NCBI GenBank assembly: GCA_903901045.1 | Contig: CAIUPP010000060.1 | Span: 6,661 to 70,660 of the forward strand | Reading direction: 5' to 3' | Length of the DNA: 64,000 bases | Source: an uncultured Planctomycetota bacterium | GTDB lineage: Bacteria > Planctomycetota > Brocadiia > CAIUPP01 | In this document: piece by piece, positions 1 through 64,000 of the stretch | Position numbering within the stretch: the stretch's first letter is position 1 | Layout of the letters: every line of letters begins with the position of its first letter | Made by a program: the position numbers and the translations under genes | The notes under the pieces: model-generated | Seen by the model: only the letters and a program-made list of their open reading frames with translations | What the model was told of the DNA's origin: nothing | The model's database searches: none

Positions 1-22
1 GGATCAGAGCGACGACGAGGCC

Positions 23-496
23 ATGAGCTGTTTCGATCAGCGTCTGGCAGCCATGTTTACCCGCGCCGAACTGGCCCGTGCGGTGAAACGGCTCTCGGAA
101 GCTCACGAGGCGAAAGTCCTCTACATGCCCACCGAGTACCATTGGCTCATTCTCGCCGACCTCCTGGAAACCGGCATCGAGTTGCACAATCAAGCAGCGG
201 ACGCGTTCGGGCCAAGAAGGGTGGGGAGCGTCCTCTTGGGGGAAATCGACTTCGACGTGGTGGCCGACATCTACTTTTGGGACACGGATTTCCTCATCGA
301 CGCCAAGGCGTTCAACACGATGGATGCCGAGGCCAAGAGGCAGATGGAGTTCAGCGAAGGCGTCTTCGGCGCGGTGAACCGGTTGAAGCCGCACCCGGCA
401 GACCTGGAGATGGCGCTCTGGCCTACCGACGGTTGGCAGTCGGAGAAAGGGCTATACCGGAAAGGCCGCAGCTACCCCCAGCGCCAGCAGTCATAG
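23..496 (+). CDS. hypothetical protein (frame is open to the window edge, so possibly 5'-partial)
   Basis: 157-aa ORF with balanced, protein-like composition and no recognisable motif. The reading frame stays open upstream to position 2. Confidence 0.4.
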   Translation: MSCFDQRLAAMFTRAELARAVKRLSEAHEAKVLYMPTEYHWLILADLLETGIELHNQAADAFGPRRVGSVLLGEIDFDVVADIYFWDTDFLIDAKAFNTMDAEAKRQMEFSEGVFGAVNRLKPHPADLEMALWPTDGWQSEKGLYRKGRSYPQRQQS

Positions 497-820
497 ATGG
501 GTGTTGTCCTCGACCTTGCCCCGTTGGTTGAACGACAATAGCCGGGACAGCGGTGCCGGCGATATAGGCCGCCGCATATAGGTAGTTCGACCCGGCATTC
601 TCCGCACATTGTTGAGAGCTGGGGCGCGATCTCAAAGCGGCGGTCGGTGTCCCCGGCCGCTGCCATTCTCCAACAGGAATATCTACTTGCTCTTTCTTGC
701 CAGTCGAATCTTTTTGATCTTGCCTTCTACAACCGTTTCAAAACCCTGCTTTGATCAATGCATGGCAATTCCCACAGAACCAACAATCAGAACTATCGTT
801 CCACAACTGTTTCGAAAAGA

Positions 821-1732
821 TTATAGAAAGACTAAACGTTGAGAGTCTTTGTGGCACAGCAGGGGGGTGGAAGCGAAAGTGGCGCCAAGTTCCCTGGCGA
901 CCTGTTCAAGACCAATCGCTTCGGTGGCGTAGTGGCCCAGTTCAATCCAGTCCATGCCTGATTCGCGATAATACTCAAGGGCATACTCGTCCACTTCGCC
1001 GCCGATGATGACTTCTGCGCCATGCTGTCGCAGAAGTTCCATGTATTGCAGGTTTGCCGAGAGGCTGACGCCGCCCCATCCGAGGCCCACCCGGCGTACC
1101 GTTCGCCGCCCGTCCCCCGCGCTCAGGCGGATGGCGGGGAGTTTCATTTTTTCCTTCACTTGTCGCGCCAGTTGCTCGAAGGGGGTCGGTTCGAGGTCAT
1201 AGACCAGCGTAAACTCATAACCTTTATGCCCTTCATGCACCGACGGAGGCGGAAAGCCCAGGTGCGCCCCCACCGCGCGCGGGATGCAGAATGCATCCAG
1301 GGTCCTGTGATACCTGGCCACGGCAATGCCATGGTTGTCATAGAATGCTGCGGTCTGTTTGTTGGCCAGCCAGTCCGCAGGAGGCGGACAACCCGGGTCG
1401 CGGGAGGGGGTTTCAAAGAAAGGCGTTTCGTGGGTGACGATCAGGTTCAAGTTATGCCGCAGGGCGGCTTCGCGCGCTCCCGCGTTGGCGAACCAGCACA
1501 GCAATATTCCCGTCAGTGGAGTTGACGGTGATCCACGGTACAGGCCGTCCTCAGGATAGGAGTCCCTGGCGAGGCTGGACAACCAGCGCAGGACGTCGCC
1601 TATAGTCGTTTGCGCCTTCGACCCCCTCGTTTGGGAGGAGGCTTCGACTGTGCGGGAAGCTCCGCGCGGCTTTTCGGGACAGCCAACTGGGGCCAATGGA
1701 CCTGTCCGGCTAACTCGATGGTGGGCTACCAT
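821..1732 (-). CDS. Nif3-like dinuclear metal centre protein (GTP cyclohydrolase 1 type 2 family)
   Basis: C-terminal '...EVIIGGEVDEYALEYYRESGMDWIELGHYATE' and central 'LIVTHETPFF' match the Nif3 signature. The tracked ORF reaches 1867 but overlaps the next gene, so an internal Met (aa 46) is the likelier start. The true start is uncertain. Confidence 0.55.
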   Translation of the reverse strand: MVAHHRVSRTGPLAPVGCPEKPRGASRTVEASSQTRGSKAQTTIGDVLRWLSSLARDSYPEDGLYRGSPSTPLTGILLCWFANAGAREAALRHNLNLIVTHETPFFETPSRDPGCPPPADWLANKQTAAFYDNHGIAVARYHRTLDAFCIPRAVGAHLGFPPPSVHEGHKGYEFTLVYDLEPTPFEQLARQVKEKMKLPAIRLSAGDGRRTVRRVGLGWGGVSLSANLQYMELLRQHGAEVIIGGEVDEYALEYYRESGMDWIELGHYATEAIGLEQVARELGATFASTPLLCHKDSQRLVFL

Positions 1733-1742
1733 TTCGGTTCTC

Positions 1743-2954
1743 TCATCGGTACGGAAATGGTTTCGGGTCGAGCCAGTCGGCCAGTTCTTTGCGAATGGCT
1801 TGAGCAAACCAGAAGTTGCCGTAGGGATTATAGTGGCCGAAGACCTGCGCGCCGGCGCGGCCCACATGCAGGCGGTTCAGGAACGCATCCAGCGACATTC
1901 GCCAGTTCTCGTATTCCTCCGACAGTTTGGGGAGGGTGTCCACGTATGTGAACCGGTTCTGCTTAAGGAAGGGGACAATCTCCGCGTCGAACCGTTCCCC
2001 CCTTTGGATATAGCCCCGCACGGTGGGGACGTCGTAGCTCAACAGCACCATGAGCCTGCGGTGGTTCTTCTCGCACCAGGAGCGGAGTTTCGTGCAGATG
2101 AACATGGAGGAACGCACACCGTAGGCGTAGTGGAGGCGGCGCGCATCGGCCGCGCGCGTCTTGCGGTTGCGCAGGTTGACCTTCAGACCGAAGGCTTCGG
2201 CCAGTTGTTCCAAGAACTCCACCGGCGCTTCGCCTCCCTCGCGCAGGGTGTATAGGGCGGCCACATGGTCGTCCTTGAAGGCGTTGTAGTAATTATCCTT
2301 TCCCACGAGCCAGCGCAGTTCTTCGGCGTTGCGGCACAGGCCGGGCAGTTCGACGAAGTCCCCCTTGGTGAGGTCATAGCGCACATGCGCCCATGGGAAA
2401 CCATGCACGGGGTAGCTGTCCTTCTTCCCGCGCGGGATATCCCGGATCATCCAACCCACGCGGATCCACCGTGCCGCGTCAATGTTACGCATGTGGTCGT
2501 CGTCCCAGATATTCAAGACAAGGTAGGGGGCGGCCAGGTTCTTGATTGCCTCGGTGCGCATGGCGCGGCGGTAGGCCTGATAGACCCCGTAACCACCCAC
2601 CCCGAAGTTGCGGATCGGCTCGTTGAAATGCGCCGCGAGTATCTCCTGCCACGTTTCGCCGCTGGCCACCTGCGCACATTGGGTGTAGCTGTCGCCGTAG
2701 GTATTGATCCGGCAGGGGCGGCCGGCGAAGTTGACCATCTTGCGGTGCCCGCCGTGCGGTTCATAGACGTAGGAATTGAGCGTGCCGTCCATGCCGTCGC
2801 GGAAAATGTAATCGCGTAAGAGGTAACCCAGCACCGGGTCGAATTCGATGAATGCCGGGTGCTTCTTGTCCAGAATGCGGTCAATCTCCGGCTTCGTGTA
2901 CGCGGCGACGTGAAGAAGGTGCTTGACGTCACGCAAACGGTCATTCTTACCCAT
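1743..2954 (-). CDS. putative SGNH/GDSL-type hydrolase
   Basis: 403-aa ORF. A 'YGDSYTQ' block resembles GDSL block I. Composition is aromatic-rich and enzyme-like. Confidence 0.5.
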   Translation of the reverse strand: MGKNDRLRDVKHLLHVAAYTKPEIDRILDKKHPAFIEFDPVLGYLLRDYIFRDGMDGTLNSYVYEPHGGHRKMVNFAGRPCRINTYGDSYTQCAQVASGETWQEILAAHFNEPIRNFGVGGYGVYQAYRRAMRTEAIKNLAAPYLVLNIWDDDHMRNIDAARWIRVGWMIRDIPRGKKDSYPVHGFPWAHVRYDLTKGDFVELPGLCRNAEELRWLVGKDNYYNAFKDDHVAALYTLREGGEAPVEFLEQLAEAFGLKVNLRNRKTRAADARRLHYAYGVRSSMFICTKLRSWCEKNHRRLMVLLSYDVPTVRGYIQRGERFDAEIVPFLKQNRFTYVDTLPKLSEEYENWRMSLDAFLNRLHVGRAGAQVFGHYNPYGNFWFAQAIRKELADWLDPKPFPYR

Positions 2955-2981
2955 ACGCCATTCTCCATGAAAGGGTCTTGT

Positions 2982-4061
2982 TCAGGAGGAAACCGTGGAC
3001 ATCCTCCGTACGCGTTCGAGCCAGGAACGCGCCTCCTCCGGCGCCGCGCCGGAGAGGACGAAAATGAAACGCGTCTCTTGTGGCGCATGGGACAAGAGGC
3101 GCTGGATATCCTCCTCTGTAATCCACGCGAGCACATGGATCGGCGCATCTTTTCCGGCGAAGTGATCCAGAATGGTCTGGTACCCGCGTTGTCCGGCGAC
3201 GCGGTTGAAAGCATAGAAACCGGGGATGCGCTTGAAGGACTCGAACTGGTGCTCTGCTTCCGCGCAGCAATGCATGCCCAAGCCGCAAAAAGTTTCCGCC
3301 AGATCAACTAACTCCGGCAGGCAGAACTCTTCGAATAAGGGCGTGCCGAAACTCCCACACTCGTCATTGGAGACCCACGGCCCCATCTCCGGCGGCGCCC
3401 AAACGGTGGGACAATGGCATGGACTGCATTGAGGAAACTCCTTGCGAAACTCCCGCAGGAAGGTCTTCAATAGATGGGTGCATTTGTGCACCAGTCGTTT
3501 GACGGCGGCCTTGCCTTCGGGGTCCATCATTGCGCAAAGAAAGTCTTCCTTGTTCCAGATCAAAGCGGCCGTGTCAAATCCGCTCTGCATGTCCGGGGGG
3601 GACAGGCACACGTTGGGTCCCAGGCGGTGTTGGACAGCGTGAGCCAGTTCGAATACTCGGTAGAGCGTAGGGGACTTCCAGATATCCGGCGCCGGAAGTT
3701 GGTCTGCTTCCTGTGCGGTGTGAACACGCGGCAGCGCGCAGGGGCTGCTGCCTTCCATGCATTTGGCCTCGCAGCCGAAAGCGCTGGCGAAGAGATGCGT
3801 TCCGGTCTCCAGCCGGGCACACGGGACGCTATGGTCGCCGAGGTGGGCGACGGAGCGAACCTGCCGTTCATAGTTCTCCACCACCCAGGGTACCCATGTG
3901 TCGACCGGCTTGGCCGACAGCGTGTAGTCGTAATCGGGGTGTTCTGATATCTGAACCAGCGGCGGCACACAGCAGAAAGCATGGCCCTGGAAGGGACCTT
4001 TGCTGTAGAGGTTGCGAAGGAACGCTTCATTACGATCTATCAGGGGAACGACATTTGACAT
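2982..4061 (-). CDS. uroporphyrinogen decarboxylase (URO-D)/MtaA-like family protein
   Basis: 359 aa. 'ETFCGLGMHCCAEAEHQFESFKRIPGF' resembles the URO-D/MtaA TIM-barrel family and contains a His-Cys-Cys cluster. Paralogous to the ORFs at 15440 and 26482. Confidence 0.6.
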   Translation of the reverse strand: MSNVVPLIDRNEAFLRNLYSKGPFQGHAFCCVPPLVQISEHPDYDYTLSAKPVDTWVPWVVENYERQVRSVAHLGDHSVPCARLETGTHLFASAFGCEAKCMEGSSPCALPRVHTAQEADQLPAPDIWKSPTLYRVFELAHAVQHRLGPNVCLSPPDMQSGFDTAALIWNKEDFLCAMMDPEGKAAVKRLVHKCTHLLKTFLREFRKEFPQCSPCHCPTVWAPPEMGPWVSNDECGSFGTPLFEEFCLPELVDLAETFCGLGMHCCAEAEHQFESFKRIPGFYAFNRVAGQRGYQTILDHFAGKDAPIHVLAWITEEDIQRLLSHAPQETRFIFVLSGAAPEEARSWLERVRRMSTVSS

Positions 4062-4109
4062 GTCCGAGTTGGCCTCCTCTTTGGTATTGGCGGGATTCTT
4101 CTTCGGGGA

Positions 4110-7106
4110 CTACTTCTTCAGCAAGTGATTTCGCAGTTCAATAACGCTCTTTCCAATTGGGATAGCATGAACGTGGCGCGCACCCGCCCAATCAATCAGT
4201 GCATAATAGCGGTGGAAACCGGGATCTCCCGGTACATGCGGAGGCGGTGCGGTTTCGAGAACTAGGCGATCACCGTCAACCTCGGATCCCAACACGGTGG
4301 CAAACGTGCGGCAGAGGCGTGGTTCCTCCGCGGCCCCATATTGCCAGCACAATTCGTAGTCGCTGGCTCGGTTGGGCATGAAGACCGTCAAATCGTTGGC
4401 ATATAGCCATGGTTTCCCATCCAGCCGCATACGAGCCGGAGCGGCCCGCAGCCTCACCCGCGGAGCGAAGAGGAATGGCGTGGTGGTGGCCACGCGCACG
4501 CGCGCCGTGTACCACCCATCGCGCTCCCGAATGTCAGAGATTAGAACGGTATGCTGAGAACCCCAGCCCCAGGTAATCTCGCCGCCAATGAGGCTGTCCC
4601 GGGAAATGGTGGCCTCTTCGCCGGGGTAATGGAGGACTTTCAGGTAGTCGCGGTTAGGATGCCTTATGGACTCCGTTACGCCGCGGTAATGCCACCATCC
4701 CCGCTCCCGAACCCGGCAAGCGACGTCAGCGGCGGGCTTAAGAGCAATTACTGCCGAGACGGCAATGGGGTACGACGACGCGACATGGACCAGCGCTTCG
4801 GAACCTTCGAGATTGTATATTCGGGGCTCAAACAGACCTAAGAGATCTGCCAGTTGCTTCGCGCTCTGCCCTTGTAGGTGCCCGGAGGCTAGGAGCAATT
4901 CCACCGTGACTTTGTGAGACTCTCCGATCGCTGTATGAAAACTAATTCCGGGCCGTAATTTAAGGTCTTCAATCTCGGCCCCCTCAACAGAGACGCGCAG
5001 CAGGACTTCAGGCAGCAGCCCGTCTTTATCGTGCAACGCAAACTGAACCTCCGAGGCGTTCTGCGCCAACACGACGAATTCGTAATGCTCGTCCGGGCAG
5101 ATGTAGTTTGCGACTCGCCTGGGCTTTGCAGCGGGCGCGAGGGCTTGCCGCGTCACCTCCAAACGCAACCCGGGCAGGTCACTGAGCAGGCGAAGATGGC
5201 GCGTCTCCCGACGCTCCCCTTCATGTTCACGTACGTTGAGCACTTGCGCCACTTCGGCTAGTGCGCCTCCCGGCTCGAGTACTTGGTATATTTCGTCGCA
5301 CGCTCCCACTTCGTTGGTCATGGCTGGAGCTGCGAAGAATGGCGCGAAGATTTGAACGAGGTTGCCATTGCCGTAGAACTTCGCCGAGCGGGAGAGGTCC
5401 AAGTTCAGGACATTGAAATCCTTCCCCGGGAAGAACAGCATCTCCAATTCCTGGTTTCGGACGAAGCGTGTGTCGTCAGGCCAGGCGTGGCGAGGCAAAA
5501 GGCGGGTCAGTTCCTGAGGCGGTTGTTTCTTGAGCATACGCTTCAGGTCAATCGTGCCGCCTCGCCCGGTGTCCTTGAGCGTTCCAGTCAGGCAGGATCT
5601 GATCGGGTCCTGGGAAACCGCGTATACAGCGCGCTTTGTCTCGGGAGGACATACGCCATCGTCCACCGCCTCCCAGCAGAGTGCGGATGCCACGGTGTCT
5701 GATTCGTCCCGCCAACGTCGCTGCGCGAAAGCGAGAATCTGCGAGTATATCCAGTCCGGAGCAGCGGAGCGAGCGGGAATACCTTTGTGCGCATACTCGT
5801 CGCGAACGCAGCTATCCTCGCAAGGCCGCCGACTTTCTGCGCAGCCTTGGAGGTAATAGAAAGCGATCTCCTTGTTCCGGCGGTAGAAGTCCCTTGGATA
5901 CGGCGCAGCGGGAAACAGCCAATCGTAGCCGGTGTGGTGCGCATCGGACCCCACCCAGTGCGCCACGTAATTCGCGAACCCGGCGGAGTAACCATTGTTT
6001 TTGAGTTCCATTGCCGTGCCCGTGATGCCGCCGGATACCATCTGCATCACTCCGGGGTTGCACTGCCAAGCCTCGTCGGTCTCCCGAGGGGCGTCGTGGG
6101 GGAACATTTCGTAAATCGCCCCATCAACTGCGCCGGGGAGTTGCTCCACCCCGCCGACGCAACCGAACATTTCATTGACCGTCCGGTAGAAGAGCAGAAT
6201 CTGCTCGGAGGTCATGGCATCCAGAATTGCGCAATCGTCCAAAGAGAAAAGGAACAATTCCGCAAGCATGCCGTTCTTGTGCGCTAGGGCAAAGAGGCAC
6301 CGCAGGTCGCTGACCGTCCAGCGCGTATCTGTGGCCCTGCCGATCCCGGGCAGAGGCTTGCCATTTTCTCGAACATCCAGAAAATGTCCACCCGCAACGG
6401 CCGGGTTTACTTCGATCAGGTTCGCTCCCCACTTCCGCGCCTTGCGGACGGCCTGCTCCGCAATCTCCTCCCAAGACGCTTCCAGTCCCTGTGGGTTATC
6501 GAAGTTGATGTACGCCATCCAACCCCATGCGTCCAGCATCGGAAGGCCGGGATTTCTGCGCGAGAAGGTGTCTGGGGCCCGTCGAGTGTCCCTGAGGAGT
6601 TCAAGACCTAGAACTTCCACGCCGTCCCCTGCGTAGAACAACGGTCCGCAGCGGTCGCCGTTGCTGTTACGCAACTCCATTTCTACCTTCCGCTCCTCGT
6701 TCACGACGAATGAGGTCTCAAGCACCCATTCAGCCCTCTCGGCCAGTCGCCTTTCGTACAGGGCAGCGAGTTGATACCTGTCTTTGACTCCTTGCGTGAA
6801 CGCAAGCTTCTCGTTCGTCACGCCGTCACGTCGGGATCCCGGCCAGTTGTCATCGCTGTCCCCGGCGAAGGGGACGCCCAAGGCATCTACCGGGTGACCA
6901 TTAAGGTGGACCGTGAGCAGTTGATTATGCACTGCTTCACGAATGCGGATTCTTAAGCGATAGGCTCCCCGCTCCAACTGTCCGTTAAGGAAGAGGGCAG
7001 CAGGACCAGGGCTCGGGGAATGATCGCCACGAAGCCTAATAGGATAGCTGGCTTCGATTTTTCCCTCGTTCAGGCTGAGTTGTATCGATTTTGGGATGCC
7101 GTTCAT
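4110..7106 (-). CDS. large cytoplasmic hypothetical protein (998 aa), possibly a TIM-barrel glycosidase-like enzyme
   Basis: Long ORF without a signal peptide. Transcribed divergently from the GntR-type regulator. Contains 'DAWGWMAYINFDNPQG...GANLIEVNP'-type segments. Confidence 0.7.
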   Translation of the reverse strand: MNGIPKSIQLSLNEGKIEASYPIRLRGDHSPSPGPAALFLNGQLERGAYRLRIRIREAVHNQLLTVHLNGHPVDALGVPFAGDSDDNWPGSRRDGVTNEKLAFTQGVKDRYQLAALYERRLAERAEWVLETSFVVNEERKVEMELRNSNGDRCGPLFYAGDGVEVLGLELLRDTRRAPDTFSRRNPGLPMLDAWGWMAYINFDNPQGLEASWEEIAEQAVRKARKWGANLIEVNPAVAGGHFLDVRENGKPLPGIGRATDTRWTVSDLRCLFALAHKNGMLAELFLFSLDDCAILDAMTSEQILLFYRTVNEMFGCVGGVEQLPGAVDGAIYEMFPHDAPRETDEAWQCNPGVMQMVSGGITGTAMELKNNGYSAGFANYVAHWVGSDAHHTGYDWLFPAAPYPRDFYRRNKEIAFYYLQGCAESRRPCEDSCVRDEYAHKGIPARSAAPDWIYSQILAFAQRRWRDESDTVASALCWEAVDDGVCPPETKRAVYAVSQDPIRSCLTGTLKDTGRGGTIDLKRMLKKQPPQELTRLLPRHAWPDDTRFVRNQELEMLFFPGKDFNVLNLDLSRSAKFYGNGNLVQIFAPFFAAPAMTNEVGACDEIYQVLEPGGALAEVAQVLNVREHEGERRETRHLRLLSDLPGLRLEVTRQALAPAAKPRRVANYICPDEHYEFVVLAQNASEVQFALHDKDGLLPEVLLRVSVEGAEIEDLKLRPGISFHTAIGESHKVTVELLLASGHLQGQSAKQLADLLGLFEPRIYNLEGSEALVHVASSYPIAVSAVIALKPAADVACRVRERGWWHYRGVTESIRHPNRDYLKVLHYPGEEATISRDSLIGGEITWGWGSQHTVLISDIRERDGWYTARVRVATTTPFLFAPRVRLRAAPARMRLDGKPWLYANDLTVFMPNRASDYELCWQYGAAEEPRLCRTFATVLGSEVDGDRLVLETAPPPHVPGDPGFHRYYALIDWAGARHVHAIPIGKSVIELRNHLLKK

Positions 7107-7173
7107 TTCTGACTAACACTCAAAGGTGAAGGCTTCTTGCCAACGAGAATGCAGAAAATTGTTAGAATTGCCC

Positions 7174-7202
7174 TTGACAAATGAGATGCTACCATTTATT
7201 AT
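7174..7202 (+). promoter_or_regulatory. sigma70-like promoter (TTGACA-17 nt-TATTAT) for the GntR-type regulator, followed by an AGTAA-N5-AGTAA direct repeat and an AGGAGG RBS
   Basis: Consensus -35 TTGACA at 7174-7179, a 17-nt spacer, then TATTAT at 7197-7202. AGGAGG lies at 7223-7228 and a GTG start at 7236. Confidence 0.45.
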
Positions 7203-7235
7203 CAGTAACGTCAAGTAATGTAAGGAGGCGTCCGA

Positions 7236-8369
7236 GTGCAACAATGCCTTTCGAAGCTTCGGATAAACCCCAGCGGAGCTTCAGCCACGCATACTCAGAT
7301 ACGAGAGTTCCTCGAAGACAATATCCGCGATGGATGTCTGAGTCCTGGCAATCGTCTCCCTTCCACCGCCGAACTCGCCGAAATGTGGCGCGTAAGCCCC
7401 GTGTCAGTCCAGAAGGCCATGACGGAGTTGAAGGCGCACGGGTTCATCGAGCGCCGAATGCCCTACGGTACGTTTGTCCGCAGTGTGGAGCGGGATACGA
7501 CGATTGCCATCCTCGCAGGCAATCGGCTCATAAATGAAACGGCGTATTACCAGCGGATGCTCGTGGCATGCCTGTTCGAGGAACTTGCCGGCCGTTCCTG
7601 GAAGTCCATCTTGTACGACGGCTTCGATGTGGGCAATAGTTCAGAGGAAGTTCAGACCCTTTCGCGAAATCGGTTCATCGCCGATGCGAAGAGGCACCTC
7701 TTTTCTGGCTTGGTGATGATCGGCATGGGGTCGCCCGACTTCGAAGACATGGCTCCGCAAACGGGCCTACCGACGGTGCGCATCAGCACCGTGCTGAAAT
7801 TCTCGGATGTGACTTATGATGGCTATCAGTTCGGTTGGGACGTTATGGAATGGGCCAGCCGTAACGGGTTCCGCCGGGTGGCCTGCATGGGCATGAATGA
7901 AGACCAGCGCGGGGTGGGGGTGCAGGCAGGAGCGGCGCGGTTCAACCTTTTGGTGTCACATACCGACATGGGTGGAGTAGTCCTGGACAAAGTCGTCTAC
8001 GATCAAACAATGGCGATGATTGATGACTGGGCCCGTCGTAATGAGTATCCCGAGGCGCTGGTAGTGCGCGATGACGTGGCCATGCGCAGCGTGGCGCTGG
8101 CGTTGGCGCACCGGCAAGTCCAGGTGCCTCAGCAGTTGAAAGTCCTGACGTTGGCCACCAAGGGAACGCAAATCCATTACGGCATTCCTGTTACGAGATA
8201 TCAATTCTCTCCACAAGAGGAAGCCAGCGTGGCCATGTCCATCCTGTGGAAGAGGATTTTGCACGAAGCCCCCCCGCAAGTGCCGGTTCTGTTGCGGGGA
8301 AAGATCATTGAGGATCAGTTCAGTGGAGGAGGACCCGGACAGACAACGTCGGTCGGCGCGCTCGTGTGA
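7236..8369 (+). CDS. GntR-family HTH transcriptional regulator with a periplasmic-binding-protein-like (LacI-type) sugar-binding domain
   Basis: N-terminal 'IREFLEDNIRDGCLSPGNRLPSTAELAEMWRVSPVSVQKAMTELKAHGFIERRMPYGTFV' is a GntR-type winged HTH. The C-terminal ~270 aa looks like a PBP type-I fold. Confidence 0.8.
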   Translation: MQQCLSKLRINPSGASATHTQIREFLEDNIRDGCLSPGNRLPSTAELAEMWRVSPVSVQKAMTELKAHGFIERRMPYGTFVRSVERDTTIAILAGNRLINETAYYQRMLVACLFEELAGRSWKSILYDGFDVGNSSEEVQTLSRNRFIADAKRHLFSGLVMIGMGSPDFEDMAPQTGLPTVRISTVLKFSDVTYDGYQFGWDVMEWASRNGFRRVACMGMNEDQRGVGVQAGAARFNLLVSHTDMGGVVLDKVVYDQTMAMIDDWARRNEYPEALVVRDDVAMRSVALALAHRQVQVPQQLKVLTLATKGTQIHYGIPVTRYQFSPQEEASVAMSILWKRILHEAPPQVPVLLRGKIIEDQFSGGGPGQTTSVGALV

Positions 8370-8412
8370 CAGCTCCTAACAGGTGGTTTTTTGTGGATGA
8401 AGGGAGTCTATT

Positions 8413-9735
8413 ATGAAGCACTCGCTATGGACACGGTTGTCTGGCGCATTTACGTTGATCGAACTCCTCGTGGTAATCGCCATTATCGCCATTTTGGCCG
8501 GGCTGCTTTTGCCGGCGCTGGCGGCGGCACGCGAAAAGGCGCGCCGTACGACCTGCATCAACAACCTGAGCCAATTCTCCAAGGCGCTGGAAAGCTATTG
8601 CAGCGACTATTCCAGCTATTTCCCTTCCTCGCACCAGTATGGCGGCCAATGGATGGACGACAGCACCGCGGGGGCGGAAAAGATGCTGGTCTGTGGAGCG
8701 TATTCGGCGCGCACCCCCAGCAGCGGGACACAGACGATCAACACCATTGACCCTGAGAATTACCAGACCGTGGGCTACCCGACGTATATCGCCAGGGCAC
8801 AGCCGATTCAATACCTCCGGTGCATCTTCGCAGGCAAGCTTCCGGGCACCAAAGGCTATGATTCCGTCGCCCGCCCGGCCGGCCAACTCAACCTGGGTCC
8901 CGTGGGCCTGGGCATGCTCCTGACGGCTGGATACCTCGGCGATGCAAAGACCTTCTACTGCGCTTCCCATAATGTTTCTTCCTCCTTGGATGAGCAGAAG
9001 ATTACGCTGATCGGAAACAGCCGCGCCGACTACCGCTGGACGTATGCGTGCAGCCAGGGACAATGGAAGACGGCCGGCGGATTTGACGCCGCCACAGCGA
9101 TGACGGGCAACTGGGGCGCCGCCGTGACACCGTGGGAGTACCAGCCCTGGGGCCACTATGCGTTCGGCGGACGCGCGGTTTTCAGCTCCTATGCGTACCG
9201 CAACATGCCGGTGCTGACGTTGTACAGCGGCACCCAGGACCTGTCGGGCATGCTGGGCGTCACGTTGCGGGGCGGAAAGATGCGCGTCGCGTATGCTAAG
9301 CCGTTCGTCGAGCAATCTCTGAATGCGCCCGCCTTTAAGACGCAGAAACTGCTTGCCGGGCGCGCTATTGTATCTGATATGTTCGGAAAGGCTACTTGGA
9401 ATGATTCCAGTTGCAGCCCTATCAACAATCCAGGCGAAGGACTTCTGCACCACCGAGATGGCTATAACGTGCTCTATGGCGATTGGAGCGCCAAATGGTA
9501 CGGCGATCCGCAGCAGAGACTCATTTACTGGCCCAACAATGCTACGGAGTGTTACAGGAACGATACGTATTCGAGTGTGACGACGGACTGGGGACATTGG
9601 GGCAGCCCATCGTACTATGATCAAATCTCAGTGTACGCGACTCAATATGCTAGTGCGCAACATGTCGAGGGCAGTACGGGCGTGTGGCATATGTTTGACG
9701 TGAACGCGGGCACGGATGCCGATTCGCAGCCGTAA
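8413..9735 (+). CDS. DUF1559 / H-X9-DG protein with a prepilin-type N-terminal cleavage/methylation domain
   Basis: '[42 protein letters not shown]' is the classic type IV pilin-like N-methylation motif. The C-terminal '[14 protein letters not shown]' matches the H-X9-DG signature. The family is typical of PVC bacteria. Confidence 0.85.
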
Positions 9736-9772
9736 GTCTCAGGCATCGCCGACAGCGTAGTGAGTTCCTGAT

Positions 9773-9812
9773 AACGCCCCGCCAGGTCGCGAGGCTTGGC
9801 GGGGCGTTTTGT
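9773..9812 (+). terminator. rho-independent terminator
   Basis: 'AACGCCCCGCC-aggtcgcgaggctt-GGCGGGGCGTT' stem-loop followed by TTTTGTT, 38 nt after the DUF1559 stop. Confidence 0.6.
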
Positions 9813-9919
9813 TCATCGCCGTGTCGCTAACCCACTGTTTGATCCGTGTTTCCCAATTCAAGTCCTTGTGGACTCATCTGGTCGTGCGCCACTATTGACT
9901 CCAATCAGGAGGCCGCCTG

Positions 9920-12900
9920 ATGAAGACGCGAATATTGACGGGCTTGAGGACTCTTGGTGCTGTGATCGCGCTGTTGGCGCTTGCCACAGTAGCGCAGGCC
10001 GCCAACGGAACGTGGAATGTTGACGCCAACGGAAACTGGGGCACGACAGGCAACTGGGCCAGCAGCGTCATTGCTAATGGGTCCGGGTACACGGCAAACT
10101 TCACGAACAATATCACCGCCGACCGAACGGTCAATCTCGACAGCAACCGGACGATAGGCAGCATGATATTCAGTGACAATGGGACGAACGGCAGCGCCTG
10201 GATCCTGAGTTCGTCGGGTAATTCCACGCTCACGATGAGCGGGGGGAGTCCGACCATCGCGGTACGGACGCCGGCCACGATCTCCCTGAAACTTGCGAAC
10301 TCATCTGGCAGCAATATCGTGCTGACTGACGGCGGTTATGGCCAGGAGTTGACTCTGTCCGGCAGCAACGCCTTTGCCGGCAGCGTGACTCTTCAATCGG
10401 GCGTGGTGAACATCACGGGCGATAACCACGGCTCAGCGGGGAGCTTCTATGCCGTTCCTAACGGCGCCGGCGTGCAGTCGACGTTGAAGCTGCAAAGGTC
10501 AGATGCATATTGCCTGCCGACCGGCGTGTTCAAGTTGGACGGACGCACTTCCGGCAGCCTTCTGCGGCTGTACGACAACGACAACGCGACCGTGAAGACG
10601 TATCCAAACAATCTGCAGTTGGGCGGCGATATCTACTGCTATTTCAGGAACCTCAAGTTCAACGGTACAGTGTCATTGCTGGGGAACACCACCCTGCGCG
10701 GATGTACGGACGCCGGGTCCTGCCTGACGCTGCCGGGCGTCATCAGCGGCAGTGGATACAAACTGGACGTTCAGTCGCCCGGCTCCTCCGGCACGGTGGA
10801 CCTGCATCTCTCCGGAAACAATACTTTTAGCGGCGGCACATCGCTCATGCGCTCCAGCCTGTATCTCGGGTCCAATACGGCGCTGGGCACGGGAACTCTC
10901 ACCATAAACCAGCATCCCGTCTATCCATTCAGCCCCTGCCTTTACTCGGAAAACGGCGCGCGTTCGCTCTCCAACGCCATGACCCTCAATTGCAGCGTGA
11001 AAGTGGACGGCTCGTCCAACCTGACCTTCACCGGTCAGGGTACGATGACCGACAATGTCACCGTGACCGTAGCCGGCGGCAGCTATCTGTGCCTGGCCGG
11101 CGGGATGAACGATCCGAACGGTAAGACGCTGACAAAGGAGGATGCCGGCGAACTGGGCGCCAAAGGAACATTCAATTGCGATATTTCCGTCAATCACGGG
11201 TCGCTCCAGAGCGCCGGGACGCTCAGCGTTGCCGGGAGCGACATTGGCACGTTGACGGTCAACGGAAATGTCAACTTCGCTGATGACAATGATGGTCAAG
11301 GGACCTTCTCGGTTGATCTCAACGGGACCAGTGCAGGGACCACCTACGACCAGATGGTCGTCAATGGCACCGTCACCCTTGGCAACGGGTCGTACTATCC
11401 CCACTTGAACGCTGTCCTGAAGACCACGTCGCTGGGCCTTAACGATACTCTCACCATTATTCAAAATGACGGCACCGATCCGATCGTGGGCCGTTTTGAT
11501 GCCGAAGAAGGCTCGTTGGTGCAACTCAACGTCCAGTGCGGCGGGGGAGTGCAATATGCGACGGCGAAGATCAGCTACGTCGGGGGCACAGGCAACGACG
11601 TAACGCTCACCCATTTCAGAACGTCCACCACCCAAAGCTATTTGCCGCGCCGGTGGGAGTACCAATTGGACCTGAAGAATTGGCTCGCCACGCTGGTGAC
11701 GTCGGACTTCAACGTGATGCTCTCCAATATGACCTACAACGACAACTACTTCGCCAATAACGATATGGTGCATGCCGAATGGCTGCTCTTTGACAGTTAC
11801 GGGGAACAGGTGCCTAACCACCGTCTGCTGCGCACACCCTCTTCGGCATTTGCTCTCAGCAGCATTGACCCCCTCGACGGCACAATCTATATGCCGAACT
11901 GGGATAACATCGAGCGGCCCGCCGCGACCGACCCTCGCGCCAATATATGGTGGGCCGGTTGGAACTACAGCGGCAATCCACACAAGGCCTCCGCCAACGC
12001 GACGGCGATCAAGAAACGCGCGCTGGTACAGGTGGCGGTGGACATGATGGAACAGGATGAAGATCACTTCAATAATGTTTACAACAGGCGTTCGGACTAC
12101 CTGGGTGATCAGTTGTGCGGTTGGGCGTACACCTACAAGAAAGGCAAGGACGTTCTTGATGCCGGCACAAAGGCAGCGTTTGAGGCCGGGCTGAAGAGAA
12201 TGTTCACGAAGATTGAAACCTGGGGAATCGAAGGCTTTTATGCCGACATGGACGCCCGCGCGTTGCTCGGGATGTGGTACACCGCCGAGGCGCTCAATGA
12301 CAATGATTTACGGACCCGGTACGCCAGTTTCCGTGACAATGAGTTCATTGCCGGTGAATGGAACTCCGCCGGTTACCTGACGCATGGTGAGGCATTTGAC
12401 GCGGGCTACCAGGGCATTAGTTTCTACTACCTCACATGGCTCGCGCTGGAGTCCAACGACACGACGATTAAGAACCTCGTCGCAGCCAGCAGCAAGTTGA
12501 AGGCCTATCTGACCTTGCCGGAAAACGACGGCGCCTGGTTCTTCGGTCCGAGTCATTTTAACACGGCGACGGACGCCTGCTCGGCGAACGATGAGTGGTA
12601 CACCTATCGTCGCGACGTCGGCACCGGGATGATTACCGACGAGGCGAAGTACCTGGTCTGGACGGGACGGGCGCGAGTGGCGGCGTACTTACATGGCGAT
12701 CTGCTCTCTGTCGCAGACATGAAGACGGAAATCAACACGAATACAGGGAAACTGAACAGTTACACCGGCGGTACAAATGACTACGCTTTCACACAGGCCT
12801 ACAACGGCACGCATACGCCTTGGCACTCTGTGTACTGGGGCACTTGTTGGATGCCCTTCGCGGGAGATGACTTCTACCCCACGGGCTACTACGATTCCCT

Positions 12901-15373
12901 CGTGGCCCTGAAGAACTCCGATTCGCCCCTCACGAAGGTGCCAGCCGCGCGAAGTGCCGACTACGTGGAGAACTTCAACAACGTGTTCCTCTGCGCCAAG
13001 CTTGGACCTTACAGCGTGATTGTTCATACCGGGAATCTGTCGAATTGGAACGACCTCGGTCTCTCCGGTTTCAGCGGTGGAAGCCTGAGCGCTTTCTGGA
13101 CGCAGGCGGCCGGTCCAGCGATTCTCGGCAGGGCGGCCGGGTACCAGAATCCGAATAACGACACTTGGAGCGACTGGAACAAGTGGCCCGTCCATGCCCT
13201 GAGCGGCGTGGCCTCCGGGAACAAGCCATTCTCCTCGTCGCGGCAGAAGAACCCGACTTCAAGCTATACGACCAGTTCTTCCAGCGCGACCGTACAGGTC
13301 GGTGGCGCCTTGGCGGATACTTATGCATCTCCCAACAACGCCCTTGTCGGGAATGTCACCTACAGCCGCACATTTGGATTCACGTCGTCCGGTCTGACCG
13401 TGACCTCCTCCATCACGAGAGACCCCAATCAGACCAATACGGTGACCGAACTGTGGGAGATGATCCCCGTATTTCTGGGAAACACCACAGGAGGCCCGAC
13501 GGTCTCGATTTCGTTCTGGACCGGGTCGCAATGGGTTGCGGCTGGGACATCGGAGACGGCGGGAGTCACCTGCGTGAAGGTCCAACGCGGGAGCGGGGCC
13601 ATCTATATCCACTTCGCCTCCGCACAATCCATCAAGCTATCTCCGAGCGTGTGGTCAGCGGACTTCGTGTTGGCGGTCAGCGAGCGGAATCTCATGATCA
13701 ACCTCCTCCCGGGCGGCACTGGTCCGTTGCCGTCCGTAAGTGTGCAGTACTCGATAGACAACATTTCTCCGGACGGAGGCGATGGAACATGGGGTGTGGA
13801 CGCCGGCGGAAACTGGAGTACGGCAAGCAACTGGGTCAGCAACGTCATTGCCGATGGGGCCGGCCACACCGCGAACTTCACATGGAACATCACGGCTGAC
13901 CGGACGGTAAACCTCGACACCAACCGGACGATTGGCAGCATGAACTTCACCGACAATGGGGGCAACGGCAGCGCCTGGACTCTCGGATCGTCGGGCAATT
14001 ACACGCTCACGATGAGCGGGGGGACTCCGACAATCAGCGTGCGGACGCCGGCCACGATCTCCCTGAAGCTTGCCAACGCATTTGGCGACAATATCGTGAC
14101 GACCGACGGTGGCTACGGTCAGGAACTGACCCTGTCGGGCAACAACGCATTTGCCGGCAGCGTGACACTCAAGTCCGGTGTGCTGAATCTAACGGGTGAT
14201 AACAGCAGCTCGATGGGAAGTATTCTCGCAGTCCCCTACGCCTCTGGCGTGCAGGCGGCTCTAAAGTTAAAGAGTGCGAATTGCCTGCCTACCGGTATAT
14301 TCACGGTGGACGGACGCATCTCCGGCAGCCTCGCGCGGCTGTACGATGACGACAATGCCACAAAGAAGACGTATGCCAACGAGCTGCATTTGGGCGGCCC
14401 GATCAGCTGCTACTTCAGGAACCTCCAGTTTAACGGCAAGGTGTCATTGATGGGGGATACGACGCTGAGCGGCTACACCGATGTCGGGTCTTGCTTGACT
14501 CTGCCGGGCAATATCAGCGGCAGCGCATACAAGCTTGACGTTCAGTCGCCGAATTCCTCCGGCACGTTGGACCTGCATCTTTCCGGAGACAACGCCTTCA
14601 GTGGTGGCACATCGCTTATGCGCTCCAGCCTGTATTTCGGGTCCGATACGGCGTTGGGGACGGGAACTCTTACCATAAACCAGCACCCGTACTACCCTTG
14701 GAGCCCGCACCTATATTCGGAAAACGGCACGCGTTCGCTCTCCAACGCCATTACCTTCAATTGCGGCATACAAGTAGGTAGCTCATCCGACCTGACCTTC
14801 ACGGGCCAGGGCACGCTCAACGACAATGCGACCATGACGGTAGATGGCGGGAGCTACCTGTGTCTGGCCGGCGGGATGAACGACCCCAATACCAAGACGC
14901 TGACCAAGGCCGGCTCCGGCGAACTGGGCGCCGCGGGAACGTACAATCCAGACATAGTCATTGGCGCCGGGACACTGAGCGTAGCCGGGAAGAACATTGG
15001 TGCGCTGACAGTCAACGGAAATATCAGTTTTACCGATAGCAATAGCACCTTTGCCGTCGATCTCAATGGAACCAACGCAGGGACCACCTACGACCAGATG
15101 GCCGTCAATGGCACCGTCACCCTCGGCAGTGGAGGATACTATCCTACACTGAAAGCAGTCCTCAAGACCGCGTCGCTCGGCTCAGGGGACACGCTTGCCA
15201 TCATCGTGAATGATGGGACGGATGCCGTGTCTGGGCACTTTAACGGCCTGACGGAAGGCTCAACCGTGACGCTGGTAGTTGATGTTGCGGGTGTAACATC
15301 GGCGACGGCGAGTATCAGCTACGTCGGCGGGACCGGGAACGACGTGACACTCTACAACTTCGATATTCACTGA
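9920..15373 (+). CDS. giant secreted surface protein (1817 aa). Two autotransporter-associated beta-strand-repeat modules flank a central aromatic-rich putative carbohydrate-active domain.
   Basis: Signal peptide 'MKTRILTGLRTLGAVIALLALATVAQA'. 'GSNAFAGSVTLQSGVVNITGDN'-type beta-helix repeats. AGGAGG RBS at 9907-9912. Confidence 0.85.
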   Translation: MKTRILTGLRTLGAVIALLALATVAQAANGTWNVDANGNWGTTGNWASSVIANGSGYTANFTNNITADRTVNLDSNRTIGSMIFSDNGTNGSAWILSSSGNSTLTMSGGSPTIAVRTPATISLKLANSSGSNIVLTDGGYGQELTLSGSNAFAGSVTLQSGVVNITGDNHGSAGSFYAVPNGAGVQSTLKLQRSDAYCLPTGVFKLDGRTSGSLLRLYDNDNATVKTYPNNLQLGGDIYCYFRNLKFNGTVSLLGNTTLRGCTDAGSCLTLPGVISGSGYKLDVQSPGSSGTVDLHLSGNNTFSGGTSLMRSSLYLGSNTALGTGTLTINQHPVYPFSPCLYSENGARSLSNAMTLNCSVKVDGSSNLTFTGQGTMTDNVTVTVAGGSYLCLAGGMNDPNGKTLTKEDAGELGAKGTFNCDISVNHGSLQSAGTLSVAGSDIGTLTVNGNVNFADDNDGQGTFSVDLNGTSAGTTYDQMVVNGTVTLGNGSYYPHLNAVLKTTSLGLNDTLTIIQNDGTDPIVGRFDAEEGSLVQLNVQCGGGVQYATAKISYVGGTGNDVTLTHFRTSTTQSYLPRRWEYQLDLKNWLATLVTSDFNVMLSNMTYNDNYFANNDMVHAEWLLFDSYGEQVPNHRLLRTPSSAFALSSIDPLDGTIYMPNWDNIERPAATDPRANIWWAGWNYSGNPHKASANATAIKKRALVQVAVDMMEQDEDHFNNVYNRRSDYLGDQLCGWAYTYKKGKDVLDAGTKAAFEAGLKRMFTKIETWGIEGFYADMDARALLGMWYTAEALNDNDLRTRYASFRDNEFIAGEWNSAGYLTHGEAFDAGYQGISFYYLTWLALESNDTTIKNLVAASSKLKAYLTLPENDGAWFFGPSHFNTATDACSANDEWYTYRRDVGTGMITDEAKYLVWTGRARVAAYLHGDLLSVADMKTEINTNTGKLNSYTGGTNDYAFTQAYNGTHTPWHSVYWGTCWMPFAGDDFYPTGYYDSLVALKNSDSPLTKVPAARSADYVENFNNVFLCAKLGPYSVIVHTGNLSNWNDLGLSGFSGGSLSAFWTQAAGPAILGRAAGYQNPNNDTWSDWNKWPVHALSGVASGNKPFSSSRQKNPTSSYTTSSSSATVQVGGALADTYASPNNALVGNVTYSRTFGFTSSGLTVTSSITRDPNQTNTVTELWEMIPVFLGNTTGGPTVSISFWTGSQWVAAGTSETAGVTCVKVQRGSGAIYIHFASAQSIKLSPSVWSADFVLAVSERNLMINLLPGGTGPLPSVSVQYSIDNISPDGGDGTWGVDAGGNWSTASNWVSNVIADGAGHTANFTWNITADRTVNLDTNRTIGSMNFTDNGGNGSAWTLGSSGNYTLTMSGGTPTISVRTPATISLKLANAFGDNIVTTDGGYGQELTLSGNNAFAGSVTLKSGVLNLTGDNSSSMGSILAVPYASGVQAALKLKSANCLPTGIFTVDGRISGSLARLYDDDNATKKTYANELHLGGPISCYFRNLQFNGKVSLMGDTTLSGYTDVGSCLTLPGNISGSAYKLDVQSPNSSGTLDLHLSGDNAFSGGTSLMRSSLYFGSDTALGTGTLTINQHPYYPWSPHLYSENGTRSLSNAITFNCGIQVGSSSDLTFTGQGTLNDNATMTVDGGSYLCLAGGMNDPNTKTLTKAGSGELGAAGTYNPDIVIGAGTLSVAGKNIGALTVNGNISFTDSNSTFAVDLNGTNAGTTYDQMAVNGTVTLGSGGYYPTLKAVLKTASLGSGDTLAIIVNDGTDAVSGHFNGLTEGSTVTLVVDVAGVTSATASISYVGGTGNDVTLYNFDIH
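10008..11618 (+). repeat. intragenic direct repeat, copy 1 (~1.6 kb, N-terminal beta-helix module)
   Basis: About 80 % nucleotide identity to 13785-15355. The protein modules 'NGTWNVDANGNW...ISYVGGTGNDVTLTHF' and 'DGTWGVDAGGNW...ISYVGGTGNDVTLYNF' are collinear. Confidence 0.8.
13785..15355 (+). repeat. intragenic direct repeat, copy 2
   Basis: See copy 1. Confidence 0.8.
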
Positions 15374-15439
15374 CAGGAATATTTCAGGAATTGGATGCTC
15401 AACGTGGATCAAGTCATGGTTGACGGTGCGCAGTGAATT

Positions 15440-16597
15440 ATGAAGCATTCGATATTGCGAAAAGCGACATCACACGTGACCAGCAGAGACCGTCTGCTGG
15501 TCACGTGGTCGTTCCGTGAGCCTGACCGCGTGCCCGTCGAGTTGGAGAACACCGAAGAAGTGCGCCGGCATCCGGCGACTCGGCGATTATGTGAATTCGC
15601 AGATCGGGAGGCGGATAACTTCATCTTTGTCGCTGCGGCGGATTGGGGATTCTTCGGGCTTCAGGCGGTGTCGGCGGAAGAAGTCATCGAGGAGGCGCGG
15701 GGACGGTTTGTCCGCAAGCGGCTGACGTACCGGACCTCAGTCGGAGACTTCTGCCGCATTACGCGGCATCCGTGTGATGTGGCTGACCCGGCGGATTTCT
15801 ATTGGGAACAGCGGTTCATTCGGACCCGTGAGGACATGGACCGGTTGGCTAGTGCGCCAAAAAGCGCCCTTCGTGTGCTTCATCGGGAGTATGCAGAGGC
15901 GGATGCCCGGGTTGGCAGTCGGGGAGTCCCAATTAGCGGGCTGGCGCACCCGTTGGGCAGTTTGGTTCGCATGGCCGATACGGAGTCGGTCTACGGTTGG
16001 CTGGCGACGGAGCCGGCGCTGATCCATAGGTTTCTTGATCGCTGCTATGGGCAGCAGGTAGCAGTCATTGAAGAAATGGGACGTGTCGGGATGCGGCCCT
16101 CATTTATCACGTGGGCACATGAAATGCTCATCCCTCCGTGGATGAGTCCGAGGATGTTTGACGAGTTTGTCTTCCCTTACGACAAGCGGCTCAACGATGC
16201 CATTCATCGGATTGGCGGACGCATGCGCATGCATTGCCACGGCTCCTGCATGAACTTTCTGGAGAAGTTTGCGGATATGGGTGTGGATTCCATCGAGCCG
16301 CTGGAACCGTCCCCATACGGCGATGTAGACTTGGCGGACGCCAAGCGGCGGGTGGGGGATCGAATGCTTCTTTCGGGTAACATCCCTTCCCAGAAGTTTC
16401 CATTCATGTCGCGAAAAGAAGTCCAGGAGTGCGTGAAGGAGGCTATCGCGGCGGCGGCAGGCCACGGTGGGTTCACCCTGCGTACCACAGGGGGCGGACT
16501 CGGAGCGGGAGACTTGGCGGAACCGGCGCTGGCAGGCAAAATGATTGAGAACTACGAGGCGTTCATCGATGCCGCGCTGGAATATGGCACCTATTGA
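15440..16597 (+). CDS. URO-D/MtaA-like family protein (possible Zn-dependent methyltransferase-like)
   Basis: N-terminal '...DRVPV' and 'MRMHCHGSCMNFLEKFADMGVDSIEPLEP' with a His-x-Cys motif, as in the MtaA/URO-D family. Confidence 0.7.
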   Translation: MKHSILRKATSHVTSRDRLLVTWSFREPDRVPVELENTEEVRRHPATRRLCEFADREADNFIFVAAADWGFFGLQAVSAEEVIEEARGRFVRKRLTYRTSVGDFCRITRHPCDVADPADFYWEQRFIRTREDMDRLASAPKSALRVLHREYAEADARVGSRGVPISGLAHPLGSLVRMADTESVYGWLATEPALIHRFLDRCYGQQVAVIEEMGRVGMRPSFITWAHEMLIPPWMSPRMFDEFVFPYDKRLNDAIHRIGGRMRMHCHGSCMNFLEKFADMGVDSIEPLEPSPYGDVDLADAKRRVGDRMLLSGNIPSQKFPFMSRKEVQECVKEAIAAAAGHGGFTLRTTGGGLGAGDLAEPALAGKMIENYEAFIDAALEYGTY

Positions 16598-16612
16598 TGG
16601 GAGTAGTGAAAA

Positions 16613-18019
16613 GTGAAGCGAGTGAAGATCGTCTTCATCGGAGCAGGGTCGGTCGTCTTTGGTCGCAATGTCCTTGCCGACATTCTTTGGCATCCGGCGT
16701 TGAAGGAAGCCGACCTTGTCCTGGTGGATATTGACGCTGAGCGTCTTAGCACTGCTGAGAGAATGACTCACATTGTGAACGAGCAGTTGGGCGCTGGGGC
16801 CCGCATCACCGCCACTAAGAATCGCCGCCTTGCCTTGGAAGGGGCGGATTTTGTAATCAATGCCATCGGGGTTGGCGGGCACGCGGCAGCGAAGATTGAC
16901 TTGGAACTTCCCGCGCGCTTTGGGGTTAGACAGATTGTCGGCGACACCCTTGGCGTCGGCGGCATCTTTCGCGCCGTCCGTTCCGTTCCCGAACTCCTGG
17001 CAATCTGTTCGGATATGGAGGAACTGTGCCCGCGCGCGTTGTTGCTGAATTGCAGCAATCCCATGGCTATGCACTGTCTGGCCGTTGAGCGCACTACAAA
17101 GGTCAGACATGTGGGGCTATGCCACGGCGTGCAGAACACCGCACAGACCATGCGTCTGATCATTGCAATGGCACAGGAACCTGCCGCCGCAGTCCGTCGG
17201 CACTTCCAACGTCCATGGAATTCCCCCGAAAGGGTCCGGGAGTGGCAGGCGTGGTTGAAGAAGAGCTTCGATCCTGGCTTGAGCTATACGTGCGCCGGGA
17301 TCAACCACATGGGTTTCTTCCTTCGATTCCGGTCGAAGGGCAGAGACCTCTACCCGCTCTTGTGGAAAGCCATGGACATCCCTCATATCTGGCGTTTTGA
17401 CCCCGTGCGCTTTGAGTTGTTCAAACGTTTCGGGTACTTCATGACTGAAACCAGTGGCCACATGGCCGAGTATGTCCCGTATTTCCTGAAGAATGAACGT
17501 GAGATCCGTCGCTGCTGCCTGCGTCCTGCGGTGTACCTTGAGACTTGTCGGCGACAGGACAAGGAATACTGCAACCTACGCCGCTTGATGAAGAGCGGAC
17601 AACCCATCGTGCCAATGCCGTACGAACCGAGCGTCGAATATGCCGCACGCATTATCAATGCCTCCGTCGAGAATGTGCCATATGTGTTCAACGGAAACGT
17701 GCATAATGAGGGCGGGCGCTGGCTCCCCAACTTGCCCGGCGACTGCTGCGTGGAAGTTCCCTGCGTGGTGGACAAGAAGGGGCCTCGGCCGCTTGCGCCC
17801 ATTGATCTGCCCCCGCAGTGTGCCGCGCTGATTCGCACCAATGTGAACGTGCAGGACCTTGCCGTTCGAGGCATTCTGGAAGGGGACCGGCGTTACATTC
17901 ACCAAGCGATAATGCTCGATCCGAACACCGCCAGTTCCCTTACCTTGCCAGAGATTGACCGGGTCGTGGAGGCGATGTTCAAGGCGCATGCAAAGCGGTT
18001 GCCGCGCAATCTGCGATAA
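16613..18019 (+). CDS. glycoside hydrolase family 4 (NAD+/Mn2+-dependent glycosidase)
   Basis: 'MKRVKIVFIGAGSVVFG' Rossmann N-terminus plus the 'HVGLCHGVQN' GH4 catalytic motif. GTG start with a GGAG RBS. Confidence 0.8.
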   Translation: MKRVKIVFIGAGSVVFGRNVLADILWHPALKEADLVLVDIDAERLSTAERMTHIVNEQLGAGARITATKNRRLALEGADFVINAIGVGGHAAAKIDLELPARFGVRQIVGDTLGVGGIFRAVRSVPELLAICSDMEELCPRALLLNCSNPMAMHCLAVERTTKVRHVGLCHGVQNTAQTMRLIIAMAQEPAAAVRRHFQRPWNSPERVREWQAWLKKSFDPGLSYTCAGINHMGFFLRFRSKGRDLYPLLWKAMDIPHIWRFDPVRFELFKRFGYFMTETSGHMAEYVPYFLKNEREIRRCCLRPAVYLETCRRQDKEYCNLRRLMKSGQPIVPMPYEPSVEYAARIINASVENVPYVFNGNVHNEGGRWLPNLPGDCCVEVPCVVDKKGPRPLAPIDLPPQCAALIRTNVNVQDLAVRGILEGDRRYIHQAIMLDPNTASSLTLPEIDRVVEAMFKAHAKRLPRNLR

Positions 18020-18048
18020 CAACCATGACAAGGAAGCGAGACGAAATC

Positions 18049-20418
18049 ATGAAGGCAGTCCTCACCCTGTGCGGCGTAGTGCTTCTCTGCGGCGCTTGCT
18101 CCATCTCGAAACCTGCTCTTGCCGCGGTGGCACCCGTCAACAGCGATCTGAACCCCGTCTCTTTCCATGAGGCGCCTCAGCACCCTCCCGTGGCGCTCAT
18201 CGGTCCCGGTGGGACGGTCAAAATCGTCTTGTTGCCTGGCGCATCTCACACTTTGCTCGCGGCCGTCAATGATTTGGCCGATTGTGTCCAGAAAGCCACT
18301 GGAGCGCGAGCGGAAATCTCGGCCGGTCCGGTCAAAGGTCCGGCCATCTTTGTAGGCGATAGCGCGGAGGCGATGGGGGCAGGCTTGGTTGGTTCGAAGA
18401 TGCCCATCGAGGGGTTTGCAATCAAGACCGCTACGGACCGTGTATACATCGTGGGCAATGACAGCCTGATCGACCCGGCGGCCGACCTGCGGTCTGAAGG
18501 AACGGCTTGGGGAATTTACGAGTTCTGTGAGCGATTTCTGGACGTGCGTTGGTACTGGCCGGACGCACTTGGCGTCAGTATTTCGAAACGCGCCGATCTG
18601 ACCATCGCACCAGTATGGCTGAGTGACGCACCGGTCTTCCGGAAGCGCGAAATGTGGCCCTCGGGCGGCAGACGCGTGGCGCCTGCCGATGTGGAGTCTC
18701 TGCACCGCCGGCTGCGCTCGGTGGACACTTGGCCAATTCACCTGCGTGTCCATGCGCCACACGATTGGTCCACTCTGTATAAAGACACCCGGCCTGGAAT
18801 TTTCCAGAAGCGCTCGGACGGCAAGCGAGACTTCGACATGCTTTGCTACGGCAATCCGCAGACGCTGCAAACCTATCTGGAACAGATTGAACGGCAGTCC
18901 AAACCCGGAGTGCAGGTGGATGAGAACGAGCGCATTGTGGACGGGCATGCGGTCACGGTATCGCCGAACGACATGTCCGTTGCATGCACATGCGAATATT
19001 GCCGCGCTCTTTGGGACAAGGACGGAGGGCAATACGGTACGGCGTCGCGGGGTATGGCCACGTTCGTTGCGAAGCTGGCCGGCGAGGTCAAGAAGCGCTG
19101 GCCGGACATGACCATTATTTACCTGCCCTATAAGAACTACACAAAAGCCCCTGCGGGCATCACCTTTCCTGACAATGTTGAAGTGCAAATATGCGGCATG
19201 CCCGGTCTGGCACAGTATAAGGAACCCGCCATCAATGCCTCCGAGCAAGCGAACATTGACGCATGGAAGAACCTGAGCAGGAGGAAGATCCAGAACTGGC
19301 ACTATTCCTGCTGGCCGGAGGATCAAACGGACGCGGTATACCTGTTCCCGCACACGATACAGGCGCACTACCTCGCCAATCGAGACAAGACGACCGGCTC
19401 GTTCGTCAACGGCGTTGCGAATCACTGGCCCCGGCAGCATATCAGTTTGTATGTCTGGCTCAAGGTCTTGTGGAACCCCGATTTCAACGTGGACTTTGCG
19501 ATTGATGAATACTGCCGGCGGATGTATGGCCCGGCCGCGGGGACTATGCGCGAACTGGCCCGCATGCAGATTGACGGATGGGAAAACAGCCGCTGGCCCG
19601 GCGGCGTATTCTCGGCCAGGGGGGTCTATGAAAGCAGCTATCCGCGCGAGCAGGTTGTTCGGATGGAAGAGCTGCTCAAGAAGGCCCGAGTTGAAGCGGC
19701 GGGGGACTCGCTGGCGACTGAGCGGATAGAGTACTACGCGACTCCGTTTCCAGCCTTTTTCAAAGAGTCGAAAGACTACGCAGAAGGTACGGGTCGAAGA
19801 ACCCTTAGCGCGTACCAAGTGGCCGAAGACCCGGTGTTGGACGGACGTTTGGACAAGCCTTGCTGGCAGGGCATAGAGCCTTTGCTTTTCGTGAAGGCGC
19901 TGGACCAGCAGGATCCGCAACCCAAGTATCCGACGGAGTTGAAAGCCGTCTGGTCGCGGCAGGGGATCACATTCGGGTTCCGTATGTCGGAGCCGACGCC
20001 TGAGAAGCTCGCGCGCGACATCGGAGCGGACAGCCGCGACGCGTCACTGATCTGGTGGAACGACAATGTGGAACTGTTCCTCGACGTGGTCGGGGAACGC
20101 ACGGACTACTATCAGTTCATCGTTAACCCCAACGGCGCCATCTATGACAGCCACGGGAAGGAGATTAGCTGGACGGCGGAAGGGGCGAAGTCAGCCATCT
20201 ATCTTGGCAAGGACTTCTGGTCAATGGAAGTGTTCATCCCCTACAAGGCGTTTAACCGGGTGACACTCCCGGCGACGGGCATCCAGTGGTTCGGCAATTT
20301 TACGCGTCACCGCGTAACAGACCGAAGTGATCGCGAGATGCAACGGCTCAACACCACTTTCGCTGGACCGAGTAATAACCCCAACGCCTTCGGTCCCATC
20401 CGGTTTGTCGAGCGCTAA
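18049..20418 (+). CDS. DUF4838-like secreted lipoprotein with a C-terminal CBM9/DOMON-like carbohydrate-binding domain
   Basis: Signal/lipobox 'MKAVLTLCGVVLLCGAC'. The C-terminal 'DGRLDKPCWQGIEPLLF...WWNDNVELFLD' is CBM9-like. Second ATG chosen as start because it has an AGGAAG RBS. Confidence 0.7.
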   Translation: MKAVLTLCGVVLLCGACSISKPALAAVAPVNSDLNPVSFHEAPQHPPVALIGPGGTVKIVLLPGASHTLLAAVNDLADCVQKATGARAEISAGPVKGPAIFVGDSAEAMGAGLVGSKMPIEGFAIKTATDRVYIVGNDSLIDPAADLRSEGTAWGIYEFCERFLDVRWYWPDALGVSISKRADLTIAPVWLSDAPVFRKREMWPSGGRRVAPADVESLHRRLRSVDTWPIHLRVHAPHDWSTLYKDTRPGIFQKRSDGKRDFDMLCYGNPQTLQTYLEQIERQSKPGVQVDENERIVDGHAVTVSPNDMSVACTCEYCRALWDKDGGQYGTASRGMATFVAKLAGEVKKRWPDMTIIYLPYKNYTKAPAGITFPDNVEVQICGMPGLAQYKEPAINASEQANIDAWKNLSRRKIQNWHYSCWPEDQTDAVYLFPHTIQAHYLANRDKTTGSFVNGVANHWPRQHISLYVWLKVLWNPDFNVDFAIDEYCRRMYGPAAGTMRELARMQIDGWENSRWPGGVFSARGVYESSYPREQVVRMEELLKKARVEAAGDSLATERIEYYATPFPAFFKESKDYAEGTGRRTLSAYQVAEDPVLDGRLDKPCWQGIEPLLFVKALDQQDPQPKYPTELKAVWSRQGITFGFRMSEPTPEKLARDIGADSRDASLIWWNDNVELFLDVVGERTDYYQFIVNPNGAIYDSHGKEISWTAEGAKSAIYLGKDFWSMEVFIPYKAFNRVTLPATGIQWFGNFTRHRVTDRSDREMQRLNTTFAGPSNNPNAFGPIRFVER

Positions 20419-20429
20419 GGAATAACCAC

Positions 20430-21563
20430 ATGAGACGTATAAGAGTTGGGCACATCGGCTGGCTTTCCTGGGATGAAGGTCCGGAGTGCGAAACCGTTGC
20501 ATGGTGCGACGCAAACCAGCATAAGCTGAAACAGTCCGTGGCGGAACATCCCCAAGTGGCCACTTACACCGATTACCGCGACATGTTGCGTCACGCAGGC
20601 ATGGACGCCGTCGTCATCTCCACCCCCAACGAATTTCACGCCGAGCAGGCAATAGCTTTCCTCGACGCGGGGGTGGACGTCTTTCTTGAGAAGCCGATGG
20701 GCGTCAACAAGGCGGAGTGCGATGCTATCCTCCAGGCGGCTGCGCGAAGCGGACGGACGCTGGTCATAGACTTCGAGTTGCGTATCTCCCTTTTCTGCCG
20801 GCGCGTCCGGGCGTTGATCGAAAGCGGGGCCTACGGTGAACTGCGGCGCATTGAGTTCTTCCACCACCGCGGATGCTGGCTTGAGGAAGGGAATGGATGT
20901 TGGCGCGTCCGCCCGGAAAAGAGCGGCGGATTCTACTTCATGGAACCGATTCATGAGGTAGACCTCTTCCGTCTTTTGGGAGGTGAAGTCCGCGCTGTCC
21001 AAAGCACGTCCGGTTCCAACGTGCTGCCGCAGTATCAGTTCGAAGACAATGTCTGTTCGCATTTCTTCTTCGAAGGGGGCGCGCTCGGGACGATTGTCAC
21101 ATCGCATACCCACAGTGCATGGGCAGACAAAACGAGTAAATGGGGGGATTTGGGACATGACATGGCTCTGATAGTGACGCTCACCCAGGGATCCATCGGC
21201 GTGGACTTCATCCGACAGCGCATTCTGGTCAACCGGTTTGAGACGTATCCCGCCGGCACTGAGGGTGTGCGGGTGGTATTGGACCATGTCGAGGATCACG
21301 CCGCCGCTGGCTATATGGAATTCTGCCACGATATCGATGGCATGCGCCGCGAGTTCATTCGCCGCCTGGCGGAAGGTCTCCAGCCGGTGCAGGACGCGTT
21401 AGGCGCTTGGCGTACCCATCGGGTGTGTCTGGCCGCCGAACAGTCGCTCAAGGAGGACTTCCGCCGCGTCGCGGTGGATTATACTTTGCCTGAAGGATGT
21501 GAGAGTCTGTCAGCGCCTGCACCTGCGGCGCACACGCTTCTTTTTGGGAGGAAATCGCGATGA
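20430..21563 (+). CDS. Gfo/Idh/MocA family NAD(P)-dependent oxidoreductase
   Basis: 'IRVGHIGWLS...DAVVISTPNEFHAEQAIAFLDAGVDVFLEKPMG' Rossmann block typical of the Gfo/Idh/MocA family. Confidence 0.8.
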   Translation: MRRIRVGHIGWLSWDEGPECETVAWCDANQHKLKQSVAEHPQVATYTDYRDMLRHAGMDAVVISTPNEFHAEQAIAFLDAGVDVFLEKPMGVNKAECDAILQAAARSGRTLVIDFELRISLFCRRVRALIESGAYGELRRIEFFHHRGCWLEEGNGCWRVRPEKSGGFYFMEPIHEVDLFRLLGGEVRAVQSTSGSNVLPQYQFEDNVCSHFFFEGGALGTIVTSHTHSAWADKTSKWGDLGHDMALIVTLTQGSIGVDFIRQRILVNRFETYPAGTEGVRVVLDHVEDHAAAGYMEFCHDIDGMRREFIRRLAEGLQPVQDALGAWRTHRVCLAAEQSLKEDFRRVAVDYTLPEGCESLSAPAPAAHTLLFGRKSR

Positions 21564-22906
21564 GACGAGAATGGGCGGTCTGCATGGCGCTGGCGGGCGC
21601 ATTCCTTCTGAGTGCGGCCATTCCTGCGGCCAGGGCGCAGGGCGTTTCCGAAAAGGACCTCTGGCTGGCCTTCGATTTCGAGAATAGCATTGAACCCTCA
21701 GGCGGTAGCGCTAAGGGTCAGATGACAGTAACCTTCTCTCGTGAGACTCGCGGCGTCAGCCCGGAGGGCACGGAGTGCGCCGCGAACGGGCCACGTTTCG
21801 TGAAGGGATTCCAGGGGCGCGGCCTATATATGGGAGGGGAGTCTCGCAATCTCCTCAAGCCCGAGTTGGCCGACATGGAATTCCCAGCGGGTAAGGTTGA
21901 AGGCGTTGATGTGCTTGAGGGGGCAGCCATCGAACAGGTCAAGACCGACGACGCGTGGTTCGGCGAAACATGCTTGAAGGTGCAGTCCAGCAAGAAGCTC
22001 GGCAGCGGCGTCTCGTTCCCAATCACCGTTTCCGGCGGCGGTTTCTACGTGTTCTCGCTCCATGTGCGCGGACAGGGGCAACTGGCGCTGAGGGTCGTCA
22101 AACCTGAAGGCGCCGCCTGGACCGTCGGACCGGAGAAGTCCGTTTCCTGTTCCAGCAATTGGTCGCGCCATGCGGTGTGGGTCTATGCCACCGATACGGT
22201 CTCCACCAGTGTCACTCTGGCCACCAATGCTGGCGAACGCAGCGAGTTCTTTGTGGACGGAGTCCAGTTGGAGAAGCGAGAAAAGGTAATGGGTTTCGCT
22301 TTCCCAGAAAAGAATGAGTACCCCTATGGCAAGGAATTGTCCCCGGGACCGTGGACGCCGGGGCGTCAGAAGAGCGCGGGGGATTTCTTCTGCGTTCGTT
22401 GGGACCAGAAGTTCATGTTTCCTATCGCCGAGGGCAGCTACAGCCTCTGGTTTAAACCTTGTTTTGCCCGAGGAGACTGCGAGTACCACTCAATCATCGA
22501 GCGCTACTATCAGTGGAGCAATCTGGCCTGCTGGCCCTATTGCCAACTCAATTTCTTTCGCGGGAAGAACTCTGCCGAACACGACCAGCGCAGCGACATG
22601 GGCCAGGTGGAAGTTCGGCGGCCGGAAGCGTTTGCTCAGGACCAATGGTGTTTGCTGACGGTGACGTGGAGCAACGCCGAGCGGAAGTCCGCTCTCTATT
22701 TCAACGGCGAGTTGATCGGCCAAACTCTCAGCATGTGTGACAGCACGTATGCGAATGGCTTCATGGGCATCGGTAATGACGGCACGAGTCCATCCAACAC
22801 CAATGGAGTCCTTGACAACATCCGAATATACTCCCGCGCACTGGCGGCCGATGAGATCAAGAAGGAATACGAAGCCGGCATGACACGTTTGAAAGAGGGG
22901 AAATGA
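21560..22906 (+). CDS. secreted concanavalin-A-like lectin / LamG-domain protein
   Basis: Signal peptide 'MRREWAVCMALAGAFLLSAAIPAARAQG'. The C-terminal 'GVLDNIRIYSRALAADEIKKEY' is a LamG-type motif. ATGA start/stop overlap with the upstream gene. Confidence 0.7.
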   Translation: MRREWAVCMALAGAFLLSAAIPAARAQGVSEKDLWLAFDFENSIEPSGGSAKGQMTVTFSRETRGVSPEGTECAANGPRFVKGFQGRGLYMGGESRNLLKPELADMEFPAGKVEGVDVLEGAAIEQVKTDDAWFGETCLKVQSSKKLGSGVSFPITVSGGGFYVFSLHVRGQGQLALRVVKPEGAAWTVGPEKSVSCSSNWSRHAVWVYATDTVSTSVTLATNAGERSEFFVDGVQLEKREKVMGFAFPEKNEYPYGKELSPGPWTPGRQKSAGDFFCVRWDQKFMFPIAEGSYSLWFKPCFARGDCEYHSIIERYYQWSNLACWPYCQLNFFRGKNSAEHDQRSDMGQVEVRRPEAFAQDQWCLLTVTWSNAERKSALYFNGELIGQTLSMCDSTYANGFMGIGNDGTSPSNTNGVLDNIRIYSRALAADEIKKEYEAGMTRLKEGK

Positions 22907-22909
22907 GCA

Positions 22910-25900
22910 ATGAGGAATGCGCGGGTATTCCTGACTGTGTTGTGCCTTGTGTTCATGTCGGCAGGGGTTCCGGCCGCCGAACCGATGGGGGATCCCTCAG
23001 GTTATCTTCACGTCCTGGAAAAGGGCATTGTCACTCCGCATCGCATCATTGCCCAGCAATATGCCAAGGGCGGCCTCAAGGCGCTTTGTATTGTGCCCTT
23101 TAAGCTGGGGGCGCGTGAGGTGCTGGAAGTGGCCGAGCGGTTTCCATTCGAGTTTGAAGTCGTCACTGCCGCATCTCACGACAACATTGACTTCTCCACC
23201 GTTCACCATTTCAGTGAAACCGCCCAAGGGATGGGTGGAAGCCTGAAGGAAAAGAGGGAAGAACTTAAGCTTAAGCTCAAAGCTGACTACGACCTGATTG
23301 CTATTGGCAATTTTCAGTGGGAAACCTTGCCGGACGACGTTGTAAGCCTCATTCTCCAGAAGGTGGAGAATGGCACCGGGTTGGTCGTGACATATGATCC
23401 CGTGATTCCCGCTCCGGGTGACGGGCTGATCGTGTCCGACTTTGCCAATCAGCAGGACGACTATATTCTGAAAGAAACGCCCCTCGCGCATCTGGACGCG
23501 TTTCGCACCAGGAAGGCCGAGGAGATTGCGGGGCTCGTCCGGTGTTACAAGCTTGGCAAAGGAAGGATTCTATTCCTCCGCATCGGCAAGCCCTTCGCCT
23601 ACAATGGAGGCCACGCCTTTACTCCGATGGACGAACCTTCCTGTTTTGATCGGTGGGCCAACAACTACGAGTACTACATCTCCTTCTTTCTGAAAAGCGC
23701 GCTGTTTGCCGCGCGAAAAGAACCCGACGTGTTGTTCGACAAGCCGGAGATCAATGTATCCACTGGCGCGGCGCGCCTGCCGGTCTCGATCAAGGGCGAC
23801 GCGGCATTCCCGCTGGAGTGGACGCTGGTGGTTCGGGACGCTGAAGGCCGGCAAGAATCCACGGCCTCCGGGAAGTTGGCCTCTAAAGAGGACCGCGTTA
23901 TTGAGTACAAGTTGCCGCTGCTCACAATCGGCACCCATTTCCTTGACGTCACGCTCGTTCATGGGCGGCAGGTCGTGAATTGGGCGGGGTTTGGATTTGC
24001 CGTAGCGGGCGATTCACCCATCAGGGAGCTTGCGCTTGCCCGTGAACGGTTCGCTCCAGGGGAGGTCGTGACGGGCAAGCTTGTCTTCACTCAACGGCCC
24101 GAGACGTGCGTGGTTGAATTGGTGGACAACTGGGGCAGAATTGTTGCGCGCCAGTCGGATGCCGACCTTCGGAAGAACGGGGAATCTTTCGTCCTTGAGC
24201 CGGGGAACAACCCCTCTCTGCGATACCGTGTCCGCGCCCTGGCCGTGAACCCGAATCAAAAGGCGGAGAGCACCAAGTCCTTCTTCGTTAGCGACAACGG
24301 CCGCGGACGTTTTCAATCCTTGTACTGGGGGTCTTACCCGCCATGCTACCTTGGCGCCCTAGCAGCGCGGCGGCTCTATGATGCCGGCTGGCACGTTCGT
24401 TTCGGAGGGGCCGGCTGGATGTCGAACGCTTACACTGTCACAGAACCTGCGTGCCTGTTCGAGTTTGAACAGTTCGACGCGGACGCCAAAGTGGCGGAAA
24501 TGAAGGCGTCCGTTCGCCAGAAGATGAAGGAAACCGCCGGCGCACCTGCCTTCGCCTACTTCCTGGGAGATGAAACGATCATCGGTCGCACACTCGACTC
24601 CGGCATCAACTCGCCGGCACTGGCAAAGTTTCCGGCATACGTGGAGAGCCTCTACGGAAATATCGCCTCGCTCAACCAGCGGTGGGGAACGAAATATACA
24701 ACCTTTGCCGAGGTGAAGCCGAGTTGTCTGTCCGATGCCGTGGCGGCCGGCGCTCCGGGCCGATGGGTGGTCTTCCGCAAGTTCCTGTCCGAGGAGTTCT
24801 TCAAGGTGCACCTGGCTGCGCGAGATACGATTCGCGAATCCGATCCATCGGCACCGACCGGCATTGAGGGAACCTATCAGATTGAACCCGGGCAATGGTA
24901 CAACCCGCTCTCCCTCTATCGCGATTTGGGATTGTGGGGGCCATACCCGGATTGGCTTTGCAGTATGGTGCTTAAGTCCACGCGCGATCCCAGCAAACCA
25001 TACGGCTATTGGTTCGGCGGCTATCGCGACCGCTATAGCGGCGGAACGTACTACGGCCGGACCGCAGGGGAATACGTCTATTATCCCTGGAAACACATGA
25101 TGGATGGGGCCAATAGCCTGTGGTGGTTCTCCGAAGGTGGTATAGAGGGCATGCTGGACCTGAACCTGGATTTCACGCCTTACTACAAGGCATACAAGGA
25201 CGATGTGGAACTGGTTACCTATAGTCTCGGTCCGGCACTGATGGGGGCGCGGGCGCAACTCGACTCGGTCGCCGTGATCTACTCTCCGAGTTCAGTTATC
25301 GCCGCAGCCGCCGTGCTCCGGAACCAGGACGTTTACCAAACTCTCGGAGTGGATCTGGTCCATACGATGCAAGGGTGCGGCATTCAGCCGGCCATCGTGG
25401 ATGAGCAGGATGCTGCCACAGGCAAGGCCGACCTGCGCCAGTACAAAGTCATTGTCCTGCCTTACAACACGGCCATGTCCGACGCGCTCATCGGCAAACT
25501 GTCCGAAGCGGTTGAGAACGGCGGCACGCTGGTCGGAAGCATGGACGTCGGCTTCATGAACGAAAACGGAGACTATCGTACTCAGAGCCACCTCAACGAG
25601 ATTTTCGGCGTTACGCGTGACATCAATCCGGCTTGCCCTTCCAAGAAGACGCCTCTCAAGTGGCAAGGGGACCTCTGGGGTACGAACGTCCAATTGAACA
25701 TCCCGGAAGCAGTCGTCGGGGAGAGCATCAAGCTGACCACCGGCAAAGCGGTGATCGCCACCGGGCCGGTCTTCATCGCGAACCGCATCGGCAAGGGTGA
25801 GGCCATTCTCCTAAATTGCGTGCTGGGCGTGGGAGACCCGCGAAAACCCGACTCAACCGCTGCTGTCACGGTTTGGAAGGCTTTGTTCCGCCACGCCGGC

Positions 25901-26485
25901 GTTCAACCGCCGGTGAGCTTCGCCAAGGAGCCTGGAGACCGATCTTTGATTGAATTGTCCACATTCCAGAGCGGCGACGTGCTTATCGTAGGCCTTCAGA
26001 AGAACAAGCATTGGGACTTGGACAAGGAGTGCAGACTGAAGGTGGCCCTGGGACAGGCGTACACTGTGCGGAATCTGCTGACCGGCGAGAACCTTGGAGA
26101 GCGCGATCACTTGGATCCGACACTCCGTGGTCTTCGTGGTGCCTTTTTTGCGATGTTTCCGAAGCCGGAACTGGATCCCGAGATAAGCCTGGAACCCGTG
26201 AGCGTGAAACCGGGCCAGACGCTGCATGTGATGATTAGGAGTCAGCAGCAAAACGCCTTTCCTGACAGATACTCCGTACGCGTCTATCGCGTGGGCGACG
26301 CAGCCACGGCCGACTCCAACCATGGTGTGTGCAGTTTCTGGACATCTGCGGCGGTCAAGACTGGTCCCGAATGCAGCATGGCGGTGCCGGTGGCCTATAA
26401 CGACGCCCCTGGCCAGTACCGCCTCGTTCTTCGGCGGGACATGACCGGAGTGGAAAAAGAGTTCACGTTTGTGATCGCGCCGTGA
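22910..26485 (+). CDS. large secreted hypothetical protein (1191 aa) with a GH42-type trimerisation / class-I glutamine-amidotransferase-like domain; putative glycosidase
   Basis: Signal peptide 'MRNARVFLTVLCLVFMSAGVPAAEP'. 'QYKVIVLPYNTAMSDALIGKLSEAVENGGTLVG' resembles the beta-galactosidase trimerisation domain. Confidence 0.65.
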   Translation: MRNARVFLTVLCLVFMSAGVPAAEPMGDPSGYLHVLEKGIVTPHRIIAQQYAKGGLKALCIVPFKLGAREVLEVAERFPFEFEVVTAASHDNIDFSTVHHFSETAQGMGGSLKEKREELKLKLKADYDLIAIGNFQWETLPDDVVSLILQKVENGTGLVVTYDPVIPAPGDGLIVSDFANQQDDYILKETPLAHLDAFRTRKAEEIAGLVRCYKLGKGRILFLRIGKPFAYNGGHAFTPMDEPSCFDRWANNYEYYISFFLKSALFAARKEPDVLFDKPEINVSTGAARLPVSIKGDAAFPLEWTLVVRDAEGRQESTASGKLASKEDRVIEYKLPLLTIGTHFLDVTLVHGRQVVNWAGFGFAVAGDSPIRELALARERFAPGEVVTGKLVFTQRPETCVVELVDNWGRIVARQSDADLRKNGESFVLEPGNNPSLRYRVRALAVNPNQKAESTKSFFVSDNGRGRFQSLYWGSYPPCYLGALAARRLYDAGWHVRFGGAGWMSNAYTVTEPACLFEFEQFDADAKVAEMKASVRQKMKETAGAPAFAYFLGDETIIGRTLDSGINSPALAKFPAYVESLYGNIASLNQRWGTKYTTFAEVKPSCLSDAVAAGAPGRWVVFRKFLSEEFFKVHLAARDTIRESDPSAPTGIEGTYQIEPGQWYNPLSLYRDLGLWGPYPDWLCSMVLKSTRDPSKPYGYWFGGYRDRYSGGTYYGRTAGEYVYYPWKHMMDGANSLWWFSEGGIEGMLDLNLDFTPYYKAYKDDVELVTYSLGPALMGARAQLDSVAVIYSPSSVIAAAAVLRNQDVYQTLGVDLVHTMQGCGIQPAIVDEQDAATGKADLRQYKVIVLPYNTAMSDALIGKLSEAVENGGTLVGSMDVGFMNENGDYRTQSHLNEIFGVTRDINPACPSKKTPLKWQGDLWGTNVQLNIPEAVVGESIKLTTGKAVIATGPVFIANRIGKGEAILLNCVLGVGDPRKPDSTAAVTVWKALFRHAGVQPPVSFAKEPGDRSLIELSTFQSGDVLIVGLQKNKHWDLDKECRLKVALGQAYTVRNLLTGENLGERDHLDPTLRGLRGAFFAMFPKPELDPEISLEPVSVKPGQTLHVMIRSQQQNAFPDRYSVRVYRVGDAATADSNHGVCSFWTSAAVKTGPECSMAVPVAYNDAPGQYRLVLRRDMTGVEKEFTFVIAP

Positions 26486-27648
26486 GAGATGGTTCTGTGG
26501 GGAGCCCGTCCGTGCCCTTGACGCCAAAACAGCGCATGCTCAATGCCTACCGCGGCCTTCCTGTGGACGTTCGCCCGGTGGCCCCGGAGTTCTGGTACTA
26601 TTATCCAGCCAAAGTGCTTAGGGTGGATATGATTCAACTCCAACGCGAAGTTCCGTTCTGGTTCGCGTTGAAAACCACCTTCGAGAAATTCGGTTGTGAG
26701 GGATGGGGTACGGTGTGGTGCGGTCGTGAACAACCCAAACCGGCTTCGGAAACACACGAGTTCATTCAGGTCGCAGCGGATTCCTATGAACTGCGCTCGT
26801 GTGAGAGTTTCGCGGGCAGGACTTTCCGTTCCACGAGCCGCTATAGCAAGGCGGAGCCATCTTGGCAGGTCGAGTACCCCGTGAAGGACCCTTTTACGGA
26901 ACTCGACTGCTATTTCGACATGCGGGTTCAGCATGGTTGCACTCTGACTCAGGCAAAGGCCCTTGAGGCTCGCAACGCCGTTGGCGAGGCATTCCTTCTT
27001 GAATGCGTCCTGCCCGGTCAGTTCACGGACTTCCTGGCCTCAGCCATGGGGTTCGAAATGGCAGTCCAATACCTCATGACCGAGGAATCGGCTAAGTTGG
27101 AGAGTTACCAGAAACGCTACCGTGATTACGTATCGGAGACGACCGGTCTCTTGGCGGCCACGTTGCCGTTTGAGTCGTATTTCATGGGCTGCTCCTACTC
27201 CTGCGCGTCGCTTATGGGGCCACGATTGTGGCGGCAATGGGACGTGCCTATTGTGGCCGCCGCTGCGAGCGCGATCCACCGACACGGGAAATTAATGCAC
27301 CTGCACTATCACGGCAAGTCGTTGGAGAATGCTGCTGATCTCGCCAGCACAGGGGTGGATTGCGTTTGCCCATTCGAGCGTCCGCCCGGTGGCGATGTGG
27401 ACGGGCTGGAAGGCTTGCAGAGAACCCGGGCTCTGATTGGGGAAAAGCTCACATTCAACGGGAATGTGCATACGGTGGCGACGCTCATTCGTGGCACGCG
27501 CAATGATGTTCGGCGTGAAGTCGGTCAGATAAAGTCCGCCTTTGCCGATTCCCACCGGCTCATCATCGGTACGGGTGACCAAGTCGGACGCGAGACGCCT
27601 GAGGAGAATCTTCACGTGATGGTTGAGGCGGGCCATGAAGCTTCGTGA
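26482..27648 (+). CDS. URO-D/MtaA-like family protein
   Basis: 'LTPKQRMLNAYRGLPVDVRPVAP' N-terminus plus 'LMHLHYHGKSLENAADLASTGVDCVCPFERPP'. GTGA overlap with the upstream gene. Confidence 0.7.
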   Translation: MRDGSVGSPSVPLTPKQRMLNAYRGLPVDVRPVAPEFWYYYPAKVLRVDMIQLQREVPFWFALKTTFEKFGCEGWGTVWCGREQPKPASETHEFIQVAADSYELRSCESFAGRTFRSTSRYSKAEPSWQVEYPVKDPFTELDCYFDMRVQHGCTLTQAKALEARNAVGEAFLLECVLPGQFTDFLASAMGFEMAVQYLMTEESAKLESYQKRYRDYVSETTGLLAATLPFESYFMGCSYSCASLMGPRLWRQWDVPIVAAAASAIHRHGKLMHLHYHGKSLENAADLASTGVDCVCPFERPPGGDVDGLEGLQRTRALIGEKLTFNGNVHTVATLIRGTRNDVRREVGQIKSAFADSHRLIIGTGDQVGRETPEENLHVMVEAGHEAS

Positions 27649-27711
27649 GGGTCTGCTCCGGGCAGTTCGGCCCAATGACGGAGCGAGAGGACGCGCCAAA
27701 GGAGGCAAGAT

Positions 27712-28587
27712 ATGAAACTTGGTGTCAGTTCGTACAGTTTCAGCGGTGCGGTGCGCGCTGGAACGATGAAATTCATTGACGTCCCCGCAAAAGCCAGGGA
27801 GATGGGCTTTGACGTGGTGGAGTTCTCAACGTTGCGGCCGCCCGATGGGGAAACGTCGCTGAACTTCGCTCCGAAACTGCGCGAGGCAGCGGACAGGGCG
27901 GGGATCACGGTGGCGAACTACACTATCGGGGCCGACTTCATCAACGGCTCGGGTGGCGACTGGGCCAAAGAGGCAGAGCGGTTGAAGGATGAACTGCGCG
28001 TGGCCAAAATTCTCGGTGCGCCCAGCATGCGCCACGACGCCACGTCCGGATACTCCGCCGGCGATAAGGGAGCCAAAGGTTTCGATAATGCCCTGCCCAT
28101 TCTCATCAATGGCTGCCGCGCTGTCACTGAGTTCGCTGCCGATATGGGGATTCGGACGATGGTGGAGAACCACGGTTTCTTCTGCCAGGACAGTGAACGC
28201 GTAGAGAAGCTCATGAACGGCGTGAACCATCCCAACTTCGGCTGGCTGGTCGACATGGGCAACTTCTTGTGTGCCGACGAGAATCCAGCCCTCGCGGTCG
28301 GCCGCGCCATGCCCTATGCCTTCCATGTCCACGTCAAGGACTTCCACGTGAAGTCCGGTTGCCTTCCTGACCCCGGTCAGGGCTGGTTCCAATCGCGCGG
28401 GGGCAATTACCTGCGTGGTGCGATCATCGGCCATGGAGACGTGCCCATCATCCAGTGCCTCAAGGTCATGAAAAAGATCGGCTATGGTGGCGTGCTATCC
28501 ATCGAATTCGAGGGGATCGAAGAGACGCTGAAGGGGATACAGATCGGATTGGAGAACCTGCGGCGCTTCATTGCGACGGTCAACTAG
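27712..28587 (+). CDS. sugar phosphate isomerase/epimerase (xylose-isomerase-like TIM barrel)
   Basis: 'GFDVVEF', 'MVENHGFFCQDSERVEKLMNGVNHPNFGWLVDMGNF' and 'HVHVKDF' are hallmark AP-endonuclease-2/xylose-isomerase-like TIM-barrel motifs. Confidence 0.8.
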   Translation: MKLGVSSYSFSGAVRAGTMKFIDVPAKAREMGFDVVEFSTLRPPDGETSLNFAPKLREAADRAGITVANYTIGADFINGSGGDWAKEAERLKDELRVAKILGAPSMRHDATSGYSAGDKGAKGFDNALPILINGCRAVTEFAADMGIRTMVENHGFFCQDSERVEKLMNGVNHPNFGWLVDMGNFLCADENPALAVGRAMPYAFHVHVKDFHVKSGCLPDPGQGWFQSRGGNYLRGAIIGHGDVPIIQCLKVMKKIGYGGVLSIEFEGIEETLKGIQIGLENLRRFIATVN

Positions 28588-28744
28588 GTATGCAGCACGG
28601 TCGTTCGGCGTGGCGGCAACGTTCGTGAACATATGATCGGTGAAGCAGCGAAGGTACGCTAATAGGAGCGCGTGGGAAACATCGTTCCCATCGGGCCGGG
28701 CTTTCCGCACTTTGTCGGTGAAGTTTACCGAGGCAACACGCCCC

Positions 28745-29719
28745 ATGAGCAGCCGAGCGCAGACGATTACTTTCCGGACGCAGGAGTATGTCTCGAAACA
28801 ACATGGCGATGACCGCATTGACATGTATGTAACGGAGCCTGCCGGCGGCGTGAGACAAACGACCGGCTTCATGCTGCTGATCCATGGATGGGGAAACGAT
28901 GGGCGCGAGGACTATGCCGCGGAAAGTGAATGGTACGCCGATCGTTACGACCTCGTCGTGACGCGCGTGGAATACAGGCACTCTGGTCGCGAGGCGCACC
29001 ACCCGGCGGAAGGTCAGTCGTGGGACGTGCCATACGACTGGTCGAAACTGCAAACGATAGACTGCCTGCGGGCGGCCTGGAATACCCTGCTGCGCTATCC
29101 GGGATTGGACCGTTCGCGATTGTACCTCTGGGGCGGGTCGCAGGGGGGGCAGTTGGGGGCGCAGTGCATGATATTCGCGCCGCATCTTTGGGCGGCCACG
29201 GTGCTTGTCAGCGGGCTGTATATCCCCATGCCCCATACGGAGGCAGAACGGCTCGGATTCGCCATGGATGGCCGGGAAACAGGCCAACCGACAATGCATT
29301 GGGCCTGCGGCGATGGTCCCGAGATCACCGGGGCGGAACTCGACATACGCAATCCGTATCGGAACGCCCACCTTTTGCCGAAAGCGGTTCCTGTAACTCT
29401 TATCCACGGGACGATGGACTTGACCGTGGACATCAAGCACTCTATCTTCTTCTATGCCCGCCTGAAGGGGATGGGACGGAATGTGAGCTTCTTTGCCGTT
29501 CACGGCGGCGGCCATAGTCTCAGTGGCGCGGAATTTGAGGATGAGAACAACCGGTTCAAGGCGACAGTCAAATATGCCGACGTACTCTTGCGTGACGCGC
29601 GCCGTACACGGGTGGAGGTTCTGCCAGCCAAGCCGGTGCGCATCCCCGTTACGCGTGGGATTTATGAAGTGGCGTTCACTCAGGACGGGCCGACGCTGTC
29701 ATCCTTACTGCCCAATTGA
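28745..29719 (+). CDS. alpha/beta hydrolase, putative carbohydrate (acetyl) esterase
   Basis: 'LWGGSQGGQLG' nucleophile elbow (GxSxG) in an alpha/beta-hydrolase context. ATG at 28745 preferred over the upstream GTG at 28640. Confidence 0.65.
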   Translation: MSSRAQTITFRTQEYVSKQHGDDRIDMYVTEPAGGVRQTTGFMLLIHGWGNDGREDYAAESEWYADRYDLVVTRVEYRHSGREAHHPAEGQSWDVPYDWSKLQTIDCLRAAWNTLLRYPGLDRSRLYLWGGSQGGQLGAQCMIFAPHLWAATVLVSGLYIPMPHTEAERLGFAMDGRETGQPTMHWACGDGPEITGAELDIRNPYRNAHLLPKAVPVTLIHGTMDLTVDIKHSIFFYARLKGMGRNVSFFAVHGGGHSLSGAEFEDENNRFKATVKYADVLLRDARRTRVEVLPAKPVRIPVTRGIYEVAFTQDGPTLSSLLPN

Positions 29720-30527
29720 TGGGACACCGTCGAGCTATTGCAGCAAGTAGATGGTCATTTTGTGCTTGCATGACCCAGACATTGCCCTTCTCCGTGGTGC
29801 GGGGTTAGTTTCCTTATTCCTGCAGCGAAATGTCCGGCGTTCAATGTGTAGGCACATACCGATGGCGTCGGCCTGGCTGGCAATGTAGAGCGGCACGGTG
29901 ATTTGATGAGAGCTTTCTAGTTCGTTTGTGAAAGATTTGTGAAAGAATTGACCCGAATGCCGATGATCGTGGATGACATAGAATGACATAGGATGACAAC
30001 GAGTGATGATTGAACCATCAACGACAGAAGGCTTTACGATATATCTGCATAGAGGGCAAGAAGTTGTGAAGAACGCCATCCTCGAATCCCGCCCTCTCCG
30101 CCATATCCAGCGTATCACTGGAGAAGGGGCGGAGTGTTCGCCAGTGAGTCGAAGGCTGCCGGAATTCGGCTCATAGCACGATAGGCACTGCACCCCAGTA
30201 CCTCAAAGAAGAACCTCCTTCCCCCACGATCTCACACCCGCTGGCGTCGGCGGACGTTGGCGGTGCGGCATGTCATTCCACTGTTGCGAAAGCCGAGTAG
30301 TGTATCACTTGCGCGCGAAGTCATTCTGAGTCCGCCCGTTGGCGGACGAAGAATCTTTCGACAGGCGAACGGTTAGCGCTCCGAAAGACCCTTCGCTGCG
30401 AAAGTGATTCACTGCCGAAGTCAGGGATTGAATTTGCCGGCGCGTTTGATATGCTACGATGCGTCGCGACGGATATCCTCGAACGGGATACGGCGCCGTT
30501 CCACCGGGGTTTATGAAGGAGAGGACC
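29720..30527 (+). other. ~800-bp lower-GC non-coding region with tandem decamers and an extended hairpin (candidate regulatory region / structured 5' leader)
   Basis: Tandem 'TTGTGAAAGA' x2 (~29930-29955). Three tandem '(G)ATGACAYA' units (~29975-30005). Imperfect 12-bp hairpin 'ATTCTgaGTCCGCC-cgtt-GGCGGACgaAGAAT' (~30323-30358). Repeated 'CGAAAG' and 'GAAGTCA' units. No credible ORF. Confidence 0.4.
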
Positions 30528-30995
30528 ATGACTGCGCGTTCAGGACACACCAGGATGGCCGCGGCGTTGGTTTGCCTTGCGTTGACCTGGGGATCGGTCG
30601 CGATGGCCGCCAAACTCCCGCCGACGATTGACGATTTGGATGGCGTGGTGCTCGTCGTCGTCTCGAAACAGACGCAATATGACCTGAGCAACGGCGATTC
30701 CGGCACCGGCATGCCGGCGGTGAACTGGACGTTCACCAAGGTGGACTCCACCACCCTTAACATTCACGAAACCGGCTCGACCCGTCCCGACTTCAAGGCG
30801 CACTACGAAAACGGCACCCTGGTCACCGGGACGGTGGATGCCTCATCGCTCGCGACGCAGTCCTCCTTCACCCGGATGCAACTGTCGGGCGCGCCGGGCA
30901 AGATATCCGGCAAGGGGGAGTACATGAACTTCGATACGGTCGGCGCGCGATTGCTATGGATGGGCACCATGACCGCCAAGCAACTCAATTCCTGA
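30528..30995 (+). CDS. small secreted protein, paralog A (hypothetical)
   Basis: Signal peptide 'MTARSGHTRMAAALVCLALTWGSVAMA'. GAAGGAGAGG RBS. Mature ~130 aa with 'SGAPGKISGKGEY'. Confidence 0.6.
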   Translation: MTARSGHTRMAAALVCLALTWGSVAMAAKLPPTIDDLDGVVLVVVSKQTQYDLSNGDSGTGMPAVNWTFTKVDSTTLNIHETGSTRPDFKAHYENGTLVTGTVDASSLATQSSFTRMQLSGAPGKISGKGEYMNFDTVGARLLWMGTMTAKQLNS

Positions 30996-31037
30996 GGCTC
31001 GCGCCCCCCGATCCTGTTCCATGGCAAGGAGACCAAT

Positions 31038-31502
31038 ATGAAAGCAGTGAACTGCCCGGCAGCGATTGCAGCGGTTCTTATGGCGGTGATCCTCTCATGC
31101 GCAGTCCCGGCCCGCGCCGCCGTTCCCCCTCCACTGAACATCGACGACGTCGTCGGCACCTATGCGGTATCCGATAGTTGGGTGACGTATGATTTTACTT
31201 CCCCCGTGAGCAGTGGGAAGTCCAAGGACTCGTTCGTCATCAGCAAGACGGGCGACACCCAGTTGCATCTCGTCTGGAATGCCGGCGGCAGCGCGTGGAA
31301 CTATGACGGGTACTACTACAATGGCGTGTTCATCGTGGGAATGGGCACCACCGGCGATGCGCCGACCCCGTACATGGAGTCCATGTATGTTTTGTTCAGC
31401 GGAACGCCGGGCAAGGTGAAGATGCGCGGAAAGTACTTCTACTACGAGCAAGCCGTTGGCACGACCGATGTCGAGACCTATTCCGGCAAACGGGTTCCAT
31501 GA
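31038..31502 (+). CDS. small secreted protein, paralog B (hypothetical)
   Basis: Signal peptide 'MKAVNCPAAIAAVLMAVILSCAVPARA'. Collinear with paralog A ('PPLNIDDV' vs 'PPTIDDL'; 'SGTPGKVKMRGKY' vs 'SGAPGKISGKGEY'). Confidence 0.6.
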   Translation: MKAVNCPAAIAAVLMAVILSCAVPARAAVPPPLNIDDVVGTYAVSDSWVTYDFTSPVSSGKSKDSFVISKTGDTQLHLVWNAGGSAWNYDGYYYNGVFIVGMGTTGDAPTPYMESMYVLFSGTPGKVKMRGKYFYYEQAVGTTDVETYSGKRVP

Positions 31503-31671
31503 ACTGAACCGGAGCGGGAAGAGGACAGGGAAGGACTCCAAGTTTGACAAGAGTGGCGTCTCTCCGGCGATTGGCGGGCAGCAATAAGTCTGCTTGACGG
31601 AAGAGGTCTCAGTCGACACAATATGAACTCGCAGAGTGACTACGGCATTTTTGTCCAATAGGAGGGCTGAC

Positions 31672-32412
31672 ATGCGCAGACAATTGAAGGCTGTCGTTGT
31701 CGTACTTGCCGCATTCGCGCTTGGCGTGCCGGGCATTCGGGCGGCGGAGAAGGACGCGAGCCTGCTCGTGCAGTATGATTTTGACGAAGGCGCGGGCGCC
31801 GTCGCCAAAGATAACAGCGGCAACGGCCTCAACGGCCAGATACTCAAGGCCGATTATGTCAAGCACGGCGACGGGTTTGCCCTGGAGTTCAAAGGGGCAG
31901 GGTGCGTTCTGGCTCCCGCGAATGCCGCGCTCGACGCGCTCGGGAAGCCCGGCAAGAGCTACACCGTCGAATTCTGGTTCAAGAGCCCCGGCGCGGAGAA
32001 TCCTTCGATGAGCGAGAAGTGGCCGTCCGGCTCCAACTACCCCTGGGCCATCCGTGGGCCGTACGCCTCCGACAACCATATCGAATTCGCCGTCTACGAT
32101 GCCAAGAATAACAAGGCCGCCGGCGCCGTGGTCCCCGACCCGGCGTTCAAGGACAACGCGTGGCATCATCTCGCCGCCGAACGGGACGCGGTGAAGGGGC
32201 ACTTGATGCTCTTCATCGACGGCGTCCTGCGCGGCGATGTGGTGGATAACTTGAAGGATGTTGACCTTTCCAATGCCGGGAGCGTCTGCATCGGGGCGCG
32301 GAGTTGCGCTGATGCGGCGGTCAGTTACGGGTTTGTCGGGCAGCTCGACGGTTTCCGCGTCTACAGCCGCGTCCTCAGCGAGGCGGAAGTCAAAGCCCAC
32401 GCCGGCAAGTAG
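31672..32412 (+). CDS. secreted LamG / concanavalin-A-like lectin domain protein
   Basis: Signal peptide 'MRRQLKAVVVVLAAFALGVPGIRA'. 'LVQYDFDEGAGAVAKDNSGNGLNGQ' and 'LDGFRVYSRVLSEAEV' are LamG-type motifs. AGGAGGG RBS. Confidence 0.7.
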   Translation: MRRQLKAVVVVLAAFALGVPGIRAAEKDASLLVQYDFDEGAGAVAKDNSGNGLNGQILKADYVKHGDGFALEFKGAGCVLAPANAALDALGKPGKSYTVEFWFKSPGAENPSMSEKWPSGSNYPWAIRGPYASDNHIEFAVYDAKNNKAAGAVVPDPAFKDNAWHHLAAERDAVKGHLMLFIDGVLRGDVVDNLKDVDLSNAGSVCIGARSCADAAVSYGFVGQLDGFRVYSRVLSEAEVKAHAGK

Positions 32413-32428
32413 CCTGGAGAACTCGCGG

Positions 32429-33268
32429 ATGACAGTGCGCGACCGGATCGGCGTGATGGCGGGGCTGAAAGCCGGCCAGCCCTCCCTCGCGCCGGTATCC
32501 GCCTTCGGACTGCGGGTTTGCCAACTCACGGCCTGGAACGAGGCGGAACTGACGGCGGAGGAGGCGGCGGCCATCCGCGAGGAGTCCCGCAGGACGGGAG
32601 TGCGGATTTCGGCGCTCTGGGCCGGCTGGCCGGGGCCCGCCGTCTGGGACCTGATCGAAGGGCCGCGCACCCTGGGACTGGTGCCGAAGGCCTACCGCGC
32701 CGCGCGCGTCGAGGCGCTGCGCAAGGCCGCCCTCTTTGCCGCCCGCGCCGGACTCCCCGCAGTGATTACGCACCTGGGTTTCATCCCCGAGGAGCCCGCC
32801 AATCCGCTCTTTCAGGAAGTCGTTGTAGTCGTGCGCGGCCTCGCGCTGGAGATGGAGCGGCTCGGCCTTCAATTCTGGTTCGAGACGGGGCAGGAAACGC
32901 CGGTGACGATGCTTCGCCTGATCCAAGCCGTCGGAACGCACAATCTCGGCATCAACCTCGATCCGGCCAACCTCATCCTCTACGGCAAAGCCAACCCCAT
33001 CGACGCGCTGGAGGTCTTCGGACAGCACGTCAAGAACGTGCATGCCAAGGATGCCTGCTACCCGACGGACCCGATGAAGCTGGGGATGGAGATGAAAGTG
33101 GGGGAGGGGCGCGTTCGTTTTCCGGAACTGGTCCGCCGCCTCGCGCAGATCGGCTTCGCCGGCGAGTTCATCATCGAACGCGAGATCACCGGCGAGCAGC
33201 AGGCCAGGGATATCCGGGAAACGGTGGCATATCTTGAGGCGCTGCTTTCCAGTGGAAGCGTCCATTGA
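32429..33268 (+). CDS. sugar phosphate isomerase/epimerase (xylose-isomerase-like TIM barrel), second copy
   Basis: 'LQFWFETGQETP', 'NLGINLDPANLILYG' and 'HVKNVHAKD' TIM-barrel motifs. Start chosen after the upstream gene's stop. Confidence 0.7.
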   Translation: MTVRDRIGVMAGLKAGQPSLAPVSAFGLRVCQLTAWNEAELTAEEAAAIREESRRTGVRISALWAGWPGPAVWDLIEGPRTLGLVPKAYRAARVEALRKAALFAARAGLPAVITHLGFIPEEPANPLFQEVVVVVRGLALEMERLGLQFWFETGQETPVTMLRLIQAVGTHNLGINLDPANLILYGKANPIDALEVFGQHVKNVHAKDACYPTDPMKLGMEMKVGEGRVRFPELVRRLAQIGFAGEFIIEREITGEQQARDIRETVAYLEALLSSGSVH

Positions 33269-33301
33269 GGCGTTCAACTGGATTCGCGTGCGGACTGTCA
33301 G

Positions 33302-33805
33302 CTACATATGGTCGGCCAGGTCGCCCCAGGTCGTCTGGAGGTAGTCGATCTGCGCGGCGTGGTTGTCCATGTGCCTGCCCGGCAGATGCATCCAGACCGC
33401 GATGGGCAGCGGACCGAACGGGCTGTTTGCCGAACCGGCAAAACGCTCCGGGGTCATCGTTCCGAGCGCCGCGATGACCTCCTTCCACGAAGCCTCGAAT
33501 TGCCGGAGGGCATCGGCGCGCTCCGTTATGGTCGCCTCAAACTTCCGCGAGGAATCGGTGACCTGCTCGGGGGTCGGCATGGGCGAAATCGGTTCGCCCC
33601 GGATCACCTTGGCGAACATCCGGTTGGCCAGAACGCAGTGGGCTGCGATGGCAATCGCGGAACGGGCCGTCTTCGCCGGGGAGCTCTTCAGCTTGACGTC
33701 GGGCACGAATGACAAGGTCTTGACGAACCGGCCCGCAGCCGCTTCGACCCGGGCCTGGCAATCGGCGACGTTCTCCTTGAAGCAATCAGGCTTGGTGGCG
33801 CCCAT
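33302..33805 (-). CDS. DinB/YfiT-like family protein
   Basis: 'WMHLPGRHMDNHAAQIDYL' plus helix-bundle composition typical of the DinB_2 family. Start uncertain. Confidence 0.5.
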   Translation of the reverse strand: MGATKPDCFKENVADCQARVEAAAGRFVKTLSFVPDVKLKSSPAKTARSAIAIAAHCVLANRMFAKVIRGEPISPMPTPEQVTDSSRKFEATITERADALRQFEASWKEVIAALGTMTPERFAGSANSPFGPLPIAVWMHLPGRHMDNHAAQIDYLQTTWGDLADHM

Positions 33806-33952
33806 ACGTGTTCCTCCTTCCGAATGAACTGCGCTTTCAAGGGACTTCTGACGCACACGGGAGATACTTTCGCATGAAGTCCCACCCGTGGCAGTCTACC
33901 ATCTCCGGAGTTCGAGTCCAGCGGAATCGTTTCCCCGGCGCGCAATACAACA

Positions 33953-35983
33953 CTACTTCCGGCTGGGGACGAACTCCGCCGGGCGCAGCGCTCGGGTGAA
34001 CAGCCGCAGCGACGCGCGCTTTCCCTGCAACCGGAAGGCGGCCTGCGCCCAGGCCGAAAGGGCGGGGCTTACGCCGCCGATGGTGAGCGGGGACGTCGGG
34101 CCGAGGGCCACCGCGCCGCGCACGTCACCCAGTTTGCGGCTGGAGGGGTGGTACATCTCGCCCATCCAGAACGCGTCCTCATCGACCTTGCATCCTTTCA
34201 AGTCCGCTGCAACGCCTTCCAGATCGCCGGCCAGCGGCCGCGCCAGCAGCGCCGCCACAGCGCCGACGCCGGTTCCCATCAGGTACGGGCGTTTCGCGCC
34301 GTCCAACTGCCGGAGCGCGGCCAGGGCGGCGAGAATTTCCTGCACCCGCAGCGCGGTCAGGCTGGGGTTGAAGGCATGGAAAAGCCTGTCCTGCCGATCG
34401 ACGCGCTCCGCCTCAAGCAGCGGCGCCGTCTCCCCCTTGCCGAGCAGGTCGATAGCCAGCACCCGCACCCCGGCGTTCAGAAGTCTCTGGAGGAGCGGCC
34501 CGGGCCGATCACCCTTGAACAACTCCTTTTTCCCGGTTCCGCAGCAGATCAACGCGGCGGGAGAACGTTTGTCCGCGCCGGTGGGAACGATCCAGAGCGC
34601 GGGGGTCATCTCGCCGCGTCCGTACCGTCCGATGCTGCGCCCGCTGATCTTGTACCGGGAGGTCACAGCGTTTGCCGACGGGCTCCCGACGCTGACGGGT
34701 TCCTCCACGGCTTCCGCGCCGAGCACCTCGCGATAGGTGTTCGCCCAGACCCCCTTCAACTTGCGCAACGCGGCTTGCGTTTTCGGCGGGCGGCTGAACG
34801 CCGCCGCTTCCCTGTCGATCAATTGCTGGAGCAGGGCGTTTCCGCGCTTGAACCGCGCGGGGGGGCGGCCCTCCGGGAAGAGCCGGGATTTCTGTAGATC
34901 GGGAACCGTCAGCGGGCCTTCCTTGATGCGTGCGCCCACGCTCTTGTCGCCGGCGAGCCATTTCATGAACCAGGCGTACACATGCTCGCGCGTGTCCTTG
35001 TTGTAGTTGTGCGGGGCGGCGAAATGCACGTTTCCGACGCGGTCGGCGGCATCGTAGAAACCGTAGATGCGCTTGACCGCCGGGACGTCAACCCCGGGGT
35101 TCTGGTTCGTCCAGTCCCGCGTGACGGAGGGGAGCAGCACCGGCCTCGGCGCGAGCGCCGCGACCACCTCCACGGTGCTCAGATCGCCCAGGTGCAGCAG
35201 CGGCGCCTCCTCGCAGGTGCAGCCGCCTTGGTAATGCGAAGACATCATGCAAACCGGGATGGCCACGCGGATGCGCGGGTCGACCAGCGCGAGATAATAG
35301 GTCTGCGTGCCGCCGCCGGAGGCGCCGGTGCAGCCGATGCGTCCGGCATCCACATCAGGCAGGCTCGTCAGGAAGTCGGTGGCTCGAATGCTGTTCCACA
35401 ACTGAAGCCCGAACGGCCCGATGCCGTACAGAAGGCTGCGCCTCAGCCCATCCTTTGACCAGCGGCTTTCGACGGGCCCGGTCTTCATGTCGTCGCGATG
35501 GTCCAACTGGCAACTGTCGTTATAGCCGATCATGTCGTAGCTGAAGACCACGAAGCCGAGGCGCGCCATCATTTCGCTGCGGCCCTGGATCGCGGAGAGG
35601 TCGGTATGCTCCAGTCGGCCATTATTCCAGTGGCCGTGGGCGCTGAGGATGGCCGGGCGTTTTCCTTTGGCGTGGAGGGGGCGGAAGAGGTTGCCGGTCA
35701 CCAGGAATCCCGGACGGCTCTCAAAGCACACTTTCTCGATGGAGCAGCCGTTGAGCATGCTCCGCCCGAAGATGCGGGCGTTCAAGGGAGTCCGAGGGGG
35801 CTCGGGAGAGAGCCCCGCGGCGATGAGGACTCGCCGCCGAAGCCATTGGACGCGCTCTTCCCACTCCGCGCGCGAAGCCGGATTCGGCACGGGATAGGCG
35901 TAATTTGCGTATCGCATGCTGGAAAGGCGCGAATCCAGGAGCTTGTAGTGGCTGCCGAACACATCGATATTCAATTTGGGCAT
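33953..35983 (-). CDS. acetyl-xylan-esterase-like alpha/beta hydrolase (carbohydrate esterase)
   Basis: 'GCTGASGGGTQT' nucleophile elbow in AXE1/prolyl-oligopeptidase-like architecture. AAAGGGAG RBS before 'MPKLNID'. Confidence 0.7.
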   Translation of the reverse strand: MPKLNIDVFGSHYKLLDSRLSSMRYANYAYPVPNPASRAEWEERVQWLRRRVLIAAGLSPEPPRTPLNARIFGRSMLNGCSIEKVCFESRPGFLVTGNLFRPLHAKGKRPAILSAHGHWNNGRLEHTDLSAIQGRSEMMARLGFVVFSYDMIGYNDSCQLDHRDDMKTGPVESRWSKDGLRRSLLYGIGPFGLQLWNSIRATDFLTSLPDVDAGRIGCTGASGGGTQTYYLALVDPRIRVAIPVCMMSSHYQGGCTCEEAPLLHLGDLSTVEVVAALAPRPVLLPSVTRDWTNQNPGVDVPAVKRIYGFYDAADRVGNVHFAAPHNYNKDTREHVYAWFMKWLAGDKSVGARIKEGPLTVPDLQKSRLFPEGRPPARFKRGNALLQQLIDREAAAFSRPPKTQAALRKLKGVWANTYREVLGAEAVEEPVSVGSPSANAVTSRYKISGRSIGRYGRGEMTPALWIVPTGADKRSPAALICCGTGKKELFKGDRPGPLLQRLLNAGVRVLAIDLLGKGETAPLLEAERVDRQDRLFHAFNPSLTALRVQEILAALAALRQLDGAKRPYLMGTGVGAVAALLARPLAGDLEGVAADLKGCKVDEDAFWMGEMYHPSSRKLGDVRGAVALGPTSPLTIGGVSPALSAWAQAAFRLQGKRASLRLFTRALRPAEFVPSRK

Positions 35984-36164
35984 CGTCAGATAACTCCCTT
36001 TATCCCAGAAAAGAGCGACTCCTTCGCGACGGTCGATGCGCAACTGTCGTTATCCCGCGAACCAATATCCTACGTTCCCTGAAAGAAAATGCAAACGAGG
36101 CTCCTGCAGGACTCGGCTTGGCCGTGTGTGGCGGGACTGGCGCAACTTTTCTTCTGGTGGCACA

Positions 36165-36192
36165 TTGCACCGGGCCGCAACCTGTGTATACT
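36165..36192 (+). promoter_or_regulatory. sigma70-like promoter (TTGCAC-16 nt-TATACT) for the RND efflux operon, followed by a GC hairpin in the leader
   Basis: -35 TTGCAC at 36165-36170 and -10 TATACT at 36187-36192. 'GCCCGCC...GGCGGGC' hairpin at ~36227-36252. Confidence 0.4.
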
Positions 36193-36278
36193 GCACTGAA
36201 GGCGTGAGTTAGGACGCGAACCATGTCGCCCGCCCGTTGCGCGCGCGGCGGGCCGCATTTGGCATGAAAGGAAGTTGC

Positions 36279-37622
36279 ATGTCCACGAGAACCCGACCCA
36301 ACTCCGCCCTGGTCCTTGCGTTGGCGCTGCTCATCGCCATTGCGGGGGGGGCCGGTTATTGCGTTTGGACAGAAAGCGCCCTGGCTGCTGAGAATGCTGC
36401 GCCCGCGAAACTCTACTACTGCCCGATGCACCCCAGCTATACTTCCAACAAACCGGGGCAATGCCCCATCTGCAATATGGACCTTGTGCCGGTCGTGGAG
36501 AAGGGGGCCGCTCCCGCGGGGAAGGGCGAGCCCGCCGGGCATACCGCGATCATGCTGGATTTGCATCAGCGCCAGATGATCGGCGTGCAAATCGGAACGG
36601 TCGAGAAACGGCAGGTATCCAAAACGATTCGCGCTGTGGGGCGGGTGGATTATGACGAGCGGACGCTCTCCGTGGTGAGCCTGAAGTTCGGCGGCTGGGT
36701 GGAGGAGCTGATGGTTAAATCCGTCGGCGAGCCCGTCGCCAAAGGGCAGCCGCTTTTCTCCATATACAGCCCGGAATTGCTGGAGGCGCAGCGGAATTAC
36801 CTGCTGGCGCGCGATTCGGCGCGCATCCTCGGCGAGAAGGCTTCCGCCGATACGAAGGGGATGGCGGACGAGGCGCTGCGCGGCGCGCGCGAACGGTTGC
36901 TCCTGTGGGACTTCAGCGAGGCGCAACTCAAACAGATTGAGGAAAAGGGGGAGCCGCAGAAGCGAGTGACCATCTGCGCCCGGACGGAGGGGGTGGTCAC
37001 TGCGCGCAACATCCTCCTGGGCGCGTACGTCGAAGCGGGCAAGGAGTTGTACACCATCGCCGACCTGCGGACGGTCTGGATGAACGCCGATATCTATGAA
37101 GATGAATTGCCGCTGGTGAGCGTGGGGCAGAAGGCGCAGGTGCTGCTCTCCTCCATGCCCGGCGCTCCGCTGGCCGGCAAGGTGGCGTATATCTACCCCT
37201 ACCTCAACGATCAATCCCGGACGGTGCGCGTGCGCATGGAATTCCCCAACCCCGACGGCAAGCTCAAGCCGGGGATGTACTCCACGGTCCTGCTGGCCAC
37301 GGACATCGGGGAGCAACTCGTGGTGGATGAGAATGCCGTGCTGTTCGCCGGGGAGCACAACATCGTGTTCGTGGACAAGGGGGAGGGAGTCCTGGAGCCG
37401 CGCGAGGTGACCATCGGCGTGGCGGCCGAGGGGATGCGGGTGATCCTGGCGGGGTTGACCGAGGGAGAGAAGGTGGTGACCAGCGGCAACTTCCTGGTGG
37501 ACTCGGAAAGCCGGCTGAAGGCGGCCATCGCTCAGAGCGCAACGAAGATGGCCGCGCCTCAGGAGGTCGGGCCGCAGCCGCAAGAACCGGCCTCAGGCAT
37601 GCCGCCAATGCCGGGAATGTAA
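36279..37622 (+). CDS. efflux RND periplasmic adaptor subunit, CusB/CzcB-like, with an N-terminal Cys/Met/His metal-binding motif
   Basis: 'YYCPMHPSYTSNKPGQCPICNMDLVPV' heavy-metal-binding domain, followed by membrane-fusion-protein barrel-sandwich hairpin regions. Confidence 0.85.
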   Translation: MSTRTRPNSALVLALALLIAIAGGAGYCVWTESALAAENAAPAKLYYCPMHPSYTSNKPGQCPICNMDLVPVVEKGAAPAGKGEPAGHTAIMLDLHQRQMIGVQIGTVEKRQVSKTIRAVGRVDYDERTLSVVSLKFGGWVEELMVKSVGEPVAKGQPLFSIYSPELLEAQRNYLLARDSARILGEKASADTKGMADEALRGARERLLLWDFSEAQLKQIEEKGEPQKRVTICARTEGVVTARNILLGAYVEAGKELYTIADLRTVWMNADIYEDELPLVSVGQKAQVLLSSMPGAPLAGKVAYIYPYLNDQSRTVRVRMEFPNPDGKLKPGMYSTVLLATDIGEQLVVDENAVLFAGEHNIVFVDKGEGVLEPREVTIGVAAEGMRVILAGLTEGEKVVTSGNFLVDSESRLKAAIAQSATKMAAPQEVGPQPQEPASGMPPMPGM

Positions 37623-37647
37623 TCCAGCCGCGTTATCGAGGGCGTTC

Positions 37648-40600
37648 ATGATTGAGCGAGTCATCGAGTTCTGCGCGCGCAACAAGTACCTGGTGATCAT
37701 CCTCGCCGCGGTGGCGGTGGTCATCGGGATCTACTGCGTGCGGCACATTCCGCTCGACGCGATCCCCGACCTGTCCGACACACAGGTGATCGTCTACTCC
37801 CGGTGGGACCGCAGCCCGGACATCCTCGAAGACCAGGTCACCTACCCCATCGTCTCTTCGCTGCTGGGCGTGCCGAAGGTCAAGGCCGTCCGCGGTTTCT
37901 CCGACTTCGGCTACTCCTTCGTCTACGTCATCTTCCAGGACGGGACGGACATTTACTGGGCGCGCAGCCGCGTGCTGGAGTACCTGAGCAAGATTCAGCC
38001 CAGCCTGCCGGAGGGGGTGCGCACGGAACTGGGGCCGGACGCCACCTCGGTCGGATGGGTGTATCAATACGCCCTCGTGGACAAGAGCGGCAAGCAGAAC
38101 CTGGGGGACCTGCGCAGTTTCCAGGACTGGACGCTACGATACTGGCTGCGCGAAGTGCCGGGCGTCGCCGAGGTGGCCTCTGTCGGCGGCTTCCAGAAGC
38201 AGTACGAGGTCAACATCGATCCCAATGCCCTGCTGGCCTACAACGTCCCCATCGGTAAAGTGGTGGAGGCGATTCGCGCCGGGAACAACGACGTGGGGGG
38301 GCGGCTGGTCGAGTTCCACGGCGCGGAGTACATGGTGCGCGGGCGCGGCTACGCGAAATCCATCAAGGACATCGAGGAAATCAGCGTCGGCGTTGACAAA
38401 AACGGCACCCCCATCCTTGTGAAGAACCTGGGGCACGTGGTGCTGGGGCCGGACATCCGGCGCGGCGTCGCCGACCTGGACGGCATCGGGGACACCGCAG
38501 GCGGCATCGTGATCATGCGCCAGGGCGAGAATGCGCTCAACGTCATCCAACGCGTCAAGGCGAAGATTGAAGAGATCAAACCCTCCCTGCCGCCGGGGGT
38601 GGAGATTGTGACCACCTACGACCGCTCGACGCTCATCAAGGAATCCATCGGCACGCTCAGGCATGAACTGATCGCGGCGCTCGTGATCGTCAGCCTCACC
38701 ATTCTGCTCTTCCTCTGGCACATTCCCTCCGCCATCGTGCCGATTGTCACCATCCCCATCTCCGTCCTGCTGGCGTTCATCCCGATGTACCTGCTGGGGG
38801 TGAACGCGAACATCATGTCCATCTCCGGCATCGCCATCTCCATAGGCGTTCTGGTAGATGGCGCCATTGTCGAGGTGGAGAACGCGTACAAGAAACTGGA
38901 ACTGTGGCAGTCGGGGGGGCGCGTGGGGGATTTCCACGAAGTCCGGCTGCGCGCGCTCAAGGAGGTCGGCCCCTCCGTCTTCTTCTCGCTCCTCGTGATC
39001 GCCGTGGCGTTCATCCCCATCTTCGCCCTCGAAGAGCAGGAAGGGCGGCTCTTCAAACCGCTGGCGTACACCAAGAACCTTGTCATGGCTATCGCCGCCG
39101 TGCTGGCGGTGACGCTCGACCCCGCCGTGCGGATGCTCTTCGCGCGGATGGAATGGAAGCATTTCCGCCCGCGCCCGCTCTCCTGGCTCTGGAACCAGAT
39201 CAGCGTCGGCAAGTACTATCCCGAAGAGAAGCATCCCATAAGTCGCATTCTGTTCTGGCTTTACGAGCGACCGTGCCGCTTCGTCATCCGCCACCGGACC
39301 ATCGTGGTCGTGGCCGCGCTGCTGCTCGTGCTGACCACGATCCCGGTCTACCTTCACCTCGGCAGGGAGTTCATGCCGCCGCTGTGGGAAGGGGATATCC
39401 TGTATATGCCCACCACCATGCCGGGGCTCTCGGTGACCGAGGCGCGCGACCTGATGCAGCGGATGGACCAGGTGCTGATGACCGTGCCGGAAGTGGAGCG
39501 CGTCTTCGGCAAGGCCGGGCGCTCCGATACGGCAACGGACCCCGCCCCCTTCTCGATGATGGAGACGACCGTCCTGCTCAAGCCCCCCTCGCAATGGCGG
39601 ACGAAGGAGCGATGGTACTCCAATTGGCCGGGCTGGACTCATGGCCTGTTCCGGCCGATCTGGTCGGACCGACTCAACAAGGATGAGCTGATTGCGGAAC
39701 TCGACCGCAAGATGCAATTCGCCGGGGTGGCCAACGCCTGGACGATGCCGATCCGGGCGCGCATCGATATGCTCACCACCGGCGTCCGCACGCCGATAGG
39801 GATCAAGATTCTCGGGGAGGACCTTGCCAAGACCGAGGAGATCGGCGCGCAACTGGAAGCCATCATCCGAGAGCAGCCCGGCACGCGCAGCGTCTTCGCG
39901 GAGCGCACGGCGGGGGGGTACTTCCTCGACTTCGACCTGAAACGCGAGCAACTGGCCCGCTATGGGTTGACCGTCGACGAGGCGCAGACCGTGATCCTCA
40001 CCGCGATCGGCGGGGAGCCGGTGACGACGACCGTCGAGGGGCGCGCGCGGTACACCGTGAGTGTCCGCTACGCGCGGGACTTCCGCAGCGACTTGAACGA
40101 CCTGCGGCGCGTGCTCGTGCCCACCGCTTCGGGCGCGCAGATTCCGCTGGGGGAGCTGGCGGAGATCAAAATGACCCTCGGCCCGGGGATGATCCGCGAC
40201 GAGAACGGCATGCTGGCCGGATATGTGTACGTGGATACGGCCGAAAGCGACATCGGCGGGTATGTCGCCCGCGCCAAGGCGGCGGTTCAGAAGCAGGTGC
40301 AATTGCCCGCCGGCTATGCGCTTCAGTGGAGTGGGCAATATGAAAGCATGATCCGCGTCAAGGAACGGCTGAAGGTGGTCGTCCCGATCACGCTCTTCAT
40401 CGTCGCCATTCTGCTCTACATGAACACGAAATCGGCGGTCAAAACCACCATCATCCTGCTGGCGGTGCCGTTCTCCGCCATTGGGGCGATCTGGCTGCTG
40501 TACTTCCTCGGGTACAACATCTCGATTGCGGTCTGGGTGGGGCTTATCGCCCTGATGGGGCTGGACGCCGAGACGGGGGTGTTCATGCTCCTGTTCCTCG

Positions 40601-40938
40601 ACCTCTCGTATTATGAGCGCGTGCGCGAGGGAAAGATGAAGACCTTCGAGGACCTGACCGAGGCGGTGGTGCATGGCGCGGTCAAGCGCATCCGGCCCAA
40701 GATGATGACGGTCTGCGCGGCGTTCATCGGGCTGATGCCGATCATGTGGTCGATGAGCGCCGGCTCGGACATGATGAAGCGCGTGGCTGCGCCGATGGTG
40801 GGCGGACTCGTGACCAGTTTCATCCTGGAGCTTCTGATCTACCCGGCGGTCTATACGGCATGGAAATGGCGCTTCGAGATGAAGCGCGGCACGGTGGACG
40901 TGAGCACGCTGCCGTCGCCGCATTTGAGAGGGCATTAG
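37648..40938 (+). CDS. heavy-metal efflux RND permease, CusA/CzcA family (HME-RND)
   Basis: 1096 aa. Start 'MIERVIEFCARNKYLVIILAAVAVVIGI' typical of CusA/CzcA. 12-TM architecture with large periplasmic loops. Confidence 0.9.
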   Translation: MIERVIEFCARNKYLVIILAAVAVVIGIYCVRHIPLDAIPDLSDTQVIVYSRWDRSPDILEDQVTYPIVSSLLGVPKVKAVRGFSDFGYSFVYVIFQDGTDIYWARSRVLEYLSKIQPSLPEGVRTELGPDATSVGWVYQYALVDKSGKQNLGDLRSFQDWTLRYWLREVPGVAEVASVGGFQKQYEVNIDPNALLAYNVPIGKVVEAIRAGNNDVGGRLVEFHGAEYMVRGRGYAKSIKDIEEISVGVDKNGTPILVKNLGHVVLGPDIRRGVADLDGIGDTAGGIVIMRQGENALNVIQRVKAKIEEIKPSLPPGVEIVTTYDRSTLIKESIGTLRHELIAALVIVSLTILLFLWHIPSAIVPIVTIPISVLLAFIPMYLLGVNANIMSISGIAISIGVLVDGAIVEVENAYKKLELWQSGGRVGDFHEVRLRALKEVGPSVFFSLLVIAVAFIPIFALEEQEGRLFKPLAYTKNLVMAIAAVLAVTLDPAVRMLFARMEWKHFRPRPLSWLWNQISVGKYYPEEKHPISRILFWLYERPCRFVIRHRTIVVVAALLLVLTTIPVYLHLGREFMPPLWEGDILYMPTTMPGLSVTEARDLMQRMDQVLMTVPEVERVFGKAGRSDTATDPAPFSMMETTVLLKPPSQWRTKERWYSNWPGWTHGLFRPIWSDRLNKDELIAELDRKMQFAGVANAWTMPIRARIDMLTTGVRTPIGIKILGEDLAKTEEIGAQLEAIIREQPGTRSVFAERTAGGYFLDFDLKREQLARYGLTVDEAQTVILTAIGGEPVTTTVEGRARYTVSVRYARDFRSDLNDLRRVLVPTASGAQIPLGELAEIKMTLGPGMIRDENGMLAGYVYVDTAESDIGGYVARAKAAVQKQVQLPAGYALQWSGQYESMIRVKERLKVVVPITLFIVAILLYMNTKSAVKTTIILLAVPFSAIGAIWLLYFLGYNISIAVWVGLIALMGLDAETGVFMLLFLDLSYYERVREGKMKTFEDLTEAVVHGAVKRIRPKMMTVCAAFIGLMPIMWSMSAGSDMMKRVAAPMVGGLVTSFILELLIYPAVYTAWKWRFEMKRGTVDVSTLPSPHLRGH

Positions 40939-40939
40939 G

Positions 40940-42310
40940 ATGGCGGGAATGCGCACAGGCGTCCTGGCGGCCGGCGTGATCGCGATGCTCATCCTGGCGA
41001 CCGGCTGTCCCGCGCTTCGTCCGAAGGGCGAGAAGGAGGAGCGCAACCGCATGATGGAAGCGGGCAGGGACTACGTCAAGCCGATCGAAATCCCCGCGCT
41101 CTCGGCAGTCCCCGCTCCGGAGGAGTACGTGCGGCTCGCATTTGTCACCAACTCGAACCTGCAGGCGCGCTACTGGGAATGGCGTTCCGCCATCGAACGC
41201 GTGCCCGTGGTATCCAGTTGGCCCAATGTGGCCGTGCCCTTCAGCCTGCTGCTCGGAGCAGGGGGGGGCGGGCTGTGGGACCGCACCACGCTGGGGCTTG
41301 CCAACGACCCGATGACCGACATCCCGTATCCCACCAAGCTCACCTCGGCGGGGCGCAGGTCGCTGCAGGAGGCGCGCGCGGTGGGGCTGCGCTTCGAGGC
41401 CGCCCGTTTCGAGTTGCAGCGGGCCGTGCTGACCACCTGCTATGACCTGGCGCTGCTGGGTGAATCGCTGCGAATACAGGAGGAGAATGTCTCGCTGCTG
41501 CGCCTGACCGTCCGGCAAATGGCGAGTCGCGTGGGAACGGCGGGGGGGGCGCAGCAGGAACTGCTCAAAGCCCAGACCGATCTCGATCTGGCCGAAAATG
41601 AACTGGCCAACCTCCAGTCGCAGCAGGCGCCGCTGGCGGCGAAGATGAACGCGCTCATCGGGCGCGCGGCATCCGAGCCGGTTCCGCTGCCGCCGGCGCT
41701 CCCGGCGCCGCGGACGCTCCCGCTGGCAGACGACCAGCTGATCCAACTCGGGGCGGAGCGCAACCAGGAACTGGCCGCGCTGGCGCGCGACGTCGCCGGC
41801 AAGAGGGAGGCCCTGACCTTGGCGAAGCGCCAGCGCCTGCCCGATTTCAGTCTTTCGGCAAGCCTGACGGGGGGCGTTACGGGAGCCCTCGGCGGGATGG
41901 TTGTCCTGCCGACGCGGCGCGAGGCGATTCAGGCCGGGATCAAGCAAGCGCGCGCTGAACTTCAGACCGCCAGGGCGGCGCAGGCGCAATATCAGCGCGA
42001 CCTCGCAACCAGCTTCGTGCTGAACCTGGTGCTGCTGCGGAATAACGAGCGCCAGATAGCGCTCTTCCAGGATGCCATCATCCCTCGCGCGCGGCAGATC
42101 ACCAGGGTTGTTCAATCCGCCTACGCTTCGGGCGGGGCGCGGTACACGGAACTGCTGGACGCGCAGCGGACGCTCCTGGAAGCGCGGCTGACCGTCGCGC
42201 AACTGCAAATGGAAAGAGAGAAAGCGTTGGCTTCCATTGAGGCCACCGCGGCAGTGGATGTGGCCGCTATGAAATCGCCATGTGAGTCAGAACATGCGTC
42301 TAGTCAGTGA
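40940..42310 (+). CDS. TolC-family outer-membrane efflux factor (CusC-like)
   Basis: Lipoprotein-type N-terminus 'LILATGCPAL'. Duplicated alpha-helical/beta-barrel repeats. Confidence 0.8.
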   Translation: MAGMRTGVLAAGVIAMLILATGCPALRPKGEKEERNRMMEAGRDYVKPIEIPALSAVPAPEEYVRLAFVTNSNLQARYWEWRSAIERVPVVSSWPNVAVPFSLLLGAGGGGLWDRTTLGLANDPMTDIPYPTKLTSAGRRSLQEARAVGLRFEAARFELQRAVLTTCYDLALLGESLRIQEENVSLLRLTVRQMASRVGTAGGAQQELLKAQTDLDLAENELANLQSQQAPLAAKMNALIGRAASEPVPLPPALPAPRTLPLADDQLIQLGAERNQELAALARDVAGKREALTLAKRQRLPDFSLSASLTGGVTGALGGMVVLPTRREAIQAGIKQARAELQTARAAQAQYQRDLATSFVLNLVLLRNNERQIALFQDAIIPRARQITRVVQSAYASGGARYTELLDAQRTLLEARLTVAQLQMEREKALASIEATAAVDVAAMKSPCESEHASSQ

Positions 42311-42470
42311 CATACGGCGTAGTCGTGGTGTGAGGCCGGAAGAGGCGTGTTCTAGCAAGACCGCAAAGAGAGATTCCTAAGTACGTTTTACTTGCGCGGG
42401 CGTGCGCGGGGTGATATGCTTTGTGCTGCGTGAAGCGAATTCCGGTGACGTTCTTGCAGGAGGATTCTCA

Positions 42471-43778
42471 ATGCAAAGTTTGAATCGTCTTTTCCTGGTC
42501 TCCCTGGTTGTCGTTGGCATCGTGTGCGCGCTCTCCGTATCCGCAGCGGTTCCCGCCCCGGCAGCACGCGGGCACGCGCCGGCCCTGTTTGGGACCATTG
42601 TGAGCGTGGACGCCGTCGCGGGCAACGTGGTGATCGCCACCGCCGCCCGGCATTCCACTCCCAGCCAGCAGGTGACCGTCGCCACTGACGCGAACACGGT
42701 TATTACCCTTGACGGCCAGCCCGCGACGCTGGCGGCGCTTGTGGCGGGCATGCTGGTGAAAGTGCAGCCCACCACCGGCACGGCGACGCTCATCGCAGCC
42801 CGCACGCCTCCTCCTCCGCCTCCGCTGCGCGGCGTGATTGTGAGCGTTGACACGACGACCGGCGACGTGCAGGTGGCCGTCGATGCCAGGCACAGCGAGC
42901 CAACCCTCCTCGTGACCGTCCCCACCGACGCGAACACGGTCGTTACCCTCGATGGCCAGCCCTCGACCCTGGCGGCGCTTGCCGCTGGGATGTTCGTCAA
43001 AGTGCAGCCTTCGACCGGCGTGGCGGTCAGCATCGACGCGCGCACGCCTCCTGCCCCTGCGCCGCTCGAAGGAGTCATCGTGAACGTGGACAGCGCAACG
43101 GGCGACGTTGTGGTCGCGACCCGAGGCCGGCATAGCGGCCCGGACGTTCAGGTGACCGTGTTCACCGACTCGAACACCCTGGTCACCATTGACGGCAACG
43201 CCGCCACAGTGCCCGACCTGCAGGCCGGGATGTTCGTCAAGGTTCAGCCGCCGAGCGGCACCGCCACAAGCATCGAGGCGCGCACGCCGCCGCCCCCGCC
43301 GCCTCTGGTGGGCGTGATCGTGAGTGTGGATGCCGCGACGGGGAACGTCGTGGTCGCCACGGGGGGAGGGCGCCATGATCCCGCTCAGCAGGTGACCGTG
43401 GCAACTGACGCGAATACGGTGGTCACCATCGACGGCAACGCCGCCACGGTGGCCGCGCTCCTGCCCGGCATGTCCGTCAAAGTTCAGCCGCGGTCCGGCA
43501 CGGCGGCGAGCATCGAGGCTCAAACGCAGCCGTTGCTCGGCATCGTCGTCAGCGTGGACACCGTCACCGGCAATGTGGTGGTTGCCTCGCGAAACAATCG
43601 CATGACCCCTGTCCAGCAGGTCACCGTAGCCACGGATGCGAACACCGTGGTCACCATTGACGGCAACGCCGCCACGGTGGCTGACCTGAAGGCCGGGATG
43701 TTCGTCAAGATCAGTCCTTCCACCGGCACCGCGGCCACCATCGTCGCGCACACGGTGCCCGGTCCGCATTCGATGTAA
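42471..43778 (+). CDS. secreted protein composed of five tandem DUF5666-like ~80-aa repeats
   Basis: Signal peptide 'MQSLNRLFLVSLVVVGIVCALSVSAA'. Repeat unit 'PPPPLxGVIVSVDxxTGNVVVATxxRHxxPxQQVTVATDANTVVTIDGNAATVAALxAGMFVKVQPxTGTAxSIEARTP' x5. Confidence 0.8.
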   Translation: MQSLNRLFLVSLVVVGIVCALSVSAAVPAPAARGHAPALFGTIVSVDAVAGNVVIATAARHSTPSQQVTVATDANTVITLDGQPATLAALVAGMLVKVQPTTGTATLIAARTPPPPPPLRGVIVSVDTTTGDVQVAVDARHSEPTLLVTVPTDANTVVTLDGQPSTLAALAAGMFVKVQPSTGVAVSIDARTPPAPAPLEGVIVNVDSATGDVVVATRGRHSGPDVQVTVFTDSNTLVTIDGNAATVPDLQAGMFVKVQPPSGTATSIEARTPPPPPPLVGVIVSVDAATGNVVVATGGGRHDPAQQVTVATDANTVVTIDGNAATVAALLPGMSVKVQPRSGTAASIEAQTQPLLGIVVSVDTVTGNVVVASRNNRMTPVQQVTVATDANTVVTIDGNAATVADLKAGMFVKISPSTGTAATIVAHTVPGPHSM

Positions 43779-43801
43779 GCGGAGTAGCGTATCGCATGAC
43801 T

Positions 43802-43841
43802 TGGAGACCTGCCGTCAGTGGGCGGCAGGTCTCCTTTGTTT
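43802..43841 (+). terminator. rho-independent terminator
   Basis: 'GGAGACCTGCCG-tcagtggg-CGGCAGGTCTCC' stem-loop followed by TTTGTTTT, ~25 nt after the stop. Confidence 0.7.
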
Positions 43842-43979
43842 TCAGGGGCGCGTTGGCCGCCGGGGTGTTTCATGGTTTTGCGCGTTGGCGCTCTTTCCAA
43901 AGCGGGTTCAGGAGTGTAATATCGCATCCTGCGCATGAGCGAATCGCCCGACGAAGGCCGGTGATTTGGAGAGGACTCC

Positions 43980-45230
43980 ATGAAGGTATCGGCAAAAGAG
44001 CGTGCCATCCTGCGCGAATGCGCCAGGCAGATCGCTGAAATCGCCGCGCTCCCCGTTCAGAAGGAGAAGGCGGAACTCTGGCGCAGGCTCAACGACCTCG
44101 AGCGCGTCCGCCCGATGGTCTGGCTCAACGAGCACCCCTGGCATGAACTGAACGTGAACGACGAACTGACCTTGCGCTGCGAAAGCGAATGGGCGCGCGG
44201 CCTCGAGCAGGAGTTCCGCCAGCTTCTTTACAATTGGAACCACCTGCGGGTGGACATGATCGTCAGCGACTACCTCCCTTCCCCTCTCCTCCTGCAAGGC
44301 GCGGACTTCGGCATCTCCGAGGAGGTGGACGTCGTTCGCACCGATTCGGCCAGCACGGTCGTCTCGCGCCACTTCCACCCGCAGATTGTCGAGCCCGGCG
44401 ATATCGAGAAAATCCGCATGCCCAAAGTGACACTCGACGCGGCGGCCACGGCCCTGGAGTTCGACACGCGGAGCGAGCTTTTCGACGGCATCATGCCCGT
44501 GCGCAAGGTCGGCTTGAAGGGGTATTGGTTCACCCCCTGGGACAACCTCATCCGCTTCTGGGGCGTGGAGCAGGCGATGATGGACCTGGTGCTGCGCCCG
44601 GAGATGGTCAACGCGGCGGTATCGCGCTGGGTGGATGCCAGCCTGAGCCTGATCGAGCAGGTGGAGAAGCTGAACGCCCTGGCGCTCAACAGCGATAACA
44701 CGCGCGTCGGCAGCGGCGGCTACGGCTATACGAAGTCGCTCCCCGCCGCGGACGCGACGCCCGGTCGCGCCCGGCTTCGCGACTTGTGGGGCTGCTCCAA
44801 CGCGCAGATCTTCTCCGAAGTCTCCCCCGCGATGCACTGGGAATTCGCCCTCCGGCATGAAATGCGCTGGCTGGAGCGATGGGGCCTCACCTACTACGGT
44901 TGCTGCGAGCCGCTGGACCGAAAGATGGACATACTCCGCCGCATTCCGAACCTGCGCAAGATCTCCATGAGCCCCAAGGCCGACCCGGCGCGCGCGGCCG
45001 AGGCCCTGGGCCGGCAGTACGTCTTTTCCATGAAGCCGAATCCCGCCATTCTGGCCGAAGACACCTGGCGTCCCGAAAGGGCGCGCCAGGAGTTGGAGGA
45101 GGCGCTCGGCAAAGCCCGCCACTGCAACGTCGAGATCATCATGAAGGACGTCTCCACGGTCCGCTATGAGCCGCAGCGCCTGTGGGAATGGGCGCGCATG
45201 GCGGTCGAGGTGGCGCAGTCGCTTGACTGA
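43980..45230 (+). CDS. hypothetical protein, possibly a divergent URO-D-like TIM barrel
   Basis: N-terminal 'SAKERAILREC...VRPMVWLNEHP' resembles the URO-D-family N-terminus. 'YYGCCEPLDRKMDILRRIPNLRKISMSP' resembles the C-terminal region. The assignment is weak. Confidence 0.6.
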   Translation: MKVSAKERAILRECARQIAEIAALPVQKEKAELWRRLNDLERVRPMVWLNEHPWHELNVNDELTLRCESEWARGLEQEFRQLLYNWNHLRVDMIVSDYLPSPLLLQGADFGISEEVDVVRTDSASTVVSRHFHPQIVEPGDIEKIRMPKVTLDAAATALEFDTRSELFDGIMPVRKVGLKGYWFTPWDNLIRFWGVEQAMMDLVLRPEMVNAAVSRWVDASLSLIEQVEKLNALALNSDNTRVGSGGYGYTKSLPAADATPGRARLRDLWGCSNAQIFSEVSPAMHWEFALRHEMRWLERWGLTYYGCCEPLDRKMDILRRIPNLRKISMSPKADPARAAEALGRQYVFSMKPNPAILAEDTWRPERARQELEEALGKARHCNVEIIMKDVSTVRYEPQRLWEWARMAVEVAQSLD

Positions 45231-45324
45231 GCTTGCGGCTGGCCGTAGACTCTGACGACCGTCGTCGCCGGCCGGCGCTGAAAGCGCGATCCGTCAGTCC
45301 GGAACTCCCCAGAAAGGTGAACGC

Positions 45325-47334
45325 ATGGAAAAGCTCGGATGGCACTTTGATTTTCACAGCCACAAATCCGTCCGCATCGGCCATGACCCGGATTTTGCGG
45401 GGACCGCGGCCGCGCTGAAGGATGCGGGGGTGGATGAGGTGATCACCTTCGCCAAATGCCACACCGGTTTCAGCTATTTCCCCACGAAGGTCGGCACGCC
45501 GCACCCGCGCATGAAGGCCGACGTGCTCGGCGGGATGATCAAGGCTTGCCGGAAAGAAGGGATTCGCGTCTTCGCCTATCTGAGCTTCGGCATCGACGGC
45601 GAAGCGGGGCGCAAGCGCCGGGAATGGGCGCAGGTCTATGCCGATGGCGCCGATTACTCTGATCAGTCGTTCATCAACGTCTGTCCCTTCACCGGCTACA
45701 CCGACGAATTGATGTTGCCGCACATTGACGAGATCGCCCGGAAGTACCGCCCCGACGGCTTCTGGTTCGACACGATGGGCGCGCTGGGCGTTTGTTACTG
45801 CGAATGCTGCCAGCGGGAGTTCCGGGAAAAGCACGGCCTTGAAATTCCGCGTGCGCAGAAGGAGTCGAGTTGGCCGATTTACGGAGCGTTCCGGCGCGAG
45901 CGCGGGCTGGCACTGCTGGAACGCGTCGGCCGCTTCATCCATCAGCGTATTCCCAAGGCGGTGGTGGGATTCAACCAGATCGGCAGCGCGCCGTACCCCG
46001 AGAAGATGCCCAGGGACATCACCCGCCTGACGCTTGACCCGGCCACCTACGGCCACCAGTCGCGCGGGATGGGGTTCTGCGCGGCGTACGCCGCCAACGC
46101 GGACCGTCCCGCCGAGGTCATGCCGACCATCTTCAACCAGGGCTGGGGCGATTGGTCGGTCTCCACCGCTCAGCGAATGGAAAAGGTCGCCGCCGCCTGC
46201 TGGGCGCACAAAGTGCGCCTGTTCATGGGGGACCGGCTCCGCCCCGAGGGCCGGCTTGACGGCGCGACGCTCCAGGCGGTGAAGTCGTTCACGGAATTGC
46301 GGCAGCGCCTCACGCCGCTCTTTCCGCCCGATGCATCGAAGGCGGATGACGAGGTGCTGGTGGTCCATAGCAAGAGCGTCGTCTACGGCGAGGATATGCG
46401 CGAGTTCGCCATGGACCCGCGCGTGCGCCTGGGGCCGCTGCAGGGGGCGCACTCGATCCTTGTGGACTGTGGCGCAAGTTTCAGCATCGTCAGCGATCTC
46501 TTCCTGAATGCGAAACTCAAAAGGGCGGGGCTGGTCGTGCTTCCCGAACTGCCCGCCATCGAGCCTCAAGCGCACGCCGCCCTCAAGCGCTACGTGAAGG
46601 GGGGCGGGAAGCTGCTGGTGGTTGGGCGCATTCCGAACGTCCGGGGGAAGCCGATGGACTGGCTCGGCGTCTCGCGCGCCGCGAAGCCGTGGCAGGATCA
46701 CATCTGGCTGTCGGCCTGGCCCGGAATGTCCCAGGAACTGCCGGTGCTCGTGCGCGGGGAGTTCCGAAAAGTGACGTTGCGCGGCGCGCAGACAATGGTG
46801 AGAGCCATCCAGCCGTACGACCTGGCATACGGAATCCGCTTCGGCTGGGGGATCGGGCCGGCGTCGAAAAGGCCGAGCAAACAGGCCGCCCTTGCCATGC
46901 GGAAGTTCGGCAAGGGGGAAGTCTGGTACCTCGAAGCGCCGCTCTTCAGCGATTATTTCAGCGGCGGCAACTGGCAGCAGATCGAATGGATGTACGGCCT
47001 TCTGGAGCAGATACAACCGAAGGCGCGCGCGCGCCTGCATCAGCCCGCCGGGAACGTGGAACTCGTTATGCGGCGCTCCCCCAAGTCCACCTGGGCGGTC
47101 CTGGTGAACCATGGCGGCGAAGAATTCGCCGCCGGCAAGCTCCCCTGGAGCCGCGCTCTGGCCCCGTCGCCGGCATATCCTGTGACGGTTGAATTGCGCG
47201 ACCGCCGCAGCCCGAAACGCGTCACCTGCAACGGCGCGGAATGTCCGTTCGAGCGGCGCGGAGCGGTTCTCCACGTTCCTCTTGCGATGGACGCGGCATG
47301 GAAAGTCGTGCGCGTGGACTGGGATGATGCGTAG
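45325..47334 (+). CDS. putative glycoside hydrolase (alpha-L-fucosidase-like TIM barrel + GH42-type trimerisation domain)
   Basis: 'DEVITFAKCHTGFSYFPTKVG' resembles the GH29 'TAKHHDGFCLWPS'. 'GLVVLPELPAIEPQAHAALKRYVKGGGKLLVVG' is a trimerisation-like domain. No signal peptide. Confidence 0.55.
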   Translation: MEKLGWHFDFHSHKSVRIGHDPDFAGTAAALKDAGVDEVITFAKCHTGFSYFPTKVGTPHPRMKADVLGGMIKACRKEGIRVFAYLSFGIDGEAGRKRREWAQVYADGADYSDQSFINVCPFTGYTDELMLPHIDEIARKYRPDGFWFDTMGALGVCYCECCQREFREKHGLEIPRAQKESSWPIYGAFRRERGLALLERVGRFIHQRIPKAVVGFNQIGSAPYPEKMPRDITRLTLDPATYGHQSRGMGFCAAYAANADRPAEVMPTIFNQGWGDWSVSTAQRMEKVAAACWAHKVRLFMGDRLRPEGRLDGATLQAVKSFTELRQRLTPLFPPDASKADDEVLVVHSKSVVYGEDMREFAMDPRVRLGPLQGAHSILVDCGASFSIVSDLFLNAKLKRAGLVVLPELPAIEPQAHAALKRYVKGGGKLLVVGRIPNVRGKPMDWLGVSRAAKPWQDHIWLSAWPGMSQELPVLVRGEFRKVTLRGAQTMVRAIQPYDLAYGIRFGWGIGPASKRPSKQAALAMRKFGKGEVWYLEAPLFSDYFSGGNWQQIEWMYGLLEQIQPKARARLHQPAGNVELVMRRSPKSTWAVLVNHGGEEFAAGKLPWSRALAPSPAYPVTVELRDRRSPKRVTCNGAECPFERRGAVLHVPLAMDAAWKVVRVDWDDA

Positions 47335-47375
47335 GACCGGCTCTGACCGTCATTCGGATCTAATGGAGGCGTGAG

Positions 47376-48329
47376 ATGAATATCGTTGTGCTGGATGGAC
47401 ATACGCTGAACCCCGGGGACCTGGCGTGGGATGAGTTGAAGGCGCTGGGATCCTGCCAGATATATGACCGCACCCCCGCCGGACAAGTCGTCGCGCGCGC
47501 CAGGGATGCCGACGCGGTCCTGACCAACAAGACGGTTCTGGACAAGGAGACGATCTCGCGCTTGCAGAAGCTTCGCTATATCGGCGTGCTGGCAACCGGC
47601 TACAACGTGGTGGACATCCAGGCGGCGCGGGAACGCGGCATTCCCGTGACGAACATCCCCACGTATGGCACCGCCTCCGTCGCGCAGATGGCCTTCGCCC
47701 TGCTCCTGGAACTGACCCAGCACGTCGCGCACCACGCGGCCACCGTGCGAGAAGGGCGCTGGTGCCGCTCCGAGGATTTCTGCTACTGGGACTTCCCCCT
47801 GATCGAACTCAACGGCCTGACCCTGGGCATCGTGGGATATGGGCGGATCGGCCGCGAGACGGGAAAGATCGCCCGGGCCTTCGGGATGAAGACGCTGGCG
47901 CACGATGTTTTCGCGAAGGGGGAGGAGTGCCGCGAAGCCGAGTTGGTCTCTTTGGATGAGCTTTTCCGGCGCAGCGACGTGGTCAGCCTGCACTGCCCGC
48001 TGACCGCGGAGAACAAGGGGATGGTGAACGCGTCGAGGCTGGCGCTGATGAAGAGCACGGCCTTCTTGATCAACACGAGCCGCGGGCCGCTGGTGGAGGA
48101 GTCGGCGCTGGCCGATGCGCTCAACAGCGGGCGGATCGCCGGCGCAGGGCTGGACGTCCTGACCGTCGAGCCGCCGCGCCCGGATAACCCGCTGCTGAAG
48201 GCGAAGAACTGCCTCATCACCCCCCATATCTCCTGGGCGACCCGGTCTGCGCGCGCGCGCCTCATGAAATGCGCCGTGGAAAACGTCCGCGCTTATCTGG
48301 CCGGTGAAAAGCAGAACGTCGTCAACTAA
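47376..48329 (+). CDS. D-isomer-specific 2-hydroxyacid dehydrogenase (glycerate/hydroxypyruvate reductase-like)
   Basis: 'LGIVGYGRIGRETGKIARAFGMKTLAHD' NAD-binding motif. Collinear with the GhrA/HprA family. Confidence 0.85.
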   Translation: MNIVVLDGHTLNPGDLAWDELKALGSCQIYDRTPAGQVVARARDADAVLTNKTVLDKETISRLQKLRYIGVLATGYNVVDIQAARERGIPVTNIPTYGTASVAQMAFALLLELTQHVAHHAATVREGRWCRSEDFCYWDFPLIELNGLTLGIVGYGRIGRETGKIARAFGMKTLAHDVFAKGEECREAELVSLDELFRRSDVVSLHCPLTAENKGMVNASRLALMKSTAFLINTSRGPLVEESALADALNSGRIAGAGLDVLTVEPPRPDNPLLKAKNCLITPHISWATRSARARLMKCAVENVRAYLAGEKQNVVN

Positions 48330-48461
48330 TGAGCGATGCGCAATCAGCTTGACACGCGGGTAGGGGCAAGTCATGCCTTGCCCCTACTAACTCTGGCCCT
48401 ATTGCTCGCAAGCGGAAGACCGAACGTCAAGCTAATTATGTGGCGAGTAATAGCGCTCCTG

Positions 48462-49856
48462 CTACGCCTGCATGGCGGGCGGCGGAAGCTGGCGGTGTAT
48501 TTCCGCGATCCGATAGCCAAATCCGGGGCCGGTCACGGTGGACACATCCAGCACTCCATTGCGGCGCAGGTACAAGCCGGGGTGGACTTTCGACTCGGGC
48601 CCGGAGGCGGCCGGGGCGAACTGCATACCGTTGCTCTCCACCCCCATGATGGTTCCGGCGTGCGCGGCGAGTTGCACGTGCGTGAGCTGCGCCAGCATCG
48701 CGTTGGTCAGGTCCTGCACCATCAGCGTCATGCCGTGCGCCCTCGCCCAGGAGAGGCTCAGCAGCGCGCCGGTCTGGGTCTTGCACGTCTTGAGGGCGAC
48801 CCCCGTCCAGCCCAATTCCCGTCCGATCTTGACGAACTTCCAGTCGTGCGCACTCTCATCCATGAACAGCGGCTTGCGCGCCGACAAGCTGTGCACGTCG
48901 ATGCGGTTCGCTTCCAGGTCGTACGGGAACGGCTGCTCGACGTACAGGATCATGCCGTAGATGCGCGGGTGCTCGGCCATGAGCCGGTCGAGGATGTCGT
49001 TGACGTAAGCGGGTTCCTGAACCATGCAATTGAAGTCCGGCTGAAGCCAGGTAACGTTCTCCTCGACGGCGATGTGTCCCACGCGCACGACGCGCTCGTA
49101 ATCCCAGGCCGCGTCGTTTCCGCGCAATTTGATCTTCAGGCAATTCAGGCCGTCGGTGCGGATCCATTCGCGCAGCACCACCGGGTACCCGTCCTTCGGC
49201 TCCGAGCCGGTGCGCTCACTGTCCTCCAGAAGGTCCTTGCCCCCCACGAGGTGCCAGACCGGCACGCGCTCCTTGCGCGGCAGGGCCAGGAAGTCGGCGG
49301 GGTAGCGCCCGGCGAAGGAGACCGCCGCGCCCGAGGCGGGCGTCAGGTAGTGCGAAAGGTCCTGGTTCATGTACTGTGCCGTATAGGTCTGATAGGTCGG
49401 CACGCCGTGGAGAATGCCGTACGCGTCGTGCAGGGCGAGATCGAAAAGCGAGCAGCAGACCAGCGCCGCCAGATGCGGCATCGGCTCCTTGCGCTTCTGG
49501 TTGAACTCCCGGAGCATTGCGTCGAGATGCTTGTCGTGGAAGGCGTGGCCGATCTCCATCGGATGGCCGGCGTCGGGCAGCTTCGCCCATGCCTTGCCCA
49601 GGAGCAGACAGAACTGCTGCATCGCCTCTTCCCGTTCGGCGTGGGGGAGAGTGCCGGGCCAGGACCATGCGGCGGCCATGGGGGTCTCGCCCCATCCCTC
49701 GGCGGAGCGGCCGCGGCCATCCTCCACGCGCAACTTCACGCGGGCGCAGATCATCGACGAGATAGTCTGCGAGCCGAATTTCAGAGGCAGGCGCATGGGG
49801 TTGGAGATGAAATAGAGCGTTGCGCCCTTGATACGAACGTCGGTGCTTTTGGACAT
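48462..49856 (-). CDS. enolase-superfamily (mandelate racemase/muconate lactonizing enzyme family) sugar-acid dehydratase
   Basis: 464 aa. 'LNCLKIKLRGNDAAWDYERVVRVGHIA', 'FMDESAH' (metal ligand) and 'GVALKTCKTQTG' are MR/MLE-family hallmarks. Confidence 0.75.
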   Translation of the reverse strand: MSKSTDVRIKGATLYFISNPMRLPLKFGSQTISSMICARVKLRVEDGRGRSAEGWGETPMAAAWSWPGTLPHAEREEAMQQFCLLLGKAWAKLPDAGHPMEIGHAFHDKHLDAMLREFNQKRKEPMPHLAALVCCSLFDLALHDAYGILHGVPTYQTYTAQYMNQDLSHYLTPASGAAVSFAGRYPADFLALPRKERVPVWHLVGGKDLLEDSERTGSEPKDGYPVVLREWIRTDGLNCLKIKLRGNDAAWDYERVVRVGHIAVEENVTWLQPDFNCMVQEPAYVNDILDRLMAEHPRIYGMILYVEQPFPYDLEANRIDVHSLSARKPLFMDESAHDWKFVKIGRELGWTGVALKTCKTQTGALLSLSWARAHGMTLMVQDLTNAMLAQLTHVQLAAHAGTIMGVESNGMQFAPAASGPESKVHPGLYLRRNGVLDVSTVTGPGFGYRIAEIHRQLPPPAMQA

Positions 49857-49877
49857 GGTTATGCCTTTCCCTATTCG

Positions 49878-50981
49878 TCAAACATGCAGCAGGTCAGCGA
49901 CCAGGTTGGCCAGGAAGACGCGGTTATCGCAGCAGAAATAGCGCACATCGTCCGAGAGACGATGGAATGACTTGCAGAAACGCAGGTAGTAGGCCGGGCT
50001 TTCCTTGGGCGGCTCCCCCTGCGACCAGTCCCATCCGCCGTCGCTTTGCATGTCGACGATGGCGATCTGGTGCCCCTGGATGAAAGGGCGCTTCTTCTGC
50101 GCCAGGACGTTGTTTGCCGCGCTGAAAGCCTTCTCGAAGACCTGCGGGCTCATGATGGCCGAGCCGATGGAGAGGTAGACGCCGCCGGAGAGCTCCAGCA
50201 TGCCGGCCGCCATGACGCGGGCATCCGTGCCGCTGGTGCGGCCCAGCGCCCCGCCATGGAACATGGGATGGTTGACGAAGATGTCATAGCCGATCCCCAG
50301 GTGAATCGTCATGGGCACTTTGTGGCGGTAAGCACAGGCGAGGACGGAGTGCTGCTTGTGCTCGTGGCGCAGCTCGTGCCGCCCGGCGCGCAACTTGAAC
50401 TGCCGCATCGCCGCCAGCAGGTCCGCCCGAGCGCCGGTGAGCGGGTCCGCCGGTGCGCGGGATATCTGCTCTTCCAGCAGCGCCGGCTCCGGCAGGGTGA
50501 CGCCATCTTCCTCGATGAACCTGCCGATCCCTTCCCCCAGCCCGATCCCTTCCGCTGCGGCGCAGAGCGCGGAAAGGTTGATGGCCCGGCCCGTCTCCTC
50601 CCACGCCCCGAAGCGCCCGACGCGCGCATTGTCGCGCACCGACTCGCTCGAAACGCCCTTGAATGCGAACTCCCAGTCGTGGATCATCCCCGCGCCGTGC
50701 GTCGCCACGTGCGTCACGAAACCCTTCTCGATCAGGGCGTTCACCAACGGCCCTGCGCCGTTCTTGATCAGGTGGGCGCCGTAGGTCAGCACCACGGCGG
50801 CTTTGCGTTTCCTTGCCTGACGGATCCGTTCGGCGAGTTGTGCGATGGGGGATTTCATCGCGCCGGCATCGGGAGGGGGGTCGGTCGGCAGAATTCGCTC
50901 CTCCTCAATCCGGATGAAGCTCTTCCGCTCGGCCAGCGAGAATACGTTCAGTTGCGTCGCATCGATTCGGCTATAGGGCAT
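49878..50981 (-). CDS. deoxyhypusine-synthase-like (DHS-like NAD/FAD-binding fold) protein
   Basis: 'AAVVLTYGAHLIKNGAGPLVNALIEKGFVTHVATHGAGMIHD' resembles the DHS '[38 protein letters not shown]' block. Low-confidence family call. Confidence 0.45.
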   Translation of the reverse strand: MPYSRIDATQLNVFSLAERKSFIRIEEERILPTDPPPDAGAMKSPIAQLAERIRQARKRKAAVVLTYGAHLIKNGAGPLVNALIEKGFVTHVATHGAGMIHDWEFAFKGVSSESVRDNARVGRFGAWEETGRAINLSALCAAAEGIGLGEGIGRFIEEDGVTLPEPALLEEQISRAPADPLTGARADLLAAMRQFKLRAGRHELRHEHKQHSVLACAYRHKVPMTIHLGIGYDIFVNHPMFHGGALGRTSGTDARVMAAGMLELSGGVYLSIGSAIMSPQVFEKAFSAANNVLAQKKRPFIQGHQIAIVDMQSDGGWDWSQGEPPKESPAYYLRFCKSFHRLSDDVRYFCCDNRVFLANLVADLLHV

Positions 50982-51043
50982 CTGCGTGCCGTCCTCTCAT
51001 GTCGGAATGGAAAAGCTGTCCGACGCCTCTTCCGCTCCCCGCG

Positions 51044-51478
51044 TCATATCCACTTGTTGTAGCTGCGAAGGAGGAGGAAGGTCTCGGTCTTGAGGAGCCC
51101 CTCAACGGCGGCCAGTTCCTCGGTCAGGAACCGGATCAGCCCCTGGTTCGAGTCCACCAGCACCTCGATGATGAGGTCGTATTGGCCGGACAGGATGGAG
51201 ACCGACAGGACGTGGTCGAGCTTGGAGATTTCCTGCGCTTTGATGTCCAGCAGGCGCGGTTCGCTGACGTTAACCGTCACGAGCGCCAATTGCTGGTTCT
51301 GAAGGAGGTTGGGGTCGCGCAGCGCCTTGATCTTGACGATGCCGCGGGCTTGCAGCCGCTTGAGGCGCTGACGAATCGTCCCCTCGGAGACGCCCAGCTT
51401 GCGGGCGATCTCCGTATTGGTCATATGCCGCTCGGAGAGCATATGAATGATCTTCCAGTCGGTCTTGTCAGGCTGCAT
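51044..51478 (-). CDS. Lrp/AsnC-family transcriptional regulator
   Basis: 'DKTDWKIIHMLSERHMTNTEIARKLGVSEGTIRQRLKRLQARGIV' HTH plus a C-terminal RAM domain. Adjacent to ald. Confidence 0.85.
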   Translation of the reverse strand: MQPDKTDWKIIHMLSERHMTNTEIARKLGVSEGTIRQRLKRLQARGIVKIKALRDPNLLQNQQLALVTVNVSEPRLLDIKAQEISKLDHVLSVSILSGQYDLIIEVLVDSNQGLIRFLTEELAAVEGLLKTETFLLLRSYNKWI

Positions 51479-51572
51479 AAGCCTCACCCGAGGCGCCGGC
51501 GCCGCGAAGCGCAAAGCGCCCACCCTTGCAGGGGCCGGGCATGCCCGGCCCCCACGAAGGGACAGGCTCGCC

Positions 51573-52688
<1,116 letters not shown>

Positions 52689-52978
52689 CTGGTATCTCCT
52701 AAAACCGTAGAATAACTTTAACAATATCACGAATATCGTATAAATGCAACCCAATAGCGCCGAATGTGCGGGCCTGCTTGTGAAGTCCGGGGAAGGCGCG
52801 TTTGGCCCTTTGCAGCAGTGGTTGGCACGTGGAGAACCCTGCGAAGGTCAGACAAACCTTCGCAGGGTTTGTTCTTTCCGGGCCCGCCGCCGCCCCTTTC
52901 GGCGCTTGTGCAAGGGGGCGCTGTTCTGCTAACTTGATAGTCGTTCATACCTTTTGCCCGCATGGCGAGGAGCGGCCG

Positions 52979-54262
52979 ATGGATCGCAGGATTGCGGTCG
53001 TGGGGTTGGGTTACGTTGGGCTTCCCCTGACGGTGGCGTTCGGCAAGAAGCGGCCGGTGATCGGCTTCGACATCGGCGTTGCGCGCGTGAAAGAGCTTCA
53101 GCGCGGCTGCGACCGGACCGGCGAGGTTTCCAGCGCCGAACTGGCGGCGGCCCGCGTGGAATACAGCAGCGACCCGGCGGCGCTCGAACGCGCGGACTTC
53201 ATCATCGTCGCGGTCCCGACACCCATTGACGAGGTCAAACGTCCCGACCTTTCCTGCCTGGTGAGCGCAAGCGAGACCATCGGCGCGCATCTGCGCAAAG
53301 GGACGATCGTGGTGTACGAGTCCACCGTCTACCCCGGCGTCACGGAGGAGATTTGCGCGCCGATCCTGGAGCGCGTCTCCGGCCTCACCTGCGGCAAAGA
53401 GTTCAAGGTGGGCTATTCCCCCGAGCGCATCAACCCCGGAGACAGGGAGCACACGCTGGAGCGCGTGGTGAAGGTCGTCTCCGGCATGGATGCGGAGACG
53501 CTGGAAGTCGTGGCGCAGGTCTACGGGAGCGTGGCCGCCGCCGGCGTCTATCGCGCGCCGAGCATTCGGACGGCCGAGGCGGCCAAGGTGATCGAGAACA
53601 CCCAGCGTGACTTGAACATCGCGCTGATGAACGAACTGGCGATGATCTTCCACCGGATGGGCCTCGACACCAGCGAAGTCCTGGCCGCGGCCGGGACCAA
53701 GTGGAATTTCCTCCCCTTCAAGCCCGGCCTGGTGGGGGGGCACTGCATCGGCGTGGACCCGTACTACCTGACCGAAAAAGCGGAGAGCCTCGGCTATCAT
53801 CCGCAGGTGATCCTTGCGGGGCGGCGGATCAACGACGGGATGGGGAAGTACGTGGCGGAGCAGGCCATCAAGCTCCTTGCGCGGCAGGGGGTGAACGCCG
53901 GGCAGGCCCGCGTGGCGGTGCTGGGGATGACTTTCAAGGAGAACGTGCCGGATATCCGCAACTCGCGCGTGGTGGACATCGTGCGCGAACTGGCCGAGTA
54001 CGGCATCACCGCCAGTGTGCACGATCCGCTCGCCGCGCCGGATGATGCCGAGCGGGAATACGGCGTGAAGCTGAAGCCTGCGGAGGAACTGACCGGCTGC
54101 TGCGACGCAGTGATCCTGGCCGTGGCGCACAAGGCGTACCTGGAGAAGGGGGCCGCCTGGATCCGTTCGCTGCTGCGCCAGCCCGACAAAGGCGTGCTGC
54201 TGGACATCAAGTCCGCCCTGCGGCCCGAGGATTTCCGCGAGCAGACCTATTGGCGGCTGTGA
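52979..54262 (+). CDS. nucleotide-sugar dehydrogenase (UDP-GlcNAc/UDP-ManNAc 6-dehydrogenase-like, TviB/WbpA family)
   Basis: 'RRIAVVGLGYVGLPLTVAFG', 'GYSPERINPGD' and 'KPGLVGGHCIGVDPYYL' (catalytic Cys). GAGGAG RBS. Confidence 0.85.
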   Translation: MDRRIAVVGLGYVGLPLTVAFGKKRPVIGFDIGVARVKELQRGCDRTGEVSSAELAAARVEYSSDPAALERADFIIVAVPTPIDEVKRPDLSCLVSASETIGAHLRKGTIVVYESTVYPGVTEEICAPILERVSGLTCGKEFKVGYSPERINPGDREHTLERVVKVVSGMDAETLEVVAQVYGSVAAAGVYRAPSIRTAEAAKVIENTQRDLNIALMNELAMIFHRMGLDTSEVLAAAGTKWNFLPFKPGLVGGHCIGVDPYYLTEKAESLGYHPQVILAGRRINDGMGKYVAEQAIKLLARQGVNAGQARVAVLGMTFKENVPDIRNSRVVDIVRELAEYGITASVHDPLAAPDDAEREYGVKLKPAEELTGCCDAVILAVAHKAYLEKGAAWIRSLLRQPDKGVLLDIKSALRPEDFREQTYWRL

Positions 54263-54331
54263 ACAAAAACGCGCGGGGCGGAAGGCCCTCCTGGCCGCTC
54301 CGCCCCGCGATACGTCCAGCCTCTGCGCTCT

Positions 54332-55348
54332 TTACGGCGCGGCGACGATCTTGATGGCGTCTGCCACGACGCGCGTATCCCACCAGGTGGTCCGGCTGTT
54401 GCCGATCACGACCCGGACTCCCGTGGAGTCGAAGTCGTAAACCCCCAGCGAATTCCACGTCCCGCCGTTGGCGGCCTGGTTCACGCGAACCGTTGTGGAA
54501 ACGCCGCTATGGTAGATCACGTACGGCACGTTTCCGGCCATGCGCTCGCGAAGAATCGGCCACCAGGCGAACACTTCATATCGGCCCGGCGGAAGCGATG
54601 AGCATGTCCATTGCGCACTGGGACCGACGGAGACGGCTGGGCTGGCGGACCGTTCGCCGTTCGACGCGCGGACATCGTCGCGCTCGCTGTTGTTGTCAGC
54701 GCTGCTGTTGGTGCGGCTGTCGGTCCAGCGGTAACTGGCGTTGCGGTCCGTGAGGGGCCAGATGCTCCTGCCCGTGCTGGAAACTCTCCAATTCCCGCTG
54801 AGAACGCGGAAGCTCACCGCACTGCCGGCGCCTGCCTTGTCATCGACAACGACTCCACTGGCGGGAAGCGTGGTCGTCGTGGTGGCGCCCGCAATAGTAG
54901 TGGTGGTCGAGGAACTCGTCGTTGTCGTCGGCGGAAGCGTCGTAGTGGTCGGCGGCAGCGTGGTTGTCGTCGGCGGAAGCGTCGTGGTGGTCGGAGGCAA
55001 GGTGGTTGTTGTCGGCGGAAGCGTCGTGGTAGTCGGAGGCAACGTAGTTGTCGTCGGCCGAAGCGTGGTAGTTGTCGGGGGCAGCGTCGTTGTAGTCGGG
55101 GGGAGTGTCGTTGTGGTCGGACGAAGCGTTGTGGTAGTCGGAGGCAGCGTGGTCGTCGTCGGTGGAAGCGTTGTGGTCGTCGGCGGCAATGTGGTCGTGG
55201 TTGGAGGAAGCGTAGTAGTGGTCGGAGTCGCTGCCGTCACGGCGTCAAGCGGCGCGGCCAGTCCTACAGGTGTGCCGGGGAGAGCCAAGGTCATGAGGAC
55301 GAACGACAGGAAGATGCTCACGAACGCCGTCGACCACCCGTTACGCAT
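54332..55348 (-). CDS. secreted protein: signal peptide, 15x perfect TTTTLPP repeats, and a golvesin-C-terminal-like carbohydrate-binding domain
   Basis: 'MRNGWSTAFVSIFLSFVLMTLALPG' signal peptide. C-terminal 'YEVFAWWPILRERMAGNVPYVIYHSGVSTTVRVNQAANGGTWNSLGVYDF' resembles the golvesin/Xly C-terminal domain. Confidence 0.75.
   Translation of the reverse strand: MRNGWSTAFVSIFLSFVLMTLALPGTPVGLAAPLDAVTAATPTTTTLPPTTTTLPPTTTTLPPTTTTLPPTTTTLRPTTTTLPPTTTTLPPTTTTLRPTTTTLPPTTTTLPPTTTTLPPTTTTLPPTTTTLPPTTTTLPPTTTTSSSTTTTIAGATTTTTLPASGVVVDDKAGAGSAVSFRVLSGNWRVSSTGRSIWPLTDRNASYRWTDSRTNSSADNNSERDDVRASNGERSASPAVSVGPSAQWTCSSLPPGRYEVFAWWPILRERMAGNVPYVIYHSGVSTTVRVNQAANGGTWNSLGVYDFDSTGVRVVIGNSRTTWWDTRVVADAIKIVAAP
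54899..55222 (-). repeat. 21-bp tandem coding repeat (15 units) with synonymous-codon diversification
   Basis: Each unit encodes exactly TTTTLPP (two units have LRP). Thr (ACN), Leu (TTG/CTN) and Pro (CCN) codons vary between units. Confidence 0.85.
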
Positions 55349-55587
55349 GACTCACCTCCAAGCGAAAGACTGCTAAGAACTACGAAATAGGAAATATTAG
55401 CTACATAGTTCAATATACTTGGTCTGCATCTAAAGGTCAATACCCTGTTCCATAAGTACACATAAATTCGTATCACATTATAGCAACGGATGTTACGCCG
55501 TGGATATTTCCCGGAATGGAAAAGAAATGCGCACCTTGGGAAGCGGCGGGTCGTCGGAAAGGAGGATTGCGGGTCGTTTGGGTGGCC

Positions 55588-58500
55588 TTAGGGTGGCCAC
55601 TGCACCTCTAGTTGAGGCCATTGAGTCCGCGGGCAAAGAAGGACAATCACGCGGTCGCCTTGTTCCGCTTGATAGCGCATGGAATGCATGACGACGGCGC
55701 GGTAGATGCTCATAGTCCGCGACACCGGATCGGGAGGGGCGGAGAAGCCGCCGGCCGCGAGCGCGGGGAAGGTGTCGGCGCGCAGTCCGCGGTCGAGTTC
55801 ATGACAGCGGCGCTCGGCATCCACCACCACGCAGACCAGGCGCGCGTTCCCGCGCTGAACGATCGCCACCTGTGCGCGGCCCTTTCCCGCAACGCGTTCC
55901 ACCGCGGCGGCGATCTCGCCGTTGAGTCCTTTGCGTGAGAATTCCATCTTGGACGATTCGGTCGCGGGGCGTGCCGCCATGACGGGGGGCATACTCCCTT
56001 GCGCGCTTGGCTCCGGAGCAAGCTGACTCGGGAGCCCCTCGGCTGGCTCAGGGCAGGGGACCAGCTCCGTCGTCGGTTCAATCCGGCATGCGATGTCGGC
56101 TCTGGTCAGCGTCGGGATGCTGATCTGCAAAACACCTGCCGCGGAGGCGGCGGAAGCGGTGGCGATGGGCACTGCGCCGCTGCTCCAAACATCGTACCAG
56201 CCGACGCTGTAACTGCCGTCGGCAAGTCCGGAGAAGGTCAGGTGCTGACCGCCCATTGTCCCGCTCGTGTTTTGCACCCATGCGAAGGCGCGGCCATCCC
56301 GGGCCATCCCCCAGCCGCGGCAGGAGGAACTGTCCAGCGAGAGAGAAGCCGGGCTGCCGGTGGAGTCCGCAAGGTAATCCAGCCCGGAAATGAAATCCGC
56401 CAGGGATTTCAAGTGGTTGCTCATCTCCGGGGTCAGCATGGGATAGTTCCCGGCGTCGCACCAGAGCAACGGCGTCATCGCCGCGCCCGACGCGACGCCG
56501 GCCCAGAGACCGTTGTGGAGATGCGCCGGCTGCGTTGCGCCGTTGACCACATCGCCGCCAAATTCCGTATGGAACCCCGGCAGGCCGCTTGCTCGCAGGG
56601 TGGTCGTTTGCGAGGCGATGGTCGCCGCAACCGCGACGTTATTGTTCTTCTGCTGATACGTGTCCGCCACCCGCATATCCTGGCCGCTGTTCCATGAGGG
56701 CTGGTCCATCTTGCTCACAGTTATCGGGTATTGGCCGCCGCCGTTGTTCCGGAACGGGTCCAGTTGGCGGAAGCACTCGCGCGCGGAGGCGCACCAAGCC
56801 TCGGACTGCGCGCGGTTCTGCACGTAGCCGGAGGTGCCTTCGAGCTCGCACAGCAGCACCCATCCCGCGATGGCGCGGCTCGACCCCCAGCGCGCATTCA
56901 CGTAGCGGAAGAAGTTCTTCTGGTAGCGCCACTGCGGCGTATCGCTGCCGTACGCGGTCGTCTTGAAAAAATCGCTCGCCGAGCAGATGGATTTGTACGC
57001 GTTGTTCGACCACCATCCCTGGCCCCAGGGGTGGCCGGTGTCGCGAAGCTGGCCGTGCGACCAGATCGTCGGGAGGAGGCTGATTCCCGCCGCCTCGGCG
57101 CGCGACACGACGCCGTCGATGTACGCGCATGCGGCCTGATTATAGTTGCCGATGCCCTGTTCCGTGTTCTCGATGGGGGCGCGCTCGGCCGGGGAGGGAT
57201 CCTCCGGCGACGCCCAGGAAGGCTGATCCCAGGGAGCCGCAAGCCAGAAGCTCAGCAGGTTCTCCCGCGACGCGGTCATGTTCGCGAAGGCCGGCTGCTC
57301 GACATCCGCCTGCCAGCCGGTGTTGTGGCCGACGGCGAAGAAGGACTGCCCGCTCGCGAAGCGCAGGTTGCGGCCCGAAATGCGCGCCCAACCCGGGCTG
57401 CTCGATGCCGCGCACGTGAAGGCCCCAGCGCTCCATGTCGCCGCGCCACTCTTGTCCCGGGCGCGGACGCTGAACGTCCAGTCGCCCACCTCGCCGGGCG
57501 CGAAGCGGACCAGCCAGTGCTGCCCGTCGTAGAACCCGTTGATGCTCCAGACCGACTCGCCGGGGCTCGTGAAGGTTGCCGACAAGTCCAGGCCATCCGC
57601 GGCGGGGTCCGGCTCGTAGAACTTCGTGGCGGCGACGTTGGAGAGCGTGACAAGCAGCTCCAGCGTGGCGTATTTCGGAACCGCGGCGCCCGGCGGCTCG
57701 GAGATCGCGACATTCGCTATGGCGAGCGTGGCGGGGGGCTGGGTTGTGGTCGTGGTTGACGTGGTCGTGGTGGTCGTCGTTGTAGACGTAGTGCTGCTGG
57801 TCGTTGTCGTCGTGGAGGTGGTCGGCGGCACAGTCGTCGTAATGGTGCTGGTCGTAGTGGTTGTGGTGGTAGAGGACGACGAGGTGGTTGTAGAGGTCGT
57901 AGATGTGGTTGAGGTCGTTGGCGGCAGCGTCGTGCTTGTGGTGGTCGTACTTGTCGTGTCAGACGTTGTCGTCGTAGTCGTAGTCGAGGAGGAAGAGGTT
58001 GTCGTGGTCGTCGATTCTGAGGAAGTCGTGCTGCTTGTCGTCGTCGTGGTTGTGGTTGTTGTCGTGGTTGTTGTTGACTCCGTTGTGGTTGTCGTGGAGG
58101 TGGTCGGAGCCAGCGTCGTCGTAGTCGTGCTTGTCGTCGAAGTGGTGGTCGTAGTGGTGGACGGCAGGGTCGTGGTTGTGGTGGTCGTTGTCGTGGTCGG
58201 CGGCAGAGTGGTTGTGGTCGTGGTCGACGTGGTCGTCGTGCTGGTCGTAGTCGTGGTGGAAGTCGTTGTTGTGGTCGGCGGTTCTTTCGTGATGGTGACT
58301 TCATATCCGGCCGACAGCGCGGATCTCCCTTTGCCGTATTCCGCAACGATCATGCAGCGCTGGTCTGAGGGGACGGACTTCGCCGCGAGCCGCCCGCTTT
58401 TGTCCATCCGGGCGAATGAGGAGAACGCCCTCCATCGGGCCTCGCCCGTGACCTCCGCCGTCGTTCCGACGTCGTACTGCGCGATGCAGTGGTATTGCGC

Positions 58501-58935
58501 CGAGTTCTGCTGCTGGAGTTCCCCGGGGCCGGTCACGCTGATGGAGGCCGGCGTCCCGATGGCAAAGGCATGATCGCTGAAATCCTCCACGGCGTCATCC
58601 GGCGTGCTCACGCGAATCCGGTAGCCGACCCCTTTCGCGTAGGCCGCTTGCCCCGGCGAGCTCCATTTCCCAACCTCCCAGAGCCAGTGGTTCCTGCCCT
58701 TGACGATGGCGAGGTCCCAATGGTTTCCCCTGGAATCGTAGAGCCCGACCTTCACCTTGTCATTGTTCGGCAGGTTGTTCGCCCACTGGACGTCGTATTT
58801 CTGCCCCCATTCGACGGTCAGGCCCGGTTGGGAGGGTTGCACCACCTGCAGGGCGCGGGAAAGATCGGGAGCGGCGATGGCAGCGTTGCCCGCTGAGAGG
58901 AGGAGAAGAAGGAAGGCTGCGGCGATGCGGAACAT
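55588..58935 (-). CDS. secreted multidomain protein: Kre9/KNH-like N-terminal domain pair, ~230-aa Thr/Ser-rich linker, TIM-barrel glycoside-hydrolase-like domain (DUF4038/GH5-like). The C-terminal ~120 aa may be a separate ORF.
   Basis: Signal peptide 'MFRIAAAFLLLLLSAGNAAIAAPD'. 'LRFASGQSFFAVGHNTGW...AACAYIDGVVSRAEAAGISLLPTIWSHG' is GH-like. The tail 'MEFSRKGLNGEIAAAVERVAG...' (55588-55947) has a different composition. Confidence 0.65.
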   Translation of the reverse strand: MFRIAAAFLLLLLSAGNAAIAAPDLSRALQVVQPSQPGLTVEWGQKYDVQWANNLPNNDKVKVGLYDSRGNHWDLAIVKGRNHWLWEVGKWSSPGQAAYAKGVGYRIRVSTPDDAVEDFSDHAFAIGTPASISVTGPGELQQQNSAQYHCIAQYDVGTTAEVTGEARWRAFSSFARMDKSGRLAAKSVPSDQRCMIVAEYGKGRSALSAGYEVTITKEPPTTTTTSTTTTTSTTTTSTTTTTTLPPTTTTTTTTTTLPSTTTTTTSTTSTTTTTLAPTTSTTTTTESTTTTTTTTTTTTTSSTTSSESTTTTTSSSSTTTTTTTSDTTSTTTTSTTLPPTTSTTSTTSTTTSSSSTTTTTTTSTITTTVPPTTSTTTTTSSTTSTTTTTTTTSTTTTTQPPATLAIANVAISEPPGAAVPKYATLELLVTLSNVAATKFYEPDPAADGLDLSATFTSPGESVWSINGFYDGQHWLVRFAPGEVGDWTFSVRARDKSGAATWSAGAFTCAASSSPGWARISGRNLRFASGQSFFAVGHNTGWQADVEQPAFANMTASRENLLSFWLAAPWDQPSWASPEDPSPAERAPIENTEQGIGNYNQAACAYIDGVVSRAEAAGISLLPTIWSHGQLRDTGHPWGQGWWSNNAYKSICSASDFFKTTAYGSDTPQWRYQKNFFRYVNARWGSSRAIAGWVLLCELEGTSGYVQNRAQSEAWCASARECFRQLDPFRNNGGGQYPITVSKMDQPSWNSGQDMRVADTYQQKNNNVAVAATIASQTTTLRASGLPGFHTEFGGDVVNGATQPAHLHNGLWAGVASGAAMTPLLWCDAGNYPMLTPEMSNHLKSLADFISGLDYLADSTGSPASLSLDSSSCRGWGMARDGRAFAWVQNTSGTMGGQHLTFSGLADGSYSVGWYDVWSSGAVPIATASAASAAGVLQISIPTLTRADIACRIEPTTELVPCPEPAEGLPSQLAPEPSAQGSMPPVMAARPATESSKMEFSRKGLNGEIAAAVERVAGKGRAQVAIVQRGNARLVCVVVDAERRCHELDRGLRADTFPALAAGGFSAPPDPVSRTMSIYRAVVMHSMRYQAEQGDRVIVLLCPRTQWPQLEVQWPP
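57725..58290 (-). repeat. low-complexity Thr/Ser-rich linker coding region (ACN/TCN codon runs)
   Basis: The plus strand shows a (GTCGTGGTNGTN)n-like periodicity. The protein has ~230 aa of T/S with sparse LPP/E/D. Confidence 0.8.
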
Positions 58936-59115
58936 CTCAGTCCCTGCCTTGGTCACAACGAAGATCGGTCGGCGCGTCGCTCGATAGCCTAGCAGAACGG
59001 CGGGCAAAGTCAACGCGACAGGGCGAAAAAGAAGCAACGCAAGAGAAGAGATGAAACATCCCTCCGTCTTGCGTTGCCCTTGCATCGTGCGAAACGAAAT
59101 CAGTGTGCGTTCGGG

Positions 59116-59508
59116 TTAGTAGCGCGATCCGCCGCGTCCGCCGCCACCACCGAATCCGCCACGGCCGCCACCACCACCGCCACCGCCACGGCCGCCGCCG
59201 AATCCGCCACGTCCGCCACCGCCGCCGCCGAATCCGCCGCCACCGCCACGGCCGCCTTCAGGACGGGGCCGGGCTTCGTTGACGACAACGGCGCGTCCGT
59301 CAACTTCCTTACCGTTCATTCCGGCGATCGCCGCCTGGGCTTCTTCGTCTGTGCTCATCTCGACGAAGCCGAACCCCTTGCTGCGGCCGGTTTCTTTGTC
59401 CATGATGACGTCCGCGCTGGCCACCGTACCGAACGCGGCGAACTGCTTCTGCAGCTCTGCGCTACTCACATTGTAGCTCAGGCTCCCGACATACAATTTC
59501 TTACCCAT
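59116..59508 (-). CDS. RRM-domain RNA-binding protein with a C-terminal Gly/Arg-rich tail
   Basis: 'KLYVGSLSYNVSSAELQKQFAAFG' (RNP2) and 'RSKGFGFVEM' (RNP1), then '(GGRGG)n'. AGGAGA RBS. Confidence 0.9.
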   Translation of the reverse strand: MGKKLYVGSLSYNVSSAELQKQFAAFGTVASADVIMDKETGRSKGFGFVEMSTDEEAQAAIAGMNGKEVDGRAVVVNEARPRPEGGRGGGGGFGGGGGGRGGFGGGRGGGGGGGGRGGFGGGGGRGGSRY

Positions 59509-59847
59509 TCCGACTCTCCTGACCAAGAGCACGCATGGCTCTTACGCTTCCGGGACGCCTGAAGGGCCGCCGTTGCGTCCAACGGGGTCCCGAGTCCCGC
59601 TGGAAAGCCCACAACGTGCCTGAAAGAGTATCGCATGTTAGGGGGTTGGAAGCAATAGGGAGGGAAACAATGGTCAATGGGCATCGGTCAATGGCCAATT
59701 GGCAACGGTTTGGCGGGTTTTGCCGGACCGGTTCAACTGACGCTTGCCCCGCTCCCCCTGCATTTGCAGCGCTGTTGGCGGCGCGGATACAATGCGGGGG
59801 AAGGAATATCCCGTCGCCCCCTTATCGCTCAGGAGACCCTGCTGGCC

Positions 59848-61653
59848 ATGTCGTTGCTGCTGAACGCTCAGTCCCTGACCAAACGGTACGACTCGCACAC
59901 CCTCTTCCGCGATATCTCGCTCACGTTCCAGGAAGGGGAGCGGGTGGGATTGATCGGTCCCAACGGCGCGGGGAAATCCACGCTGCTGAAAATCCTCGCG
60001 GGCATCGAGCACGCCGACAAGGGCAAGGTGGAGCCGGCGCGCAACGCGCGCATCGCCTACCTGGCGCAGGAGGATGCCTTTGCTGCGGGCAGCACGGTGG
60101 AAGGGACGCTGCTGGACGCCCTGCGCGACAGCCAACTCGAGGAGCATCAGCGGCACACCCGCGCGCAGGTGCTCATGGGCAAGCTGGGGTTCGACCAAGG
60201 AGATGCCCGCGCCGAGACGCTCTCCGGCGGCTGGCGCAAACGGCTGGCCATCGGGCGGCAGATCATCCTGGAGCCCGACCTGCTGCTGATGGATGAACCC
60301 ACCAACCACCTCGACCTCGGCGGCATCCTCTGGCTGGAACGCTTCCTCGCCAAGTGCAACTTCGCCTTCGTGCTGATCAGCCACGACCGCTATTTTCTGG
60401 AAAGCGTCACGAACCGCGTCATTGAACTTAACGCGCGGTACGCCGACGGCTTCTTCAGCGTCCGGGGGAAGTACAGCGACTTCCTGGAAAAGCGCGAGGA
60501 GTATCTGGAAGCGCAGGAGAAGCAGGAGCAGGCGCTCTCCATCGTGGTCCGGCGCGAGGTGGAATGGCTGCGCCGCGGCCCGGCGGCGCGCACCACGAAG
60601 GCGGGGGCGCGGATCGATGAGGCGCAGAGGAAAATCGAGAACCTCTCCGAGTTGCGCCGCCGCACGGGACAGGAAGAGGCCATCGGCCTCAATTTCAACG
60701 CCAGCGGCCGCCGGACCAACATGCTGGTCATCGCGAAATCCCTCGCAAAGTCGCTGGGGGGCAAGCGGCTCTTCGGCGGACTGGAATTTGAACTATGCCC
60801 CGGCACGAGGCTGGGAATCGTCGGCAATAACGGGAGCGGAAAGACCACGCTCCTGCGCCTCCTGGCGGCCGCGCTGCCGCCGGACGAAGGGGAGGTGCGG
60901 CATGCGCCAAGCCTGCGCCTGGCGCTGTTCGATCAGGACCGCGCCCAACTGGACCGCGCTCAAACCCTGAGGCGCGCTCTCTCTCCGAACGGCGATACCG
61001 TGATGTTTCGCGACCAGCCCGTGCACGTCGTCGCCTGGGCGCAACGGTTCCTGTTCAAGCCGGACCAGCTCGATAACGTCGTCGGCAGCCTCTCAGGCGG
61101 CGAGCAGGCGCGCGTGATGATCGCCCGGATGATGCAGCAGTCGGCCGACCTGATCCTGCTCGACGAGCCGACGAACGACCTGGATATCCCCTCGCTGGAG
61201 GTGCTGGAGAGGGGGCTGCTGGAGTTCCCCGGCGCGATTGTGCTGATCACCCACGACCGGCACATGCTCGACGCCGTCTGCACGCTGCTGGTGGGCCTGC
61301 ACGGCAACGGGGAGTGCGGCATCTACGCAAGCTTTGCGCAATGGGAGGCGGCGGAGGAGCGTCTGGCGCAGGCCGCCGCGAAGGAAATTCCCGTCGCGCC
61401 CAAAGCGCCGCGCCGGGAGAGTGCGCCCAGCCGTCCGCGGCTGACCCACACGGAGAAGAAGGAGCTCAACGGCATCGAGAAGAAGATTCAGCAAGCGGAG
61501 GCCGAAGTCGAGCGCCTCAAGAAAGCGATCGAAGACCCCGCCCTCTGCTCCGATCACGTCCGCATGGGAGAGGAATGCCAGCGGCTGCATGACGCGCAAA
61601 TGCTGGCGGACCAGCTCTATGAGCGCTGGCATGAATTGGAAGGAAAGCGGTAA
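59848..61653 (+). CDS. ABC-F family ATPase (two ABC ATPase domains, no TMD; Uup/EttA-like)
   Basis: Two Walker A motifs ('GPNGAGKST', 'GNNGSGKTT'). Signatures 'LSGGWRKRLAI' and 'LSGGEQARVMIA'. Interdomain linker and C-terminal coiled coil. Confidence 0.85.
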   Translation: MSLLLNAQSLTKRYDSHTLFRDISLTFQEGERVGLIGPNGAGKSTLLKILAGIEHADKGKVEPARNARIAYLAQEDAFAAGSTVEGTLLDALRDSQLEEHQRHTRAQVLMGKLGFDQGDARAETLSGGWRKRLAIGRQIILEPDLLLMDEPTNHLDLGGILWLERFLAKCNFAFVLISHDRYFLESVTNRVIELNARYADGFFSVRGKYSDFLEKREEYLEAQEKQEQALSIVVRREVEWLRRGPAARTTKAGARIDEAQRKIENLSELRRRTGQEEAIGLNFNASGRRTNMLVIAKSLAKSLGGKRLFGGLEFELCPGTRLGIVGNNGSGKTTLLRLLAAALPPDEGEVRHAPSLRLALFDQDRAQLDRAQTLRRALSPNGDTVMFRDQPVHVVAWAQRFLFKPDQLDNVVGSLSGGEQARVMIARMMQQSADLILLDEPTNDLDIPSLEVLERGLLEFPGAIVLITHDRHMLDAVCTLLVGLHGNGECGIYASFAQWEAAEERLAQAAAKEIPVAPKAPRRESAPSRPRLTHTEKKELNGIEKKIQQAEAEVERLKKAIEDPALCSDHVRMGEECQRLHDAQMLADQLYERWHELEGKR

Positions 61654-61662
61654 GAGCGCGCA

Positions 61663-63831
61663 TCACGGCGTTATGGTCACATCGAGCGCCCCTGCGAACG
61701 CTGACTTTCCCTTTCCGTACATGGCTTGCAGTGTAAACTGCGTGGGGGCCGGAACGGGCGTCGTGGACAGAACTCCCGCCCTGCGCAACTGCGCGTAGAC
61801 GGTCGGGAGGCATTTCCACTTCGCATCGCTGGACCGGGTGACCCCTTCCGGAAAAACGTCATAGAAGGCCGTGCAGACATATTGGACGGAGTCGGACCCT
61901 CCCTTGACGGCGGACGGTCCTTTGAGGCTCACACCGGTCAGTCGGGCGACTGCAAATTGCGCCGCACTCTCGCCTGTCGCCTTGCCGTCAATTGTGCAGA
62001 CTCGTATCTTGTAGTCAATTCCGCTGTTGTATGACCGCCCGAACTTCGGGTCCCATTTGCCGACCCGCCATCGATATTTCCCGGTATTCTTTACCGCAGG
62101 GGCAATGACGCAAGCGGTTCCGGCTGCATTGCATAACTCAATTCGGACGCGCGCATTGCTTGCCAGACCGGCCGATCTCCATTGGATTGTGCAGTCCTGC
62201 CCGACTTCCATTATGTTGCCGGCCTCGGAAGGGGAGAGCACGGTTATGCCCATGCATTCCGGAGTGCCGAGGAAGTACTCTGCCAGGAAGACGTCGCTCA
62301 GGCCGGCGTTCTCCAAAATCACCGATTCGCCATAGCTGTCATTCAACGTTGCTGTTCCCCAAAAGGAGCCGCCGACAAACAGCGTGCCGTCTGAGAATGC
62401 GATGGAAGGGGCGAAAAGAAGTTTTCCATTGGCGACGCGCTACGCTCCGGCCAGGGCGCCGTTGCCGCTATAGATTGCCAGGAAGATGCTATTTTCTCCC
62501 GCCGCGCTGAGAGTCGTTTCATTCGCCTCGCCCGGGCCGAATGTTATTGAGCCTTCAAAGGTGCCCGTCACAAGGATGGAATCGCCGGAAAGCGCCGCGA
62601 TCCCCGTGCCCCTTTCATCCTTGGAGCCGCCGGCGCGCTTTGCCCACGCTAGGGAACCATCACTGTTGTACTTTGCCAGGAAGAGATCGTATCCCCCCTC
62701 GGCCGAAAGGACGGTCTCGTTCGCTTCGGCCGCCCCGAACGTAACCGCTCCCATGAACCCGCCAGTCAGCATGAACGCTCCGTCTGGCAGCGTCCCAACG
62801 TGGAAGTAGGCGCCGCGCTGAGTGTCTCCGGCGAAGAGGTCCAGCGACTTGACCCAGGCCAGAGAGCCCTCGGCGTTGTACTTCGCCAGGAAGATGGCGT
62901 TCGTGGGAATGGACGGCAGCGTCGTCTCGTTCGGTTCCCCTTCGCCGAATACTACGGGGGGAGAATAGGAACCACACACGATGGCGCCGCCATCGGAAAG
63001 CGCGGCGGCAATTTTTCCGCACGAGCCGCCGTATCCTCCGGCTTGACGCGCCCAGGCGAGCGTGCCGTCGGAGTTGTACCTAGCTGCGAAGACGAACGGG
63101 CGAGAGGGGGAGATAGCCAGAGTCGTCTCGTTCGCCTCGCCTTTGCCGAATGTCGCCGCGCCATCGCACCAGCCGGTTACGAGGATGCCTCCCTCTGCGA
63201 GCGCCGCCAGGGCTTGACCCGTGCATTGTTGCCGTACGTTGCGTGGATCATCGGTTGCGGCATGCGATGCTTTCGCCCAGGCCAATGTCCCATCCGGGTT
63301 ATACTTGGCGACGAACATCCTGATTAGTAACGAGGACGGATAGTCCTCGTCGAACGCCGTCTCATTTGCCTCGCCTTGCCCGAAAAGCGCCCGTCCCCTA
63401 AAGCTGCCCGTCACAACGGATGAGCCGTCAGAAAGCGCGGCGACCGCGAAACTGTAGTCCTCTTCGGGTGAGCCGGCGCGCTTTGCCCACGCCAGGGAAC
63501 TATCCGTATTGTACTTCGCCACGAAGATATCACACTCCCCGGCCGCCACGAGGACTGTCTCATTCAATCCCCCATGGCCGAACGTCGCGATGTCCCTGAA
63601 CGTGCCGCTCACGACAGCGCCTCCCCCCGCAAGCGCAGCGACAGTCTGCGGACAACCCCAGCCGGATCCCGATTGGCTTGGTGAACCCAAATGATCCTCG
63701 CTTGTTCCCCCGGCGGACTTCGCCCATACGAGTTGCGCCTCCGGCTCTTCGGCTTGCGCCGTTACCTGGGTGACAACTGCAAACAATGGGATGCAGAACA
63801 CGAGGAAAATGGCCGTCTTATACATCTTCAT
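61663..63831 (-). pseudogene. SBBP beta-propeller-repeat + Kre9/KNH-like domain secreted protein, interrupted by a single in-frame TAG (plus-strand 62440-62442). Pseudogene, sequencing error or stop-codon readthrough.
   Basis: Signal peptide 'MKMYKTAIFLVFCIPLFAVVTQVTAQA'. 'FLAKYNSDGSLAWAKRAGG' repeats of ~50 aa. The same frame continues after the TAG with the repeat periodicity ('...LAGA*RVANGKLLFAPSIAFSDGTLFVGGSF...'), and the KNH-like domains follow. Confidence 0.5.
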
Positions 63832-64000
63832 GCCTCCTTAGAAACCGCACCTTCCCAAGCTGCATGCGGTTTCATCCCCCTGGAACCCACCCAACGGCAT
63901 CCTATGCCTTAAATCCGCCAATAGCAAGCCACGTCGGGATGAATTGGATAATGCGGAACATTGCCCCGGTGTTGGCGCAGTCGGTGGCGTAGAATGTGCC

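Follow-up and report, generated by a model that had tools for sequence, protein, structure and literature searches.

A secreted five-repeat DUF5666-like protein encoded directly behind a predicted CusCBA-type efflux operon in an uncultured Planctomycetota bacterium

The window, i.e. the whole analysed stretch of 64,000 nucleotides, contains a heavy-metal efflux operon followed by a gene for a repeat protein; the rest of it is dominated by glycoside-hydrolase-like genes (GHL6, Glyco_hydro_42M, DUF4838, Laminin_G_3 and AXE1-like). The features considered here were the following:

36237..37622, + strand: CusB-like periplasmic adaptor, with an N-terminal HMBD (CPMHP...CPICNM) and a Met-rich C-terminal tail, ASGMPPMPGM
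37648..40938, + strand: CusA-type heavy-metal RND pump, monovalent Cu/Ag type (TIGR00914, 1024 bits)
40940..42310, + strand: outer-membrane factor (OMF), TolC/CusC-like (Pfam OEP, 83.2 bits), starting one base past the cusA stop
42311..42470, + strand: intergenic spacer between the OMF gene and the repeat gene, 160 bp, holding the AGGAGG ribosome-binding site of the latter
42471..43778, + strand: gene of the five-repeat DUF5666-like protein, 435 aa, predicted to be secreted, mature form about 40.7 kDa, pI 5.2
42471..42545, + strand: putative Sec signal peptide, aa 1-25, cleavage after VSA, read by eye
42591..42830, + strand: repeat 1, aa 41-120; loop H61 (42651-42653); M94 (42750-42752); linker ARTPPPPPPL
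42831..43070, + strand: repeat 2, aa 121-200; loop H141 (42891-42893); M174 (42990-42992); the repeat modelled singly
43071..43310, + strand: repeat 3, aa 201-280; loop H221 (43131-43133); M254 (43230-43232)
43311..43538, + strand: repeat 4, aa 281-356; loop H302 (43374-43376); M334 (43470-43472); short linker AQTQPLL
43539..43775, + strand: repeat 5, aa 357-435; Arg-Met loop, M378 (43602-43604); M410 (43698-43700)
43803..43844, + strand: intrinsic terminator with a 14-bp stem, 10 G-C pairs, a 4-nt loop and a T-rich tail

An earlier, sequence-only reading of the locus had placed the repeat gene directly after a CusB-CusA-TolC efflux operon, and Pfam and NCBIfam matches confirmed that position. 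The adaptor matched HlyD_D23 with 266 bits, RND_mfp with 145.7 bits (over the cut-off) and the CusB model PRK09783 with 172.6 bits (under its cut-off), and the metal-binding domain that had been recognised in it was recovered as HMBD (53.9 bits, aa 60-86); its translation probably begins further in, at an ATG near 36264-36279. The pump scored 981 bits to E. coli CusA and 486 bits to ZneA. Its TM4 is 'AISIGVLVDGAIVEVEN', with Ala instead of Asp at the first position and the pattern AI..G..VD, and its Met residues align to the CusA motifs LYMP, (L/S)(E/M)M(V/M)ETT (LEMVETT) and RIDML; the pump residue numbering and the TM4/three-Met motif rule that sets CusA apart from divalent-cation pumps are taken here as given. 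Judged by these sequences, the operon is predicted to be a genuine Cu(I)/Ag(I) efflux system of the CusCBA-type HME-RND class. No canonical CusF was found either at this operon or at 80 related CusA loci, and therefore a substitute is conceivable.

The ORF 42471-43778 starts with an ATG preceded by AGGAGG, ends with TAA and is a real gene; antisense ORFs across it (42468-43769 and 42377-43078, minus strand) were rejected as high-GC repeat artefacts. The repeat gene closes the series begun by cusB(HMBD)-cusA-OMF on the same strand; 160 bp lie between it and the OMF gene, the gaps between the pump genes being 25 bp and 1 bp. Within the spacer neither a terminator-like hairpin nor a sigma-70-like promoter match was detected, the scan not extending to Planctomycetota promoters; RNA folding of the spacer was no better than that of shuffles (z-score 0.18), its GC content falls to 0.55, and an Rfam scan of 35900-44100 gave zero matches. 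The terminator attributed to the repeat gene was verified, with the hairpin at 43803-43834, and is the only strong one on the + strand between 36237 and 45400; it and a gap of about 200 bp set off the downstream genes. The repeat gene is probably read through from the cus operon.

The N-terminus (MQSLNR, a hydrophobic stretch and a VSA/A cleavage point) appears Sec-like. The sole Cys, C19, lies within the putative signal peptide and is not surrounded by a canonical lipobox. Residues 1-32 had pLDDT below 50 in the full-length model.

Tandem organisation was evident from TRF (period 240 bp, scores 529-571) and from a repeat HMM, which matched each of the five repeats with E-values of 1e-41 to 1e-45. 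Together with the Sec-like N-terminus and the Pfam match discussed below, this upheld the initial description as a secreted, five-repeat, DUF5666-like protein. The finer claims on repeat conservation stood in part. A His and a Met had been ascribed to every repeat: the Met of 'GM' is indeed present in 5/5, and the His of the Arg-His segment in repeats 1-4 only, repeat 5 carrying Arg-Met. The longer motif AGM(F/L/S)VKVQP is not constant either, as it reads PGMSVKVQP in repeat 4 and AGMFVKISP in repeat 5. Linkers like ARTPPPPPPL had been described throughout; this form follows repeat 1, PPAPAP joins repeats 2-3, and AQTQPLL between repeats 4-5 is not proline-rich, so that three linkers are proline-rich. 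In repeats 4-5 the Arg-His/Arg-Met dipeptide lies one residue nearer to Pro. All His residues of the protein sit in loops, at the barrel end or in tails, and the C-terminal tail of repeat 5, AHTVPGPHSM, includes H427, H433 and M435. Pairwise dS among repeats was 0.6-1.06 and dN 0.21-0.39, with the Arg codons being CGG, AGG or CGC; the five repeats are old and diverged. Arg-[His/Met]...Pro was nevertheless kept in 5/5 beta2-beta3 (L23) loops while flanking residues and codons diverged, which indicates purifying selection on that loop.

The match to Pfam DUF5666 (PF18914) is marginal, with 30.0 bits (E 6.4e-07) against a gathering cut-off of 27, and aligns aa 41-110 with profile positions 2-57 of 60. 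Weak Pfam matches to IgGFc_binding, LysM_OapA and DUF3203 were discarded as composition-driven partial alignments. Relatives retrieved by the repeat-profile search matched DUF5666 with higher scores: P0014 with 162 bits (8 stretches), P0081 with 83, P0003 with 65 and P0012 with 50. The same search delivered 2444 cluster representatives of the wider family at E<=1e-3, among which fusions with Peptidase_M56, FecR and SLH domains occur (SLH in P0101, P0126 and P0137); the repeat protein itself gave no Pfam match to SLH or any other anchor domain. A GTDB genome search with a tight repeat alignment yielded 8 matching stretches with no relatives among them, and a metagenome scan for relatives gave only 7 loci. 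The literature consulted holds only list-type mentions of DUF5666 and gives no function, in agreement with its earlier designation as a domain without assigned function.

Repeat protein and DUF5666 have in common a barrel of about 60-70 aa, frequent tandem arrays and an extracytoplasmic location. Classic members carry 'GD.V' and often Arg/Lys at position 37, whereas the repeat protein has 'GM.V' and a hydrophobic residue at 37, and differs furthermore by the beta4-beta5 turn 'P.TGTA', the proline-rich linkers and the Arg-His in the beta2-beta3 loop. By sequence comparison, it is best described as a divergent DUF5666 protein of a Met-type subfamily. Members of this subfamily are stand-alone secreted proteins with 1-5 repeats, and those of their contigs that offer taxonomic clues are Planctomycetota-like. 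It should be added that the repeats of P0002/P0004 have beta2/loop/beta3 segments rich in Met, that relatives give weak cross-matches to CusF_Ec, as does a His-tailed protein of locus L020 described below, and that one Met-type homolog terminates in a CxxCH motif.

The proposed small-barrel fold was supported by structure prediction: repeat 2, modelled singly with AF2, gave a small five-stranded OB-like barrel with pLDDT of 85.6, and each repeat models as such a barrel. Among solved structures, Foldseek ranked first the S-layer self-assembly domain of the Viridibacillus arvi SLP (PDB 9FS9, 9fs9_A, aa 765-844), with prob 0.99, TM 0.58 and rmsd of 3.7 A over 74 columns. SLH anchors are also found in the wider DUF5666 family. 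Identity to this domain is 15% (E 0.07), the repeat protein is devoid of SLH or another anchor, and self-assembly on its part would be hypothetical. CusF structures followed (3e6z, 2vb2, 2qcp; prob 0.93-0.97, TM 0.53, E 0.1-0.2), and other OB folds scored alike. The full-length model matched the tandem OB domains of Mpa; since its pTM was 0.43, the orientation of the barrels is not fixed in it. Its pLDDT was below 50 at the RHS loop of repeat 3 (aa 220-222) and the RMT loop of repeat 5 (aa 377-379).

The conserved Met deserves separate consideration. The 10 closest homologs carry it in 41/41 repeats, whatever the gene context, and it recurs in the single-domain relatives examined. Across 681 wider-family repeats, profile position 37 is hydrophobic in 294/301 repeats of Met type and is Arg/Lys in 68/154 of Asp type (Fisher p 7e-37, the repeats not being independent). 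This invariance regardless of context, along with the covariation with a hydrophobic residue at 37 and the pairing of Asp with Arg/Lys in classic repeats, points to a structural residue, as far as sequences can tell; the Met would cap the hydrophobic core of the barrel, packing on the Leu/Ile ahead of the 'DG' turn. Mean-field DCA on 532 repeats was dominated by gap/indel artefacts and only two couplings were used, 51-37 and 21-58, both weak; they agree with the placement of His and Met by OB topology. According to this topology the L23 loop bearing the His is beside the beta4-beta5 turn and the Met is at the other end of beta4, so the two would lie at opposite ends of the modelled barrel, approximately 20 A, or about one strand length, apart.

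Comparison with copper-binding proteins was mostly negative. CusF of E. coli (PF11604; PDB 2VB2, 2QCP, 3E6Z) is likewise a five-stranded OB-type barrel encoded with a cus operon, and both share a strand-by-strand pattern (G.V..VD...-hairpin; L..L..G[DM].V.V); however, CusF is a single copy and the repeat protein has five in tandem, unconserved with related cus operons. The metal site of CusF, which we take to be His36, Met47 and Met49, capped by Trp44, at the beta2/beta3 end, has no counterpart here: the ligand pattern H-x7-W-x2-M-x-M is absent, the protein contains no Trp, beta3 begins LLVTV/QQVTV, and the repeat-protein Met aligns with the Asp of CusF 'TGDKV', a non-ligand. There was no CusF_Ec Pfam match at E<=0.01, hhalign of the repeat profile with E. 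coli CusF gave probability <1% over 16 aligned columns, and a PDB profile search with the repeat sequence returned no CusF. Remote sequence homology was consequently rejected, both profile comparisons being non-significant, and the likeness is one of fold only. Sponges of the PcoE/SilE type, as well as a Met/Gly-rich protein of locus L010, are also small, secreted and encoded with copper/silver efflux genes; those proteins, however, lack a fold and abound in Met/His motifs. The repeat protein has folded domains, His and Met each make up 1.7% of it, with no enrichment in Met, His or Cys, and it holds no MxM, MxxM or HxxH motif, its only motif of this sort being the C-terminal 'HSM'. In the closest homologs the loop His is missing. 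The idea that His and Met form a CusF-like Cu(I)/Ag(I) ligand set was thus not borne out, with the pattern absent, the His not shared by the closest homologs and the Met apparently structural.

Co-occurrence of DUF5666 with cus genes across genomes, also envisaged earlier, did not materialise. The flanks of the 80 closest CusA loci, 1.24 Mb in total, held the repeat protein in 0/80 cases and any DUF5666-like gene in 2/80, and reciprocally the 13 distinct contexts of homologs contained no CusA, CusB or OMF gene. Two other copper islands, L020 and L076, encode His-tailed single-domain DUF5666-like proteins, in a conserved pairing with a cytochrome c; a homolog search with the L020 protein matched only itself. 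In locus L010, a related operon of the same gene order, the corresponding place downstream of the OMF is taken by the gene of a secreted protein rich in Met and Gly.

We consider that the repeat protein is a lineage-specific DUF5666 protein whose barrels serve as generic spacer or interaction modules and not as CusF-type metal sites, and give this a probability of roughly one half. It would be Sec-exported and soluble, with five OB-like beta-barrels, each about 70 residues long, arranged like beads on a string with short linkers. The barrels would most likely serve for generic spacing or protein interaction (self-association) outside the cytoplasm, because the subfamily consists of stand-alone secreted proteins and arrays of such repeats recur in the wider family as extracytoplasmic portions of BlaR1/M56 sensors, FecR-type anti-sigma factors and SLH-anchored surface proteins. 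Adjacency to cusB(HMBD)-cusA-OMF would then be a lineage-specific arrangement and not a conserved partnership. Counted against the spacer reading are the shared strand, the terminator-free 160-bp gap and the strong terminator only after the repeat gene, and likewise the lack of a canonical CusF, the selected Arg-[His/Met]...Pro loop, the His residues in loops, barrel end and tails, the His-tailed proteins of L020/L076 and the L010 protein.

Most of these observations favour an accessory protein that would handle Cu(I)/Ag(I) in the periplasm in place of the missing CusF, a reading which we regard as rather unlikely, as we do a metal role of the protein in general. The lineage would have co-opted a DUF5666 scaffold for its operon; the flexible beta2-beta3 loops would bring His, or Met in the case of repeat 5, to the barrel end where CusF binds metal, terminal tails (H35; AHTVPGPHSM) would add ligands, and metal captured with modest affinity would be transferred to the CusB HMBD or CusA. 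In its favour are the operon-like placement under a common terminator, a CusA-type pump with no canonical CusF motif nearby, the CusF-like fold and the CusF_Ec cross-matches, as well as the selected Arg-[His/Met]..Pro loop, in which His-to-Met is a swap of soft-metal ligands; the loops contain His or Met in 5/5 cases, as compared with Met, His or Cys in 138/681 loops of the wider family. The copper-island proteins, the L010 protein and the Met-rich P0002/P0004 segments point the same way. Nevertheless, a repeat provides a single His and a single Met, the latter apparently structural and distant from the loop by topology; Arg beside His is unusual at a cation site, and the lacking CusF pattern, the closest homologs without loop His, the composition and the 80 + 13 loci without conserved association all weigh against it. 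A high-capacity sponge or chaperone for the pump, as originally suggested, was not supported on the grounds of association, structural Met, unconserved His and composition; because relatives never adjoin such pumps and the conserved Met looks structural, little speaks for a metal sponge, possible though this role is. Improbable, in our judgement, is the bolder version in which the array forms a multivalent periplasmic Cu(I)/Ag(I) relay replacing CusF, each site being shared by two neighbouring barrels, of which the preceding one contributes its Met-capped top and the next one the flexible Arg-His/Arg-Met loop at its bottom, the AHTVPGPHSM tail completing the last site, and in which DUF5666 is a CusF-related metal-handling fold. 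The cytochrome c pairs and the CxxCH-ending homolog are hints of such a fold.

That the gene has a transcript of its own and encodes an envelope or surface protein with no relation to the pump, its Arg-His loops binding anionic envelope or substrate polymers (glycans, LPS or peptidoglycan), appears more improbable still. Arg-His pairs typically bind anions, the 160-bp gap far exceeds the two other gaps and coincides with a GC drop, glycoside-hydrolase-like genes abound in the window, relatives include SLH-anchored surface proteins, and an S-layer domain heads the structural matches. Against this stand the spacer without a promoter-like match within the reach of the scan, the terminator and gap ahead of the downstream genes, and the lack of any match to carbohydrate-binding families or anchor domains.

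Preferring the spacer or interaction reading, we see the main yield of the analysis in the definition of a Met-type, largely Planctomycetota-like subfamily within DUF5666, a functionally unassigned family whose size is considerable (more than 2400 cluster representatives in the search), and in documenting that the adjacency of the repeat protein to the pump is not conserved. The hallmark Met would represent a structural swap for the charged pair (Asp with Arg/Lys) often seen in classic DUF5666. For a link of this family to metals, the pairs of cytochrome c and His-tailed DUF5666 proteins in copper islands are the better lead. If copper or silver binding were true, it would provide the first function for DUF5666 and show how cus operons that lack CusF and have HMBD-bearing adaptors deliver their metal.

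The gene that follows the pump operon encodes a five-repeat DUF5666-like protein, as the sequence-only reading had proposed, and it does have a strong terminator of its own. The features of the unit are as follows (OMF, outer-membrane factor):

36237-37622, + strand, CusB-like adaptor with HlyD_D23 and HMBD (CPMHP...CPICNM, aa 60-86)
37648-40938, + strand, CusA-type RND pump
40940-42310, + strand, OEP outer-membrane factor
42471-43778, + strand, repeat gene
43803-43834, + strand, terminator, the only strong one on this strand between 36237 and 45400, directly 3' of the repeat gene
43980-45230, + strand, 416-aa ORF immediately 3' of the terminator

The ATG of the repeat gene lies seven bases 3' of AGGAGG, its stop codon is TAA and its 435-aa product starts with a Sec-signal form (MQSLNR, a hydrophobic stretch and VSA-A), the sole Cys being located inside the signal region without a canonical lipobox. 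Five tandem repeats (aa 41-120, 121-200, 201-280, 281-356 and 357-435) were supported by a 240-bp period in Tandem Repeats Finder (scores 529-571) and by a repeat HMM match for each of them (E 1e-41 to 1e-45). Pairwise dS of 0.6-1.06 and dN of 0.21-0.39 indicate that the repeats are old. The linkers, described initially as proline-rich, are so in the first three cases (ARTPPPPPPL, ARTPPAPAPL, ARTPPPPPPL), but not in the last (AQTQPLL). Similarly, a His and a Met had been assigned to every repeat: the Met of the 'GM' motif is present in 5/5, whereas Arg-His occurs in repeats 1-4 only and is replaced by Arg-Met in repeat 5.

The Pfam match to DUF5666 was just above the threshold (30.0 bits vs 27). 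Only 10 relatives, with 40-53% identity, came out of a word-indexed search over 5.8 billion proteins, and an exhaustive search with a profile of 33 aligned repeats yielded 2444 cluster representatives with 1-12 repeats each, 62 of them with E < 1e-30; several were strong DUF5666 matches (up to 162 bits). Non-repeat parts of these relatives comprised BlaR1/M56 sensor domains, FecR anti-sigma domains and SLH cell-wall anchors, and secreted single-domain versions were found as well.

A single repeat was modelled with AlphaFold as a small six-strand barrel with a short 3-10 turn (pLDDT 85.6, pTM 0.70). Foldseek against PDB gave no match below E 0.001 for this model; the S-layer self-assembly domain 9fs9_A ranked first (probability 0.99, TM 0.58), followed by E. 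coli CusF (3e6z, 2vb2, 2qcp; probability 0.93-0.97, TM 0.53) and, further below, by SSB, Stn1/Ten1 and proteasomal OB folds. In the full-length model (pLDDT 82.8, pTM 0.43), which matched the tandem OB domains of Mpa, barrels were well defined with mutual orientation not fixed, and confidence was lowest, among internal segments, in the RHS loop (repeat 3) and the RMT loop (repeat 5). Given these matches to OB folds, each repeat is predicted to be an OB-like barrel. The likeness to CusF is real at the fold level but generic: PDB sequence search and hhalign detected no relation at the sequence level, and weak CusF_Ec cross-matches came from some relatives and from a single-domain DUF5666 protein of the CusA locus L020.

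The 'GM' Met is conserved in 41/41 repeats of the ten closest homologs, and the single-domain relatives examined also carry it, whatever their genomic context. Across 681 repeats from the 155 top-ranking family members, Met occupies this position in 44% and Asp in 23%, with a bimodal split per protein (52 all-Met, 39 with no Met). The position varies together with profile position 37, which precedes the 'DG' turn and is Val/Ile/Leu/Met/Phe in 294/301 Met-type repeats (Arg/Lys in 2) and Arg/Lys in 68/154 Asp-type repeats from 29 proteins (Fisher p 7e-37, the repeats not being independent of each other). On the simplest reading, the two positions are in contact: in the Met-type subfamily the Met would pack against a hydrophobic partner, while in classic DUF5666 repeats both places are frequently taken by a charged pair, Asp with Arg/Lys. 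Covariation of this kind marks a structural residue, and the Met is most simply read as one, rather than as a free ligand for metal. In an alignment made by eye, strand against strand, we take it to stand opposite the non-ligand Asp of CusF 'TGDKV'.

The His is situated in the beta2-beta3 loop, which is variable in length and sequence among relatives; it is mostly absent from the closest homologs, and in the wider family a Met, His or Cys occurs in only 138/681 loops, which is not above background. All five loops of the protein nevertheless share Arg-[His/Met] and a Pro further on, although every neighbouring residue differs. Retention of the dipeptide with changed neighbours, differing codons (CGG CAT, AGG CAC, CGG CAT, CGC CAT and CGC ATG in repeats 1-5) and dS near saturation argues for selection on it, and this is the best remaining point for a specific ligand-binding role. 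In the OB fold, with strand order 1-2-3-5-4, the beta2-beta3 loop adjoins the beta4-beta5 turn. The Met starting beta4 would thus be at the opposite barrel end, some 20 A from the His loop; the DCA couplings 21-58 and 51-37, both weak, are consistent with this. The CusF site consists of a His ending beta2, two Met starting beta3 and a Trp in the loop; it is absent from the repeat protein, which lacks Trp and in which beta3 begins LLVTV/QQVTV. The proposed CusF-like His and Met site is not supported. Neither is the 'high-capacity sponge', the mature protein being devoid of Trp, Tyr and Cys, with His and Met at 1.7% each and no MxM, MxxM or HxxH motifs.

The position behind a Cu/Ag pump and the metal-binding domain of the adaptor, which also has a Met-rich C-terminal tail (ASGMPPMPGM), were both confirmed. 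The RND pump scored 981 bits to E. coli CusA vs 486 to ZneA; its LYMP, LEMVETT-like and RIDML motifs, which we take to be the positions of CusA M573, M623 and M672, retain Met, and the first TM4 motif position is Ala, not Asp, altogether indicating the CusA type. The closest CusA homologs (77% identity) belong to Planctomycetota MAGs. Gaps are 25 bp and 1 bp inside the pump operon and 160 bp before the repeat gene. Since no terminator-like hairpin, sigma-70-like promoter, stable fold or Rfam element was found in the latter and the only strong terminator is 3' of the repeat gene, read-through from the pump operon is plausible.

The association was searched both ways. Among the 80 closest CusA loci from GTDB species genomes (66-77% identical, median flanks of 10 kb per side, 1.24 Mb in total), CusB was present in 76 and OMF in 58, and the repeat protein or any other window neighbour in none; even at E<=5, DUF5666-like ORFs occurred only in L020, L076 and, marginally, L062. 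Conversely, none of 13 distinct homolog contexts, of which six reached at least about 8 kb to one or both sides, contained CusA, CusB or OMF. They held Planctomycetota hallmark genes (PSCyt2/PSD1, DUF1501) and tandem paralog clusters 3' of an lpxA-like gene. In four such contigs (L088:3403-4406, L089, L091:7341-9065 and L092) two or three tandem single-domain Met-type paralogs of ~100-125 aa with Lys-rich tails follow the lpxA-like acyltransferase, on contigs with hallmark genes of this phylum. An identical repeat protein was found on at least seven contigs from several metagenomes, with the same neighbours, including the ORF at 43980-45230, in the four listed; this shows only the recurrence of one organism. 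No conserved genomic link between DUF5666 and HME-RND operons thus emerged, and the adjacency is lineage-specific.

The CusF ligand motif was not detected in any ORF of the window or the 80 related loci, so the whole clade of these pumps appears to be CusF-less. In L010, a locus of a Planctomycetota MAG whose cusB-cusA-OMF order is the same, the OMF is followed by a gene (15237-15776, +) for a secreted protein of 179 aa. This protein has a tail rich in Met and Gly (MGGGGMTGGGMNGGGMTGGG...), no Pfam match and no relation to the repeat protein. L020 (Ca. Binatia; 5281-6430, +) and L076 (Vicinamibacterales; 2563-3791, -), from two different phyla, have a c-type cytochrome gene followed directly by one for a secreted single-domain DUF5666-like protein. 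The cytochromes (PF13442) are orthologous (54% identical, E 1e-63), the DUF5666-like proteins have His-rich tails (AHGSGSH...HHRDEPEHHQH and AHEGHEHK), and the surroundings are those of copper resistance (OMF-CusB-CusA, in L076 with a multicopper oxidase). Among homologs, the metagenome protein P0005 (370 aa, 53% identical, contig of only 2 kb) has three Met-type repeats, then a long linker rich in Pro and Thr and, at the C-terminus, a heme-c-type motif (CAQCH), and may be a barrel array fused to a cytochrome c-like module. P0002/P0004 (L090:1010-2281) carry five repeats, the third and fifth with Met-rich segments (GMMSVAPSMMKTPGEMMNIQ; TWMMGS) that correspond to beta2/loop/beta3, and a C-terminal GPGMGMP tail; this looks far more Cu(I)-binding-like than anything in our protein, and the 2.9-kb contig has no metal genes. 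DUF5666-like barrels can, as these cases show, carry decorations for metal contexts; that the repeat protein is one of them does not follow.

Elsewhere in the window, glycoside-hydrolase-like genes dominate, and the divergent gene 5' of the pump operon is an esterase/peptidase-like hydrolase. Other features were:

4110-7106, - strand, 998-aa ORF, no Pfam match at E<=1e-5
9920-15373, + strand, 1817-aa ORF, no Pfam match at E<=1e-5
30459-30995, + strand, small secreted protein, no Pfam match
31038-31502, + strand, small secreted protein, adjacent paralog of the preceding (29% identity, E 3e-10)

The ORF at 43980-45230 had no Pfam or NCBIfam match.

We favour, at a probability of about 0.5, a soluble protein of the envelope, specific to this lineage and composed of DUF5666 barrels with a generic spacer or interaction role, which is by chance, or has recently become, the final gene in the cus unit. 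Its main rival, a modest Cu/Ag accessory based on the His loop, is possible, if doubtful: the dipeptide and Pro kept in all five loops, the lack of CusF-motif ORFs, the Met/Gly-rich protein after the OMF in L010, the His-tailed proteins in copper neighbourhoods and the CAQCH and Met-rich elements of homologs speak for it, but the association with HME-RND operons is not conserved, the composition is not sponge-like, the Met reads as structural and the His is peculiar to this protein. Less likely still, as a minor alternative, is an envelope protein that binds anions or glycans and is transcribed independently.

For metal biology of DUF5666, the pair of cytochrome and His-tailed protein is a better lead than the repeat protein, which itself joins a known but uncharacterised domain family.

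Follow-up and report, generated by a model that had tools for sequence, protein, structure and literature searches.

Can a low-complexity peptide repeat be held constant by selection while the DNA that encodes it is left to drift, or is the variety of its codons itself maintained? The question is raised by a gene on the minus strand of the 64-kb stretch of DNA analysed here (the window), whose 338-amino-acid (aa) product carries a tandem TTTTLPP array. We consider it likely that this array is a selected Thr/Pro spacer that grew by duplication while its silent sites drifted, and that the protein is a lectin-like partner of the enzyme encoded next to it.

Gene, linker and C-terminal domain

The gene, its expression signals and the parts of its product are arranged as follows.

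55412..55440, minus strand: promoter-like TTGACC-17-TATATT in the AT-rich intergenic region 5' of the gene (10/12, consensus match only)
55355..55359, minus strand: Shine-Dalgarno sequence GGAGG, 6 nt before the ATG at 55348 (direct reading: ...GGAGGTGAGTCATG)
54332..55348, minus strand: exported-protein gene, 338 aa, stop codon included (ORF list and translation)
55256..55348, minus strand: signal peptide, or possibly a signal anchor, at the N-terminus (aa 1 to ~31), with the hydrophobic core STAFVSIFLSFVLMTLAL (sequence)
54929..55222, minus strand: array of 14 heptads, aa 43-140, 12 TTTTLPP and 2 TTTTLRP (units 5 and 8) (unit-by-unit codon table, Tandem Repeats Finder)
54857..54928, minus strand: degenerate linker tail, aa 141-164, TTTTSSS, TTTTIAG and ATTTTTLPAS (translation)
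54335..54856, minus strand: Golvesin_C/CBM6-CBM35-like beta-sandwich, aa 165-338, 174 residues (Pfam, PDB match, AF2, Foldseek)
54626..54715, minus strand: charged, low-confidence insert loop in this domain, ~30 residues, approximately aa 212-241 (pLDDT 52-61, model residues 51-80)

The Shine-Dalgarno sequence, the ATG, the hydrophobic N-terminus, the array and the Golvesin_C domain lie in one shared frame, and the resulting protein consists of a signal peptide (aa 1 to ~31), a Thr/Pro linker of ~120 aa and a C-terminal Golvesin_C/CBM6-35-like beta-sandwich (aa 165-338), with the linker between the other two. Two public assemblies hold exactly this 338-aa protein. On the upstream side of the gene GC content falls to 0.44 (55300-55499) and the promoter-consensus scan gave one site, at 55412..55440, against 0.4 expected; terminator-like sites were not found in the scanned interval 54150..55700. 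The signal-peptide region is conserved in the ortholog L015 described below and contains no Cys, so that the protein is not a lipoprotein. A low-confidence single-sequence model of the full protein places a helix at residues 6-21, and an uncleaved N-terminal signal anchor is possible as an alternative to a cleaved signal peptide. There is no catalytic domain, and the protein terminates in the CBM itself (...IKIVAAP). The preliminary description had the linker presenting the domain at a distance from the cell, a proposal that found no support: the sequence contains neither a lipobox Cys nor a C-terminal sorting signal that could serve as a surface anchor, and no NCBIfam sorting-domain model matches the protein.

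Fifteen perfect TTTTLPP repeats had been described at 54899-55222. The repeat is there, but it is encoded on the minus strand and comprises 14 heptads, 12 of them perfect, over 294 nt; the rest of that interval (54899..54928) encodes the degenerate TTTTSSS and the start of TTTTIAG. The statement that only two units read TTTTLRP was correct, according to the codon table. Residues 43-140 are 57% Thr, 27% Pro and 14% Leu, with 56 Thr codons, and Tandem Repeats Finder (TRF) reports a 21-nt period with 15.5 copies and 73% match. In a full-length single-sequence AF2 model of low overall confidence (mean pLDDT 39.2), aa 22-143 lack secondary structure (pLDDT 39-47), and a disordered linker, as predicted in this way, is consistent with the data. 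Array and degenerate tail would together form an extended, non-globular Thr/Pro spacer of ~120 residues running from a Sec signal peptide to the beta-sandwich.

The identification of the domain as golvesin-like is borne out. Pfam PF25275 (Golvesin_C) matches aa 233-335 over profile positions 31-131 of 132 with 69.1 bits against a cut-off of 31.6 (E=5e-19), the fold is CBM6/35-like, and residues 952-1040 of the PDB entry 6F2P, from the C-terminal module of a xanthan lyase, match at E=3e-11. The AF2 model of the domain, based on an alignment of 36 sequences (pLDDT 87.1, pTM 0.81), contains 12 strands, and a Foldseek comparison with the PDB places 6F2P first (E=5e-9, TM 0.65 on the query, 28% identity), followed by MiXBM (xanthan-binding), CBM35 and CBM6 at E values from 2e-4 to 5e-3. 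The domain is matched by 3371 representative proteins at E<=1e-3, and its insert loop, when aligned with that of L015, is seen to be longer and Asp-rich in the latter.

The complementary strand carries an open reading frame over most of the same interval.

54741..55376, plus strand: antisense shadow ORF, 211 aa, with a VVVVGGS repeat, which we do not regard as a gene (ORF list)

This frame was ruled out as a true gene, given that the Shine-Dalgarno sequence, the signal peptide and the Pfam domain all belong to the sense frame. Exchanges between the Leu codons TTG and CTN are silent in the sense frame only, the antisense frame reading S, K or N at these places, and the non-Val residues of the antisense repeat vary in L015. 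Gene callers nevertheless took the antisense ORF in several public assemblies and left the true protein as a stub of 69-161 aa; in L003-L006, a 204-aa antisense call accompanies a 69- or 80-aa remnant of the true gene. Such miscalls mean that the linker-plus-CBM architecture is under-represented in databases.

Silent sites and selection on the heptad

The variety of codons noted at the outset was confirmed by a codon count, with ACC, ACG, ACA and ACT for Thr, CTT, CTG, CTC and TTG for Leu, and CCG, CCT, CCC and CCA for Pro. Mean pairwise DNA identity between units is 77.2%, compared with 75.9±1.2% for random synonymous encoding (codons drawn from the window's own usage, 5000 simulations), and codon identity between units is 0.377 against an expected 0.325±0.030 (P=0.054). 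The silent sites have thus come close to saturation, with a diversity that is not above chance, and their erosion is uneven. Between units, pS is 0.61 and pN is 0.038 (pN/pS 0.06), and for the TTTT block pN is 0 at a pS of 0.68, which implies purifying selection at the protein level, as the preliminary description had proposed. The array is thus a clean example, open to quantification, of a low-complexity repeat in which selection sees the peptide and not the DNA, with a TTTT pN/pS of 0 at saturated silent sites.

The units are not all of one age, as the block identity matrices for the 42-nt periods indicate.

55097..55222, minus strand: units 1-6, the old part, with 71-79% identity between 42-nt blocks, which corresponds to synonymous saturation
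54929..55054, minus strand: units 9-14, three younger 42-nt blocks, 88-90% identical

All variable sites among the three young blocks are synonymous (7/7, P=4e-4 under neutrality). The array carries a two-heptad (42-nt) super-period: codon identity at lag 2 exceeds that at lag 1 (0.48 against 0.29, permutation P=0.0016), and the 42-nt period outscores the 21-nt one in TRF, with 79% match. The array would have grown through tandem duplications, the latest involving a 42-nt block of two heptads, and would afterwards have been under purifying selection on the protein, with silent positions drifting passively and the older units reaching saturation. Nucleotide diversity would then be a passive by-product of the age of the array and of selection on its peptide. 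The longest exact repeat, located within units 9-14, measures 20 nt, and since no longer one is left, slippage or homologous recombination probably has little to act on in the array now, as a side effect.

Eroded identity had been credited with stabilising the array, which is plausible as a consequence; selection for stability is unsupported, as diversity does not exceed the random-synonymous level, identical adjacent Thr codons are not avoided, and a 42-nt expansion did occur. The scrambling of codons might nonetheless itself be selected, either by blocking slipped-strand or recombinational contraction or by spreading the 56 Thr codons over several tRNA-Thr. Exact repeats that reach just 20 nt would fit such selection, as would the finding that no units resemble each other less than direct neighbours do (codon identity 0.29 at lag 1, permutation P=0.013), although the latter is accounted for by the X/Y alternation of the duplicated 42-nt block. 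The rare Thr codons ACA and ACT are also enriched in the array (19/56 against a background of 18.8%, P=0.005), above all at T1-T3 (17/42 against 18.8%, P=9e-4), and likewise in the T-rich linker of the neighbouring protein (36/127, P=0.006). Against it, identity between units lies slightly above and not below the random expectation, for DNA as for codons; identical adjacent Thr codons number 9 where 11.4 are expected (P=0.25); the codons at T4 and P7 are nearly constant, the opposite of diversification; and the three young blocks still share 88-90% identity. With the comparative data given below, we regard selected scrambling as unlikely and retain passive drift at silent sites under selection on the peptide. 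Active codon diversification was not found in the array, and neither were near-identical, slippage-prone units of the VNTR or contingency type, at an identity of 77.2% and with exact repeats of at most 20 nt. Targeted hypermutation of the DGR type was discarded, as variation affects third positions, involves all four bases and is not adenine-specific.

Two features of codon usage deserve mention in their own right. T4 is ACG in 11/14 units of the window array and 9/11 in the ortholog, P7 is CCG in 13/14 units, and L5 is CTT in 7/14 units against a background of 12%; this retention is contrary to the expectation of pure drift. The enrichment of ACA and ACT at T1-T3 could mean that there is some selection on codon choice.

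An ortholog, public copies and unrelated arrays

Conservation of the repeat in orthologs had been set beforehand as a check, and the only ortholog found, the syntenic L015 (dS about 0.8, 0.43-0.97), gives a divided answer: TTTT is invariant, whereas the last three residues of the heptad and the copy number vary. In L015 all units retain TTTT; the regular ones number 8, against 14 in the window, and those of L015 end in LPA, VAP, RPP, LAS, LPP, LAP, LPP and LLP, respectively. Of the residues at positions 5-7, 9/24 depart from LPP in L015 compared with 2/42 in the window array (Fisher P=0.001), and the block of the last three residues has a pN of 0.34 in L015. The linker tail of L015 (TTTTTSS TTTTSIA DATTTTTLPPAG) can be aligned with that of the window, and the 7-residue register is strict in both species. 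The odd/even parity recurs when window units are compared with those of L015. A one-to-one orthology of units was not retained; an offset of -5 gives 21/32 identical codons, a marginal result given the multiple offsets and the parity effect.

These observations bear on whether only Thr/Pro composition and length are needed, the perfect LPP being a transient product of recent duplication or homogenisation. Such low-complexity drift would fit the variable ends and the lower number of regular units in L015, the youth of units 9-14, and the irregular linker of the neighbouring protein in the same genome; cellulase linkers, too, generally keep composition and not sequence (PMC3490864). Units 1-6, however, are saturated (71-79%) and still read TTTTLPP in all cases but one LRP, and TTTT has a pN of 0 in both species at a pS of 0.56-0.68, compared with a dN of 0.19 in the rest of the protein. 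The recurrence of the T4-hydrophobic-P-P heptad in unrelated proteins also speaks against drift, to which we assign a low probability. Under the preferred reading of a selected spacer, purifying selection would be absolute on TTTT in both known species, while L-P-P would be under strong selection in the window lineage and under weaker selection in its sister. With two species only, polarity is ambiguous, and the window may either have retained LPP or have become homogenised.

Across 1301 nt, five public contigs that span the array are 100% identical and have the same number of units; they may derive from samples that overlap and represent a single population. They thus contain no copy-number variation among closely related genomes, the number differing only from that of the ortholog at dS~0.8. 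An array so uniform would also be expected if scrambling were selected for stability.

Searches for homologues of the whole protein gave 113 matches, all of them repeat-driven and corresponding to unrelated proteins with TTTT-x-P-P arrays. When the C-terminal domain was used in a word-indexed search, nothing but pieces of the 338-aa protein came back, and P0114 and P0238 had no exact-sequence match on record. In a scan of species-representative genome contigs, the Golvesin_C domains that turned up were all distant (37-47% identity) and belonged to large multidomain proteins that lack T-rich linkers. Arrays of the form TTTT-(L/V/I)-(P/A)-P are present in numerous unrelated proteins that are exported and come from distant taxa, among them proteins source-labelled Acidimicrobiia, Binatia or Altiarchaeales, in which TTTT-hydrophobic-P-P arrays are attached to unrelated domains. 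In five unrelated TTTT-x-x-x arrays, Thr-codon identity between units equals the chance expectation (observed/chance 0.50/0.51, 0.53/0.52, 0.51/0.45, 0.39/0.39 and 0.29/0.31), the comparison being biased toward diversified arrays because these come from short-read assemblies, in which DNA-identical arrays would fail. This counts further against selected scrambling.

The heptad might instead be a specific functional unit, either a recognition site for O-glycosyltransferases or a rigid structural repeat, with its exact sequence and register under selection. The strict 7-residue register in both species and the recurrent arrays among unrelated exported proteins, including the 113 repeat-driven matches, are compatible with this, and blocks of Thr are where O-glycans are usually attached (see also PMC3490864). 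In the ortholog, however, positions 5-7 may be occupied by A, S, V, R and L, the 64-kb window contains no glycosyltransferase gene, and full-text motif searches gave no literature support for such a sequon, so that we rate this proposal as highly improbable; if it were true across phyla, the heptad would point to a type of bacterial glycoprotein linker that has yet to be described. The full-text literature search for the motif strings returned nothing relevant. Slightly less remote, although still improbable, is the idea that TTTT-hydrophobic-Pro-Pro arrays are a convergent linker module of exported prokaryotic proteins, in which the exact register is selected, each heptad serving as a functional unit such as a rigid repeat or the sequon of a processive O-glycosyltransferase, and codon scrambling together with the retention of T4=ACG and P7=CCG aids translatability and stability.

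Genomic neighbourhood and known systems

Upstream of the gene lies that of a large exported protein, which is syntenic in L015.

55588..59085, minus strand: large exported DUF5060-type putative glycoside hydrolase, upstream neighbour (Pfam DUF5060, PDB matches)

Its product matches the PDB entries 9GMJ ("DUF5060 domain-containing protein", E=5e-16) and 4N0R (putative glycoside hydrolase), and contains an irregular Thr/Ser-rich linker of its own (~185 aa, about 57733..58287, T-rich scan). Other genes of the 64-kb window include GH4, DUF4838, GH42M, GHL6/fucosidase and Laminin_G_3; we found none for glycosyltransferases. The 338-aa protein sits in a polysaccharide-utilisation neighbourhood, and its host, an uncultured lake bacterium, would be a Lentisphaerae-like glycan degrader within the PVC (Planctomycetes-Verrucomicrobia-Chlamydiae) superphylum. 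As it has no catalytic domain, the protein would be a lectin-like companion to the adjacent exported glycoside-hydrolase-like enzyme. Cooperation between these neighbours, like glycan binding, the extended conformation of the linker and any glycosylation, is something that we infer, whereas the anatomy of the protein, the pattern of selection, the family and fold of the domain, the comparison with L015 and the recurrence of the pattern in other arrays follow directly from the data.

The protein is an ordinary linker-plus-CBM protein, PT-type tandem linkers and CBMs being both known. Bacterial CBM linkers are typically Pro/Thr-rich, a high proline content has been linked to extended conformations, and the Ser and Thr residues of cellulase linkers are potential O-glycan sites (PMC3490864). 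PT box linkers, such as those of GH6-CBM2 cellulases, resemble the present one in being dominated by Thr and Pro, non-globular and joined to a CBM in an exported protein, but they average ~35 residues with low sequence conservation (PMC3490864), whereas here ~120 residues include a strict heptad repeated 14 times. The present linker, with no catalytic domain attached, connects a signal peptide to a lone CBM, and its host is a PVC-type diderm and neither an actinobacterium nor a firmicute. Eukaryotic mucin PTS repeats are likewise tandem Thr/Pro-rich peptides of secreted proteins whose copy number shifts between related lineages. Their DNA is usually near-identical and their copy number varies within populations. 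The array studied here is bacterial, its DNA identity is at synonymous saturation, five contigs have the same count, and its glycosylation is putative.

The domain is alike in profile and fold to Golvesin_C (PF25275) and IPR033803 (CBM6-CBM35-CBM36_like_2), including the Paenibacillus xanthan lyase module (6F2P), from which it differs by its 28% identity and by the extra charged insert loop of ~30 residues. We take the C-terminal module of 6F2P to be the xanthan-binding CBM84. A citation of Jensen 2019 for CBM84 in PMC11002231 lends this indirect support. Two members of IPR033803 from commensal Bacteroides, Cbeg4 and Cbeg5, have been experimentally shown to be lectins that bind defined glycans (PMC9166713). 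By analogy with these lectins and with xanthan-binding modules, the C-terminal domain probably binds carbohydrate. Cbeg4 and Cbeg5 share with the 338-aa protein a signal peptide, a non-catalytic spacer and one IPR033803-type CBM without any enzyme domain; they belong to a different phylum, and in place of a Thr/Pro repeat they have a folded Fn3 domain as spacer.

A Thr/Pro heptad linker joined to a predicted carbohydrate-binding domain

The heptad array is encoded on the minus strand within a 338-aa ORF preceded by a Shine-Dalgarno sequence and by an AT-rich intergenic region with one promoter-like match:

54332..55348, minus: 338-aa ORF containing the array (ORF list and translation)
6 nt 5' of the ATG, minus: Shine-Dalgarno GGAGG (sequence)
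aa 43-140, minus: heptad array, in register, 14 units (12 TTTTLPP and 2 TTTTLRP)
after the 14 heptads: degenerate linker tail (TTTTSSS, TTTTIAG, ATTTTTLPAS)
54626..54715, minus: charged, low-confidence loop inserted in the CBM fold, SRTNSSADNNSERDDVRASNGERSASP

The preliminary description had located the repeat correctly but counted fifteen perfect heptads, whereas there are 14 units, 12 of them perfect. TRF detects 15.5 copies with a period of 21 nt (73% match) and scores a period of 42 nt (79% match) higher. The product begins with a hydrophobic signal sequence (MRNGWSTAFVSIFLSFVLMTLALPG...), and its C-terminal domain matches Pfam Golvesin_C (69.1 bits, cut-off 31.6) and the C-terminal module of the Paenibacillus xanthan lyase 6F2P (E=3e-11). 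An AF2 model of this domain (36 homologs; pTM 0.81, pLDDT 87) is also nearest to 6F2P, followed by the xanthan-binding MiXBM, CBM35, and CBM6. The charged loop is absent from most family members; in the ortholog described below (locus L015, about 6200-6330) it is longer and Asp-rich (DDRNDNDRDADDDDGDDDDSGQRNS). The InterPro family of the domain includes experimentally shown lectins consisting of a signal peptide, a spacer, and a CBM alone (PMC9166713), and we infer that the 338-aa protein is a lectin-like partner that binds glycans at the end of a long, extended spacer. Presentation of the domain away from the cell and O-glycosylation of the linker remain conjecture, since we found neither an anchor for this protein nor a glycosyltransferase gene within the 64-kb window.

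Selection and codon diversity in the array

Comparison between units yielded pN=0.038 and pS=0.61, and the four Thr codons pN=0 while pS=0.68. In the three young 42-nt blocks formed by units 9-14 (88-90% identical), 7/7 variable sites are synonymous (P=4e-4, assuming that about one third of random mutations are synonymous), and the only replacements among the 14 units are the two Arg ones. Together, these data demonstrate purifying selection at the protein level on the array peptide. The DNA diversification noted previously is real but goes no further than chance: pairwise identity among the 21-mers averages 77.2%, against 75.9±1.2% for random synonymous encoding with codons drawn at the frequencies found in 26 further ORFs of the window, and codon identity among units is 0.377 (expected 0.325±0.030). 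The longest exact repeat within the array is 20 nt. Stabilization against slippage, proposed previously for this eroded identity, is a consequence of codon diversity and not its demonstrated cause.

Erosion is uneven across heptad positions and units. At T1-T3 the four Thr codons are used nearly equally, with enrichment in the rare ACA/ACT (17/42 vs 18.8% background, P=9e-4). In the window array (54929..55222, minus), 11/14 units have ACG at T4 (9/11 in the ortholog, L015 5746-5976), 13/14 have CCG at P7, and 7/14 have CTT at L5 vs 12% background. Units 1-6 have reached saturation (71-79% identity). Units two apart resemble each other more than adjacent ones (codon identity 0.48 vs 0.29, permutation P=0.0016). 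This odd/even alternation also occurs in the ortholog, which makes the 42-nt double unit ancestral.

An exact copy of the gene occurs in public lake-metagenome contigs. Five of these span the array and share 100% identity over 1301 nt. An exhaustive profile-free protein search with the C-terminal domain retrieved 3371 representative proteins, with a single close relative, P0238 (86% over 69 aa). Its locus, L015, was recovered by a metagenome scan; the ortholog there has 319 aa and the same neighbors, namely an upstream DUF5060 protein and downstream UDP-glucose dehydrogenase, alanine dehydrogenase, and AsnC-type regulator genes. The two species diverge by dN 0.07-0.19 and dS 0.43-0.97 (0.19 and 0.83, respectively, for the C-terminal domain). 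The L015 linker has 8 regular heptads (TTTTLPA, TTTTVAP, TTTTRPP, TTTTLAS, TTTTLPP, TTTTLAP, TTTTLPP, TTTTLLP) followed by degenerate units, against 14 regular heptads in the window. The TTTT block and the register are invariant in both species, whereas non-LPP residues occupy 9/24 of positions 5-7 in L015 vs 2/42 in the window (P=0.001). The variable repeats that would have spoken for drift are thus found only in the last three residues, and purifying selection, claimed for the whole heptad, acts in this two-species comparison on TTTT and register in both species and on the exact LPP in the window lineage only.

A first homolog search (P0001-P0113) was dominated by unrelated exported proteins bearing TTTT-(L/V/I)-(P/A)-P arrays, including plastocyanin-like, fasciclin, beta-helix, and TSP_C types, labeled in their sources as Acidimicrobiia, Binatia, and one Altiarchaeales archaeon. 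Animals (Chironomus, Ostrea, Sebastes) contributed weaker T-rich matches. In all five unrelated arrays whose DNA we retrieved (L023-L027), units share Thr codons as often as expected by chance, so that amino-acid-perfect, codon-random heptads are the rule in linkers of this type, within a sample biased by the inability of short-read assemblies to span arrays with DNA-identical units. The literature searched contained no relevant mention of the heptad motif strings. The array fits well into an established class, the Pro/Thr tandem linkers, and is joined to a known CBM family; the remaining curiosities are a strict heptad common to several phyla and the T4/P7 codon retention.

Antisense shadow ORFs

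Read on the opposite strand, one base out of register, the array encodes a VVVVGGS repeat of the same regularity, since the two frames share their wobble positions:

54741..55376, plus: antisense VVVVGGS ORF (L003 5166-5780; L004/L005 3179-3793; L006 1-522, all public contigs)

We rejected this reading since the Shine-Dalgarno, signal peptide, array, and Pfam domain are all in the sense frame, the TTG/CTN Leu alternation is silent there but gives S/K/N in antisense, and L015 does not conserve the antisense residues other than Val. Gene calls in L003-L006 annotate a 204-aa antisense ORF and reduce the true gene to a 69- or 80-aa stub; public calls often pick this shadow, leaving the real protein as a 69-, 80-, or 161-aa stub. 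At 90% clustering, the representative is a fragment of 161 aa, which hides the full architecture in protein databases. Contigs L006 and L007 start at window 55283 and 55221, at or just before the array 5' edge, suggesting occasional breaks by short-read assemblers at this point. A second case looks like a spurious shadow of an enolase-superfamily gene, and the sequence hosting both long ORFs has 61% GC:

48336..49970, plus: 544-aa ORF, GC1 0.84
48462..49856, minus: enolase-superfamily gene (MR_MLE_C)

A glycan-utilization region

The window is a glycan-utilization region with GH4, DUF4838, GH42M, GHL6/fucosidase, and Laminin_G_3 genes; it also encodes a DUF1559 protein and AcrB/OEP. Together with the best named match of the alanine dehydrogenase, a Lentisphaerae MAG (76%), the latter genes indicate a diderm host of the PVC group. 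Synteny between the DUF5060 neighbor and the lectin-like gene is preserved in the two species. The neighbor matches 9GMJ (E=5e-16), a solved structure named "DUF5060 domain-containing protein", and its real start is probably an internal Met before FRIAAAFLLLLLSAGNAAIAAP.

55588..59085, minus: 1165-aa ORF, DUF5060/GH-like enzyme (DUF5060 domain)
about 57733..58287, minus: its linker, ~185 aa, irregular, Thr/Ser-rich, with scattered TTLPP/TTVPP motifs
15440..16597 and 26482..27648, plus: two URO-D (uroporphyrinogen decarboxylase-like) paralogs
9920..15373, plus; 4110..7106, minus; 1743..4061, minus: regions of large ORFs without Pfam match

The URO-D paralogs sit among GH4, DUF4838, GH42M, and Laminin_G_3 genes, an unusual pairing for a glycan-utilization cluster. 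At E<=1e-5, Pfam gave no match for large ORFs of 1817, 998, 403, and 359 aa. The longest of these comes after a DUF1559/prepilin-type protein, a type typical of PVC bacteria.

Follow-up and report, generated by a model that had tools for sequence, protein, structure and literature searches.

The 64-kb window analysed here (the whole stretch of DNA from an uncultured Planctomycetota bacterium) carries at its far right a gene that is most probably a young pseudogene, in which a real and recent nonsense allele interrupts the coding sequence of a secreted protein composed of a beta-propeller and two Ig-like domains. In the window sequence, a 722-codon frame on the minus strand (63831-61663) is interrupted once, by a TAG at 62442-62440, where the translation runs ...FLAIYSGNGALAGA, stop, RVANGKLLFAPSIAFSDGTLFVGGSF... 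The observations made directly are the stop itself, its position within a domain, the sense codon at this place in homologues, the presence of the same TAG in other assemblies, and the use of TAG as a normal stop in the window.

The preliminary description of this DNA had already noted a single in-frame TAG in an otherwise open frame, and the translation that it quoted was reproduced exactly. Downstream of the TAG, 258 codons are open, which has a chance probability of 1.9e-4 at the local base composition; the other two frames contain 10 and 5 stops. GC3 is the same on the two sides of the TAG (0.69 and 0.71). An ORF finder splits the gene into two pieces, a 463-aa ORF (62440-63831) and a 227-aa ORF beginning at TTG 62346. 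A frameshift was considered as an alternative and rejected, as the +1 frame around the stop encodes a non-propeller peptide (59-aa ORF, 62343-62522). For the beginning of the gene, ATG 63825 is more likely to be the true start than ATG 63831, because the spacing to the putative Shine-Dalgarno motif is 7 nt for the former and 1 nt for the latter (Table 1). Motifs of the GGAG/GAGG type precede about half of the genes in the window, the propeller gene included.

Table 1. Features of the interrupted propeller gene, with positions counted from the first nucleotide of the window.
Feature	Position	Strand	Description
Shine-Dalgarno motif AAGGAGG	63833..63839	-	7 nt before ATG 63825, only 1 nt before ATG 63831; read from sequence
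Predicted Sec signal peptide (MKMYKTAIFLVFCIPLFAVVTQVTAQA/EEP)	63754..63831	-	basic N-terminus, hydrophobic core, AQA motif; low pLDDT in the model; inferred from sequence
Upstream ORF	62443..63825	-	461 aa from ATG 63825, 463 aa from ATG 63831; signal peptide, repeats 1-6 and first residues of repeat 7; DUF5122; 100% identical to P0001 (461 aa)
In-frame TAG stop	62440..62442	-	codon 464 of 722 in the frame; within the opening 'LAWAK'-type strand of propeller repeat 7
TTG used by gene callers as start of the 227-aa 'gene'	62344..62346	-	inside blade 7; only GGGG at -14, no AGGAGG
Rest of propeller repeat/blade 7 (residues 465-519), stranded after the TAG	62275..62439	-	most homologue alignments reach query residue 519; repeat-profile domain 7 at 477-519; pLDDT 30-48 when modelled without the rest
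First C-terminal Ig-like beta-sandwich domain	61990..62262	-	PF10342 at 19.9 bits, below cut-off; pLDDT >90; conserved module
Second C-terminal Ig-like domain (Big_2/LigA-like)	61666..61983	-	ends in the conserved LDVTITP; best PDB match Leptospira LigA, 8gyr
TGA, original stop of the full-length gene	61663..61665	-	P0204 terminates at the same aligned residue

Sequence analysis of the joined protein revealed seven repeats downstream of the predicted signal peptide, with the motif [FV]xAKYNxDGxLAWAK. The repeats are of the delta-60/DUF5122 type and measure 57-76 aa, not about 50 aa as had been estimated at first. PF17164 (DUF5122, delta-60 repeat) scored above its cut-off of 27, the 463-aa part reaching 27.8 bits and the joined protein 35.9 bits. 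The initial label SBBP was not borne out, since PF06739 (SBBP) gave no match at E <= 1 in the Pfam scan; some homologues do carry PF06739 in precomputed annotations. More than 2,000 database proteins match the propeller, with E-values down to 1e-188 and a best non-self identity of 40-47%, and many of them bear the JGI name "uncharacterized delta-60 repeat protein".

The repeat pattern had been described as continuing across the stop, and a repeat-unit profile built from 25 homologues and applied to the joined protein (hmmsearch) agrees: it finds seven units, the seventh of which (residues 477-519) lies after the TAG. Unit 7 scored 24.5 bits, compared with 51-90 bits for the others. Decay of blade 7 as the sign of an old pseudogene was considered and rejected: in P0204, an intact homologue, repeat 7 scores equally low (28.1 vs 72-85 bits), so that the low score of unit 7 reflects a trait of the subfamily and not decay. 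As a separate observation, repeat 7 is far more divergent than repeats 1-6 both in P0204 (residues 424-480) and in this gene (62275-62439, minus strand), at about 25-28 vs 50-90 bits, and in family members that have no tail the scores of the seven repeats are similar. It seems that attachment of a C-terminal tail went along with remodelling of the last blade.

The consensus of the family has a lone "LxWAKxAGG" strand at the start and "DIFIARF" at the end, a layout that would be expected if the N-terminal strand closes the last blade. In the present protein, the end strand of blade 7, 'DVFLAEYF', should accordingly pair with the N-terminal strand 'QLVWAKSAGG' and close the ring. The two halves were modelled separately by AlphaFold. 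The model of the N-terminal fragment is all-beta (pLDDT 82.7, pTM 0.83), with confident blades and with the closing strand 'LVWAKSAGG' unstructured (residues 30-60, pLDDT 44-69). In the model of the C-terminal fragment, the blade-7 residues are disordered (pLDDT 30-48). The top PDB matches of the predicted propeller are themselves propellers, the best being CylK (PDB 7RON, 7FH6; Foldseek E = 1.5e-16, TM 0.48-0.59).

What the stop replaced can be approached both within the gene and among its relatives. Lys or Arg had been claimed for the equivalent position of every other repeat, and the six other repeats indeed read K, K, K, R, K, K; in the repeat register at the DNA level, the TAG lies opposite AAG, AAG, CGT, AAA and AAG. 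Among homologues, 256 local alignments (about 120-200 proteins) span the TAG site, most of them running on to residue 519 at the end of the propeller, with K at the site in 196 and R in 19 (together 215/256). P0204 (761 aa) is the only homologue with the same full architecture, and the only one to share both the divergent repeat 7 and the tail. It is a single polypeptide, collinear with our protein across the stop from the signal peptide to the terminal LDVTITP, and it has a Trp opposite the stop ('GALSAAWRLGG' aligned with 'GALAGA', stop, 'RVANG'). Repeat 7 of the present gene otherwise lacks the near-invariant Trp and has a Gly at position 462. Distant homologues thus have a sense codon for Lys, Arg or Trp at the TAG site.

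The candidates for the ancestral codon are TGG, by a G-to-A transition, and AAG, by a transversion, each one step from TAG. The preliminary description had named AAG and CAG; TGG, also one transition away, had been omitted and is a serious candidate. None of the collections searched returned a close orthologue (>50% identity), so only distant relatives inform the age of the mutation and the choice between Trp and Lys for the ancestral codon. A profile of repeats 6-7 plus the tail identified no further protein of the same architecture.

The downstream frame ends in a C-terminal module that AlphaFold models as two beta-sandwich domains (pLDDT >90), with the Ig-like region of Leptospira LigA as the best PDB match. 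The label KNH is weak: the PF10342 (Kre9_KNH) match scores 19.9 bits (E = 0.0013) against a gathering cut-off of 24.6. The modelled fold is an Ig-like sandwich. A word-index search with the C-terminal 203 aa recovered only the query itself. An exhaustive HMMER search with the tail identified 1,221 relatives, in many of which the module is found at the extreme C-terminus of secreted proteins with differing N-terminal parts (RCC1 propellers, beta-helices, PKD, C39-like peptidase). All invariant residues of the module are kept in the downstream frame. The two-Ig module (61666-62274, minus strand) is without a Pfam family of its own, and a second copy, 33% identical, is present at 58288-58851 (minus strand), near the N-terminus of the adjacent 1165-aa DUF5060 protein (55588-59085). 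It may serve various proteins as a shared anchoring or binding module.

The gene is represented in other public data. Products of 461/463 aa and 227 aa are present on JGI, ENA, Logan and NCBI contigs. Over 1.6-3 kb, seven loci (L001-L007) match the window at 100% identity apart from one SNP in L006, and all have the TAG, as does a JGI metagenome contig (L021). Among the sources of the TAG-bearing contigs are BioSamples SAMEA6872760 and SAMEA6872761 and differently named assemblies (k141_ contigs, METAG scaffolds, a Logan contig), some of which may share reads. The SNP (position 517 of L006, window 62823) changes ACT to TCT, giving T337S in the propeller. The nonsense allele is common to at least two haplotypes, because L006, which is from another sample, differs by T337S yet keeps the TAG. 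Three more contigs, available as gene calls only, have the same gene pair with the same spacing. A pattern search with a wildcard codon at the site found a single JGI metagenome contig (L021), which has the TAG allele only, and the same search of viral contigs returned nothing. For this organism, public data show no allele other than TAG.

A sequencing or assembly artefact that conceals a sense codon is very unlikely on this evidence. The gene is internally repetitive, which could in principle confuse assemblers, and the public contigs may in part have been assembled from shared reads. However, identity among the DNA repeats within the gene is only 60-85%, with no exact repeat around the TAG, making mis-assembly unlikely. 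The identical TAG is found in eight readable contigs, and matching gene calls point to it in the three others; these contigs represent two or more BioSamples, and one has its own SNP. The search that allowed any codon at the site could have returned a sense allele and gave TAG only. The error option raised earlier is effectively excluded at the assembly level. A further alternative takes the gene calls at face value: several pipelines give 461 + 227 aa, as would be expected of two functional cistrons, with the secreted six-blade propeller working alone and the 227-aa ORF translated from TTG 62346 by reinitiation or an internal start. The intact downstream frame with its two confidently predicted Ig-like domains is in keeping with such an arrangement, as are a few short proteins among the representatives that consist of the C-terminal module alone, e.g. 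P0161 (195 aa). Nevertheless, we regard it as unlikely. The TTG falls within blade 7, at a distance of 31 codons from the TAG. It probably does not serve as a start: an AGGAGG-type Shine-Dalgarno motif is missing there, in contrast to the true start with its AAGGAGG. It is this TTG (62346-62344) that had been taken for a Met 32 codons downstream; the first in-frame ATG lies 62 codons 3' of the TAG. Between the TAG and the TTG, no promoter-like site was found. The downstream product would have no signal peptide, although the module otherwise belongs to secreted proteins, and would carry about 24 orphaned blade residues, in a region that models as disordered; the closing N-terminal strand of the truncated propeller is left unpaired in its model. 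Moreover, the only homologue of the same architecture, P0204, is a single polypeptide. Repeat register, homologue and structure models agree with the original suggestion of one gene rather than two.

The other alternative is that the UAG is decoded, by a suppressor tRNA, as pyrrolysine or through context-driven readthrough, giving a full-length protein, perhaps beside the short form. Past the stop there is no break in the frame, the repeat register or the conserved residues, and all samples show this one allele. The base after the stop is C, and UAG-C is reportedly a comparatively weak termination context in E. coli (Poole, Brown and Tate 1995), so that some readthrough product may arise by near-cognate decoding at a low level. 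Against decoding, TAG terminates about 8 other genes in the window: stops of 39 likely genes, picked by GC3 signature and mostly with Pfam support, are TAG in 9, TGA in 21 and TAA in 9. TAG clearly acts as a stop in this genome at the end of the gene for an AcrB-family (RND) pump (40936-40938), since the gene for an outer-membrane factor begins 2 nt further on and in a different frame. The 64-kb window contains no tRNA gene and no Rfam family, none of its 51 scanned ORFs has a Pyl-related Pfam match, and no other conserved gene in it was seen to be split by TAG. For the 141 nt around and after the stop, the predicted fold is no more stable than that of shuffled sequences (MFE -42 vs a mean of -47.2 kcal/mol, z = +1.29), giving no indication of a stimulatory RNA structure, and homologues have the ordinary residues Lys, Arg or Trp at the site. 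Global reassignment of TAG was rejected in view of the ordinary TAG stops and the lack of a second split gene in the window. Programmed readthrough or suppression, the remaining option of the preliminary description, is thus unsupported, and we consider decoding of the UAG very unlikely. Still fainter is the prospect that the UAG has been kept because partial readthrough yields two secreted isoforms, a short propeller-only form and a minor full-length form with blade 7 and the Ig-like tail; if true, regulatory stop-codon readthrough would have an example on a bacterial chromosome.

We therefore return to the recent nonsense mutation, which among the three explanations offered at the outset is the one that the evidence supports. 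The original gene would have encoded a Sec signal peptide, a seven-bladed delta-60/DUF5122 beta-propeller and two tandem Ig-like domains. One base substitution (TGG to TAG or AAG to TAG) would have turned codon 464, where blades 6 and 7 meet, into a stop. Ribosomes would terminate there, and we infer that they do so efficiently. The truncated product would be without blade 7, so that the ring could not close, and without the Ig-like tail; it is presumed to be non-functional, and the downstream 258 codons would no longer be usefully translated. At the level of the domain, the stop interrupts a structure that runs on unbroken in homologues, whose codon at this place is a sense codon, and at the level of assemblies it is present in eight contigs.

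The mutation appears to be young, because the downstream frame and its conserved residues are intact, GC3 is unchanged, and no second lesion, whether a stop or a frameshift, is present. Continued expression of this part would likewise leave the downstream frame intact. Since all recovered copies of the locus are nearly clonal, selection on the downstream part is not measurable.

With respect to the organism, the adjacent gene for an ABC-F ATPase has 73% amino acid identity to genes in two Candidatus Brocadiia MAGs (Planctomycetota); in both MAGs, the propeller gene is absent within 10 kb of the ABC-F gene. The window encodes a DUF1559 prepilin-like protein, glycoside hydrolases, sugar-modifying enzymes and a CusABC-like efflux system, a gene content that fits a heterotrophic planctomycete-like bacterium. 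The efflux operon (36237-42310, plus strand) comprises genes for CusB/HlyD-like, AcrB-family and outer-membrane-factor proteins. The DUF1559 protein (8413-9735, plus strand) has an N-terminal methylation (prepilin-like) motif, and directly 3' of its gene lies an 1817-aa ORF (9920-15373, plus strand) with a good coding signature and no Pfam match. Upstream of the propeller gene, partly past the end of the window (63902-64000, minus strand; L002 1-1502), there are a Bac_transf sugar transferase, of a family of polysaccharide priming enzymes, and an 82-aa ORF that ends with TAG. The propeller gene may be located in a surface-polysaccharide or surface-protein neighbourhood.

Base composition changes abruptly near position 32000, from a GC content of 0.57-0.60 (GC3 0.66-0.80) on the left to 0.62-0.66 (GC3 mostly 0.80-0.88) on the right, and the GC3 of the propeller gene at the far right (0.70) is like that of the left-hand class. 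The break could be an island boundary, a horizontal acquisition or a chimeric join. Three URO-D paralogues (2982-4061, minus strand; 15440-16597 and 26482-27648, plus strand) are part of a carbohydrate-utilisation cluster (GH4, DUF4838, GFO/IDH/MocA, GH42-like, xylose-isomerase-like TIM barrels), which is an odd setting for this uroporphyrinogen-decarboxylase-like family. A candidate for a second TAG-split gene at 4110 was rejected: the URO-D match in the downstream ORF starts at residue 82, which corresponds to position 68 of 346 in the profile, indicating separate genes. The ORFs 4110-7106, 2982-4061 and 1743-2954 (minus strand) are consecutive in one frame, separated by TAG and TGA, and look like separate genes that share the frame by chance.

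For annotation, the 461-aa and 227-aa ORFs that are currently called should be merged and flagged as one disrupted gene, and the 227-aa database "protein" should be seen as an artefact that arises from a TTG start codon located in a propeller blade. Planctomycete-like bacteria have a recurring surface-protein architecture in which a delta-60 propeller is joined to a conserved two-Ig tail, and the loss of such a protein may reflect the ordinary turnover of adhesin-like genes. Beyond annotation the case has little significance, and it would gain a wider one only if readthrough were demonstrated.

The closest comparison is with the delta-60/DUF5122 (PF17164) proteins of other uncultured bacteria. 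At 35-47% identity, they share with the present protein the signal peptide, the seven repeats of 60-70 aa, the [FV]xAKYNxDGxLAWAK motif and the divergent seventh repeat, but they are uninterrupted at the position of the stop, where they have K, R or W. P0204 also shares the two-domain C-terminal tail ending in LDVTITP and differs by an extra insert of about 90 aa between propeller and tail. To our knowledge, no member of this propeller family has a known function. The Friedel-Crafts alkylating enzyme CylK resembles the predicted propeller in being a beta-propeller and is its best structural match. In contrast to our protein, it has an N-terminal calcium-binding domain and no Ig-like tail, and the sequences are only 17-20% identical; there is no hint of a common catalytic activity. 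The C-terminal 200 aa are modelled as two beta-sandwich domains like the tandem Big_2 domains of Leptospira LigA (PDB 8GYR), at 12-13% identity, and the match to the Kre9/KNH-like Ig domain (PF10342) falls below the Pfam cut-off.

With UAG recoding systems (pyrrolysine, amber suppressor tRNAs), the gene has in common an in-frame UAG after which the coding frame continues. It differs from them in that pyl and tRNA genes are absent from the window, nearby genes use TAG as an ordinary stop, and the site is occupied by standard residues in homologues. The closer parallel is with ordinary bacterial nonsense pseudogenes, which likewise have one in-frame stop in a conserved domain, sense codons at that place in relatives, and no recoding signals. 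Compared with these, the present gene is distinguished by being very young, by having no further downstream lesions, and by carrying the only allele seen in the sampled population.
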